A DNA stretch of 61,108 nucleotides, filler included, from Asterionella formosa (Eukaryota): assembly GCA_002256025.1 (NCBI GenBank). It is 5 parts of 5 records of this genome, joined end to end, with 100 filler letters (N's around TTAATTAATTAA, not from the genome) between each part and the next. Parts side by side here need not be neighbours in the genome. Positions count along the whole stretch, not along the records: positions 24,500 to 36,648 come from NKIB01007772.1; 4 more parts are not named here. The stretch is one strand, 5' to 3'. The translations under genes were made by a program, and so were the position numbers. Of this stretch, positions 1 through 61,108 are shown piece after piece (positions within the stretch are counted from its first letter, which is position 1; each line of letters begins with the position of its first letter). Below the pieces are notes generated by a model, which saw nothing but the letters and a program-made list of their open reading frames with translations, was not told where the DNA came from and did no database searches.

Positions 1-217
1 ATTTTATTAGTGACAATGGAAATGATACCCGCATGAAAACGTCAGTATCACTGATACCGTTTTTGGAGGGGGCAAAAAAAGGTATCAATTTTGTATCAAT
101 GATACAAAATTGATACCATCAAGTTACCATTGCTGATACCGTGTTTTGATACCAACCGTCACTTTTTGCCCGCAACCCGGAAATGATACAGCAAATTCGG
201 AATGATAAGAACGACCC
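1..217 (-). mobile_element. End of a PIF/Harbinger-type (Tourist-like) MITE, truncated by the window edge
   Basis: Ends AATGATAAGAACGACCC (201-217) followed by TAA. The reverse complement of 1-217 aligns by eye to 22805-23030. Many TGATAC/GTATCA motifs, and a perfect 18-bp inverted repeat at 81-117. Confidence 0.75.
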
Positions 218-656
218 TAAGGGAAAAAGCACCCCACGCAACAATCGAATCATCATCAATGACGTACAAGAGCAGACATTCTCCCGTTCTACCACAGCCA
301 TTCAATTGAAAATCTTTTGGAAATTATAATAAAGTACCGGTATCGGTACTGGCGGGGTACCGGTAGCCTACCGTAGAATGATGTACATGTGATACTCATT
401 ATTTCCAATCATGATATATATTTTTATACATACAGTTCATGTTTTTTTAATAATCCAGGGGGAGTCCACGACGCACGACAAACGACGAGCGCCACAATTA
501 AAATCCTGGCAGTTACAGATGATGTACACATTTATAATAATACTGTACCACTCCACAATAAGCTCGTACTCCATATAGGAGGAACATGTATCTTACTTGG
601 ACAACAGGCGACCATATTTCATAACAAGTTCAAGACCACAACCTCCCTACATCAAC

Positions 657-3600
657 ATGGCCAACTTGGCGGACCCAAAGCACATGATTGTTCGAAAGCA
701 AATTCAGTCCGTTGAGTTTGGGTTTTACGTCGACTCGGATGTTCGGTCCCGAAGTGTGGTAGAAATCACTTCACCTCAAGCCTTTGATGCCATGGGGACG
801 GCTCTTCCTCGAGGACTGTACGATCCTCGACTTGGGCCGTACGAAACTTCGGCACTGCCCTGCGTGACGTGTGGATGTGGATATCTGTCCTGTCCGGGAC
901 ATGCCTCGCATATAGAACTTGCTGTCCCGGTCTATCATCCCATTTTGTTCCCTCTCGTGGTAAAGCTTCTGAAAGCCAAGTGCTTGAATTGCCATCGATT
1001 AAGAACGGAAAAAGTTCCATTAATGACCATCGAGACTCAATTTAAGCTGCTGCATGCGGGACGACTGCAAGAGTCGTTGGAGTTGGAAACGGTCTTGGCA
1101 CAGTCGGCAAAGACTAGATTGGACGAGACGACCTACAAGAATAAAAAGACAACTTCAGACTCCAAATATGAACAGGCACTTTTAGATGTACAATGCAGCA
1201 TACCGACCTCCTCAAACATTACCATGACTTCCTATGAACGAGAACAAATTAGACTGCTACAAAAACAAGTCATGGGAATGTGTTTCGGTAGTAAAAAGTG
1301 CCCTCATTGTGGTGCCTTTTCACCCAAGATTCGACAGGATTCTTCCAACAAAATATTTCAAGCTCCTCTGAGTACGACCAATGTAAGAATTAACACGGCA
1401 GAAGGAATCGCCTTGGAAAGTGCTTTGATATATAGTCAAAAGGGAGGATTTGATGATGACGACGACCATGACAAAAACCAAAAGGAGGATCACAATAATG
1501 ATGATGACGATGATTCCAAATCAAACGACAATTTCAAAGAAAATGACAAATTCATGCACGCCCTAGAAGTGGAAGCCCAAGTTAAACTCACGTGGGCCCG
1601 ACATCCTAAACTTTGCGAGTACATATTTGGTCCCTCGACCGACATTTTTTTCATGCGGGCCATCCCCGTTCCTCCGGCACGGTTCCGGCCTCCCATGGTC
1701 CTGGGATCCATGACTGTGGAAAATGGTCAAAATGCTTTTTTGAATAAAATGCTTGTTACCAACGATCGCATCAGATCCCTTCTATCCCAAGAAGACACCA
1801 AGTCACAAAATATGGCATTTTCTGCTTGGATTGACTTGCAAACGACCGTCAATTGTTTCATGGACTCTTCCAAGGACCCATCAGCCAATGCAGGATCGGC
1901 ACAGAACAATGGAATCCGTCAAGTTTTGGAAAAGAAGGAGGGGATCTTCCGAAAGCACATGATGGGGAAACGAGTGGATTTTTGTTGCCGGTCTGTCATT
2001 TCGCCCGACCCATATGTAGGAACGAATGAAATTGGAATTCCATTGGTCTTTGCTAGGACTTTGACCTATCCGACACCAGTGTCGGACTTGAATGTGCAAG
2101 AATTAAGGGAATTAGTGATACGGGGACCGAAAAATTATCCTGGGGCTAGTTGGGTACAATTTCCCGATGGAAGACGGGTGGAGTTAGCAAAAATGGGTAA
2201 GATGAAGCGTGAAGCCATTAGTGCCAGATTGCTGGCTTTATTGAATAAGAGTGGGCCACCTGTCATGGTTGGACGACAATTAAGAAATGGTGACATGATG
2301 TTGGTGAATCGGCAGGTATGTATTTCGTTGCTCGTTTTGGTTTTTCGAGATTCAGGCCAAGGATGAGATATCAAGTCATGCACCACTCTGAAGTGTATTC
2401 AATGTTAGATTATGACATACCTAAATCGGCGAAAGTCCACTGCTTGGAGGGCATAGAAATATGCTAGTCAAGTAGTTTTTCGTCGTGCAGAGGCCAGAAA
2501 TAACATGGACGAATCAAAATGAACTTTCTCTCCTTGCTCACAGCCTTTTTTTATCCCTTACAGCCTACACTTCACAAACCGGGAATTATGGCACACGTGG
2601 TGCGTATCTTGCACAATCCTTCGCAAAAAACAATTCGTATGCATTACGCCAATTGTAACACATACAATGCCGATTTCGACGGTGATGAAATGAATTGTCA
2701 TTTCCCACAGAACGACTTGGCATCTGCAGAATCCAAGTATATCGCAGCAACAGACTTGCAGTATATTGCACCAACCGACGGCACCCCGCTTCGAGGCTTG
2801 ATTCAAGATCATGTGGATTCTGGAGTCAAAATGTGTGCAAAGAACACGTTTCTGGAAAAATGGGAGTACCAACAACTTTTATTTGCCGCTCTTGCCTCAT
2901 TGCCTGGCCTAGAGGTAATTCGCATGGATGCCGATATTGAGATGATGCCTCCCGCCATCATGAAACCCAAGCAACTCTGGACCGGAAAACAGGTTATTTC
3001 GACGCTTTTGAATCATCTTCGAAAGAACAACGACAGAGATGACGTCGGCGAACGGAAGAAGGCGATGCCTGGCATATCTGTTGAAGGGAAAGCTAAAACC
3101 CCAGAAATTGGTTTTGGTGCATCCGAAATGGAGCATTTAGTGATCATTCGCGACGGGGAACTTCTCCGTGGTGTTCTCGACAAGGCTGCCTTTGGTGCCT
3201 CTGACTTCTCTTTAGTTCATGCAGTTTACGAGGCTTATGGTCCCGCCAAGGCAGGTCTCCTTCTCAACGCCCTGGGAAGACTTTTCACTGCCTACTTGCA
3301 GTATTTTTCGGGGCACTCTTGCCGAATGGAAGATCTTATTCTCACACAGGCTGCAGACGAAGAACGCCGTAAACTAGTTCAGAGAGCATATAATGTTGGG
3401 GCTCGATCTGCCAAAGCATGGGCCGATTCGGAGGGTGGGAAAGTGCAGATTGAGTCTGTGAAAGATAAGCCTGGATCAGATCAGCCCCTTAAACCTGTCG
3501 AAGCTGCTTCTACTGCCGTAAAAATCGGCCAGTTGTTGTCCGGAAAAGAAGGACAAGCTAACTTTGCTGCATTGGACGGTTACATGCAGTCGCAATTGAA

Positions 3601-6130
3601 TCCTTTGGCTTCTGAAATAATCAAAACCTGCCTTCCAAAAGGACTGAATGTTCCGTTTCCGGAGAATACCTTTAGTCTGATGGTCACAACTGGAGCAAAG
3701 GGGTCAATGGTGAATCAATCTCAAGTTTCCTGCGCATTGGGTCAGCAAGCCTTAGAGGGACGACGTGTACCACGACTCGCAAGTGGTCGAACTCTACCGT
3801 CCTTCGCCCCTTACGACCCCAATCCTCGCGCCGATGGCTTCATCATGGATAGATTTCTGACTGGTGTTCGACCCCAAGAATACTACTTTCATTGCATGGC
3901 TGGCCGTGAAGGCCTTGTCGATACTGCTGTCAAAACGTCTAGATCCGGATATTTGCAGCGATGTTTGGTGAAGCATTTGGAGGAGTTGAAGGTATGCTAT
4001 GATTCTACAGTTCGAAACGGAGAAGGCGGAGTCGTGCAGTTCCTTTACGGGGAAGACGGACTCGACCCGACGAAGGCTGCGTTCCTTGACTGCACCTCCA
4101 AGACCTTTGAGTTCATGGCACGAAACAACGAATCTCTCAGAAGACAATATCCAGCACTCCCCAACGTCACTATCGATGCAGCGGCAGCTGACCGCGATAG
4201 ACTTGATCAACTCCAGAAGCAAGCATCCGATCTTCTTTCTGTTGGCAGTTTGGTACTCGCCCGCAAGCTACGAGTTGGTTCCCTTTGGGTACGTGGTGCA
4301 TTTTGTCGAGGGTGGTTTAACGCCATCGTTACCGAACGTCACCATGATGGTACATATGACCTCAAATATATAAAGGACGGAAACACTATCAGAAGGGTGC
4401 CACTTGAGATAGAGCTTCGAGGCTGCGGTGGCAGAAACGTCAAGGCACTTTGCAGCACTGCTATCTTGATTAAACCGGGTGTAGCAGACCCAATCCTATC
4501 GGGAGGTCGTCGTGAAGACGGAGTCCATCTTGTTGGTATAAGTGGAGCTTGTGTATCGGAGAAGGTTGCAGGAGCAGCTGCATTTGCTCTCAAGAATGAC
4601 AAGAAGCTTCAAAATGCGATGAAAAGTGTGAACTTAACATCGAAGGGCTTCGGTGGCCTTATTGCTGCGAAGTACGGTTCTGCCCTTGTTGCACCTGGCG
4701 AAGCTGTTGGATGTATCGCCGCACAATCAGTGGGTGAGCCGTCGACTCAAATGACGCTGAATACCTTCCATCTTGCTGGAGCTGGTGCTAACGTCACCCT
4801 TGGTATCCCGAGACTTCGCGAGATTATCATGACTGCATCCCGACAACTCAAGACGCCGACTATGTCGGTTCCTTTGAAACCAAATGTATCCGAAAAGCAA
4901 GCAATTCGCCTTACTCGGAAATTTACTAAACTAAGTCTTGTTGAACTCATTGCTGGTCATAATGGGGTAATTGTCAACGAGACACTTCAACAAGGAGATG
5001 GCGGAAACTGGGAGAGAGCCTACCATGTGACCCTCAAGTTCCATCCTCCAGAGAGAATAAAGGAAGCATTTGGGCTAAGTCTCGAGGACATTGCTAGCGT
5101 TGTTATGGAAACATTCAACCCAAAAATTGCCGACATCATGAAGAAGGAACTGAAAAGGTCGACAGCAGAAGGCGACGTGACGTCCATTGAAGTCACAGGT
5201 GGACGTTCTTCTCAGTTTATTAGTGAGGAAAAACCTTTTGGAAATATTGCAGTAGGGAATGATGTTCTCGACGAAGACGATGCTGATGATGACGAGGATG
5301 ACGCAATTGATGCTGAAGACGGCGTAAACGCAGCACGATTTGGTCGACGACCGGAGGAATCGTATGGCGACATGGATGATGATGACCGCGGTGTGGCCGC
5401 CAGTCGCAGTGAAGGGCTTCTTGACGAGGTTGATAGAGATGACAATGACGAAGAGTCTTCCGTTACACCTACGGACGAGGACTCAGAAGAGGACGCTACC
5501 AATCTTATCAACAAGACCGATAAGCCGCAACTTGATTCACGTCGCAACTCAATTACTCTTCCTTCGCTGCGAGTTGACCCTGCTGCCAGGCCTCTACTGA
5601 TGGTGGGTCTCATTGAGAGGGCCGCTGCTGCCACATTGGTCCGATCTCGTCCGCTGATTGAAAAGGCCTTTATCAATGATGAGGAAGGTGATCGAGGCCG
5701 CTGTCTGCAGACAGCGGGTTGCAATTTTTCCGAATTCTGGGCATTGGAAAATGTTGTCCATGACAAACTTGCCTCCAACGATATATGGGCGGTGCGATGT
5801 GCATACGGTGTTGAAGCGGCTCGAAACAACATTGTCGAGCAAATCCAAAATGTCTTTGGTGCCTACGGCATTTGTGTCGATCCCCGGCATCTTTCCCTTA
5901 TTGCTGACTACATGACATTCGATGGTGGGTTCAAGCCCATGAATCGTAATGGAATGGCAGATATTGGCTCGCCCTTTCTCCAAATGAGTTTCGAGACGAC
6001 TGCTGGATTTATGACTGAAGCAGCTCTGAACTCTCGTATTGAAGCCTGTAACAGTCCGAGTGCTAACATTGTGGTCGGGCGTCCTATCCGACATGGTACA
6101 GGTGCTTTTGACCTCTTGACAAAAGCTTAG
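657..6130 (+). CDS. RPA1: DNA-directed RNA polymerase I largest subunit (2 exons: 657-2315, 2564-6130)
   Basis: N-terminal Zn motifs (CVTC...CPGH; CLNC...CPHC), [12 protein letters not shown] and the catalytic NADFDGD. A GT-AG intron at 2316-2563 restores NRQ|PTLH. Also TQMTLNTFH, an acidic Pol I expander-like region and no CTD heptads. Confidence 0.96.
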
Positions 6131-6545
6131 TAGTCTCGGTAGGCAATCCATTGTATCGACTTAAATATGTAGTTGAATCCCTGTGAACAGTTACAAACGT
6201 CGAAGAGCGTTTTGGTTATGAAATCGGCCAACCTTCGAATTTGATTTTTGCCTATATGAGGAGATAACCGCAACGATCACATGACGGCGTCATTTTTGAA
6301 TCGAAAACAAACTCAAGGGAGATATTATATTACAGAATGTATACTGTGCCTGTTGCATGCCAAGAAGCTACACACTTCAAGTGATTCTATTTTTCACCAA
6401 ATACAAATGTTTTCCCCACCATCTGAGCCCTTTTCCATTCTATTTCATATACCGGTAGTAGCCGTCTGGAAAATCTGATTCTAGTTTGGAAAAAGGGAAC
6501 TCGTTGTATTGTTGCCAAACCACAAAAGTACGAAAGCAGGCCACG

Positions 6546-7976
6546 TCATGCTACAACCTCCTTGACAGTTACTACATCCATAATGTGTCGCGAAATGCTT
6601 TGGCGCAAGTCTCGCATAGTTTCAGCATCTTGCTTGTTGGACTTTCCTGTGCCACGAATGAGTTTCCAAACAGCCTTGGAAGCCCTAGTGGGTAGCTGCA
6701 GCCATCCGCCTCCTTTCTCATCAGTGCCATCTGCATTAATGGGTGTCAAATGATTGCCATGAAGACGAGCGTATTTGATGTCCGAAGAGTTTGTTTTGAC
6801 CAAACACTCTGCCAACCGAGGAGATTGATCCACATCATCTTCATCAAATTGCACCAAAAGTGTTTTGGGGATTTTATATCGTTTGTCGTCCAGTAGGGCC
6901 TTCCACAGCTGATCTGGAGCTGGAATGAATTCCAAGTCCTCTGATCTTGGTGTCAATGCATCCTTGACATCTGATAGTGTGTCTTGAAATTCTTCAAACA
7001 ATTCTTCCCAATCATCATCATCATCATAGTCTTCTCTACGATCTCGCCAACGTTTTTCCTCGTCGTAAGAGCGTTTTCGTGTTCCAGTGCGATCAAGTTT
7101 TCGTCTCTCTTGCAACAGTGATCGAACACCGGGAATACTAGCCGAAGCTCCATAATTTGTAAAACTCATGAGTATATAGGACGAATACGGTGGTACGTCT
7201 GAATTCTTCTTGTTCGGTTGTGATAGTGTCGCCAAGACAGTCATGAGTCGAGCCCCTAGTGAGTGTCCCATCCCCACCGTAGGGACGTCTTCCATTATGG
7301 TTGAACCATATTCATCGTGTAGGATATCAACATATGCCATTTGAAATTGTTGCTGAAGCTTGCGAGAGAGTTTCACATGTTGAAGAGGATTTTTGAATAG
7401 TGTGACTGGAATGGGAGTAGCAACAACAGCACACTGTGTGGACTGCACCACCCCTTCCAACAGTGTTTTGTACCATAACTTTGGCGACGACCCAAAGAAG
7501 GTACCTCCAACAAAATGTAACACAGCGGTTGGTCTGGTAATGTATGCAGGAGGCAAACAGACCCACGTACTCCCATCGTCTGCTAATTCCCAATCTACGT
7601 GAATATCTTCCTGGCTGTATGGGCTGCCTTCAAAATAAACATTGTAAGCTCCTTTGAGCGGCCCATCACTGGCGTCTCCAGCTGTGCGATCCTCCTCCAC
7701 TTCCTCTTCCCAATAATTGTCGTAATCAATCCGGGTTTTATCCTCCTCTTCTCGTGGTTGTGCTGCCAAGCCTCGTCGTTCTGACGATGACGGTCGTTGT
7801 TGCAGTGGCATAAGGAAGCGAACAGGAGGGACGCCAACCATAACAAAGCCATTCGCGAGCCATGTCGACGAACAGGATGCAATCAGCAATGCAGCAACAA
7901 CTAATACAGGTAACTGTTGTACTATGTTTCCTTGTTTCATGAGTGATGGTAGTGATGAGTTACGTAATAACAGCAT
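6546..7976 (-). CDS. DUF1350-family alpha/beta hydrolase-like protein, probably plastid-targeted
   Basis: VLHFVGGTFFG..P...Y, GMGHSLG nucleophile elbow, LLVQFDEDDVDQS and GNHLTP. N-terminal hydrophobic signal followed by ANG-F. Exact start Met uncertain. Confidence 0.8.
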   Translation of the reverse strand: MLLLRNSSLPSLMKQGNIVQQLPVLVVAALLIASCSSTWLANGFVMVGVPPVRFLMPLQQRPSSSERRGLAAQPREEEDKTRIDYDNYWEEEVEEDRTAGDASDGPLKGAYNVYFEGSPYSQEDIHVDWELADDGSTWVCLPPAYITRPTAVLHFVGGTFFGSSPKLWYKTLLEGVVQSTQCAVVATPIPVTLFKNPLQHVKLSRKLQQQFQMAYVDILHDEYGSTIMEDVPTVGMGHSLGARLMTVLATLSQPNKKNSDVPPYSSYILMSFTNYGASASIPGVRSLLQERRKLDRTGTRKRSYDEEKRWRDRREDYDDDDDWEELFEEFQDTLSDVKDALTPRSEDLEFIPAPDQLWKALLDDKRYKIPKTLLVQFDEDDVDQSPRLAECLVKTNSSDIKYARLHGNHLTPINADGTDEKGGGWLQLPTRASKAVWKLIRGTGKSNKQDAETMRDLRQSISRHIMDVVTVKEVVA

Positions 7977-8292
7977 CGTCGAATAATTCTTATCTATAAC
8001 AGCAATTAATAATCCTGATTATATTTTGTTTTTGTTGCTTTTTAGGGCTTGGCTAAAAAAATTACAAAATTACCGGTAGTTTTTTCATTGTTTCTCTTGA
8101 TGATGAATGAATTTTGGTGACAATGAAAAAAGAAGGCAGGGCGAACGCAATGCATGGTTTCACAGTTTACATACCGGTAGTATGTATCAACCATCAAATA
8201 CATCCAGTGGTGTAGTGGGCCAGAATTTACTAGCTTCGTCGTGCATTTTTCATGCATTTCTTAATGAATTCTTAGATGTGACTATCATTATG

Positions 8293-8600
8293 CCTCCTTG
8301 TGTTGCTTCTTGGCAGTGAGATCTTCCAGTACCATTGTGCTTGTTGGTTGTTGGTTGTTGGTTGTTGGTTGTTGTGAGCGCTTGTGTGTTCTGAAAACAG
8401 TCTTGTTCTTAATTTTTTAGATGTCATTGCTGTTAGTACGGCACTCATTTATACCTTGTGTTGGTTCTTGGCAGTGAGACATTATGGTATAATTGTCACT
8501 TCAGTGCTTGCATGCGTGTTATTTGTTGTGGGCGATTGTGTGTACTGAAGACAGTCTTGTTCTTGATTTTGTTGATTTTATTCATTGCTGTTGTGGCGCT
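8293..8600. repeat. Diverged ~160-bp tandem duplication containing a (TTGTTGG)n microsatellite
   Basis: CCTTGTGTTG(C/G)TTCTTGGCAGTGAGA and ACAGTCTTGTTCTT...TCATTGCTGTT each occur twice; microsatellite at ~8341-8375. Confidence 0.6.
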
Positions 8601-10246
8601 TGTGATAGCATTTGATGCTTTGGGTGAAATTTCCATTGCAGCACTTGTTGGTTGTTGGATGAAATGGTTCTTTCAAACTGTTGATTGGCGATTTTTCTCG
8701 TTTCAAATATCTGCATTCAATTCTTACAGACAACTCCTTGATTCATTTCTTTAAAAAAGTAGCACTCATGGCACGACATTAATGTGCTTTGCGGTCACCA
8801 GTACGGTGGAAAAGCGGAGCAAAACATCACAATTAGCAGTAAAGTGATTGTCACTTGAATCAGGCTCATCATGGCAACAATCCTTTGTATATAATGAGGG
8901 AAACCACCGAATATCAAATACAAATAAACATTGTTTAATAACCAATAAGACAAGATCAAGTATTGAACAAATCTATTTTAGTTATAGTATGATATAGCAT
9001 TGTCGTTCCACATCCTTTGATCTCATCAACCCATCAGTTGGATCACCCATAAAACAGCAAAAAGAGAGGACTGGGAACATTCAAATATACATGAATGAAA
9101 CCTGACACATCACCCATACCAACTCTCCAATCGATACAATATCGCCACCAATCCATTGTCAAGGAGAACCCAGCTCCGTAGTTGCCAATTTTAAATTTAC
9201 TTTGTATATATTATGCATGGATCCAGCTTATGTGATTGCGCACATTAGGGCAATTGAACTGGAGAAAATCGTAGGAATCAAAACTGTGCTGGATAAATTT
9301 TAACTATCACCGCAATTATTTTCAAGCTGATGGAGTACCATAGTACCTGGTACCGGTATGGAAGTGACGTCGTCGCCTTCGGACATAAATGCATTGTTTA
9401 TTAATTGCTTTGTGATTTTGGGAGGGTGTGGTCCCTCCTGTTACCTGGTACCAGGTACCGTAGTATACGAGATTGTCAAACATCGTCGTCGACATGATCG
9501 CTCAGCCATCATCAGCACGCAATCGCCATTCTGTATAGACATTTTTTTTCCAGTGTGGTAAGTCTACCTGTTACCGGTAGTCAACGTTGCTTTTCGGATG
9601 ACGTCCGGCCGTGGGAAAGGCGCGGTGGCTTTTTTTCAGAGGAAGCAGAGCTTGAATAATAGAAATCGTGATGTACTAGCTCACCCGTAACAAAATGTGA
9701 CTTCAAGGACTAGCGAACAGGGGCGCCATCATACAATGAGTTGATGAGAACACATGGTCGGTTGGTATAATGACATCATTGCCTGAGAGAAGTCCAAACC
9801 TATAAACGTGGCCAAGAAAGGGAGGTCAGTCCGTACGAATACTGTTGAGTGGTGAGGTTAAGGGTAACTGTGGAGCGCTAAAGACACTTTGAAGACGCTT
9901 GAGATTTAATTAGTATCGAAATCAAGATGATTCCATTGAACGATCCGTGTGCGTCGAGAGTAAAACACAAGTGCGTTTTGTGAGAACACCAAGCAACCAC
10001 CACATCGACTGTTTTTAAATTTTCCGGGTTTTCATCATCCATCGTACCAAGCTCCCATTTTGTATTCATTCCATAAACCATCATCCAGTCCTTGAGAAAA
10101 CATTCCCAAAATACGATTACAGCAGGCTCAATTCTCTCAACAACAGACCAACTCAGAACGCTTCAGTGAACCAAAGTGCCCTCCACCTCAGCCAAGCAAA
10201 ACATTCCCTTATCCTGCTCATTTCTTTCAAGTAACTGAATTTCATA

Positions 10247-11080
10247 ATGCAGACTAGCATCTCAGAACAAAACGAAAGTGGGAACTTTGAAATGATGGAG
10301 CACTCAGGGTACGCCGGCGACGAAGAAGATCGCGAGACAACAACGAGCGCTGAAGACGACGAGTTCTTGTTTCCCAGAGGGAAGATGAAGTCGTCTCCCT
10401 TCTTTCACGTGGCTCCAAGAAAGCGAAGGCGGCAGCGAACTCATGATCCCAGCAATGATTACGATCGTTTCAATATTCACCACACACTGGACGTTTTGCA
10501 GCAGGACCAGCCCATTGTACCTTACAAGACGTCGCTCGTTCTGTTGTCCAAACTTTTGACGCAGCACATGTCGCAAACCACGCTCATTGGACAGCAACCT
10601 CTGCCTACAACAGAAGCGCCATGGCGTCCAAGCGACGGACCAGAAAACTCCTTCCCATCCATTATGAGTTCTCAGCACTTGTTCCTAGAAGACGCGATGT
10701 CGTTTTCCAGCTTACCAAGGTATGTTCTTACACCGTTAAACCCATTCTGACTTTGTTACTTTATAATTCACATGACTATTGACGTTACTAACTTACTTCT
10801 TTTCGCCTACAGGATTCTGCTCGAAGCAGATCGTCCCAATCGAATTGTTCACGCTAATGCAGCATATGCCCGGCGACATGGAAAGCACAAGGTATTTCAA
10901 TTCAGTGGTGACAACTTGGAATTGGCCGTAATGGACCTCTTTCCATACTCACAGGCCGACGAAGTAACCATGTACCCTGTGTGGGGATCTGATTGTGAGG
11001 CCGATGGATCATTACAACACGTGACGCATTATTTGGCGCAAGAAGTCGTTACCCATCAGGCTCATCAAACGGTGGGATGA
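10247..11080 (+). CDS. Small hypothetical protein with a C-terminal PAS-like segment (exons 10247-10719, 10813-11080)
   Basis: A GT-AG intron at 10720-10812 joins two ORFs in frame, giving FSSLPR-ILLEADRPNRIVHANAAY, which resembles the first strands of PAS domains. Basic PRKRRRQR NLS-like patch. Confidence 0.65.
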
Positions 11081-11537
11081 GTCTTATATAATATTGCATG
11101 AAATGACAACATTTGCAGATCAACAATCATCATGGGATTGCACAAAGTCTAAACGCATATCAAAGCTTTAATACCATACCGATTCTCGTCAAGTGACTGC
11201 CAGTATAGCTAGGAACTTATACATAGCGAACTCAGAAGTCATGAAACCGATAGAGTCTTCTCTTAACATTCGTCACGACTTCGAAGTTGCCAGGATAGGA
11301 ACAAGACAATACGAACCAACGAGGACATCATGGATTCTAGACAGCAGTGTCGTAGTATGTCAATTTTACATGTAGCGGCTTGTTGAAATGGAATTTATTC
11401 GTTCGTCACCGTTTAACCGAATTGCTACATGCGCACCAGTTCCTACTTGAATACACAATGTAAAGATGCTGGGTATGCTTTTTGGGGAAAGCGAGAACAA
11501 CCAACATGTGTTATGAAGAATGCGAAAATGTTCGCAT

Positions 11538-11685
11538 AATATATAAATGTAAGAAGACTTCTCATGCATACGCACGTCAAGAAAAACATCCAAAAATTTG
11601 TGCAATTCGCGTAATATATAAATTAAAGAAGACTTCTCATACATACGCACGTGAAGAAAAACATCCAAAAATTTGTGCAATTCAT
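11538..11685. repeat. 75-bp tandem repeat, two units
   Basis: TAATATATAAAT..AAGAAGACTTCTCAT.CATACGCACGT.AAGAAAAACATCCAAAAATTTGTGCAATTC starts at 11538 and at 11613. Confidence 0.85.
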
Positions 11686-13351
11686 GATCTGACGAGAAGA
11701 ACGCTGATTCAGCAAAGAATTGATCCAACAGTACTGGCTACAGTATTACCGGTACTGTACATAAAATTATGTAGAATCGCTCTCCTTCAAATATTTCACA
11801 TCTAGAGCTATGTACCACCAGTACAATCATAGTCGATTGTTAACCGAGGATACCTGGTACCTGGTACCTGGTACCACTTAAAAACTGTAAGCCACCGCTA
11901 CGGCCACTTTTGAACTGTAAGCCACCGCTAAACGGAGTAAACGCACGGTTTGAACTTAGTTTACAAGATACGCTATTTATTGTCACGAACGAGTTGTTCA
12001 GATTTATATACCGAGTAAATACTTTCGTACTTGTATTGTTGCATTGTGTACATTGTTAATTAGGTATTATCGCCCAAAGGTTGCTGTCGACGTGAAATTG
12101 CGAAAATTGGATATTTTCACGTTTACTCGATTGAGCAAGCATCACCTTTTATNNNNNNNNNNNNNNNNNNNNNNNNNNNNNNNNNNNNNNNNNNNNTTAA
12201 TTAATTAANNNNNNNNNNNNNNNNNNNNNNNNNNNNNNNNNNNNNNNNNNNNTAAGGGTCATTCAGAAGAAGATCTATTCTCATTTGCAAGTTCTAGTAG
12301 TCATAGTCAGCAAGTTCTAGTTGTCATAGTCAGCAATTTAGTAAATGTCAGCAAGTTCTAAATTTAGAATGGTAGGATTCCCACTATGTGGATTCCGAAG
12401 CTAGAAGATGATTTGCTGAACCTGTTCATCAGTCAGCAAATCCGAGTTGTGTTCAGAGACTCACGCTGCAAATTTGTCATCAGTCAGCAAGAGAAACATT
12501 TTCCTAAATTACTTAAGGAATATTATTTTAATGAAGAGCCAGCCTATCGCCTCTGGCAGGCATTGGGAGTGCATCAAAACTGAAAAGGTGCGCATGAAAT
12601 ATGCAGTACTCGTAAGTAATGTCTACCGATGTATATACCGGTACTGGTCGACACCTACATTCATCGCCATAACTACCGGTATGTTTGGTGTACGTTATGT
12701 GCATTGGTGTATGGTGTGGGATAAACTTAGCTTGGTGTAGGTACGTTTCTACCACGAGGGGAACCAGAGCAACTTACCTACCGGTCGTAGTTAACAAATC
12801 AAAAATTTTCAACACGTGGCAAACCTACATACTGGTACATATGCATGTGTGAAAATGATCAACTCTCGCAGTGGCTGTTGGATGAACATCATCGGTCCAT
12901 GCATTATTCACTACCGGTAGTAACCTGGTACCTGTTAGTACTGTGGTATGTAGTTGCGATTACCAGGAGTACCTGGTACCAGGTACCATGCATCACAATG
13001 ATGCAACAGATGCATCGTCAAGCGTGTTCTCGAATGTAGCTACGTAGAATTTCAGCGCCAGAACTTACTGCGCACTGGTGGTACATTTGTACAGAACTAT
13101 TTGCATTGGCGAGTCGTCAGCGTCATAATTTCGTTTAGTCAAATAAGTCATTTCATTCACTGGCCGCAGTCTTGCTCCTAAAGTCCCAACAATGCTTGCT
13201 TGCTTTTCGGCAAGCAGTCTTTCCTCGACCTTCGAAAAAGGCCAAACCAAAGTCACGACCTTTTTGTGATTGCAGCGACGACTTCAATTGACCCGCCAAG
13301 CAGCTCAGAGCGCTTGAGGCCCACAGAACACCCTCATTACCCTCACATACG

Positions 13352-14741
13352 ATGGCTACTGAAAAGATGGACTTCTCAACAAAAGGAAACTCAAAGGAGG
13401 TGCCGTTGTTCTTACGAAGTAAGTCATGTTTTATTCGAAGGAGTCAAAGATACAGCTAGATTACCGGTTTACATCGTGGTCAACCCCCTGGCCATGTCGG
13501 ACTTGGTGTACTTCGAGATGCGTTTCGCTTACAGTGCTCTGTTTTTTCCTCCAGAAACATATCACATGATTGATTCATGTGATTCTAGTGTGGCGTGCTG
13601 GTCAGATGATGGAGAATCGTTTATCGTCAAGAGCACAGATCACTTCGAGAAGAAAGTCATTCCTGAATTTTTCAAGCATAGCAAGTTTAGCTCCTTCGTT
13701 CGTCAACTCAATTTCTACGGTTTCCGCAAGATTAAATATGCGGACACAATCAAGATCGATGCAAAGCTGGAAGCAGAGACTGCGAACTTTTGGAGGTTCC
13801 GGCACGACAAGTTCCGTCGCGGAAAACCGGAATGGCTCATTGAGATCAAGCGATCAGTTGGAGCTCAAAATCCTCTAAACCCTACTATTATCAAGCCAAA
13901 GCCTATCATTCAGAACGTCGAAGATACAAGTGGTCTCAAAACGGAAGTCACTGTTCTCAAGAAGCGAATCGAAGCGATGAGCAAGAATATCGACGAGCTC
14001 ACGTCACTAGTTCAAAAGGTCACATTAAAGCAAGATGATATAATGCCGTGTGTTGACACGGCAGAACTTGGAACCAAGCGAAAGAAGGTCGATGAAATAC
14101 GTCCAGATAGCTTGGTTAGTAGCATGGACCTTGAGGACTTCTCCGTCACTCGAGAACTTGCCTTTCCTCTGCTGCCATTGGAACTTGGTCGACGATCGAC
14201 ATCTGAGACTTCTGCTATTACCGACGAGGACTTTGTAGACCATCTCTTTACTGCATTCGAGGATGAAAGTTTGGATGGAATGCTCGATGATGTACCTATA
14301 GCCGCACTGCCACAACAGCACACATCGATGGCTTTGGACAACGAGAATGATCCCAATCCCCAACTTATGCGCAAGCTATCTGACGCCCTCAAGCTCCTCC
14401 CGTCAGAAATGCAAGAGATGATTGTAGATCGACTTGTGGCGTCTATCATGACCACTGATTCGTTGCAGAAAAACGTTACCGCCGCGTCGGCGTTGTCCAA
14501 TGCTTCACGAGAGACTCGACCCCTTCAGTCGGGTAGGTCTCTGCCAGTTCAAGTCCCACCTTCTCCAGTCATGGAGGGACGACCATCCCCCGATCAGCAG
14601 CAACCGCAACAAGTTTCCATGTCTTTGGCTGCTGCCACTTTGGCCGCTCTCCTCACACATTATAGCACCACACATGCTCTCAAGGACAAAGCTGTTGTTC
14701 ACGACAAGGCCCTGCCCCCTGTCGTCACAGTACATGCCTAA
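13352..14741 (+). CDS. HSF: Heat shock transcription factor (exons 13352-13418, 13555-14741)
   Basis: An intron at 13419-13554 restores PLFLRK|TYHMID. HSF DNA-binding domain FKHSKFSSFVRQLNFYGFRK, followed by a coiled-coil segment. Confidence 0.93.
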
Positions 14742-15172
14742 GGAGCTTGGGAGCACTTAAGAATGATTCTTTTTTATTTTAGAAACCGGCAACTACAATG
14801 CGGTTCCATTGAAGGTGTGAAGAATCGATGGCAAGCTATATAGAACGGCCCTAAATAACTGCTTGACCCAAAGCCACGAAGGCGATAGATAATTGCATTA
14901 ATTTTTAGGATACAGCCATGTGTACACATCAACTCCCTTGCGGCATCTACTTGTCACCATTTATCTTCATGTTTGAGGTAGTATACCGGGTTGATGATTA
15001 GATTCTATGCACTTTTCGATAAATACCACAAGCCAATTCTGTGATTGAGTAACATGCCGCCTCCTCCGTTTCTTTGTTCTGTGACATAGTAGTGATACTT
15101 CTCACGTCGAACACACTCGCTTTCTGGCGACATGTCATAGTAAGCATATCGGAAAAGTAAAAATTCGCGCAA

Positions 15173-16609
15173 TTAGTCTACTAAGTAGAAACGACAAGCC
15201 TCGTCACAGACCTGATCGGGCCCATCACTTGTGCACCAACGAAACAGTGCTTCATCGGTTTCTGTGTCATAATCCATGTCCGCAATATGTTCAGGGTGAC
15301 CTTTTCTTCCAAAGCACCTATTTATTTGCGCCACAAGCTTGTTATATAGCGGGCTTTTTTCGGTCAAGACCTTTGCGCCATGGCCGGAAAACACCAACAT
15401 GTCTTGGTCCTTGTTTCGGACCACAAGATAATCCACGAGCGACGAGTCAGTCAAAGCTTCTGCCAGCGTTGCAGACATTCGCAGTTGGCTCCAAGAATTA
15501 CGATTACTCCATTCCTTAACTTTATCGAATAGAATAAGTTGCAGTTCTCGGGGACCAAGAGGAACAAAGGGAGCGACGGCGTGAAAGTATTGAGTGAGAT
15601 CCGCCTCGAGTTCCACGTCAATTTCGTGGCGGAGTGACAAATCTAGTTCTAGTCTCGACATGGGTATTGTTTGCTTGAGGCTCTTGTGAATGGTCTTGGA
15701 TCCAGTATATGTAGTCGCAAATACAATCATTGTTGATTTGAGTTGCCGAATGGATTTGAGGCAAGAGCCGAGGATAAGTGACGAAAACTGCTCCATATGA
15801 TGAAGGATAATGACTCCTCCCTTTGGCCTTTTCTTGGCATACTGATAGATGATAGCTGTGGGATCCTGATCCGAGCCCTTTGTGTAATCATCTCCACTTA
15901 GCAGCAGGATCTCCATTTGTGGATCCGTGTTGCAATGCTGAAAGACAATCTTTGCAAACTGCCTGGCTGTTTCCAACTTTCCCACCCCAATTGTCCCACT
16001 ATGGAGCAGTAACAGAGGCCCACTTTGGTCCCAAGCATCAAACGCATCCGAAAGAACCGATCTTGCCGCCGGTTGGCCGACAACGAAGTTCCATCTTATG
16101 GATTCTGGTAGCTTCATAGAGCAGGGCGGCAGCTGGAAAAACTCAGCAAAGTCGTCGTAAAGGCCCTGCCAACACCATCGTCCCACGTAGGGGATCGTCG
16201 ACAAAAGAGCAGTTGAAGCATTCCAAAGCCTGGTTATTTCCAGGTCCAAAAAGCCTCCCCAATCCAAATCTTGGTCGTGACGCTTTGGGGGAGCAGGCGG
16301 ACCATAGCGTGCCACGAAGTGTGCCGATATCGCAGCCAAGGCAATCCACCACCAAAAGGAAATTGCTCGCCTAGGAGGAGGCGGATAGTAAAAGTCACGA
16401 GGGAAAATGATGTGGCCATTGATGTGCGGGTGCTGAACGAATCCATGGGTAGCCGCAACACCGAAGCATTCCATCGATTGAGCACACGACAAAGGCTCGT
16501 CTGGCCTTGCTGAGGAGGGCACGAGTGCTTGTTGGGAGTTTGTTTTGTCGACATCATCGTCGTCAGATTCCTCGTCATAGTCATCAATGGTCGGACGAAA
16601 GCGCCCCAT
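15173..16609 (-). CDS. Membrane-anchored torsin-like AAA+ protein with degenerate Walker B
   Basis: TM segment (ISFWWWIALAAISAHF), VVGQP, GPLLLLHSGTIGVGK (Walker A), APFVPL, and FSGHGAK resembling the torsin FSxxGCK sensor-II motif. Confidence 0.7.
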   Translation of the reverse strand: MGRFRPTIDDYDEESDDDDVDKTNSQQALVPSSARPDEPLSCAQSMECFGVAATHGFVQHPHINGHIIFPRDFYYPPPPRRAISFWWWIALAAISAHFVARYGPPAPPKRHDQDLDWGGFLDLEITRLWNASTALLSTIPYVGRWCWQGLYDDFAEFFQLPPCSMKLPESIRWNFVVGQPAARSVLSDAFDAWDQSGPLLLLHSGTIGVGKLETARQFAKIVFQHCNTDPQMEILLLSGDDYTKGSDQDPTAIIYQYAKKRPKGGVIILHHMEQFSSLILGSCLKSIRQLKSTMIVFATTYTGSKTIHKSLKQTIPMSRLELDLSLRHEIDVELEADLTQYFHAVAPFVPLGPRELQLILFDKVKEWSNRNSWSQLRMSATLAEALTDSSLVDYLVVRNKDQDMLVFSGHGAKVLTEKSPLYNKLVAQINRCFGRKGHPEHIADMDYDTETDEALFRWCTSDGPDQVCDEACRFYLVD

Positions 16610-17106
16610 GCCTAACAGAAATGTTTAGAGAGTCTTGACCTTTGATTGGTGGGAGCACACGTGACAAATACTGGGCTCTATCACCGGTAGACAGATGCGG
16701 ACCTGCATTCCAACACCACTGCTAATGAACAAACCGACGAGAATAAAAATTACAACACATGATGATCAATCGTGCAGTCAAATGATGGTGGATACCGGTA
16801 CCTAAGAATAATCACCAGTGCCGTTACCGGTAGTCTACCACTCATCACAGGAAATCTGTACGGTGATATAATTATATAACTGTATATACCAGTGTATGCT
16901 AGGGACAGGGTATATTGAAATGCTACGTACCTGGTAACAGGGTACCGGTACATGATTTCCCATCCGAGAACACTACATACCGGTATACAACATCTATACC
17001 GGTATATCATATATCGGTAATTGATACTTCCTGTGCAAATAAATCACCTGCAACAAACAACCATGACTTTCGTCGGAATCTAAACCTATCTGTTGGCACA
17101 TTGAAC

Positions 17107-19877
17107 ATGGCGTCAGCGAGCAATATCACCAACGATGCGTTCCCTTGTGGGTCCACGGTTCCATTTCCTTTCGAGCATCCGTATCCTCAGCAAACAGCGT
17201 TGATGGACGCCATGCTGAAGGCCTTGGAACGGAAGCACAGGGACAACTCAAAAGGTGCGGCTATCATGCTGCTGGAATCTCCAACAGGAACCGGCAAGAG
17301 TCTGTCACTGGCATGTGCTGCCATGGCGTGGTTGCGGCATACCGAACAGGCTGACTTTTCAGGCTCCAACGAGGCGGAGACGAAACCACAGGAGATTAAC
17401 AGTGGGATAGACTGGCTGGACTCATGGGTTTCTCCCGAAGAGACGGAACGCATCTACCAAGAAAAAGTGGTACGCCAGCGAGCTCATGAGTTCAGGTCCA
17501 AGCTCAAGGCGGAGATCACTGCCCTGCAAAATAAACTTGCCCCCGACAATCTACGGGAAAGACGAGAAAATCTGGTTCGATCCGCCGTTACGACCGCCAA
17601 AATGTCGGAACGAAAAGTTACGCGAACGATGAAGAAATACTCAAAGTTATCAAAACGAGAAGACTATTGCGTTGGAGAGTATCGATCAGATGCTGAAGAC
17701 CGGGACTCAGACTTGAGCGACACAGAAATGGGAAAATGTGTGGAGTCATCGGACCTTTCGAGCATATTAGACGGAAGAAACTTAGACGGATCAAGCGCCA
17801 CGCATGGAACTCTTTCCATCGGACATGTTCAGCCCGGAAGTGGATACCGAAAAATTATTTACGCCGCTCGAACTCATTCGCAGCTATCGCAGTTTGTAGG
17901 GGAACTTCGCAGAACCTATTGGGGCAAAGATGTTCGTGTAGTTGCTCTTGGAGGAAGGCAGGTGCTCTGTGGAAATGCTACTATAAATAAGAAGGGTAGA
18001 TCTGAGGCATCAATTTCGGAAGCTTGCCTTGACTTACAAAAGGAAAAGAACAAATGCTGCCCACTCAAAATATCGAAAGAAGCTATCTCGACTTTGGCTC
18101 TGCATATGGTAGCTTGTCCATCTGACATTGAGGATTCGGCCAGGTTGGGCCAAGCCTCTCATACATGCGCATACTATGCGTCAAGAGTAAGTGACTCATT
18201 TTCTGTCCTTTCGAACTCGACTTCTCGTGAATTAATAACCGTTTACTGCAGGAAGCACTTGCCACTGCTGAGGTGGTTGTAATGCCCTATAGTATGTTGC
18301 TATCAAAGGCAGCTCGAACGGCTGTTGGGCTATCTTTGAAGAAATCGCTTGTTCTCGTCGACGAAGCACATAATCTTCCAGAGGCTATCCGGACTTTGCA
18401 TTCGAGCAGATTAAATTTGCCTGTTACCGAAGTAGCTTTGGAGCAATTGACTGCTTATACTCAGCGCTATGCCTCAAGGCTTACTGGGAGGAATCTATAT
18501 TACTTGGGACAGATTCGAAAATGTTTGCTGGCCTTCATTAGGTACCTGAAATCAGGTCCGAGTCAATCGCGCAAAATGATGTCATCTGGAGAGCTATTGA
18601 TTGAATTGAAACTTGATAATGTGAACATTTTCAAAATTATTCGATACCTGGAGCACTCTCGCCTTCCTCAGAAGTTGCTAGGTTTTACTACGGTAATCCT
18701 AGATGCATCTAAAGAATTGTCCTCGGCACCTGGGGAGAATACCCTATCAAAACATGTGTCTGCACTCTCTGTTGTACAAGGGTTTCTCGAGAAGCTGACT
18801 TCTACAACCAAGGAGGGTAAGGTTGTGACAGACAGGCCAGCTGAAGTTGTTGATACTGATTCGCGGTCAAGGACCATCCAACATCCAACATTACGGTTTG
18901 TATTGCTTCATCCCGCTGCCCATTTCCAGAACGTTTTGGATGAAGCCCACGGTGTAGCACTGGTAGGGGGGACATTAAAACCGTTTGCTCATGTCGCTGC
19001 CGAACTCCTCGGCATTGAGCACATTCAAGAAGCTGCGAAAGCCGACAATGCCTTTAACAAAAGCACATCCACAACCCTCGAAACTGTTTCGGAGACTTTG
19101 ACAACTTTTGCATGTGATCATGTTGTGCCATCGTCGAATATTCGGCTAGAATGCATGACAGTGGGTCCAACAAACCAAAAGCTAGATTTTCGTCACACGT
19201 CGCGGACAGCAAATGTCGTATGTGATGAGCTTGGGCGAGCCATACTCCAGGTCTGTATGAAGGTTCCTTCAGGTATGGTAGTCTTCTTGCCTAGTTATTC
19301 GTATGAGACCCATTTGGTCCGACGTTGGAAAGCAACGGGGATTTGGCAAGACTTCTTACAACAAAAGAGTGTCTATCGTGAACCCAAGAGCTCTCAACAA
19401 GTAGAAGCAGTTTTGGATGCATATTCTAGAGACGCCCAATCGAAAGGAGCGATCCTGCTTTCTGTAGTTGGGGGGAAGATGAGCGAAGGGATCAACTTCG
19501 CGAATGACATGGCTAGATGTGTCATGGTAGTGGGTCTACCCTACCCCGATATAACAGACCCTGAACTGAAAGAAAAAATGGCAAATATGGACCAGAATGC
19601 TTCCCATTTCAATTGCGCCACCACTGGGCAAGCATACTATCATAATTTATGCATGCGAGCAGTAAATCAGAGTGTTGGGCGGGCCATTCGACATGCTGAT
19701 GACTATGCTGCAATTATCCTCGCAGACGCTAGATATGCCACTGACCAACGAGTTTGGATGGGCCTCCCCACATGGCTTCGGAGAGATGTCTGCCAGTCGT
19801 CCAAAACATTCAAGGCAGTTGGATTAAGTCTAGATTGTTTCTTTGGTTTGAAGCACTCTTTCACGGTTTCGCCCTAA
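17107..19877 (+). CDS. CHL1: DDX11/CHL1 Fe-S DEAH helicase (exons 17107-18186, 18252-19877)
   Basis: PYPQQ Q-motif, LESPTGTGKSLSL, ARTHSQLSQF, Fe-S cysteines, VDEAHNL, SVVGGKMSEGINF and MRAVNQSVGRAIRH. A 65-bp GT-AG intron at 18187-18251 joins the two ORFs in frame. Confidence 0.95.
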
Positions 19878-20000
19878 AAACTTTTGGCTTTGCGCTTTCT
19901 TTGATTTGAAAGCACCATTTCTCTCAAATAATCTTTCGTCTGGCTCAAGAGTACAAGCATTATGTGTTCCCTATAATCTTAGTATGCGACACTGCAGTAA

Positions 20001-21335
20001 TTAGCTATCATCGAAACGGGCGACATGGGTTTTTTTGCACTTGCGAGGTTCAGACTCTTCAGTTATCCAGCTTCGCCTCGTTCCGGCACAAATTTCAGAG
20101 GTAGGATCGTCCTGGGCTGGGTACGATGCAGTAGCGGCAGGTACTGTCATGTCATCATGATGCGTTCGCATAGACCCCTGCAAGCTCAAAGCGGCATGAG
20201 TCAAGGAGCGCAGCATATCAGGCGCCGACGAATGACTACCAGCTATTGCTTCGACACCTTTGGTGGCGATAAGCTGCTGAACAAGACCAGCAAGCTTGTC
20301 GTACTCAACTGAGAGGTTTGTGATGCGGCGATTATAATCGTATGACATTTCAGACAAGCGCCTATCGAAATCAACTGACATACATTGCATGTGATCCTTC
20401 ATTCTGCAAATTTCTCCGCGTAAGCCGTCTACGTCGTCCTTCGACTGCATCTCTGACTTTGTGGCTCGTTTGATTTGACCCAATAGTTCTGACTGGCCCT
20501 TCTGAAATTTTTCGTGGTAAAATCGGACGTAGCAAGCCGTTCGTGCGTCAAAGTCGGCAGTCAAGATCGGTTCAGCTTTCAACTTGCGAAATCCATAAAA
20601 ATTGAGTTGTCGGGCAAAAGAAGAAAAATTTGAATGCTTGAAGTACATTGGAAGGATATCCTGGGCAAACTTCTCTACGTTCTTGACCACAAAATTATCC
20701 CCAGATGGACTCCACGTGGCCACAGTTGGATCACATCGATCAATCATGTGATAGGTTTCTGCACATAGAAAGCCAAGTCCGGGGCAAGAGAGATATTGTT
20801 AGTTCCTCTGCTTAAGTATTGTGGTAAAATCAAATTTGTGGATTGACATTGCTGAGTTTCACCGTCCATGACAACCTCGTCTCTCCACTTGGTAAAACCA
20901 TCCAAATCAGACCATAACGCAGAATAAAGAAAGTGCAGAGTTTGTTCTCATCATTTAAATTGAAAAATCTGTGTAATTAAGTCCCTAGTTTTGGCGTGTG
21001 CGCGAACTAGCAACATCGTGGCAAGGTAGCCAATGAAATGATTAAGGGACGATGAAGTGCTTGTATTCAGGGCACTTACTGGAAAGAAACATTGGCAGCT
21101 GATGTTGCTTCGGACAGCATTTGCTAGATAACTGAGCTAACTTTTCCTCTGTGCTACTTGCGCTGGCAACTGAGGCTGGCGGTGGAGAGCAGGAAAGCGA
21201 ACAGAGGGCCTCGCACGTCATTACCGTGTTTTCAGCGCACTCTCCGGATTCATTCAAAAACACATGCTCCACCTTGTCATCGGCACCAGGGATTGCCCTG
21301 TCGTTGCTGCCCTTCTTGAGGGGTGTGTTGCTCAT
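20001..21335 (-). CDS. HSF: Heat shock transcription factor (exons 21335-21080, 20758-20001)
   Basis: An intron at 21079-20759 restores LPMFLSK|TYHMID. YFKHSNFSSFARQLNFYGFRK with a downstream coiled coil. Confidence 0.92.
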
Positions 21336-21989
21336 GATATCATGTAATACTTACTACAATTTCAGACTTCAGAAGCACCTTGCTTGCGTGAATGATGGTG
21401 ATCGCATTCCTGCACAATTATTTTGCAACATACATGCATACGGCGAACAGCGAACAACGAACAACGAAGCTTCCCCTGAATTCTCAGGAAGTATAGTGAA
21501 TTTCTTGATTCCGGGTCTCTAACACGCAATACTGCAAGGAATGGGTGTCAATTGTTTTTCTGATGAAGCAAACGGACAACGTGAGACAGGACAGGCGCTA
21601 AAGTTCAATCTTTTCTGTACCATCTAAAAAAATTGAATCTTCACAGAGATACATTTCGAAAAATATCTCAGCTATGGCAAAACAGTTAGCCGTTTTTTGA
21701 CATTTGCAATGACTAGGGAGTTTCTTGCAGATCCATCTGTTTATGCAATCTCTCAAATGTTCCTTGATGCTATGAACTCCTGCATGCACAGCATTATCCT
21801 ATAAATTCCCCGCAACAAACAAAGAGAAACAAAAAGTGATGAATGGATTTCTTGAAAAAAGCAAGCAGCAACTATTCTGTGGATGCGTTGGGTATCATTT
21901 ACATCTTTACATTGAATCTACTTTGCTGTACATAGTTTTAATATTACATTACGCCCAAAGGCTATATCAGCACTGGAGTACCAGAATGG

Positions 21990-22760
21990 TGGTTATAATC
22001 TTGGTTCATGATGATGGAAGGCAGGATGAAACTAGTACTGGCTGATTTTATTTATTTGCATGCAGTTCATCTAATACATTTTTGGCTGGCATGATTCTAC
22101 GAGACTGGCATACTCCAGCAAATCTGATGGAGGTGAGTAAATTCAATTCAACCAATCAGAATATGTGTAGTGACACAGCAGGTCTTACCAAGGAGTCTTT
22201 TTGGATAGAGAATTATGCTGCAAAACATACCTACGCAAGAATCGAAGTGTACAAGAACATTTTTGGATGTTCAAATTCCGATTCTAATATTTTGGTGAGC
22301 AACTGTCCAGAAAAGTCAATCAGGTCGACTTTGGAGGAGGATTGCTCTACATCTGTGATGGGGTTTCATGACGATTAAAATATACAGCATGTACCCTATC
22401 TTATAACGTCATGAGTTAACTTCTGGAGAAAAAGTGCAGTTATGTATCGTAGATTTTTTACAATGCTTCTTGATAGCCCCTTTTTTTTGACTATTTTTGG
22501 GATAGTTACGAATCTACAATACATAACTGCACTTTCTCTCCAGAAATGAGGTCCTTACCATATCTGAAGGTAGAACATACCCTCAAGTCGAACAATGACT
22601 GTATCTAAGGATATGCAAAGTGGTGGTATTGGTGAAAGCTAATTTTACCTTGAACTATTTTATTTAGTTGAAGGTAATGTGTTGATTGAGGTACATCATA
22701 AAAATGTTTTGGGAAAAAAGACCTCACAATGTGTAATTACTGGGCCACAACCATAATGTA
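21990..22760 (+). repeat. Unclassified dispersed repeat, copy A, with a long hairpin at 22421-22545
   Basis: Colinear similarity to ~31470-32380 and ~41690-42200. 35-bp inverted arms at 22421-22455 and 22511-22545 with 2 mismatches. Confidence 0.75.
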
Positions 22761-22804
22761 CAGCACTATACATCGATCTGTACCTTATATGATTGTGCTC
22801 ATTA

Positions 22805-23786
22805 GGGCCGTTCTTATCATTCTGTCACTGGTCGTCATTGGTGTATCATCTCCGGGTTTGGTTTCGAAAATGGCATTTAGTATCATATTTTTGTATCACC
22901 AACGGTTTTTTTGTCTGATCACCGGTGTATCATGGGTGTAGCACTGATACATTTTTGTACTCCTGACCAATGCTGTATCAGTGATACAGCCGTTGATCGC
23001 TGTGTATCACGTCCGTTGTCACCGATAAAATAATGCCAGTAATACTAGTAACTGTATAATTTAATTTGTTGATGGGAATGCAACATGAAAACACCACTGT
23101 TGCAATTGATTGATCTAGCTAATGGCGTCTATAATATAAATTCTAGCCTAACACCAGTTTTGCATGCCCTTTTGTCATATTATAGTATCGTTGTACTAGT
23201 CGTATTGGTGGTCATAGCTTTAGTCGTTGCTGGAACAAATCAATAGTTCTATTTGCCTTCCTATAAATCAAAGAATATTCTTTTACATTGTAGATTCGTA
23301 ATTTCTCACGCAATTTTAAAGTCATTTCTATATTCCTTTTTCTGTTGCATCGTTCAAACAAAGATATATTAAACCTCAACGGTGCAGCGTCTTATTTCCC
23401 ATTTTGATGGAGAAATGGCCGATTATCAAGAACATAGTCAATGTGTTAATGACAACATGTTGATGAGTCTCCCAGTACTGGTAGCATGTACACTACATGG
23501 GCTCCATCACATGATATATTTGTTTTATTAAATTCCGATTTTCTAGGCTATGCATATGCATATTACTGCTCAGATATATTTAGATGTTCATCGCTGGCCT
23601 GTCGTTGCCACTGACGATCCATGTTTCTACACCATGATGATATGCTGTGATACAAAGCAATTAGTGATACAATATCAAGTTTGGAATGAATGAAATTCAG
23701 TTCAAATCGAGTTACTGTCATTGCTGATACATTTTCCAAATTTTTCAAATTAAGTGATACACAATGAAAAATGATAAGAACAGACC
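22805..23786. mobile_element. Complete PIF/Harbinger-type non-autonomous element (MITE), 982 bp
   Basis: 17-bp TIRs GGGCCGTTCTTATCATT / AATGATAAGAACAGACC (15/17 match), flanked by TTA on both sides (22802-22804, 23787-23789). Subterminal TGATAC motifs at both ends; no long ORF. Confidence 0.85.
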
Positions 23787-24719
23787 TTAGGGCAATTGAG
23801 CCAGAGAAAGATTTGACGCAATTGTTTTCGCCCAGAGGGAGTACCACATAACAAGGACAACAATGGTGATGCAACAATCATACACATTGCGGTTTCGAAG
23901 AATTGAATATGGAAAAGGGAACAGAATCTATCAATGGTATGTTGGGAGTTTTGGTAAAAGACTGTTTTTACTTAAAGGAAAACACAGCTAAATTTCCTAT
24001 TTACTGCAACTTACTTCTTGGTAACTGGTATGAGTTACCGGTAATTAGTACACAACACATGACAAATAGCAGAGGAATATTGGAGTATGCCTCTGGTAGC
24101 TATCATCATTCCATGGTGAACAGGAACAGTACCTGGTAGTGTAGTGATGACATGAATGACCAATGCATACGTATGTGGCCAAACTTGAGTGAATGGATTT
24201 AAGGGAGGCTGCCTACTGCTAGTACCAGCAATATGTATTTCCAACAGGGTAGGTAATAAAATTATAGAGCACACATAAGTAGAAGTGGACAATTGATAAC
24301 TGTTTTCCTCTGTGTCCGGCAGCATATGCTTTCGTCAAGATATGTTCAGTGCTTGTTTATATTTTTTGCTTAGTAATAAAGAAGACAAAGCTCAATGGAN
24401 NNNNNNNNNNNNNNNNNNNNNNNNNNNNNNNNNNNNNNNNNNNTTAATTAATTAANNNNNNNNNNNNNNNNNNNNNNNNNNNNNNNNNNNNNNNNNNNNA
24501 GCAAAATTACATTACTTGAACTGGTACATTATCCTACCAAGAAATTCGAATACAGGAATCAAATAGAAACAATACATATAATAATTAAATATATGTAGTC
24601 AAAAGGGTTACTATTTAAATTACAAAGGCATTTATCAAAATTATTAGATGATATAACGAAAAATTATGATCAGATGATCACAATCCTATGATGCATCATG
24701 GAAATATGATAGTTTTTAT

Positions 24720-24960
24720 TTGCAGACGTAGAGTGCGAAGGTAGCAGTGGTTGTGAGCAGCTGGAGAATCCTGCATCATGTTGTCTCAACCTTGACCATG
24801 AAGAAAATAAGAATTATCTCCACGAAAATTGAGAACATCGCTTTGCTGCTTGCTGCAGACGTAAAGCACAACATTGAAAATGCAATGATGAAAGAAGTAA
24901 AGTAACAACACTAATAATGACAACGAAAATTGAGATTGCCAATGGCAACATGAAGTCGCG
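24720..24960 (+). repeat. Dispersed repeat, similar to ~47140-47370
   Basis: Shared blocks CTGGAGAATCCT.CATCA, TTGACCATGA.GAAAATAA..A.TATCTC.ACGAAAA.TGAGAA and CTAATA.TGACAACGAA.ATTG. Confidence 0.7.
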
Positions 24961-26793
24961 TTTTTCTTGCGAGGTGAAGAACTCTCTCATTTTTCACCAG
25001 ACGGAAATGGTTGTCATATCAATACATATTAGAAAAATGCGCTTCATCCTGTAAAACCTACAAAATTTAGGCAGTTTCATTACAAGGGAAACCTCTTCAT
25101 TTTCCTGCCCCCCCCCCCCCCTTTAGTAAAATCAGTTAAATTCAGTTACGGCATTGTACATTGGAGGGGCCAGGACACTGAATTATGCGGTATCACCTTG
25201 CATTGGACAAAAATCAAATGACTGATACCTTGTTTTTGAAAATGTTGTCACGCGCAAGGTATGCCTGGATTTTGATGACGAAAACCGGTTGAAAACATAC
25301 CAAAAATTGCTAATACAGGGTACTTTCGTTTCCTGTGTAACATACCGGTAGAAGAAGAAAGTGAAGAAATGAAAATAGAAATTCCTTAAATAACTATTTG
25401 CCCACATGAAGTTCCTGTAGAAGACATACCGGGACAAAATTTTCATCCTTCACGAGGACTACCGGGGTACTCCATCATGTGATCACTCGATTCATCACCG
25501 CCAGGAGTTGAAGTTCAAAACATCGCTCACCTCAACAAATCAGAAGGTGAGCTCGTGAATCATTTATGCGCAATGTCAACGTTTTGTTGCATCAGGGAGT
25601 ACCGGTAGATACAAAAATTGTCTCCCGTTAACAGACATTCTGTAGGTCATATCTATTTATGCTAATTAGTTTAACATAGAGAACCTTCGATGTCGACTGT
25701 GATGCTGGGACCACCCAGGTACCTGAGCATGGAGTCGAGAGATTGCTTTTTTTGCACTTCAATGACTCTATGACAGCTGAGTCACAAGTGCCGGACATAA
25801 AAAAGGGTACTGTTAACACTGTTTGAATGCATGAATCACGGTGGGAGCACCGCTGTTTGAAAGCATCATCCATTGCAGGATATCTGGACCAAAGCTACAT
25901 ACAGGGAATAACGATGGCCCGGCATGCAGTTTCGGTTACGGTCATTTCTGATTTTTTACTGGGACATTTAGTACATGCGTTGGCGTTTGTAAAATGTGGT
26001 ATTTGCGGCATTTGTTGCTAATAGTCCCTGGTACCAAGTACAAGGGATGATATTACATTCAACTTCTACATGGATAATATGTTCGGTATATACCGGTACT
26101 TTTATCCCACATTTACCGGTACTGCTACCTGTACCAGGTACCCAGGCAGGAGTACCTGGTACCGATTGGTGTGCTCATTATTCTCAACAAGCAACGAAAA
26201 AGGAAAACAAGCAGCAACATTGTCATCAAAGAAGATACTCCCTTTCTGGTTGGAAACTATTGCAAATATCAAGCGCCTTACAACGCAACCAAGGTAAGCT
26301 TTGAGACAAATTTTCAGTGATGCGACGGACTTTTTGTTTGAAAATCTTGACAACATTTCTTGTTTGTGGAAAGGAATAATCGGCAACTACCGGTAGTGAT
26401 TATTTTATTTTTTCTTGCGAACAAGTATGTGCTTTGAAAGCGTAGTAATGTCTGTTTCAGTTGTCTTGCAACTTTCAGCTCCCAAAGGTTGCCTCTGCTT
26501 TTCATCGTCATTCTGTATGTGTAAAATATTGCAATCGTTTGTTGTTTTGATCCGAGTGTTACGTCAGATTGCCGCTATTGCATAATGACTTCGGACGACA
26601 TAGCAAACGCGAAAACATGGCTGTATATCGTATTTACATTAACATCTGTCTTTGCTTGCTTTCATCTTGATTTACGAACTTTTGTCAGTCCCCAGACATT
26701 TCATTTATATTCTGGTATATTTGATATTAAATATTCCTTGTAACTGCTACAGTACCAAATACAATAATTGATTTTGTACAAAAGATAAATACG

Positions 26794-28117
26794 ATGTGCA
26801 ACCCTGGATACCCGGAGACTCAAACTGCGCAACACCACCGCGACAGCCAGTCATCACAGCAAAATTACAAAGGAGACCAAGCAGAAATCATGCAGCCGCA
26901 TGACAATGGCCCCAACAACCGACGGGGCCTCGATTCTTTGTCGCCACCGATCCAGTTCGCTGCACTGGCATGTGGTGTCTTCTTTTTCTTCGGAATTCAT
27001 AATGTCTTGCAAGAAGCAATGATGAAGATTCCGGGGTTCAATTTCGGAGTGATGTTAGGTTACATGGAAGTCATCGGTACGTAGAATTTCGTACGAGGAC
27101 GTGACGAACGTAGCATGACTTCTTTTTGCGAATAGCAATGCACTCACACTCATCCTCTATGTTCATATATACATTACCTATCTAGGTGTGTGTGTTTGTT
27201 CTTACTTCGAGAGAACTTGTATTGCGAAAGAAACAGGGAGAGTTGCCCCACTTTCTGCCTATCCCCTTTTGACCTTTTGCCTGCTATCCAGTTCTGCACT
27301 GTCAAATATGGCGCTTAATTACATTAATTTCCCTACCAAAGTTGTTTTCCGGTCTTGCAAACTCATTCCAACCATGGTGGTCGCTTCCGTTTTGAATAAA
27401 AAGACTTTCACCTCTTTGGAATACTCGTGTGCCTTGGCAGTATGTGCAGGATTGGTGTTTTTCGCAGCAGCCGACTGGCAGTTGACACCTTCTTTCAACT
27501 CCATCGGCCTCATTTTGGTGTCGCTGTCCGTAGTTGCAGATGCTATTCTTCCTAATGCCCAAGAGCGACTATTCAAAATGGGTTCGTCGAGACTAGAAGT
27601 CACTTTCTACACCAACTTTTTCACGTTGATATGTATGACAGTTACGACATTCCTTTCAGGAGACTTGATTGGAATCATAAAACATGCTGTGAATGACCAT
27701 CAACTAGCCTTGTACATGGTTGTCTACACCTTTATTGCATACATCGCCATTTCCACACACATGACAGTGGTAAAGCGATTTGGAGGTGTGGCTGCTGTCG
27801 TCCTGGCCACGGCCAGAAAGGGAATGACTTTGGTGTTGAGTTTTATCCTTTTCCCCAAGGCGTTCTCCTGGCTCTATGTAATTGGTGCTGTCTTGGTGTT
27901 GGGCGGACTCCTTTTGAGCTCATTATTTAAGATTCGCTCAAAAGAAATGGCCAAGACTACGGAACTTGAAACCCTGCGTAAATACTCCGAAGTTTCGCTT
28001 GATGGACTAGATGACAGCGATGATTCAGAAGTGACGAAATTGTTGAGTAGAGACCAGATGTCTGTCCAAAACTCTGAATTCCATCATCGCATGCTCACAA
28101 ACCAGGACAATGTATAG
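26794..28117 (+). CDS. UAA-family nucleotide-sugar / PAPS transporter, SLC35B3-like (exons 26794-27076, 27186-28117)
   Basis: ALNYINFPTKVVFRSCKLIPTM, ARKGMTLVLSFILFPK and multiple TM helices. An intron at 27077-27185 joins the ORFs in frame. Confidence 0.88.
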
Positions 28118-30229
28118 TGTATAAAGTTGCAAGGGTGAGAGTTTGACCTTCCCTAGAAGGTGAGAGGGAATGACCATTGGCAAGTCCACTTGTTCACAAG
28201 AATAATTTTTTTACACAGGACTGATCATAATAAGTAGGTGATGCTATACTATACACAGTTACTAGTATGTAGCTCTTAGTACATATTGCATTCTCATGGA
28301 GCACTTGTTATTATGGATAGGATTCAGATGCCAGGGCAATAGCATTGTAAAAGTTGTTGTACATAGCTAGATATGGCTAAATAAATAGTTTCTCTCCTAC
28401 TCCATCATGCAAATGGAAAATTTCCTTTCCATAGCCAACCCCACAATTTTGACTTTCTGAAAAATGACATGAACTGGTAACCGTTCCTAGAGGATGCGAA
28501 AACGTTTTCATCACATAGGGGCAATATTTTGTTCTGAAGTTATTCTTTTTAATAATTTAATAGTTTACTATATGCAAACCACCTTCATACTCAAATTCAC
28601 TGGCATCAATCATACTCTTGCCTGATTGTCTACCCATATGCATGTATGCTGTATGGGTGAGAAACACCAGCCAGAACATACATTCATTCTTGCTGCATCA
28701 TCAGCATCAAGGCAAAAAATCATCGCCACATGCAATCCCAACATGCCTTCCCTACTCCATTCACTCTTCTGGTAGAGAATGGATATTACATCATAATCTG
28801 TTTTGAGGATAGAGCTTTGCTGGAGGTCTGCTTGTCAGAATGGCAAAGATGGCAATGGAAGAGGAAAGGCCACCATTGTGGCTGGTGTCAGAGTTGGTGT
28901 CACGATCAATCCTCAGCACCTGCATTGTTGATTGTTAATTCCTCTAATGATCCATTTTTTCTAAAACCTTCCTAATGTAGGCACAGTTTGCAATCTAGTG
29001 TTGAAGACATACAGAAGAAAGCATGATGAGGAAAAAACCGTGGCAATGGAGTCTTCAGTGTTACCTTGATCCATCATCATGTTCAGGGATAACCATTAGC
29101 CTACATAACGTTCCTGCAGACGACATATCGGAGCAAAATTTCCATCCATCACGAGGACTGCTCCATGTGTTATGTACCCGCATTGCTCTATATGTTACTT
29201 GATAACTATTGGTATATATGTACCTCTACATTAGCCGTTCCAATGTTAGGACATCTAATGACCTTCGCATTAAGGAAGGTCCTTGTGAAACCTTCTCATG
29301 ACGGCAATTATAATTGCCTACTGATGGATCACTTAATTACCCAGAACCTACTTGTTTAATCCTGACAATCGAAGGGCACCAAGGTGCATTTGTGACTAAA
29401 GAGTGGATAGTGTCCTGATTGTTGGGCATAAAAGAAAATTTTTCGGTCAATCGCTAACTAATAAGTGCATCGCCATGACTGCATTAACCAAATACAAAAG
29501 CCAGTTGAAGTTGTAATTTTAAAGACACGTCACTTGGCTAGGGAATTTTTGGATGTCGAGGATTTTCATCATTATAGTGGTACTTTTTCACAAGTTTTGA
29601 TATAGTAAACAGTGAGATCAAAGGTAAAAAGTTTCGATGTTATCAGGGCAGACAGCGAGAAATCAGGAGATAATGCGTGGGACCAAGGTAAACTTGCTTC
29701 TTTGACGCAAGCACATGTTTGATGCCATATATGATGCTCACTAAAGACTTGTTATATCTAAATCATCTGTTTTATAGAGAGATGAAGCATCATGTTTGAA
29801 AAATTACAATACAGCATGATGTGAATCATTGATCAGTGTCTGCCCTGTGTGTATTCATGCCCAAACTCAAATTCTGACACCTACCATGGGGGCCTGATGT
29901 CCTATGCATTCTGGAGAATTCTGTGATTGCATGCAAATTAATTTAATTGATAAAATCTAGTAGCAATACGTCTACAATCAGGATCCACACATCAAAAACT
30001 ACTACAACTAGCTATGTACATGAACATTGGTCATAGAGGATTGTAAACAAATACATATCGAGAATTAGCAACAATAGCGGCTCTTCAGATGACGATCACT
30101 TCTTCCATTTCCGCAATATGCAGTAGCGAAATGAAAAGAAGGCCAAGCAAGAAAGAAACAGAGGAGGAAGATCGAATGTGGGAAAGGCGTCCAAGAATGC
30201 TAGAATTGCACCTCTTCCAGACAGTTTAG

Positions 30230-30545
30230 AACATGCTTTTGATGAACAATGATTTCACTGAAAACCCGATTTACTCACCAGCACTTTTCAGGAGGCGCTT
30301 CCTCCGCATTAGGGCGAAATTATTCAAAACGATTATTGATGATTTGGCAACGTCAAACCCTTACTTTCTCAGAAGAAGGATGCCTTGCTGGATCTGCTCA
30401 GATTTTCGCCCATCAAAAACTGACCTTGGCACTTTGCATGTTAGCTTATGGAATGTAGTTGAAGCAGCTAGATGATTTACCAAGGATTACAGAATCCACA
30501 CCACTCTATAATCTGCAAAACTTCCATAATTCAATAATCAATAGG
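30230..30545 (+). pseudogene. Frameshifted relic of a PIF/Harbinger (Plant_tran-type) transposase
   Basis: LMNNDFTENPIYSPALFRRRF...LF..I...L...NPYF in one frame, continuing QKLTLALCMLAYGM*...RITEST in another. This matches the conserved N-terminal half of Harbinger transposases. Confidence 0.8.
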
Positions 30546-30690
30546 TGGTAGTATGGGAAATAGTATCAGTCCATTACCTTTGGTGCACAAAAGTCTCCGA
30601 AAATACACAATGAATTTGTCAAGGGAATTCATGATTAATTTCTGACATAATATCGAGCAAATCAATAATCAATTCTATCAACGATAGAAT

Positions 30691-31465
30691 CACCTATAGA
30701 TACCAATGTTAGGTTGTTTGTACAAGAATGTGATATTGTGTTTGCTCCATTAATACCTAATGAATTTCAATTGATTGAGCAACTGCTGATTGTTGTATGG
30801 CTGGGTGCACAAAGACTAAAGTTTGGGTAGCTAGCCATACTAGAGCTGGAATGTTATTTTGTTCAGCTTTCTGTTGGATGCAGAATCTATCATTTCATTC
30901 CACTTGCTTCGTTCCATCTGAAAACAGTGGTATCTCCAGATCTAATTTGTCTCCCACGTGCACTGATAGCTGTATCTGACCATCATAAGACAAAGAGGTA
31001 TCGGTGCACACGGCAAACAATGCGCCCATCCGTTAAAACATTGACTTGGCTGTTTCAATTCTTCCATAAGCGAACATGCGCTTCATGACCGCTGTCTCCT
31101 ACCAGCAGACCGATTGCGGCTATGCATGCTCCAGAAATACTCAATTGAGGATACAACACAGTCAGTTTAATTAAGCTGCGATAATAAGGGTGGTCAACAA
31201 AGTGCTTTCTCTGTTCATGAGTTCTACACCAACATTCTGGAGATTCAAGTCGGCTAAAAAGTGCAGGTATACAATAATTCCTTCCAAAATCGGAAACGTT
31301 GTGTTATTGCATACCCTCCATCACCTATGGATAGATACCAATGTTAGGTTGTTTGTACGAGAACTTGGTATTGCATATGGTCCATCGTCACCTAATGAAT
31401 TTCAATTGATTGAGTGACTGCTGATTGTTGTATGGCTAGGTGCATGAAGACTAAAGTTTGGGTAT
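30691..31465. repeat. Pair of ~140-bp diverged direct repeats (30691-30830 and 31322-31465)
   Basis: ATAGATACCAATGTTAGGTTGTTTGTAC, CCTAATGAATTTCAATTGATTGAG and AAGACTAAAGTTTGGGTA are present in both copies. Confidence 0.8.
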
Positions 31466-31469
31466 CAGA

Positions 31470-32380
31470 TTGTGGTATGTTACCTTGGTTCATGATGATG
31501 GGAAAACTAGTACTGATTTTCCTTGCCAGTAGCTATACAGAACATCTAATTTATGTGGTTCAAGTGCTGTCTGCAAATAGAAGGATCAATGCTCAACTGT
31601 TAGAACATAACTGATACATGCGTGTTCTTTATCTTTCAGGATAATTGTAATCAAACAGTTTTGTTGTAAGTTAAATGTGGCATTGGTTGAACGATTTATT
31701 GATGTGTAATTATGCAAAAAGTCTCAATTTCTGGTAAGTGAAGCATGATTAAATGGAACTGCAATGATCATGTTAAGGTTTAAACAAAACATGGCTAGGG
31801 GAATGGCTTAGCGGTTCGCACACCTGTTGTGGTGGCAGGTTCGATTCCTGCATTCTCCACCTGTCTTTTCATGTAGTGCCTAGGGTTCCGAGGGGTGTGG
31901 CTAGTGACGAAAAGACAGGTCCCATTGTACTGTACAGACGAATAAAATACTGGTACTAATTGTGTCCATTTATTCATTTATTTAGGCGCGAGTGCGATCC
32001 TTTTGGAGGAGGATTTCTCTACATTGGCAGGGTTTCATGAAGATTATACTATGGCTGTGTACCCCATAGCATCAGGGGTTAACTTCTGGAGAGACAGTAC
32101 AGTTGTCCTTTGTAGATTTTGTACTATGCTTTGTAGCCCCCTATCTAGACTATTTTTGGGATAGTTTAAATTCCAAAATGACAACTTCATTATCTCTCTA
32201 GAAATGAGGTCCTTACCATTTTTGAATATATAACATACCCTTTCATCGACCAATGACTGTATCTAAGCATATGCAAAGTTGTCGCATTGTTGAAAGTTTG
32301 CTTACTTGTACGTGCGTACATCATCCAAATATATTGGTAAAATACAGACCTCGCACCAATGTATGACTGCGGGGCGACGA
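31470..32380 (+). repeat. Unclassified dispersed repeat, copy B, interrupted by the tRNA-like element
   Basis: TTGGTTCATGATGATGG...AAACTAGTACTG matches ~22001-22040, and 32000-32380 matches 22330-22760. Hairpin arms at ~32084-32119 and 32168-32203. Confidence 0.75.
31798..31984 (+). ncRNA. tRNA(Ala)-derived Pol III element, candidate SINE or tRNA-like ncRNA
   Basis: 7-bp acceptor stem GGGGAAT/ATTCTCC with G3:U70 and an A discriminator. A-box TGGCTTAGCGG; perfect T-arm GCAGG-TTCGATT-CCTGC (B-box); D/anticodon region too short for a normal tRNA. 12-bp stem at 31859-31870/31909-31920 and a CATTTATTCATTTATTTA tail. Confidence 0.7.
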
Positions 32381-32828
32381 AGATGGCCAGTGGCTGTTGG
32401 TTGACGAGTGTACCGGTATCTTACCGGTAGCTGAGTCCACTTCTATGATTTCCACGTGTTAGAATTTTGTCACGATTTCAATGTACTGCGCATGGTGAAA
32501 TGCATTTGTTTGCTTGAGGGTGCATCGTTCTCTGTGGTTCCTGTTATCTGGTACCAGTACTAGTTACCTGGTACTCTTTTACCACGATAATTGTAGTAAC
32601 CATTGTCAAATGCTGAGAGGACTTAGTACCAGGTACACGGCACCTATGTACTTCGGAGTAACATCATTGCAGCAAGCGGTTTTCTAACATTAGACACATC
32701 ATGAACATGAACTGCACTCGAGTAAATAATAATATAACTATTACCGGTATTGAATAAACTATTTTTACATTGTTGTATACAGGTAGTTGAACGCTAACAC
32801 TCGTTCACTCCCACCCCATCCCTTCACA

Positions 32829-33500
32829 ATGGCCAAGAAAGCGACGGCTGGAAAGGTCGAACCTGTCAATGCAGTGCCCGTTGGCCACAACAATGGCGTC
32901 GACGGCGTTCTCACAGAAGATGAAGTTGAACTTTTGCAAGTCGACGTCGGTGATATGGTCAAACTCAAACAAATCCTTGACGAAACCGTCGCGTCTGCTG
33001 TTCTCGAAAACGTCGATGAAGAATACAGACTTGATAATATGAAATTGGGCATTATGACATCGGCATGTGTCTTTGCTTGCTTCGCGCAGTTTGCTCCGGT
33101 CCCATTTCCTGACAGCCGACCAATTTTGGGCGTGTGTTGCTGTGTCTACTTTTTGTTGAGCGGACTCTTGCAGCTCATTACGACCTTTGTGGACAAGGAC
33201 TGTATCTTGTTGACGAGGAAAAAGCCAGCATCCAACAATAGTAACTTGCAATTGTATGGGCTCCGTGTTCGTAGCAAGTTGCCCCGGTATTCAGAATTTT
33301 ATACTGTTATTCTGGAGTTTCAGGGATTGCAAGGGACTCCAAAGGTCGAGCAGACGTGGTCGGTGGGAAATTTTTTTGATGTGGAAGGCATGTTCGATGA
33401 AGCTGGTCTCATGCTAGAGATCGAGATGATGTTCAAGAAATTGGAAGCTGAGAAATACGAAAGCGTGGCTCCCGTTTCCCGCAAGAGTAAAAAGGAATAA
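32829..33500 (+). CDS. SPCS2: Signal peptidase complex subunit 2 (SPC25)
   Basis: DMVKLKQILDE, two TM helices around PFPDSRPILGVC, SKLPRYSEFY and SVGNFFDVEG; C-terminal KSKKE ER-retrieval-like end. Confidence 0.88.
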   Translation: MAKKATAGKVEPVNAVPVGHNNGVDGVLTEDEVELLQVDVGDMVKLKQILDETVASAVLENVDEEYRLDNMKLGIMTSACVFACFAQFAPVPFPDSRPILGVCCCVYFLLSGLLQLITTFVDKDCILLTRKKPASNNSNLQLYGLRVRSKLPRYSEFYTVILEFQGLQGTPKVEQTWSVGNFFDVEGMFDEAGLMLEIEMMFKKLEAEKYESVAPVSRKSKKE

Positions 33501-36500
33501 GATGCTAGTGTTTGATCTGATGAAGTGGACGACACTCATCAACGTTTCAAATCTCTATCTCAAGAGGGAAATAAACAGTCTATAGCAAAAAATAAGGAAG
33601 TGAAACTCTGACTGCACATGACATGCCTCCTGTACCATAGCACTGGTTGGTTGTCGCATAAAGTTCAACCTCCAGATTAGCTCACGGTTATCGATATCAC
33701 CTGACTGTTCGTCGGAGATAACTAACAATACAGGGTGTTCCGACATGAAGGGCCTCAACCATTTCTATTGGTCAACGGAGGGGAGTAGCTTCATGCAAAG
33801 GCATACCTTGGACGACTCTGCACATTCCTCGTGCTAGAACTGCACCTCGCTTATTGTCACATGGATATTGACTGTGAGTGCAAGGTACAAGTTCCGTTGG
33901 TATTCTTGGCTCCACAAATGACTAAACATGGTGCCTTGAATGGCATGGACACTCCCACTAACAAACAAGCAGTAGCTACAATAATAGATGTTCAAGAGTT
34001 GCATGCTTTATACAGAATGCTGTACTCGTTAACCTTTAAGTATTCCCTAAATATGTTACAGTATTGTCTTACTTTCATGCCCCTTTAGATTACGGGGGTG
34101 AAGTTCTACCGGCAAGGAAAAGGAGAGCGATACCTGTATATGTACTGTCTACTGATAATACCGGTACCCTGGTAGTCCACAATAACTTCAATCTTAAAGT
34201 TCCTTTAATCCGTCTCAACTGTAATAATCACTATTAATGATACTCGCTGCTATTCTATACATACAAGGCTGCATGGACGCGAGATTGACACACGAGGATG
34301 ATGGACTTTCGAATGGAAAGGCAAAAGATGGCAACACAGTATGCCCTGCTCGCTCACACCAGCTCCCTTCGAACACAACACAGCAACAATCCTGCGGATT
34401 CAACAGCACATGGCACATCCGTCACGTGGAAGCATCGCCCTCCAAGCACTGCAAAATGCTGCCACCAACCGAAGGTTGGTCGCTTCCGTTGTATTGCAGG
34501 CTATGTACCGAACCGTTCACACCGCGGACCAGCCGCCGCAAAACCTGGCTAATTCTGGGATTCAAGACAGGTTGAGGACAGATCCGTTGCTGGGAGTGGA
34601 AGTCAACCAAACAGAATGTGGGCCTGAAAGGATAGAGCCTGAACTCCAAGTGGTTGCTGTGTGAATTCAACAGACTGCCACACTTTCTTGATCATCGTCT
34701 TGAGCCTTCATATACACCAAAACTATTTGAACTGTTTTACTCAGTATGAAATTGTGACGACTTTTGGAAGAATTTGGTGCTCATGGGTGGTTCACTTGGA
34801 GCAGTTTTATTGGTCTTTGCTGCACTTAACAATGCTATTTTACTTCACTTCAAGATTAGCAATTGGAATCTTCTAGTATGGTATGTTGGTGTGCTGAGTA
34901 TAATTTACTCAACAGGAAAGGCTATGCTCCCAGATCCAAAGATTCACCCCTGATACACTTGCTACCTCTTTGCAAAGGTTGAAAACTGCCTTGCTTTTGC
35001 AGTTTGCAGTTCATACCCATTTCTATCCTGATGGTGTGGTCAGGTAAAAGTGTACATAACCATGTACCAAGCAAAAAACTATTTGCTTGGTGTCCATGAA
35101 GGTTTAGTGGTGATGGCATTCCTCCAGTTGTGGTGGTTCCAATGTACATGACAACACCATCTACAGTTGGAATTAGTGTGAATGTTGAGGGGAAAATTCA
35201 ACAATTAACAAGCAGGCAACTATTTGCAATTAGAGTTGGACCTCATTATGGTTCTGGTCTACAAGCAACTTTATGTAGTCCCAGCAAGGCTCCAAAGTCA
35301 CAAGGAATTTGTGTGTGAAGTTGGAATTTGGCAGAGGGAAAGTCAGCCAGGCTATTTACAAGGCTGGAGAGGGGGAGGAATAAATGCTTTTATTATTGGG
35401 TAAGTTATAGAGCAGATTACCAGTAGTTGTGTTTACAGTGCTCATACAATGATCAACAGAAAATATGAGGCATATTGTCAAGAACTTTCAGTGACCCACA
35501 TTTTCAACAAAATGCTTATTGATTAATGCACTGGTGGAAATCCACAACTATGTATTTAGTTTATTACTCCAACTACCACATTAACTAGCATGCACATTAT
35601 TACATTCTCATTGTTTCCATTTAATATCATTCATTTGATTTGATTTACAAATGTGTTAATAAATATGTATTGTAGGAGTACCATAGTATGATAGCCGACA
35701 CAAAATTAATGATCACTGTAAATAAACCGATACATATTGTTATGTATTTCACGAAATGACCAGTATCTGGTCCAAACATACATACCTGGGAGTTTTGAGG
35801 TAGAAGACGGTTTTTACTATAAGGAAGCACTGCTAAATTTCTCATTTACCTCAACTTGCTGATGACATGTAGTTCGTCTCGATACCTGAAAGATGCGGTC
35901 ATTTTGCTTAAATAAGCAATTTAAAATTGGAGTTAAAAAGCTAAATATTTAGTTTCAGCAAAATGACAGTAACTTCCTGGTAGGAGTATCTGGTATACCC
36001 TGTTTATGTACCACCTAAAAACTGAGAGTCATATAAAGTTTACCCCATGTTTCGACTCAAACTATTTTAGTCAAATTTCATGGTGACAACAAATCAAGTA
36101 CGTAGCTAAATGTAGAACAGGCTCTCCGCTTTCAATTGGTCTGTTTAATTAGTAATGAAGCTTCATAATTCAAGAGATATGAAGTTTTTAAAGTTGATGA
36201 TTATGGTCGTTTTGTATGACTATCAATACATATTTTTTACTACGTACCTGAAGAAAATTTTATATTCAAATTCTGGTTTCGATTACCCTATTGTTCACTC
36301 TAAAGCTTTTTCCTGCCACAATATTATTTGTCCGTTGCATCATCTACCCATTTATTATTCATTGTTTTCATTTTTTAAACCTTAAATAATAATGCGTTCG
36401 CCTTTTAACTCAAATATTATTTCAGTTTTTGTGTCAATAATCTTACTTTCATTCGTTTTGATGATGGTTTGATATAGATTTATATAGGGATTATTTACGT

Positions 36501-37209
36501 TTGTCACTAATTAGTGTTCTGCTTACATCAGGCTACTGGTTTGGTATTACTACTATGACAGATGTCAGCCAAGCGAGAATTTTTTGTTTGATTGCTTGTT
36601 TGCTTCTCCACCTTTGCCTCCACCTTCTTGCTCCGCTTCCGCTTCCGCNNNNNNNNNNNNNNNNNNNNNNNNNNNNNNNNNNNNNNNNNNNNTTAATTAA
36701 TTAANNNNNNNNNNNNNNNNNNNNNNNNNNNNNNNNNNNNNNNNNNNNTTAGGTGAGCGATCCCATTGCCAACGCCATCGTCATATCCACGTGCAGGTAC
36801 GTACGCACTACGGATCAGAGTGCGTCAGGTTGCGGAGTCAAGGCGAACTATTTCAGCATTATATTCGATACACGAAAATCTTTGTTATTTATTTGCCGTT
36901 ATTAAATACAAGTAAAGGCATTCAAACAAGAACTCGGATTGAGTGTATAGGTAGTGTGGTAGTAACCACATCCTAAATAGTCTAAATGCATACCGTGATC
37001 ATAGCTGATGTGGTATACAAAATTTGCATAAGCATACATAGGCAAGTCGCAACATTTTTTTGAGTGGACGAGGAGCAATTTTGGTACAAGGAACCAGTAC
37101 CACGAGCGACTGTCTCTACTGCAGTTCTCATTGGTGCATCCATTGGGACACTATAAGTCAATTTCCTTTACAGCGAAGGAACAACAAACCGAGAAAGCAA
37201 CACATTGTC

Positions 37210-38766
37210 ATGTCGAACCAGAGTAGCATCAGCGCTTCGCCTCATCCCTCATTATCGACAAGAACCAAGCGAGTCTATGTTGTTTTTATTCTCGGATCGA
37301 TCGTGGCACTGACGACAAATCTCCTTTTTCAAGGAACTGTCTCTCTCAGTGCTATCAGTACTGCTGCAGAAGGATCTTTTGACGAAGTCATACACTTGGC
37401 TGTACAGCTGCAAAACGCGGTTGAACGAGGACTAGACGAGCAAGAATTTCAAGAACCCACAAAGCCACTCAATATATTGCTCCTCTATGCAGATGACTGG
37501 AGACATGACAGTCTCAGCTCGGCTGGAACACAAATTGTCTCTACACCCTTTTTGGATAGATTGGCTCAAAAGGGCATTCGATTTACTCAAAATTGTGTCA
37601 CCACATCTATATGCTGGATTTCAAGAGCCACTCTACATACTGGGCAATGGTTCTCTCGTCACAACTCATCAAAGTTGGTGGAGCCTCACTGGTACAATAG
37701 CAATAATGATACATTCCCAAATGTGCTTCGAGAGAATGGATACTACACTGGCCATATTGGAAAATGGAACTGGTGGTACGAAGACCAAGGTCCTACCTTT
37801 GATGTATTTAATATATATGAAGGTGATCACTGGATGGAAGACCACGACAACAATGGGGCGATGACTCACGTGACGAAATTGAATGAGAAACATGGAATGA
37901 ACTTCTTAAAAGATCGACCTAAAGACAAACCATTCCACTTGACAATCGCATTCTTTGCTCCTCACAGTGTTGATGGCGATCCGGAGCAGTACTTACCACA
38001 AAAAGAATCAATGACTCTGTATGCCGACACTGAAGTTCCAGTGCCAGTTAATGGGGGCGACGAATTTTGGAGCAAACTACCCGATATGTTTACCGATACT
38101 TTTGAGGGACGCGTGCGTTACTATATGCGGTTTGATTCACCTGAAAAGTATCAAAAGATGATGAAGAACTATTACCGACTGATTAGTGAAGTTGACAAAG
38201 CCTGCGAAACCTTAGTGAAAGAACTGGAACGACAAGGTATCCTTCATGAAACATTAATCATCTTCACCACTGACAATGGATACTTCCATGCAGAACATGG
38301 ATTGGCAGGTAAATGGTTGCCATATCAAGAATCCATTCGGGTCCCATTGATCATTCAGGATCCCAGGATGCATCCTCGGCATCATGGAACCTTGAATGAC
38401 GACTTTACTTTGAATGTGGATCTGGCGTCGACTATTTTGAGCGCCGCGGGCATACCACAACGGGAAAGGATGCAAGGCCGTGATATTTCGGAACTGTATC
38501 GTGGAAAAGATGTGCCAGAGTGGAGAACCGAATTCTTTTATGAACATCCTAATGTTTTAGACGATCCCAATTGCATTCCAACCAGTTTGGCTTTGGTGAG
38601 CAAAGAATATAAGTACATTGAGTATCCTGAATTCAATACCAAACAATTTTTTCATTTGAAAAAGGATCCCATGGAGGAGAATGATTTAATCAACGATCCT
38701 GACTATGCCCCTATAATTGCAACTATGGAAGTGCAATTGAGAAAATTGGAAAAGGATTCCAAGTAG
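37210..38766 (+). CDS. Family S1 (formylglycine-dependent) sulfatase with an N-terminal membrane anchor
   Basis: NILLLYADD, TPFLDRLA, SICWISRATLHTG (CxxxR), GYYTGHIGKW, FTTDNG, YQESIRVPLII and DPMEENDL. Confidence 0.92.
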   Translation: MSNQSSISASPHPSLSTRTKRVYVVFILGSIVALTTNLLFQGTVSLSAISTAAEGSFDEVIHLAVQLQNAVERGLDEQEFQEPTKPLNILLLYADDWRHDSLSSAGTQIVSTPFLDRLAQKGIRFTQNCVTTSICWISRATLHTGQWFSRHNSSKLVEPHWYNSNNDTFPNVLRENGYYTGHIGKWNWWYEDQGPTFDVFNIYEGDHWMEDHDNNGAMTHVTKLNEKHGMNFLKDRPKDKPFHLTIAFFAPHSVDGDPEQYLPQKESMTLYADTEVPVPVNGGDEFWSKLPDMFTDTFEGRVRYYMRFDSPEKYQKMMKNYYRLISEVDKACETLVKELERQGILHETLIIFTTDNGYFHAEHGLAGKWLPYQESIRVPLIIQDPRMHPRHHGTLNDDFTLNVDLASTILSAAGIPQRERMQGRDISELYRGKDVPEWRTEFFYEHPNVLDDPNCIPTSLALVSKEYKYIEYPEFNTKQFFHLKKDPMEENDLINDPDYAPIIATMEVQLRKLEKDSK

Positions 38767-39890
38767 GATCAACTGCTTGTTCGTTTCGAGCTATGATAAT
38801 GCATTATTCTGGTTTACACACCATTTGTTCATATACCTTGCACAATGTTCGAACTTGACTTGTCTTTCCCCATCATAAGATTTGACATGTCGAATGGCAA
38901 TTTTCTCGCAGCCCACTGAGAGAACAATTCTATGGCGAGAGCCTTGGTGACGCCACCTACATTCCCTGCATAGATGGCAATAATATTGCACCGAAACAGT
39001 ACAGCAAGGGCCCAAGAAAATTGTCCAAACATGGTGATGAGGCTTTCACGCACGCCTGTGTCTCCTTTTTTCTTGTAAGGCACAAGTGCTGCGCTCATGA
39101 CCCTTTCAGCTCAAGCCAGTCTGTCATTCTCTTGACATTTACTTGATAGAGTACCGTTGATGCGTTTACCTATCTTACTACCTGGTAGTCTAGACTACCG
39201 GTACCAGCAATCTATTGTTCTATGTAGTCAAGACTGCTTCTATGCTAGAACTATTCCTGTTGGGAGTGCCAGTAAGGTAGGAAGGTATACCTGGTAAACA
39301 CTTCATGGAACTGATATTACATTATGCATTAATTAGTAATCGGAGTATCACATTTATGTAGAGAGTGATGCTCGCAAAATCAGGGCTTGCGTTAACGGCC
39401 AACTAGCTCGATCGTTATTCTTTGAAGAATTGTGTGGCTCTGGATTCTTTGATAGTATCATTCGCCTTTTTTCGCTTTTACTTCGCATGCCGATGTATGT
39501 AAAATGAATCATTGCTGTGTGATGGGATCGTCGAACTGTTGACGTGATGTTCGATCATCATCTCCTCTCATTTCTGGTTGTAAGTTTCATTGGGTTGATC
39601 AAGAGATTGGTTCTATACTCTCCTAGTCTGCTTTTCAGCACACCATCCCATACTCACCTTTTTAGCTTGTCAGGTTCGTTGTCAGCAGTCGCCACTCGCA
39701 CTCGATGATCATCGTCATTGTTGTATAAATCCTCACCTTGAGTAGTTGCGATTTCGTTGCTAATTGCTTCGTTGCTTTGAACGTGTAGATTACATCTGCA
39801 ATGCTCTGCTGTAACCGAGAAGGTTGATGGTAGATCCCAACTGACTAAACTTACACGATCCGCACGCTTAGCAGAAAATATCCTAGAAAG

Positions 39891-40715
39891 ATGTTCAACA
39901 CCTGTAACTACATACCGGTCGTACCATCCTTCTCTGGTTTGGATGACGATTGGTTCCGCTGGAAAACTGACTGCCAAATTCAATTCGAGATGGCTGGTCT
40001 CACCAAAGTGATTAAGTCGAGGGCCTATTCATTGTCACATGCACGTGAGAATGTGATGGTGTACGGCTTCCTTGTAAGCGCCTTAAACCGTGAATCTAAG
40101 GTAGACTTTTGTTGCTTTGACACTGAGCATGAAAATGATGGACATAAAGCATGGCAGAACCTCGAAAGGTACTTTGAGGATACCCACCTGCTTGTGAATT
40201 CTGTCAGAAAGCAATATGAGATCCTCGATAGGCTCACCTTGCTCCCAGATAAATGTCGCGCTCAATACACTGCTACCTTTATGGAGTGTAAGCACAGGAT
40301 CAAGGCCTATGCGGAGGTGGCTGTGGAGAATGGTATCTATTGCCCCACCCGTCCATACGAAGATGTTGACTGGAAACATAAATACATTGAGAATATTCTA
40401 GACCCAAAGTATGACTCCACAAAGAAATCATGTGTTTCTAAACATGACTACACCCTTTGGGATACCATAATCTCCGTAAAGGATTGTGACATAAAGCACA
40501 TGATGAATCTAACTGGAACTGAAGGTTCTGCTGATTTGCAGTCTAAAGAACCAACCCCTGCTAAGAAATCCCCAAAACCTACCAATGGTAGAAATGAAAA
40601 TTTCAAGTCATTGCAACCCAGCACTGGGAAGTCTAACAAAAGAACAGCAAACCCAGAGCTCAAAAAAGCTAAAAAGAGGAAATCCAACAAAAAATTCAAG
40701 CTTACTCATAGTTGA
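39891..40715 (+). mobile_element. Solitary intact gag-like ORF resembling Ty1/copia gag
   Basis: FSGLDDDWFRWK start and DGHKAWQNLERYF recall copia gag. Lys-rich tail; no pol ORF follows. Confidence 0.6.
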
Positions 40716-41689
40716 AAATGACTACTGTGCACCTCAACCCAGTTCTTGTGTATATGACAACACACAAGACATTATGCACTTTCTACAGCACAGATTATAG
40801 CAGCAGGTTTGGAACGATAAATTGATGTAGGTCCAACCTGAACTAGCAAGCAACCAATTCAGTAATTTCCAATAGCCCCCTAGATGTGCCTGTCATTACT
40901 TCAGGAATTGGCTTGCACCAAAACTTGAGGGAGAGTAGAATGAACCCCATATCAGCACAACACAATGATGTTCTACAAGGTGACAGTGGCAATTCAATTA
41001 TTACCATGCTCATCATCATTCATCATGCCCAGAATGATGCAAATTGTGTTCATTGATGAATCATGTATTGATTTGTCTTCGAATGGGACTAATTTCCCAC
41101 AGTGATTTAAAAGTGTGTCTTGTTTCTTGAAACTCCAACCATCCTGGGCATTCTCCTCTTACTACTGAATGCGACCGCCCATATACTCCATTGTCTCTTT
41201 GGACCCGCCTGTACATTATTGTCGAGGTGGAACGAAACACCCAATAATTTTCTAGTTCTGGAAATTTTAAAGTGCTCGATGTATGTAGAGGTTAAGGTTC
41301 CTTCATTTGAAGAACCCCTAGGCAAATCTTAAACTATTGCTTAGGGTCGCCCAAATTCTCTGGAACTATGAATTTCTATGGAATAATTTTGAGTGACATG
41401 ATTCCATTTGAAATATTGAAATCAGTGGAAATTTGCGCATACTATTTATATATATATATATATAAATAGCCTACATCGCTCCATGTACATATGCCCTACA
41501 CTACAATCAACATATATGTGTCATACAACCCAGTGCATTCTAGTACTGTTACTATGTGTATAATCACTGATGATCAGCTACCTCTTATTGTTTATATTGT
41601 ACCAACCGGCCAACACTCAAGAGAATGTTGCATGTGCATCTAGTGTGGCCAACTAGCATAGGTCTGCAAGACTGCACAAACCGGGCCAT

Positions 41690-42200
41690 TCAAATGGCGG
41701 TAAGTAATTCATTTTGACCAATCAAAATATTTAAAATGAAGCGGGCGCTTACAATGGAATTTTTGTACAGGAGATTTTTGGACAAAAATTGAATTACAAG
41801 TCTTCTATTGTGATGATGAGGGTTCGGTGATTAGTGATTATGATTCCGACATTTTGGAGACCATTGAAAAGGCTGATATTTTCGAATGTTTGGATGATGA
41901 TTGCTCAACATTGGCAGGGTTTGAAGAAGAGTTAGTAGGTACATATACCAGTATGTAATCTTCATATAGCCCCAGAAGTTGACTTTCAGTGAGAAAGTGC
42001 AGAACGGAACTTCGGTTTTTTACTTGGCAAATAAACGAGTTGGTGGCCTGGTAAAATCCACTATTTTCAGTAAGTTCCTCTCTGCACTTTCTCGCCAGAT
42101 CCTATATAGCTAGCGTTGACCCATACCCATACAGGTACTTTGATCAATGACTGTATCAAAGCATACATGGAAAGGGTGTATTTTTATGAAAGCTCTGTTT
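41690..42200 (+). repeat. Unclassified dispersed repeat, copy C (most diverged)
   Basis: TTGGA.GA.GATT.CTC.ACATTGGCAGGGTTT and CAATGACTGTATC are shared with copies A/B. Hairpin arms at 41991-42012 and 42072-42093. Confidence 0.65.
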
Positions 42201-42652
42201 AGCGACATAAATTTTATATATCTTACTTCAAAGAAGTCTGAATTTGACTACTGTACGGGTACTCTGACTTAATACTATTTTTTAACCCTACCTCGAGCTA
42301 GGGATTCACATGCAGGAACCCTTCAGGAAAGTGACATTGATTAAGGTTTTCATGTCATTGAGTCTGAACGAGAGACTGAAATCAGCCTCATGACCCGGAG
42401 AGATTCCGTCATTAGGTACCTTTATACAGCATGCAGTAGACTATTACACCGTAAATATATTATAATATACCGGTATATTGTAACTTTTTGGCAGGCATAG
42501 AGCAATCATTTTAATATAAAATGGACAACTTGCTTGTCCCCATCTTTGTTCCTTCCGTTTGAGTAGTCTATTATCGTATCAGTCTATTGGGGAAACCTCC
42601 CATTGGAAGACTGCTCTTGTTCTTGCGCTTGAACCACAAACGACTCATGATA

Positions 42653-44776
42653 ATGCAGCGAAACCTCCTCCTCGCCTCATTACAATCGATGCACCGATTG
42701 GCTCTGCTTCCACTGCTATTCCTCCTTCTTCTACTTGTTCCGAATGCCCGGGCTTTTTTGTTTGGCGCTTCCAGTACGCATTATCATCATTGCAACACTG
42801 CAACAACAAGAACAACAACGACAACAACGCTCTTTGCCAAGCGCAATAAGAAGCTAACCACGGACGTTTCTGATTTGAATCGATGGTACGATAGTGTCGA
42901 TGCTGATGCCACTCCTGACAATGTATTTTGGGAAGAAATGGAACGTCGGCGACTCCTCACGGAACTCGGGAGTGAAAATACTAACAAGCCTTTAGTAGTT
43001 GCATCCACATCAACATTTACTTCGCCATTTACTAATACTGTTGTGAAACCGACTCCAACCATTACACTGCAAGAACGATTTTCACAACAACAAGCTACTA
43101 AATCGACAGAAGCAATCTTGGCGGACTTTGGTGCATTCATGGTGGACAACAATTGGTTGGATGAAGACTTGCATGGCATTATGATGGAGCAAGAGATGAA
43201 TGGTGTGTATGCTGACTTTGATAGTATTGACGAACAGAATGAAGCGCTGGACCAACAAATGGAAGAATGGCAAGCAGACGAAGAACCTGATATGATGTGG
43301 AGGTTGCAATCGGACGAACCCTGGGACCGGTGGGGGCAGATTAGAGATGCCGATACAGAAGAAACACTTCAGATGGAGCCAAACCCGAAATCAGAATTCC
43401 TTTTTGATAATGATACAGATGATGAAGTAGAAGCTGCAAAAATGGAAGCTGAACTACTGGAGCGATTGAGCAAAATTGGCATTTCGAGTGAGCGATTGGA
43501 AAAGGCTAGACTTTCTCAAAAGGCAAAATCATACTTTTCCAGACCGCCCGATGAAGTAGAAGGCTTTGACCGCATGTGGGTTAGTGCGATTGACAATGTG
43601 TGTTTTAATAATCTAGTTGGTGTCATGAGAAATTGTGGGATTCAGTTTGCTGACAATTTCGGGGACTGGATCGATGGAAGTGAGGAGGATGGGTTACACA
43701 GCATTGAAGACATTGCCTCGTTCAAGGCTCGTCAGGTATATCAAGTAACGGGCTTGCCGTGTGTGGCGTCACGGACATCCTTTGAGATTGAACCCATTCC
43801 CACGACATCCTCTGGACCCAAATCGGTGGGACAGTCCAATCCACGCGTTACATCAGGATACAAATTCAATGACGTTGGTAACCATGTGGATTATATCATT
43901 TCGGCACTCAAGCCTCTCTCCGAACCGTCGCGTGTGACTAGATTCCGCACTTGCCTTTGTTACTATGATGGCGAGGTGGAAATTTATGACTACGGGATTT
44001 GCGATGTCGACATTTACTTTGCCACCTCGCTTCGGACGTTCATTCCAATGTCTTCCGCCATTAGCGAGTTATGTAAGACTTTGCAATTGACGTTTGGACT
44101 TGACTACCAACGCTGGTTGACGGCAGGATCAGATCAAAAGGGGATAGGCTCCGGTTCCGCTTCCGTCAAACTCCGTGATCGGGTTCTCAAAGACGGTAGG
44201 GTCTTGCCCAACTCCATCATTGACGTTTCATCCTTTATGGATTCCATGGTAGATGTTAATCTCATGGATGATTGTGCCTTGGAATTGGTAAATCGATTTG
44301 CAGATTTAAAACCTTCCAAAATTTTGACAGTCGCAACAACGGGGTTGGTAATTGCCCTCCCCATGGCCAAATACCTTAATGTTCCGTGTGTGTATGCACG
44401 TAAAGAGCGCAACATTGTCATGGCAGATACCTTTAGGGCTGGGTATGCCTCGAAAACAGTGGGTAAGAGTAGGGAGTTGCTTGTGAGCAAGTGTCATTTG
44501 GATGAAGAGGATCGCGTTTTGGTAGTTGACGATTTTCTTTCATCTGGAAGCAGCCAAGAAGCGCTTCTGCGCATTGTGGCGGAAAGTGGAGCTACAGCTG
44601 TGGGAGTTGGTGTGCTATTGGAAAAGGTGTACGAAAGTGGTCGACGAGCGTTGTCGGGATTTGATGTTCCTATCCATTCGTTGTGTCGAGTCGCATCTGT
44701 GAAGGAGGGTGTCATTCAGATTGTGGAGGAAGATGGGTTTGATCAACGTTCCTTGCAACAGATGAATGATGAATGA
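42653..44776 (+). CDS. xpt: Putative plastid-targeted fusion: acidic N-region + Ham1/ITPase-like domain + xanthine phosphoribosyltransferase
   Basis: Signal peptide ending ARA-F, then a Thr-rich transit-like region. The C-terminal ~190 aa are colinear with Bacillus-type Xpt (KILTV.TTG, VYARK, RVLVVDDFLSSGSS PRPP loop, GVLLEK...GR). Start could be 42647, 42653 or 42689. Confidence 0.85.
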   Translation: MQRNLLLASLQSMHRLALLPLLFLLLLLVPNARAFLFGASSTHYHHCNTATTRTTTTTTLFAKRNKKLTTDVSDLNRWYDSVDADATPDNVFWEEMERRRLLTELGSENTNKPLVVASTSTFTSPFTNTVVKPTPTITLQERFSQQQATKSTEAILADFGAFMVDNNWLDEDLHGIMMEQEMNGVYADFDSIDEQNEALDQQMEEWQADEEPDMMWRLQSDEPWDRWGQIRDADTEETLQMEPNPKSEFLFDNDTDDEVEAAKMEAELLERLSKIGISSERLEKARLSQKAKSYFSRPPDEVEGFDRMWVSAIDNVCFNNLVGVMRNCGIQFADNFGDWIDGSEEDGLHSIEDIASFKARQVYQVTGLPCVASRTSFEIEPIPTTSSGPKSVGQSNPRVTSGYKFNDVGNHVDYIISALKPLSEPSRVTRFRTCLCYYDGEVEIYDYGICDVDIYFATSLRTFIPMSSAISELCKTLQLTFGLDYQRWLTAGSDQKGIGSGSASVKLRDRVLKDGRVLPNSIIDVSSFMDSMVDVNLMDDCALELVNRFADLKPSKILTVATTGLVIALPMAKYLNVPCVYARKERNIVMADTFRAGYASKTVGKSRELLVSKCHLDEEDRVLVVDDFLSSGSSQEALLRIVAESGATAVGVGVLLEKVYESGRRALSGFDVPIHSLCRVASVKEGVIQIVEEDGFDQRSLQQMNDE

Positions 44777-44956
44777 AGCAATTGAATAGCTGCTAGTATA
44801 GGTTGTTCAAATTTTTTACAATTTTCCCACTTTCTAAAGCGCATCATAGTATGAATGACATGTTCCAAGAAAAATGCATTATCTTAGATCCAGACTATAT
44901 TAATTGCAGGTACAGCGTCGGGGAGAATATAGAAACATGGGTGGCTTAAGAATTCA

Positions 44957-46266
44957 TTAAAAAGCCAGGAGCACTTCATAACATTTGTGCCCGAGAATTA
45001 AGCAAACGATGGATAGCAAGACAATTGAAATATTTAACATCGGGTCCGTCAACCAAACAATATCAAGTTCGTCTCGCAATACAGGATTGGTAGGTCGCAA
45101 AATTTCTTGTCCCATTGGAGGATGCAGTGGCAAGGGATCGGGCTGCCCTTCGATTACAGCTTGGGTGGAACTCGCCTGAATACCTTCTTCCGTAATTGGT
45201 GGTTGATTCATAATCATTTCCTCATCCATTCTAATCTCTTCCTTGGAATTTTCTTTGTTAAATCCGAGGTCCTCATTGTCGTCCGCTTCCCCGTGTGCTG
45301 TATCCTCCTCCACATTAAATTGATTTGGAACAGCCACAGCAGAGTCCAATGTCTTTTCTTCATGTTCCCTCCTTTGCAAAAGTTTCAATTGCTCAATTTC
45401 CTTTTGGAATAGAGTCAATGGCTCTTGCTGTTGCTTGTCCTCGGATATCTCCTTGGGGATTAACAGGTCTGCCACTTTGCCACATGTATGGCAGCAAAAA
45501 GTCTGCGAGGCGATTGCCAGTCGCTTCCGTTCCTTGCTAGTCCAATCCAAGGCTCCAATGGCACCATCAGCAGGTGTCGGAAGGAACGATATGAGAGCTT
45601 CTAAAATCAAACGAATTCCCCAAGCAGGTTGCCATAATTCTGGATGGTAGGCAGAAAACGAAAGACATACTTTAGTGTTGATATCGAAACGACCAGAAGG
45701 AGTCAGGAATACAATGTGAGGTGGTTTGAAGGGATATTGTGGTGGTAGCTGTGTAAATGGAAAGACTTAATGAGTGAGTTTAGGGTTGTTGGTTAGTGGT
45801 TAGTTAGTTGGTTCAGCAAACTAACTAAGGAAGCCGTGGTTGAGTGCCTCAAGAAAGAGTGCATGACAGAATAAATAACAGCATTCAGCTGTCAGCTCTA
45901 GGGTTCGCTTCATAATTAATCAAAGCCTGGATCAACTCACCAAGATCCGACCGTGATAGATTCCTCCTTCAAAATCCGTTCCATCTGCTCCTCGAATCGT
46001 AAAGTGCCTGTATATAGCAATGCAAGCAACATGGAATGTGAGCCTACGTACATATCGACCGACTAAAAATTCTGAATCACACTAATTGTCAACTGCGAGC
46101 TTCGCAGTAATCCCATTCCTTTTGCTGTTGATTCTCTGCTTCACTCAACTCACCACTCAAACATATCACTTTCCAAAGGAGCCGCATGATAGCGGTCAGA
46201 TGGGTCAACTGCTAGCTCACGAACATCGGCTTGGATACGGCGAAGGGAAGGAGATTTGTTCGTCAT
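44957..46266 (-). CDS. UBE2J1: ER-anchored ubiquitin-conjugating enzyme E2 J (exons 46266-46154, 46007-45941, 45748-44957)
   Basis: Spliced product MTNKSPSLRRIQADVREL...EWHFTIRG..GTDFEGGIYHGRILLPPQYPFKPP...TPSGRF...KVCLSFSAYHPELWQPAWG, with a C-terminal TM anchor and two GT-AG introns. Confidence 0.92.
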
Positions 46267-46979
46267 GGTCGAGTAACTAAACTATGAAATAATGGATAAC
46301 AGTGTACAAAGTGGTCGAATTATGGTACCGGTACGGTATTCATGTTCGTTAGTATTTATTGAACATACCACAGGATACGGACTAAGAGTATACCTGGTGA
46401 CCGTAATATGTAGCTACATGAAGTCAAGGAGGTATGGTTGCATGCACCCACTATCAAATACCGTGGGTACCGGTACCAGGAACCCAGGTACGGAAGGTCC
46501 GGTAAAACACGTTTTAACTTAGGCAAAGACAAAGCTACATATCTCAATTACTGGACCTTCCAGTGTGTCNNNNNNNNNNNNNNNNNNNNNNNNNNNNNNN
46601 NNNNNNNNNNNNNNNNNNNNNNNNNNNNNNNNNNNNNNNNNNNNNNNNNNNNNNNNNNNNNNNNNNNNNNNNNNNNNNNNNNNNNNNNNNNNNNNNNNNN
46701 NNNNNNNNNNNNNNNNNNNNNNNNNNNNNNNNNNNNNNNNNNNNNNNNNNNNNNNNNNNNNNNNNNNNNNNNNNNNNNNNNNNNNNNNNNNNNNNNNNNN
46801 NNNNNNNNNNNNNNNNNNNNNNNNNNNNNNNNNNNNNTAGGACTTCGAAACGGCAATACTGATTCCAATTCCAAATTAATACATGTGTCTCTTCTTTATA
46901 TCCTTTTAATAAACCAACCCGACTGGCTTGTTGTTCCTGTATATTTAGCTTTAATCTGATTTAGCCTAAATGTTGAGAC

Positions 46980-47873
46980 CAATTTGTTTTGCTTATTCTG
47001 CCATTTGTTTCTCATTCATTTTGCTTAATGTAGGACTGTTTTGCTTAAAGTAACAATTTTGCTTATTGTGATGTCATCATTTCAACGCTGCTGCCATCAC
47101 AGTCAACTATAACCTACATAATCATACAGTAGCTTACTATGATACTGAATGCGCACTGGTAGTTGCAAGCCCCTGGAGAATCCTTCATCACCATGTCATT
47201 GCAGCGTTGACCATGATGAAAATAACAAATATCTCGACGAAAAATGAGAATGATGCATTCCTTTTTGATACATATATCAAACACGAAATGGATAGTACAA
47301 TAGAAAAAGAATAATCCTAATAGCGCTAATATTGACAACGAATATTGGAAGTCGCCACTGGCACATGTTTTCATCTAATTTAGAGATGCACAATCTTTAA
47401 ACGACGATGCTACAAGCACATGCAACACTTTTACAGTAGCTACACAAAGAATGAGACTACGACTACAATCTTAACATGAATAATTGAAGCAAAAGATGTG
47501 AAATAAGGCTATTATCTACTGAGAATTGATTGATTGCGAATGGGCAATTTGAATATAGTTCTTGTAGAAGCCAGCAAATGTGAAGCATTTGTTCTGGTGT
47601 ATGATCTCATCAAAACTGCTGGTAATGCCCTCTAATCGTAGTTAGTAGTAATGTGCAGCAGCCCATTCCTATATATGTACCATGTACCGCTACATATGAA
47701 ACCGGGTTGATACTACGTGGCAAGCCATGCATCATGTGCCGACAGGAGTGTCCCAGTAACAGGGTTACCGGTAACTCAATTTCCTTCCGTACTGATGTAG
47801 GCAGCAACCTTTGTTTAGTTTAAGCAAAATTTTGCTTAAAGTAGATTCAACTTGCTTAAACTAATATAGTCCC
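46980..47873. mobile_element. Probable non-autonomous DNA element with TTTTGCTTA subterminal motifs
   Basis: Four TTTTGCTTA motifs at 46987-47070, a 22-bp perfect palindrome at 47819-47840, and a terminus ...ATAGTCCC followed by TAA. Internal 47140-47370 is similar to 24720-24960. The partner end was not seen and may lie in the gap. Confidence 0.4.
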
Positions 47874-48436
47874 TAAATACTTTAACCCAAAATTACAATT
47901 CGTCGGAACCTTTTTTGTCCCTAATTATCTGAATTTATCGAATTTTGTCCAGTCGTCGGCCTGCAGCTACAAGCCGTTAGAAGTTTCATACTTTGATTTC
48001 TTAATGGCTGCTGAGTCGGGGAATATTTGTCGGTTTTAGGAATGAATACACGAATAAGCAAAATTACCGCAATTTGTAGGCACTCAACTGGACTATTACC
48101 AGTACCTGCAAGAAGTGGCGGTAAATATTCTGATAATCATATATATATATGAAATATTTAGCCACAGTTACTATCGCGGAATATATAATTGGAATATGCT
48201 GGCCTAGCTACTCGAAACAGACCTATGGTAGATCCGGCATGCTCGTCTATAACCTGATTCTATTTATTGCGATGACAAGCCTCCAATTTATTCAGTTACT
48301 TCCTCCAAATATATAGAATTAAATCATCTAAAATCTGCTCTAGTGCCATTGTTGTATGCGGCTGAGGCTACTAGTACTATCTGTATGTGTCTGGCAAGTA
48401 GTTGCTGATGTCTGAAAACTAGCTGTTGTTATGTTT

Positions 48437-48710
48437 CTGACAAGAAATCGTCTGAAAAAATAACGTCTGACTTCGAGCTCCCAGGCGGGGCCAGTACACA
48501 AAAAATGTATGAAGAAATAGCTGTAGATAATGTGTCAATTGGTGTCTCGTTGTTGGTCTCTCGTCATCATATGTAGTACTAAGTAACTAACGTCCACAAT
48601 CTACACACTTCTTGTTAGTAAAAATGTTTTTATTTAAAGTAACAAAGAGCAAGAATCGTGTGACAAAAAATCGTCTGACAGAAAATAGTCTGACAAGAAA
48701 TCGTCTGAAA
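48437..48710. repeat. Two short arrays of a ~15-bp unit (AAATCGTCTGACAAG)
   Basis: Units at ~48437-48472 and ~48652-48710. Confidence 0.65.
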
Positions 48711-48978
48711 CACATTTGCTGGGTGGTACAGGAAACTCCCTTCTTCCTCAGCAGTATGTGGAAAATTCCTTATGTGTATTGTGCACAGACCTTGCTGTTT
48801 ATTTTCCAAATATCATGCGAAATTCTAGTCGCGCGTTCTTCTCCGAAGTTCGCGTACTTCTTTAAAGAAAGTACGAGTNNNNNNNNNNNNNNNNNNNNNN
48901 NNNNNNNNNNNNNNNNNNNNNNTTAATTAATTAANNNNNNNNNNNNNNNNNNNNNNNNNNNNNNNNNNNNNNNNNNNN

Positions 48979-49835
48979 AGAACAATATCAAGGATTTCGA
49001 ATTTCCCGAGGCACGAGATCACTCAATGAAGGCTGCGGCAAGCCTGTCAGGGTTGAAGTTACCAGCAACCTTCCACGAGAGCAGCACCAATGCATTCATA
49101 GATAATATCGATGATGTCAAGACACATCACAAATCCGTGCAACCTGCAGAACCCCTGCCAGCTTCGAAGATATCAGAACAGGGGCAAGAGAATATAATGC
49201 ACACCCCTAAAAAGGTATTGGATTTGACAGGAGACCCCGACCTATCCAAGCCACCCGATGTTACCGAGGAGCCTAATTTTATACTGATTGAATCTAGTGA
49301 CGAGGACGAACCAGAAAATGTTTGCAGTGAGCAACAAAGACCGAATCATCTTAACTACATTCGAGGAAAGCTATATCCCAAGAGGACACAAACCTTCAGA
49401 TTACATTGGAATATTCGATCCAAGTCAGACACATCCAACCCAACGAAGTTTCAAAAGACAAACGACTACAACTATGAAAAGTCACGAAATGAAGCACTTG
49501 CAGAGCAGGAGCGCTTGCTGACCAGCGCTCATGCGCGCATGCGAAGAGAAAAGGAGCGCATCCATGTCCTTCATCACAACCAAAGCTTTCCACTGGATGG
49601 TCCCACATTTACGAGGCCAATATCTGACTTGACCAAGCTCAGTCGAGATCATTTCAAGTGGCTGGACCTGCATGCACGAATGGGATTGCCGAAGGATGCA
49701 ACTCATACTATGATCAAGAGCCAATATCGCAAACTAGCGCTAGCATATCATCCTGACAAGTGCACACTAGCAGATGCTTCGACAAGATTTCAAGCCATAA
49801 CGGAAGCGTATCATAAATTAATTGGAAAGGAATGA
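48979..49835 (+). CDS. Protein with a C-terminal DnaJ (J) domain, possibly 5'-truncated by the gap
   Basis: IKSQYRKLALAYHPDK...FQAITEAYHKL; the reading frame stays open from the first ATG (49026) back to the gap. Confidence 0.8.
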
Positions 49836-50275
49836 GCTTTTCGTGTTTGGTCCACTTGAAAGTCATTGAGACGAATCTTGTTTTGATGCCTGCTATTGTA
49901 TGCTGCATTCTTTGATGTTGACCATGCTCGCCTCATGACTTCGGTTGGTGAGTTGGTTGTGATGAAGCACACAATTGAAGTGTTCCGAACTTTGGTGGAC
50001 ATTTTTTGGAATAAAAGCGCCTTTCAAGGCCTTGGTCGCTACATGTTGTTTGTATTGTCATGAAGGGTGAAGTGTCGACTTTTACTCGGCGGGGCACAAG
50101 TTGCTTGTTTCCAAAAATTCCAATTTGCAGCGCTTTCAAAATTACCAGTAGGGCAGCTTCCCATCAGACTCCAACAAGCACCTGAATCAACAGGGTGCCG
50201 TATCGCAATGTGAGTCATCATAACTTAAACGACAAACAATTGTGAAATGCTAACAGTCGATTCTATTCTATGTGG

Positions 50276-51280
50276 TTAGTCTGTGCTTTCTACCCTTCGC
50301 TGCTCATTGACTCTATTGATTGCGGCGTAAATATTGTCTGCAGTCCAATCGTCTTTCGTCAGCGCATCTTCAAGGGAAAATTGAGCCTGTTGCGTTCTCG
50401 TCAAGTGAGTCATTGTCGCGACAGAATCCAACTTGTACCCGATGTCCCGTATTAGCGATCGAATATACGTTCCTCCTCCGCACTCGATGTTGATATCAAA
50501 GCTAGGTAACGTAGCGTCAACTAGTTCAAGCTTGTAAACAGTAACTTTCCGGGATTCAATCTCAAGATCCTCTGCCGTCTTCCCCTCTCTCCCCGCTTCA
50601 TACAATTTCTTTCCGTTCTTCTTAATCGCAGAAAATATTGGCGGGATTTGCTGAATGTCGCCGGTGAACAAAGGAAGACATTTCTGAACAGCATCGACGG
50701 TGATATGATCTGTCGGCATTCTCTTGGTAACATTTCCTGACGGAGACATGTCAAGCGTTGTCGTTTCGAAACCAAATTCTCCACGTGCGAAATACTTTTT
50801 CGAGCCAGACAAGTAGGATTGCAGTTCTTTGGTGCCCTTTCCAATCCCCACCACAAGCACTCCGGTGGCAAGCGGGTCTAACGTGCCGCCGTGTCCAGCT
50901 CGAATGATGCGGCTTTTATTCTTCCTCGAAGTCACTTTGGTTGTAGTTCCTCCTCTACGGCGAGTATCTCCTTCCAACAACCCTCGAATGTAACTCACCA
51001 CATCGCTAGAAGTCCACTCCAGGGGCTTTACCACGGAAAATATTCCTTCTGCTCTATAGAGAGCAACATCGTCAGATAAATTAATTTGATCATCGGAAGA
51101 AGTGGAGCTATGTAACGCAATTGCTAGCTTGAAACCACGGCAACGTGGTTTGCCAGCAAAGGAAAAACCCAGAGCACCTCGCGATAGACCGGCTTGTAGC
51201 AGCGCCATGAAATTGATCACTCGCAGTAGTGGCGAGATTCGGAGTGAGGCCGGTGACGACTTTGCGGCAAGCAAGAACAT
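50276..51280 (-). CDS. truB: tRNA pseudouridine(55) synthase, TruB family, organelle-targeted
   Basis: KPLEWTSSDVV, AGHGGTLDPLATGVLVVG, QQIPPIFSAIKKNGKKLYE and CGGGTYIRSLIRDIG; N-terminal presequence-like extension. Confidence 0.93.
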   Translation of the reverse strand: MFLLAAKSSPASLRISPLLRVINFMALLQAGLSRGALGFSFAGKPRCRGFKLAIALHSSTSSDDQINLSDDVALYRAEGIFSVVKPLEWTSSDVVSYIRGLLEGDTRRRGGTTTKVTSRKNKSRIIRAGHGGTLDPLATGVLVVGIGKGTKELQSYLSGSKKYFARGEFGFETTTLDMSPSGNVTKRMPTDHITVDAVQKCLPLFTGDIQQIPPIFSAIKKNGKKLYEAGREGKTAEDLEIESRKVTVYKLELVDATLPSFDINIECGGGTYIRSLIRDIGYKLDSVATMTHLTRTQQAQFSLEDALTKDDWTADNIYAAINRVNEQRRVESTD

Positions 51281-52101
51281 AAGTGTAACAATCCGTCTCT
51301 ATACTCTTGGAATTGCAAATGAGAATAGTTTAATTAGACGACGGCAATCTTCATTTTCGTCACCGTCGCCCATGATTACTTTCCTTGTTTTCTTTCTACG
51401 TAACATGTATGTTGTACTACATTACTACTACCGGTATGCTGTAGCTACCGACACTCTTCCTCCTGCTACATAATTTTTTTGATCATATCCACTTATTTTA
51501 TCACGATGGGTTTAATGTTTAATGTTGATGGTGCCAATACTTGATAGGATATGGGCAGTTTTTAATTTAGACCACCAACCAGTATTGTCCTTAACTCTTC
51601 TCATGATCACGTTGTCCATCAATTTCGAATCTGACCCTCACAATTAAAATTGAATCTATGGTTCCTTGTACCAGGGTATATACCAGGGGTGGATTCTGTG
51701 AGGTAACCATTCACTAAAGACAACAATTTTACTATTCTGGACCTCGGAGTTGTCAACCTATCCTGTCTCCTTCAAGCGGCCGACAGGAAAATACTACCTT
51801 AGTGATACTACCTACAATTTTGCTTACCTTCAAAATATGTGCAGGTACTAACTAAGTAAGGGAAATATCATAGTACCCTCGTTGTCATCTTTGTGTTTCC
51901 GGGGTCCGCAACCTCACTTACGGTAAAGCATGGCAATTCTGCCATTGTAAATAGTCTTCACACAGCCATGACAATTTCTCATGGCAGACAACAACATTAG
52001 TCACTTATTGATACAACATTTCAGGGCTATGCGCTATGTAGTTATATATTCTCTCATATTGTAATAGGTTTTTAGTTGTCACTCTTTCACTTATGAAATT
52101 C

Positions 52102-52860
52102 TCAAGCCACAAGTCCGGCAGCGAGATAGGAGCCATGCACCACAATAGCACAAAGACCAATCAAATTCGTCAAGCTCGACATCCCGTGAAACTTACCAAA
52201 GTCTCCAGCGAGCTTTTTGTATTCCTTACTTTCCTTGCCTCCAGGCAATTCTTCCAATTCATATCTGTCAAACATGATTTTGGAAGATCGAGGTTCCAAG
52301 TAGAATTGGTTGAGAAGAGTCATCACAAAAGCCAACCCAACAGCCCTGGTGGCATTTGCACCCAATTTTAGCGTAGGGAGGGTAATCAATTGCAGCAACA
52401 AGCTTATAGAGCACAACCCAAAGTACTTGGGAAAGAGTTTGCTCTGAAGTCTGCCGAACGTTTGACGGGGAAGATTCTTGTACATGGTAATACCAGCCAC
52501 AAATGTCGTGTACACAACTGTTCCGAAATATGTTGCAAAACTCAACAGGTGAATGGTGGCACCAGCTTTGGTGGACAGGAACGACGAGGCACGGAAATTC
52601 TGGGCAAATGCAAGTGCCCCAAGAATGCTGCCGAAGCGAAAGACAGGCGTGTTCCAGATGCGACCAGGAGTCCAATTGGAAGGGTCCCAGCCGGAGAGAG
52701 TCTCAACGGGCTTCGCAGTTTGAAACAAAAAAGATTTGCTAGCAGGAATGGTTGAAGCACGCTTTGCAATAGCAGAAGGCGAAGTATGAAAAGCCAAAGT
52801 ACCGGCGGCCAATACTAGGCACGCCAATAAGTTGACAGTAGCAAGAGTGATTAGCTTCAT
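52102..52860 (-). CDS. TMEM205/DUF4149-like membrane protein with a bipartite plastid-type presequence
   Basis: MKLITLATV...TLA-F presequence; TFVAGITMYKNLPRQTFGRLQSKLFPKYF and FGKFHGMSSLTNL. Confidence 0.85.
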   Translation of the reverse strand: MKLITLATVNLLACLVLAAGTLAFHTSPSAIAKRASTIPASKSFLFQTAKPVETLSGWDPSNWTPGRIWNTPVFRFGSILGALAFAQNFRASSFLSTKAGATIHLLSFATYFGTVVYTTFVAGITMYKNLPRQTFGRLQSKLFPKYFGLCSISLLLQLITLPTLKLGANATRAVGLAFVMTLLNQFYLEPRSSKIMFDRYELEELPGGKESKEYKKLAGDFGKFHGMSSLTNLIGLCAIVVHGSYLAAGLVA

Positions 52861-53394
52861 GGGAAAAGAATTACAATGAACCACAACCAAAGTAGGAAAT
52901 AATGGCAACTGGAAAATGCTATGCAGCCGACAAGGCAGCGTGTGGCGATTCAATGGGGAGCGATGCGAAGCCAATTTTCTTTCGGTGACATCATATGATA
53001 GAGGATCGCTCTTCGAGGATATCTTCGGATCGGAGATTAAATTGTTGAAATGACCGCAACTAGCTCTGTTATACTGTACAAGGTTCTCGGAGTACCTGGT
53101 AGGCACGTAGACCGACGGTTGGTTGATGGCCGATGCTGTAGGATGATGGCAATTGATACGGTAGCAGGTCCAGGTACCCTGGTACGGATTAATTAATACC
53201 TAGCTAATTGTGTATGTCGGGAATGTCCGGTATACCGATTCTACAGGGTATCTATAAGCGCTGGTATTCCACCAGGTAATTGTTTGAAAAAAACCCCAGG
53301 GGCAACTACTAAATCGGGGGATAAAAATAGAATAACTATTGAAGATCCCCATAAATTGTAACAACAATAATACATTTCTGTCAATCTGGGTCCT

Positions 53395-56300
53395 TCAATC
53401 AATTGTAAACATAGGTCCATCATCCAGTAGTGTCAAATGTCGACACTCGAAACTGTAAGGTAGGTACTTGACAGGCAGATCAGTGAATCGTTCGTCCTGT
53501 CTTGACCACGTCGCTTCGATTGCTTTACTTTCAGGAGCTTTGAGATATTTTTTAACATGCAGAATCAATTCTGTACAGGAGCCGAAATCATCCGCAAACC
53601 ATTGACAAATACGTGGAAGCGTGAGAATAGTCTGGCCACGTTTCACGACAACTGATACGACAGGATTTAGGTAGTTACGACAAGAAGCGTCCAACTGTTG
53701 CTCTAACTTTTCCCCTCTATACATCGGAACGGCTCCAGGATTGCTAAGACTTCCGCAATTAAGTGCAAAATTAATCCTGAAGTCACTCTGCGTTAAGGCG
53801 AACCGGTACTGAGATTTTGGAAGAACAAACTTACTCACAAAGTTAGAAGGATAGTTCATTGATGCTCGAATAATGTTATGCTCAAGTTCCGTCAATGAAA
53901 AAATTTCATCGGAACATTGGTACGAAATAGTGTTGAAGTAGCTGATCCACTGGAACGAGCTGTTGGGTGGACCAAGGACCAAAAATGCGTGCATAATCAT
54001 GACGTGATAGAGGTTCAAAAAGAACGCAAGTCGCTCCCGCTCGGACAGTTCATTCACGTTGACTTCTTTCAGAAAAGATGCACTGTTCAAGAAAGCTCTC
54101 AAATTTTCCTCCTCTGAATCTTCTCGGGGTTCAAGTGCCCTCGTCAAAGCAAATTGTACTGCTGTGATGGGATCTCGGTTTGTCGGGCTAAAGCAAAATT
54201 TCCGACAATTAAGGATTCGTCTCTGCTTGCAAATCCACATAGAACTCTTATGTAAGAATTCTTCTGATGGATCATCAATGGACATCAGACTGCTTTCTTT
54301 CGATCCTTGCGATCCTGACCCATTAATACGATCCCTGCACTTGGAGGTACTAACTTCGGTCAACAACACCACCCATTCGTCACATTCTCGTTCTGAGGCA
54401 AACATGAGATAGATTGTGCGACCCAGACTTTCAATAGCCATGAACGAGAAAGACGGTAAGTTTGGGCACGCTTCGGGGCTCATCTTCTCAACTTTGACGA
54501 TGCTTCGTAAGCTCATACGATACGTATCATTAAGTCGCTCAGGATGATAAAACGCAATTTGGTGCTCGGAAATCTTGACCCATTCCTCGACCCAATGATA
54601 ATCGCTCAGAGCTCTTGCCACGAAGCAAGATTTTCGAATGATAGCTGATCGTTTCGACAACAGGTTTAGACGAGGTCTTTGTAGAAAATTCAAATCGAAC
54701 TCTGTTCTCAGCTGCTGGAAGGCGACAAGCTTTTGCGCTCCATGAGGTGATCCGTCATCTTGCGCTCTGAGATAGACCACACTCAGCATACGACGAGCTT
54801 TCTCTGTATTGGACAATCGAGGCGACCAAGCATTTTCGACTGACTTTCTAGTTGCATCCAGATTGAAATACACCGCAACTGTTGATGGTGTTCGAAAAAG
54901 TACCTTGCCACAGGCGCTGACGAATGCATATACGTTGACGTACTTTCCTTTGCTGCACATTTCAATGGACATAGGGCACATAGTATCAAGCTTTGTAAGG
55001 CTATCCCGTGGAGAATGTACGCCCTTTAGCGGGGAAGGATTTATTACTGTATCGTCCGATTCCTCGGCATCAAAATAATATTCTTCTCCGTCCGATTCTT
55101 CAACAATTGCTGGTTCTACCCCGGAACTACCTTCGGCGTCAAGCCTCGTGTTTGATTCCAAGTCATCTCCGGAATATGAAGCGGATAAATTGCTTTCAGA
55201 ATGCAGTCGTCGATGCAACTTCCATGGAAGGATTTCTTCATTTTCTTGCTTTTTGCCTCCTGGGTGAAATTTCATCTTCAAAGCAAAGAAATATGAATTA
55301 TCCTTTGTTAAATGACGTCCATTCTTGGAAGGAGTTTCATTCTCGTACAGGACAATCGAGAGAAAGGACTTGTTCCAAAACGTTCTCAAATCAATCTCAG
55401 GCGCTACAGGAACTTTAACAATCTTCCATTTCGGTAAATCAATATACATGGAATAATAACTCATGGAATATGTGTCCTCAATATTCCAATCTCCAACTGA
55501 CTTGCTTGATTTTCGTGTGTTTATGCTGTCCTGGGATTCCGGAAACGCTTCTCCCATTGCAGGTGGAGAATCGCCTGCCTTCGTCACCACTAAGCGTTCA
55601 AAAAAGGTCCATGCTGGAATCACTATATGTGATTTTTCTTCTTGCGTCTTATCTCCAAAACTATAGTGCACATTTGGATTGAAGGATCTCACCAAGTTCA
55701 GCAAAATAGAGCACATGCCCTTTGCAACTAATCCAATCTTCATCTGGTCGCTGATTTCAGCACCAGCATAAACAATGCCTCGAGGCTTGCGCTTGAACTT
55801 CCCCTGGAGCTGGAATACGAAACGTCGTTTCTTTTTGGAGAAAAGTCGTTCGTTCCAATATGGATCGGTCGTAGGGTCCTCGGGTCGAAGGATGAGCATC
55901 ATATTGCCGACAAACAGGTCTGTCTCAAATGGAACCGCAGTCGGCGTGTTCACGGGACATTCCTCCAAACGACCATACAATGAGAGCACGCTCACATCCA
56001 GCGTCGGGAATTCAGGAAGCTTCATATTTTCTTTGACAATAGTGTCAGATACAGAATCAGGTTCCATAATGGCTTTGCCATTCTGTTGGGTATCAGGCGT
56101 GTTTTTCGAAATCATTTCTCCAATCTTACTTGTCAATGTCTTCATCAAAGTCTCGCGACCTCGCTTGGTTTCCAGAACAACGGGGGTTGTCAGTAGTATT
56201 CGAGAAGACCCCGGCAATTCCAAGATGGCAATCGTAGTCATGTCGTCGCTCTGCGCGATTCTTTGGCACGATACAACTCGAGCTAACGATGAATTTGAAG

Positions 56301-56538
56301 GTAGTACTACATGGCGAAGGTGATCGCCTGACACCACTAGGACTTGAGCCATTGCATTGGGATCGCCTTTTATTAAAAAGAAGGTACAAAGGCCTTCCCC
56401 GATCAACACAATCGACTCGTTTTCTTGATGTTCACGGACAAACTTAGTTTCACAAAACACGCTGACCAGAGCTTCTGCGTCAAGGGGAGGATCCTGGGAC
56501 GAAATTATCATTACTTGCGTGTTCATGGAGGATCCCAT
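53395..56538 (-). CDS. Multidomain protein: DUF1769 + PH-like + DUF547
   Basis: PFETDLFVG...KKKRRFVFQLQGKFK...YSFGD (DUF1769); TIYLMFASERECDEWVVLL (PH C-terminal helix); LAFFLNLYH...SLTELEHNIIR...DFRINFALNCGSLSNP (DUF547). Confidence 0.8.
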   Translation of the reverse strand: MGSSMNTQVMIISSQDPPLDAEALVSVFCETKFVREHQENESIVLIGEGLCTFFLIKGDPNAMAQVLVVSGDHLRHVVLPSNSSLARVVSCQRIAQSDDMTTIAILELPGSSRILLTTPVVLETKRGRETLMKTLTSKIGEMISKNTPDTQQNGKAIMEPDSVSDTIVKENMKLPEFPTLDVSVLSLYGRLEECPVNTPTAVPFETDLFVGNMMLILRPEDPTTDPYWNERLFSKKKRRFVFQLQGKFKRKPRGIVYAGAEISDQMKIGLVAKGMCSILLNLVRSFNPNVHYSFGDKTQEEKSHIVIPAWTFFERLVVTKAGDSPPAMGEAFPESQDSINTRKSSKSVGDWNIEDTYSMSYYSMYIDLPKWKIVKVPVAPEIDLRTFWNKSFLSIVLYENETPSKNGRHLTKDNSYFFALKMKFHPGGKKQENEEILPWKLHRRLHSESNLSASYSGDDLESNTRLDAEGSSGVEPAIVEESDGEEYYFDAEESDDTVINPSPLKGVHSPRDSLTKLDTMCPMSIEMCSKGKYVNVYAFVSACGKVLFRTPSTVAVYFNLDATRKSVENAWSPRLSNTEKARRMLSVVYLRAQDDGSPHGAQKLVAFQQLRTEFDLNFLQRPRLNLLSKRSAIIRKSCFVARALSDYHWVEEWVKISEHQIAFYHPERLNDTYRMSLRSIVKVEKMSPEACPNLPSFSFMAIESLGRTIYLMFASERECDEWVVLLTEVSTSKCRDRINGSGSQGSKESSLMSIDDPSEEFLHKSSMWICKQRRILNCRKFCFSPTNRDPITAVQFALTRALEPREDSEEENLRAFLNSASFLKEVNVNELSERERLAFFLNLYHVMIMHAFLVLGPPNSSFQWISYFNTISYQCSDEIFSLTELEHNIIRASMNYPSNFVSKFVLPKSQYRFALTQSDFRINFALNCGSLSNPGAVPMYRGEKLEQQLDASCRNYLNPVVSVVVKRGQTILTLPRICQWFADDFGSCTELILHVKKYLKAPESKAIEATWSRQDERFTDLPVKYLPYSFECRHLTLLDDGPMFTID

Positions 56539-56985
56539 CGCGTGTATGGATTTCCAGTTCTATCAAAGCACTGAACCGAAAAGTTGACAATGTGCTTCAA
56601 TGCTGCCAACAAAAAAGTTAGTACATTTAATTCCCATTCGCTGATTCGATTTGTGGAATTGTGCTTGGTTCCTTTTCGTAACTTTTTACGATCGATACAT
56701 CAAATCTGAAAAAAGTCCAGACGCAGCCAAGGATGCAAAAATGGAGAAAACCAAGATTTGCAACGGCGTACGACATCCATAAAAGAAGGAGGAATGATGT
56801 ACATATTCTTACCAGCATTTAGCCTACATGATCCCACGTAAAGCCTTTTTATTTTTAGCTATCATCTACAGCCCCGTACTCGGAGTTTTTTTTTGGCTGT
56901 TCCAAGAGGATCTAGGAGAAAACCTATGGTTTCCATGGTTCTTCTGTCTTGATCGTCTCACCATGATTTTCAGCACAACTGTGGT

Positions 56986-57996
56986 ATGGCGACGAACAAA
57001 CGACTCCCCAAGAACGAACGAGCTGACTTGGTGGCTTCGTTAGAACATATAGTAACAGTTGGCTGTAGCAAACGAGACGACGTTAAACGCCAACGTGCCG
57101 CGTCCTTACAGGACACAGATCCTACTTGCAGTCATCAAGAAAGACAGTTAAAACACGCCGAAGATGTCAGGCTATACGAAACGAAAGGGGTGAAGCACCA
57201 ACGAAAGGATGCCTTCTGGGAGGAAGAGTATGGAGATGAGCTGGATTTGTATTCGTTTTATCAAACGTCGAGACGAACCTTGTATCGACCCCACACGAAC
57301 AGCAGAGCTCATGTCCCTAGAGAGATTGTTTTGCGATGCTGGGAAAGAGCCGTACAGGCAGCCTCGAATCAAATTATAATAAACGCCGAGGAGGATAACA
57401 GCAGTAAGTTCAACCATGCAAAGGAAGAAATAGCATTCGATCAACTGGCAGCGGTCGGCTCACAGAGATTGGTTGACAGCATATCAGGGGGGAGCCTATG
57501 CGAGGAAAAGCGCCATGAATCTTCGGGGGAATCCATCGAAATTGAAATTCATGAACAAGAAGTTGATCATGAGGAATCATCCGAGGAAATCACCAAAAGG
57601 CAACTCAGGACCCCGGAAGAGGCCATTCGCAAATGCCGTGAATTGAAAATTGCATCAGTGGAAGCCGTATGTTTACGCTGCCAGATTGTCTTCGATTCCG
57701 TACAGCAATGCCATATGCATTTTTATGGTACCGCTACTGTTCTGGGGTGTTGTTGGCAACTTGTAAAGGAACAAGAAATTGCTTTAATGAGAACACTCAT
57801 GGAGGCAGAAGTTAAGGCTGTGACAGATCTATGTACGAATCGTGTGGTGAACGTTATTCAGTCAGACAGGAAAATGGATTGGCAGCAAGTCTTGAGCGCT
57901 ATTGAAATCGGAGATGCGGATCCCTTGCTTCCTTCTCAAGTCGTTGAAAATATCACGAAGCGTGTTCGTCAACGATATGCGAATCTACCGTTTTAA
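56986..57996 (+). CDS. Hypothetical protein, 336 aa
   Basis: Long ATG-started ORF divergent from the DUF547 gene; CLRC-x12-HMHFYG could be a degenerate Zn finger; no family recognised. Confidence 0.6.
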   Translation: MATNKRLPKNERADLVASLEHIVTVGCSKRDDVKRQRAASLQDTDPTCSHQERQLKHAEDVRLYETKGVKHQRKDAFWEEEYGDELDLYSFYQTSRRTLYRPHTNSRAHVPREIVLRCWERAVQAASNQIIINAEEDNSSKFNHAKEEIAFDQLAAVGSQRLVDSISGGSLCEEKRHESSGESIEIEIHEQEVDHEESSEEITKRQLRTPEEAIRKCRELKIASVEAVCLRCQIVFDSVQQCHMHFYGTATVLGCCWQLVKEQEIALMRTLMEAEVKAVTDLCTNRVVNVIQSDRKMDWQQVLSAIEIGDADPLLPSQVVENITKRVRQRYANLPF

Positions 57997-58614
57997 AAGA
58001 TTTAAATTTGAACCTTGAATAGAAAAATTTCCTTAAGTTTTGATGTTTCGGTGACAATTTTTCCTGCCAGAGACAAGTATACATACATCTATAGCTGTAC
58101 CGCAAATTTTTTCATCGTTCGAACCAAAAAGCAACAATATCATGTGTGTTTCAAAATTTCGTTCCTTTGTCTATTGACCAATTATTGATATCCTTGACAT
58201 TAGATGTCGTGTAATTCACCTGCGAAAGAAATTTTCTGGGTCTGACGAGATTTTGAATCAAAGGGTGCTGTATGATATTGGGCGAGTGCACCTTGAGAAG
58301 CCAATTACACATGCAATTCAGGCCATCAAGGCCACCATTATTAGTGTGTACCTCGATTGCTCCTACCTATTTGATTCGTCACTAGTATTGGTAATACCCA
58401 AACTGAGTTCAAAATTTCTGCACATGCTTCATACTCAATTGAAAATGGGTCCGTCATACGCGAGCGCATTGTTCAAAGGATTGATCTATTCAAAATGCGA
58501 CTTTCATTGTATACTGTTTTTCATTTTGAATTCCTGTTTATGAAGAGTTCTCCAATTCGCTCACAAAATGCAGGTGGACACTCCTGTGATTTTTCTCCTC
58601 ATCAATTGACAGTC

Positions 58615-60866
58615 ATGCTTTGCTCCCTCATAGTTGCTTCTCTATTCCTTGGATCAGCGAGAGGGCTGCTTCAGCTTCGTATCAAACAGCAAGTACTTGT
58701 CCAAGGTCCAAAAAGTCCTCGTTCTATTCATGAATTTATCAACGACCTTCATGAATACCTCGACTTGACGTTTTATGGATATGTACGGTCTAATGTTGTG
58801 GTTGAACCACATGTTGACAGTTATGCTATCTCCGGATATATACTTTTCCGAGAGGACGCTGCTCTCGGCCCCCTTGGTCTCAAGAACGCCGAAACTTCTC
58901 GTTTTGAAGACATATGTAGCGAGTTGAATAAATCACTTTTGTTGCATAAGGATACTTCCAAAGAAAATAGAAGGATTCGAGGAAGGCAGTTGCGCGTTAG
59001 CTCTATTGCTCGTCCTTCAGATGGTACACCTGGTCAAAAACATCGGGGCCTTGTACGTGAATCTTCCTTGTGTGCTGCATTTTCCTTCGTGCAAAAACAA
59101 CAACTGACATTTCTCACCTCTTTTTGACATACCCGATATCTAATTATCAGAAATCTATAGTTCCAACAGTTTCACCAACTACGGTCCCATCGGCGCAAAC
59201 ATATGATTTACCAACGCTTCCTTTGATTTCCAATTCAACAATACCCATGTGCAACTACACTTCACTTCCAATTTACTCGGTCCAATGTGTCTCACTTTCT
59301 AATGGTACGCTTGTGTTGAATCCTGGTGAATTCACGTGTTCTCAAAACAACTCGTATCGTTTTGGTTTAACGATCTACGGTGAACTCGGTTTGTTCGATA
59401 CAACCCACATGCCCTTGTGGTCGTCTGGCACAACCTGCCCCGGCAAGTGCGACGGTGTATATGTGCGCCTTCAAGTGGACGGAAACTTGCTCGTCAATTC
59501 TACTTTAGGCGTTTTATGGGAATCTAGAACGGCTGGTCATACCGACTGTAATGCAATATTGACAGTTGGGAACGATGGAGTTGCAACCATACGTTGCAAC
59601 ACCGAAGGGTACATATGGTCAACTGCGACTGCGTTAAACGGCGTCGTTAACTCCTCTAGCCTTGAACGGAAAGTTATGGCCGGCTACCAAGGTTGGTTTT
59701 TTGCCAAAGGGGATGGGGGCATTGATCAATGGGTTCATTGGGGGGAGCCCAGAATTGCACCAAGCATCGACACAGTCACCATTGACTTCTGGCCTGACAT
59801 GTCTGAATGTGACAATGATGAGCTCTATCGTACGGATTTAAATTACAGCAATGGGGCGAATGCACCCGTATACAGTGCATTCAACACCAAGACTGTGGAG
59901 CGCCACTGTAGATGGATGCAAGATTATGGCCTCGACGGAATTTTTGCCCAGCGATTTATACGTGAAGCAGTTCAATGGACCCCTATCGTCGATAAGGTAC
60001 TCTCCAACATTCGGAGCGGCTCTGAAAAGTTTGGCCGAGTTTTTGCGGTGATGTATGACATAAGCAATGGCGAGAACTATATAATGGTTCAGGAGGTCAT
60101 AAATGACTGGATGCATCTTGTTGACAATCAAAACATCACTAAGAGCGGGCAGTACCTTCGTCACAGAGGGAAACCACTATTAGCGATTTGGGGACTAGGC
60201 TTTGCAAGTCGAGTTGCAGACGTCGCCTCTGCGCGCATGTTGATAGATTGGTTCCGGAACGCTGACGAGAAATATCAAGTCACCCTTCTTGGTGGAGTTC
60301 CAGCTGGATGGAGAGACTTGGGTCAAGCATCCAAGACGCAGCCCGAGTGGGCGGATATCTATCGAAGTTTTGACGTTATCAGCCCTTGGACAGTCGGAGC
60401 TATGAACGATCTAGCAAGCGCTGACTATTATTCAGCGAATTATATCAAACCCGACCTACAGGAATGTGACAAGTTGGGAATCGACTACCTTCCTGTCGTC
60501 TTCCCTGGATTTTCAGCCTTCCATCTTGGAAACAACAGACCGCTGAATCAAATTCCTCGTAATGGAGGAACTTTCTTTTGGCGCCAGTTTTTCAATGCAA
60601 TGTCTGCCAATAGTTCCATGGTATACATAGCCATGTTCGATGAAGTGAACGAAGGAACTGCTATCTTCAAGGTTGCCGAAAGGCAAGAACAACTTCCACT
60701 TGGAGTCACGATGGTAACCTTAGATCAAGATTTGGGATACCCTTCGCTTCCCTCAGATTGGTACTTGCAGCTTGCTGGGGCGGCTACTAATTATGTACAC
60801 AGTGGAGAAGCGTTTCCGGTAGACATGCCCATTTTCCCCACGAACCAGTCAATCACACCTAATTGA
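58615..60866 (+). CDS. Secreted protein: bulb-type (B-)lectin domain + GH71/GH99-like glycoside hydrolase (exons 58615-59052, 59151-60866)
   Basis: Signal peptide MLCSLIVASLFLGSARG; phase-0 intron at 59053-59150. LQVDGNLLV...VLWES lectin repeat. KVMAGYQGWF, IDFWPDMSE, WMQDYGLDGIFAQRF, DVISPWTVG, PVVFPGFS and YIAMFDEVNEGTAIFK. Confidence 0.82.
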
Positions 60867-61108
60867 ATCACAATGTAGCACGTCCTTTATATTTATTTGT
60901 TTGTTCAACTCGTTCTCAACTCGTTGTCACCAAATTCGCATCTGATACATTCCCCTGGCGACCCGACGACGATTGTAATTGGTCAAGGAACCATCAAGCA
61001 GATGGGAGCCTGGCATCATTACAGTAAACGTTCCCGGAACGAAATCCCGGACGATTGGCACAGCCTTTGACAAGTTGGAAAGTTACATGTGGTACCCATG
61101 TACACTAC

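Follow-up and report, generated by a model that had tools for sequence, protein, structure and literature searches.

Within a window of 61,108 nucleotides, by which we mean the whole stretch of DNA analysed here, we identified on the plus strand, from position 31798 to about 32000, what we judge with a probability of about three in four to be a dead copy, truncated at its 3′ end, that belongs to a high-copy family of tRNA-derived SINEs in a diatom. The anatomy of a SINE is indicated by a promoter-boxed, tRNA-derived head lying exactly at the 5′ end, a short non-coding unit, dispersed copies and the joining of one head to two bodies, and further by an AT-rich end and marginal duplications of variable length. 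Reading of the sequence over 31500-32300 located all of the features listed in a preliminary description of this DNA, each at its assigned position, and the combined evidence supports the feature as real and the SINE reading as one that holds once the boundaries are corrected. The extent originally assigned, 31798-31984, proved too short at its 3′ limit, as family homology reaches about 31999-32002. In itself the window copy is a decayed fossil, ordinary junk, which probably now lies without any role in a nest of repeats. The following features were identified.

31798..31859, plus strand: tRNA-like head of 62 nt, with acceptor stem, decayed D region, shortened anticodon-like hairpin and intact T-arm; unique in the window
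31798-31804 (GGGGAAT) with 31852-31858 (ATTCTCC), plus strand: acceptor stem of 7 bp, G3 standing opposite T70 (G3:U70)
31804..31814, plus strand: A-box-like site TGGCTTAGCGG, 10 of its 11 positions fitting the Pol III A-box consensus
31821..31834, plus strand: 4-bp hairpin, CACC (31821-31824), TGTTGT, GGTG (31831-31834), a remnant of the anticodon arm
31835..31851, plus strand: T-arm GCAGG/TTCGATT/CCTGC, with a perfect B-box at 31838-31848
31859, plus strand: discriminator A73, followed in the sequence by CC at 31860-31861
31859..31920, plus strand: body hairpin with perfect 12-bp arms (31859-31870 and 31909-31920) and 38 nt between them, from repeat search and fold
31866..31869, plus strand: run of four T, a possible Pol III stop, 7 nt past the discriminator
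31921..31966, plus strand: body segment common to the relatives by alignment, with AATAAA at 31941-31946
31967..31982, plus strand: two units of CATTTATT, an 8-nt tandem duplication private to the window copy, all four relatives having one unit
31984..32001, plus strand: final stretch of family homology, followed by a break (nhmmer alignment 31798-32002, E 1e-58)
32002..32296, plus strand: adjacent and unrelated high-copy repeat, outside the element, with 78% identity to 22330-22638 and a 5′ truncation at the junction

The 5′ strand of the acceptor stem and the T-arm are separated by 30 nt (31805-31834), and the early observation that these can form one short hairpin is borne out by the pairing of CACC with GGTG. 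The window contains a single B-box GGTTCGANTCC, where 0.07 would be expected. One match to the T-arm 18-mer was found when up to three mismatches were allowed (0.02 expected), and at the same tolerance the combined pattern of acceptor and T-arm also gave one match in the window, compared with none in 100 shuffles. Judged as a functional tRNA-Ala gene the head does possess G3:U70 and A73, which we take to be the identity elements for alanyl-tRNA synthetase (AlaRS), and falls short of a complete cloverleaf. The tRNA finder check which the preliminary description had proposed, and a check against Rfam, called nothing on the window head: ARAGORN reported no genes in the window and none in the six metagenome loci described below, Rfam at gathering score gave no matches in the window, and a permissive Rfam scan of 601 nt yielded eight matches, every one of them far under its gathering score.

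An exact 22-mer scan of metagenome contigs returned six loci (L001-L006), of which five (L001, L002, L003, L005 and L006) carry the element head and four the body of the window copy as well. Since the T-arm and the 3′ strand of the acceptor stem were both set by the 22-mer, their conservation among the loci, and that of U70, is by construction. L004 contained just the 22-mer in unrelated context and was left out of the family counts. L002, L003, L005 and L006 are 77-82% identical to the window copy along both head and body, while L001, from a marine assembly, matches in the head alone (88% over 75 nt) and then continues into a different body. In all four of the copies with a full head (L001, L002, L003 and L005), homology to the window sets in at tRNA position +1, the first G of the head. 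The L002 contig begins 2 nt before its head and the comparison of upstream flanks was therefore that of L001, L003 and L005, whose flanks are related neither to one another nor to the window. The preliminary description had set many copies with a shared 5′ end as the test of its SINE candidate, and such copies were found both in these contigs and in the contig depth presented below. The flank shared by L002 and L006 at 94% identity indicates that these two are paralogues or alleles and not independent insertions, and the independent relatives number four only. L006, in which the 5′ part of the head is replaced by a GAT repeat, was considered as a 5′ truncation of the retroposition type and rejected, its flank being common with L002. 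Searches outside eukaryotic material gave no matches to the head in viral contigs (24-mer) or in contigs of prokaryote genomes (22-mer). A 17-base body pattern did pick up 25 loci in viral contigs; these were set aside as chance, the nhmmer family profile having matched, in every one of them, just 19-31 positions around the pattern.

Comparison of the copies separates the traits of the family from the damage suffered by the window copy. Against the Rfam tRNA model the heads of L002 and L003 scored 30.0 and 28.3 bits respectively (gathering score 29), aligning end to end save for the anticodon arm, in which 13 model positions are reduced to 5 nt. The heads of L002 and L005 fold as a mini-cloverleaf with an acceptor stem of 7 bp, a D stem of 3 bp, an anticodon-like stem of 4-5 bp and a T stem of 5 bp. 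The family head is 62-63 nt long, with an Ala-type acceptor stem, a D-arm, a cut-down anticodon hairpin and an intact T-arm. The relatives retain the D-stem GCT/AGC, which is broken in the window copy. Both the D and anticodon arms had been described as abnormal. The shortened anticodon arm is present across the family and stands as a family trait; the absent D-stem reflects decay of the window copy alone and falls away as a trait of the element. The window copy has lost its D-stem pairing and gained an 8-nt local duplication.

To estimate abundance, contigs of two DNA runs (X1 and X2) and two RNA runs (X9 and X12) were aligned to 30600-33600 at a likeness of at least 80. The single-copy baseline is flat over 32418-33326, at a depth of 19.9 in X1 and 790.9 in X2. 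Summed contig depth, which is not equal to copy number and which in the lake run X1 may include contigs of other organisms, reached 5841.9 in X1 (about 294 times single-copy) and 424121 in X2 (about 536 times) in the head bin 31812-31912, and 1402.6 (about 70 times) and 165704 (about 210 times) respectively in the body bin 31913-32013. Variant letters at 31826, 31827 and 31830 were carried by 32-40 contigs in X1 and 59-69 in X2, and 30-57 contigs per DNA run diverge from the window at 31831, 31869, 31905 and 31947, the loose-end consensus of the diverging contigs being again tRNA-like (D-arm-like), body-like or tail-like. All eight of the X2 pieces among the matches listed lie at a depth of 717-900, near that of single-copy sequence, and so look like separate loci of one genome. 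The family apparently comprises some 10^2-10^3 head copies, with a smaller share carrying the body of the window copy. The single genomic copy which the preliminary description had named as grounds for abandoning the SINE candidate is contradicted by depth and metagenome contigs alike. Within the window itself T-arm pattern, repeat and nhmmer profile searches over the whole length found no second family copy. Among the X9 and X12 matches listed, which represent assembled ordinary RNA-seq and not small RNA, there was no clean RNA contig match to the window copy; the nine listed RNA pieces over 31796-31974 have 5-10 differing letters each and lie on both strands, indicating that they come from other copies.

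The perfect 12-bp stem around 38 nt, the four T at 31866-31869 and the AATAAA noted at the outset were all readily recovered from the sequence. The MFE folds of all five body-bearing copies retain the closing stem of the body hairpin, with z-scores ranging from -3.3 to +0.2. One arm of this hairpin is T-rich and the other purine-rich, so that A/G changes pair trivially and were not counted as covariation. No ORF of 70 amino acids or more is present inside 31798-31945, in keeping with the short non-coding unit expected of a SINE. In L002, L003 and L005 the family unit measures 234-251 nt (about 235-250), passing after the head into a T-rich stretch and the conserved hairpin. All three complete copies have an AT-rich end that shows neither poly(A) nor a true simple-repeat tail. 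The window copy tracks its relatives only to about 31999-32002, and the final 50-70 nt of the unit are therefore missing; a search for them past the neighbouring repeat gave no second family match near 32300-32400 (nhmmer, E up to 10). What had been described as a simple-repeat tail of the (C)ATTT(A) type turns out to be the internal 8-nt duplication, absent from four of four relatives, and does not mark the end of the element.

A run of at least four T, searched for within 30 nt after the head, is found at a distance of 5-15 nt in four of the five body-bearing copies, two of which are paralogues; L005 has only three T after its head, and L001, with its other body, has no T-run. Should diatom Pol III stop at runs of four to six T, the RNA would end before the body and tail on which retroposition depends. 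The position of the T-run directly behind the head is awkward, and constitutes the chief internal difficulty of the SINE reading if diatom Pol III behaves as in vertebrates.

Marks of insertion were sought in four copies, namely L001, L003, L005 and the window copy. A direct match of 11/12 nt flanks the unit in L005 (p about 0.05) and one of 10/11 nt flanks that in L001 (p about 0.03), both of them weak candidates for target-site duplications, while the best flanking match of L003 falls inside the family homology and is ambiguous. No target-site duplication was found for the window copy, whose best local match has a p of about 0.39 against shuffles, in agreement with the earlier statement that no clear duplication was present; nor was any k-mer of at least 8 nt found in common over the following 1 kb. 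No terminal inverted repeats were visible at the ends of the complete copies, no contig joint skipping the element, as expected of an empty-site allele, was present among the joints listed, and no reverse-transcriptase domain was found in the 20 window ORFs of at least 150 amino acids that were scanned (of 30 listed). As a SINE, the family would have spread from master copies whose internal A and B boxes drive transcription by RNA polymerase III, and a LINE enzyme would have copied the RNA back into DNA at new sites, leaving target-site duplications behind. The window copy would have decayed after its insertion, and a deletion or rearrangement may have removed its 3′ end together with part of the adjoining repeat.

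That adjoining repeat has a depth of about 160 times (X1) and 730 times (X2) single-copy in bin 32216-32316, and other copies of it extend upstream of the position corresponding to 32001, as seen in a contig loose end and in a second copy within the window (copy A). The middle part of copy A, 22018-22329, aligns with a further copy (copy C) at a score of 47 against a null mean of 12, whereas against the sequence upstream of the element (copy B) the same part scores 19 against a null maximum of 20. The suggestion that the element interrupts repeat copy B is not upheld in the form of a simple insertion, since the 22018-22329 part of copy A does not resume upstream of the element. The abutment of two truncated elements at about 32000 is most simply explained by a later deletion or rearrangement and not by a clean insertion. 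All bins of 30600-32316 lie over single-copy depth, identifying the region as a repeat nest of 1.7 kb. The SPC25 gene (32787-33500), with RNA contigs that start at 32788-32797, lies about 790 nt downstream of the element.

The diatom origin of the stretch is supported by its gene content. Seventeen of the 20 ORFs of at least 150 amino acids that were scanned (of 30 listed) have Pfam families typical of a eukaryote, including two HSF-type genes, and the named relatives of a Chl1/CTF1-type helicase ORF in the window are all diatoms, the closest being that of Fragilaria crotonensis at 61%. This helicase ORF also has one 100% identical record and further relatives in Mayamaea, Fistulifera, Amphora, Thalassiosira, Ditylum and Corethron. 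The sequencing runs that contain the stretch are labelled as lake, freshwater or algae metagenomes.

The T-run problem keeps two other readings of the element in play, each of them unlikely in our estimation. According to one, the heads would form a Pol III gene family for a tRNA-like RNA of 62-63 nt, CCA-added and possibly charged by AlaRS, with the repeat body as a mere vehicle. An acceptor stem with G3:U70 and A73 fits a small RNA of this kind, the B-box of the head is intact and the A-box nearly so, and the presence of at least four T within 30 nt of the head in four of five body-bearing copies would suit a short head RNA. The shortening of the anticodon is family-wide and hence not random decay, some heads take the mini-cloverleaf fold, and AlaRS is able to charge minihelices composed of acceptor and T stems. 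The T-run 5-15 nt past the head would in this case end the Pol III transcript, RNase P, RNase Z and the CCA-adding enzyme could mature the head RNA, and the body would move by another route. Yet family copies in the RNA runs occur on longer contigs of either strand that have 5-10 differences from the window locus, and the copies are 12-23% different with indels, in the head no less than in the body, which looks like neutral decay rather than selection. The D-stem of the window copy is broken, and the conservation of U70 among the loci was imposed by the search pattern. The full form of the proposal, whereby hundreds of diatom loci would encode an anticodon-less, SINE-borne mini-tRNA released by Pol III and chargeable by AlaRS, we consider more improbable again.

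The other reading, that the element is part of a different class of mobile element with a tRNA-like module, such as a non-autonomous LTR element or an unclassified DNA repeat, draws on its location inside the 1.7-kb nest, on a T-run that speaks against read-through by Pol III and on target-site duplications that are not significant; non-autonomous LTR elements with small-RNA-derived parts do exist, as described in the accessible part of one report (PMC10886601). It is opposed by flanks that are unrelated right up to tRNA +1 in all three copies with upstream sequence (L001, L003 and L005), which together with downstream divergence after about 235-250 nt indicates a short, self-contained unit. 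There are no terminal inverted repeats at the ends of that unit, and the several-fold differences in depth among head, body and neighbouring bins suggest separate families. A single-locus tRNA-Ala pseudogene with an internal deletion is the least probable of the alternatives. Relative to the Rfam tRNA model the heads do depart mainly by deletion of the anticodon arm, and tRNA finders call nothing on them. However the same deleted head, joined to the same body, recurs across numerous contigs from both DNA runs and is carried by five metagenome contigs, four of which have the window's body, and a lone pseudogene was ruled out by these copy data.

As a SINE, the family provides a clear example of this type of element in diatoms, where such elements have barely been described. 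As a family whose head and boundaries are defined and whose copies apparently number in the hundreds, it would offer a concrete model of non-LTR retroposition, a potential marker system for population genetics and phylogeny and a lead towards its LINE partner, and the reach of the head extends to a marine contig in which it is joined to another body. The miniaturised Ala-type head with its immediate T-run is a small oddity, and the question of the Pol III product is directly testable. Were the mini-tRNA reading true, the family would represent tRNA-like RNAs that are borne by SINEs and open to charging, in principle a counterpart of mascRNA or of the tRNA-like domain of tmRNA.

Among known systems, mascRNA and MEN-beta (RF01684) resemble the head in being tRNA-like, about 60 nt long and aberrant in the anticodon region. 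However the window scores 13.6 bits against the mascRNA-menRNA model, with a gathering score of 42.5 and an E of 9.8, the window sequence upstream of the head shows no A-rich or triple-helix context, and mascRNA sits at the end of one lncRNA whereas the family head is repeated hundreds of times. The tRNA-like domain of tmRNA likewise has an Ala-type acceptor with G3:U70, an intact T-arm and no anticodon, but the scores of the tmRNA models (RF00023, RF01850 and RF04321) are 14-18.5 bits against gathering scores of 47-84 and rest on the T-arm, the best being beta_tmRNA at 18.5 bits against 84. The window moreover has no tag reading frame and no ARAGORN tmRNA, and is part of a eukaryotic nuclear genome. 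Membership of either the tmRNA or the mascRNA family was rejected, every score being far under the Rfam gathering scores. The Helenus and Ajax non-autonomous LTR elements, as far as the accessible text describes them, share with the family a small-RNA-like module within a repeated element and differ in that the tRNA-like part of the family is placed at the extreme 5′ end, the unit being solitary and about 240 nt long (PMC10886601); no LTR structure was seen around the three copies with upstream flanks (L001, L003 and L005).

The closest correspondence is with tRNA-derived SINEs, with which the family shares a tRNA head bearing A and B boxes exactly at the 5′ end, a non-coding unit of about 240 nt built of head, body and tail modules with one head on two bodies, and many dispersed copies with candidate duplications of variable length. 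Unlike typical members of that class, the family has an unusually short head (62-63 nt) in which the anticodon arm is cut down, a run of four to six T almost at once behind the head, and an AT-rich end which is neither poly(A) nor a clear simple repeat. In the portions of the diatom literature that are openly accessible, SINEs appear mostly as entries in repeat statistics. For Phaeodactylum tricornutum 13 'putative SINE' copies were reported that cover 1,454 bp and are described as the first from any diatom (PMC5859163), SINEs were detected by RepeatMasker in Cyclotella cryptica, the authors of that study remarking that SINEs were formerly believed absent from unicellular eukaryotes and that their functional roles, if any, are poorly understood (PMC7466962), and SINEs account for 0.02% in Chaetoceros tenuissimus (PMC8613185) and are a class among the repeat statistics of Pleurosigma pacificum (PMC12803021). 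We found no structural description of a diatom SINE in the openly accessible article texts. The 'putative SINEs' of such pipelines, as given in the accessible text, share with the present family the host group and the nominal class, and are set beside it by counts and percentages, not by sequences. By this measure, and on the published portion available, the family is seemingly far more abundant than the 13 copies of P. tricornutum.

The 62-nt tRNA-like head of the probable SINE copy recurs in a marine metagenome contig (L001:461-704), where about 180 nt of unrelated body follow it and the unit has a candidate flanking duplication matching at 10/11 nt; this association suggests that the head may be common to several SINE families of marine and freshwater diatoms. 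A further metagenome contig of 5 kb is identical over 22 nt to the T-arm and acceptor strand (L004:501-522, minus strand) and unrelated over the rest of its length. Since exact identity over a 22-mer is unlikely to have arisen by chance, this stretch may be a fragment of a member of the SINE family.

The SINE copy is adjoined by a second high-copy repeat, located in the window at:

32002-32296, copy adjoining the SINE copy
22330-22638, further place (copy A)
41889-41934, further place

Over the end of the first of these, the bin 32216-32316 reached a depth of about 160x and 730x in DNA runs X1 and X2 respectively (summed contig depth relative to single-copy depth, not copy number). The repeat looks MITE-like because of the internal inverted repeat in copy A, with arms at 22403-22464 and 22502-22563. 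A diverged copy of 32193-32296 lies within a 3015-nt poly(A) RNA contig of depth 1664.

The repeat nest around the SINE copy also contains a 134-nt direct repeat (30696-30829 and 31331-31464; 87% identity, 635 nt spacing), and contigs from both DNA runs contain joins or loops between its two copies, suggesting an additional repeat family. Window 29776-29874 matches L005:880-979, on another metagenome contig (80.6% match, 103 nt), which represents another repeat family, common to the window and the source organism of L005. A 75-nt unit is duplicated in tandem at 11531-11680 with 93% identity. Paired 44-nt N runs recur at a regular spacing of ~12.2 kb (12153-12252, 24400-24499, 36649-36748 and 48879-48978) and a single 268-nt N run occupies 46570-46837; the N runs look like stretches that were masked or withheld rather than biology.

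Further genes of the window are:

579-6130, plus strand, RNA polymerase largest-subunit gene, two long ORFs
13182-14741, plus strand, HSF-type DNA-binding gene
16903-19877, plus strand, Chl1/CTF1-type helicase gene, two long ORFs
20001-20798, minus strand, HSF-type DNA-binding gene

The ORF splits in the polymerase and helicase genes probably reflect short introns or frame changes. The two HSF-type genes lie within 7 kb of each other and are linked by a 43-nt inverted repeat pair (13552-13594/20719-20761). HSF expansion is known in diatoms, and the gene pair with its inverted repeat is consistent with such an expansion.
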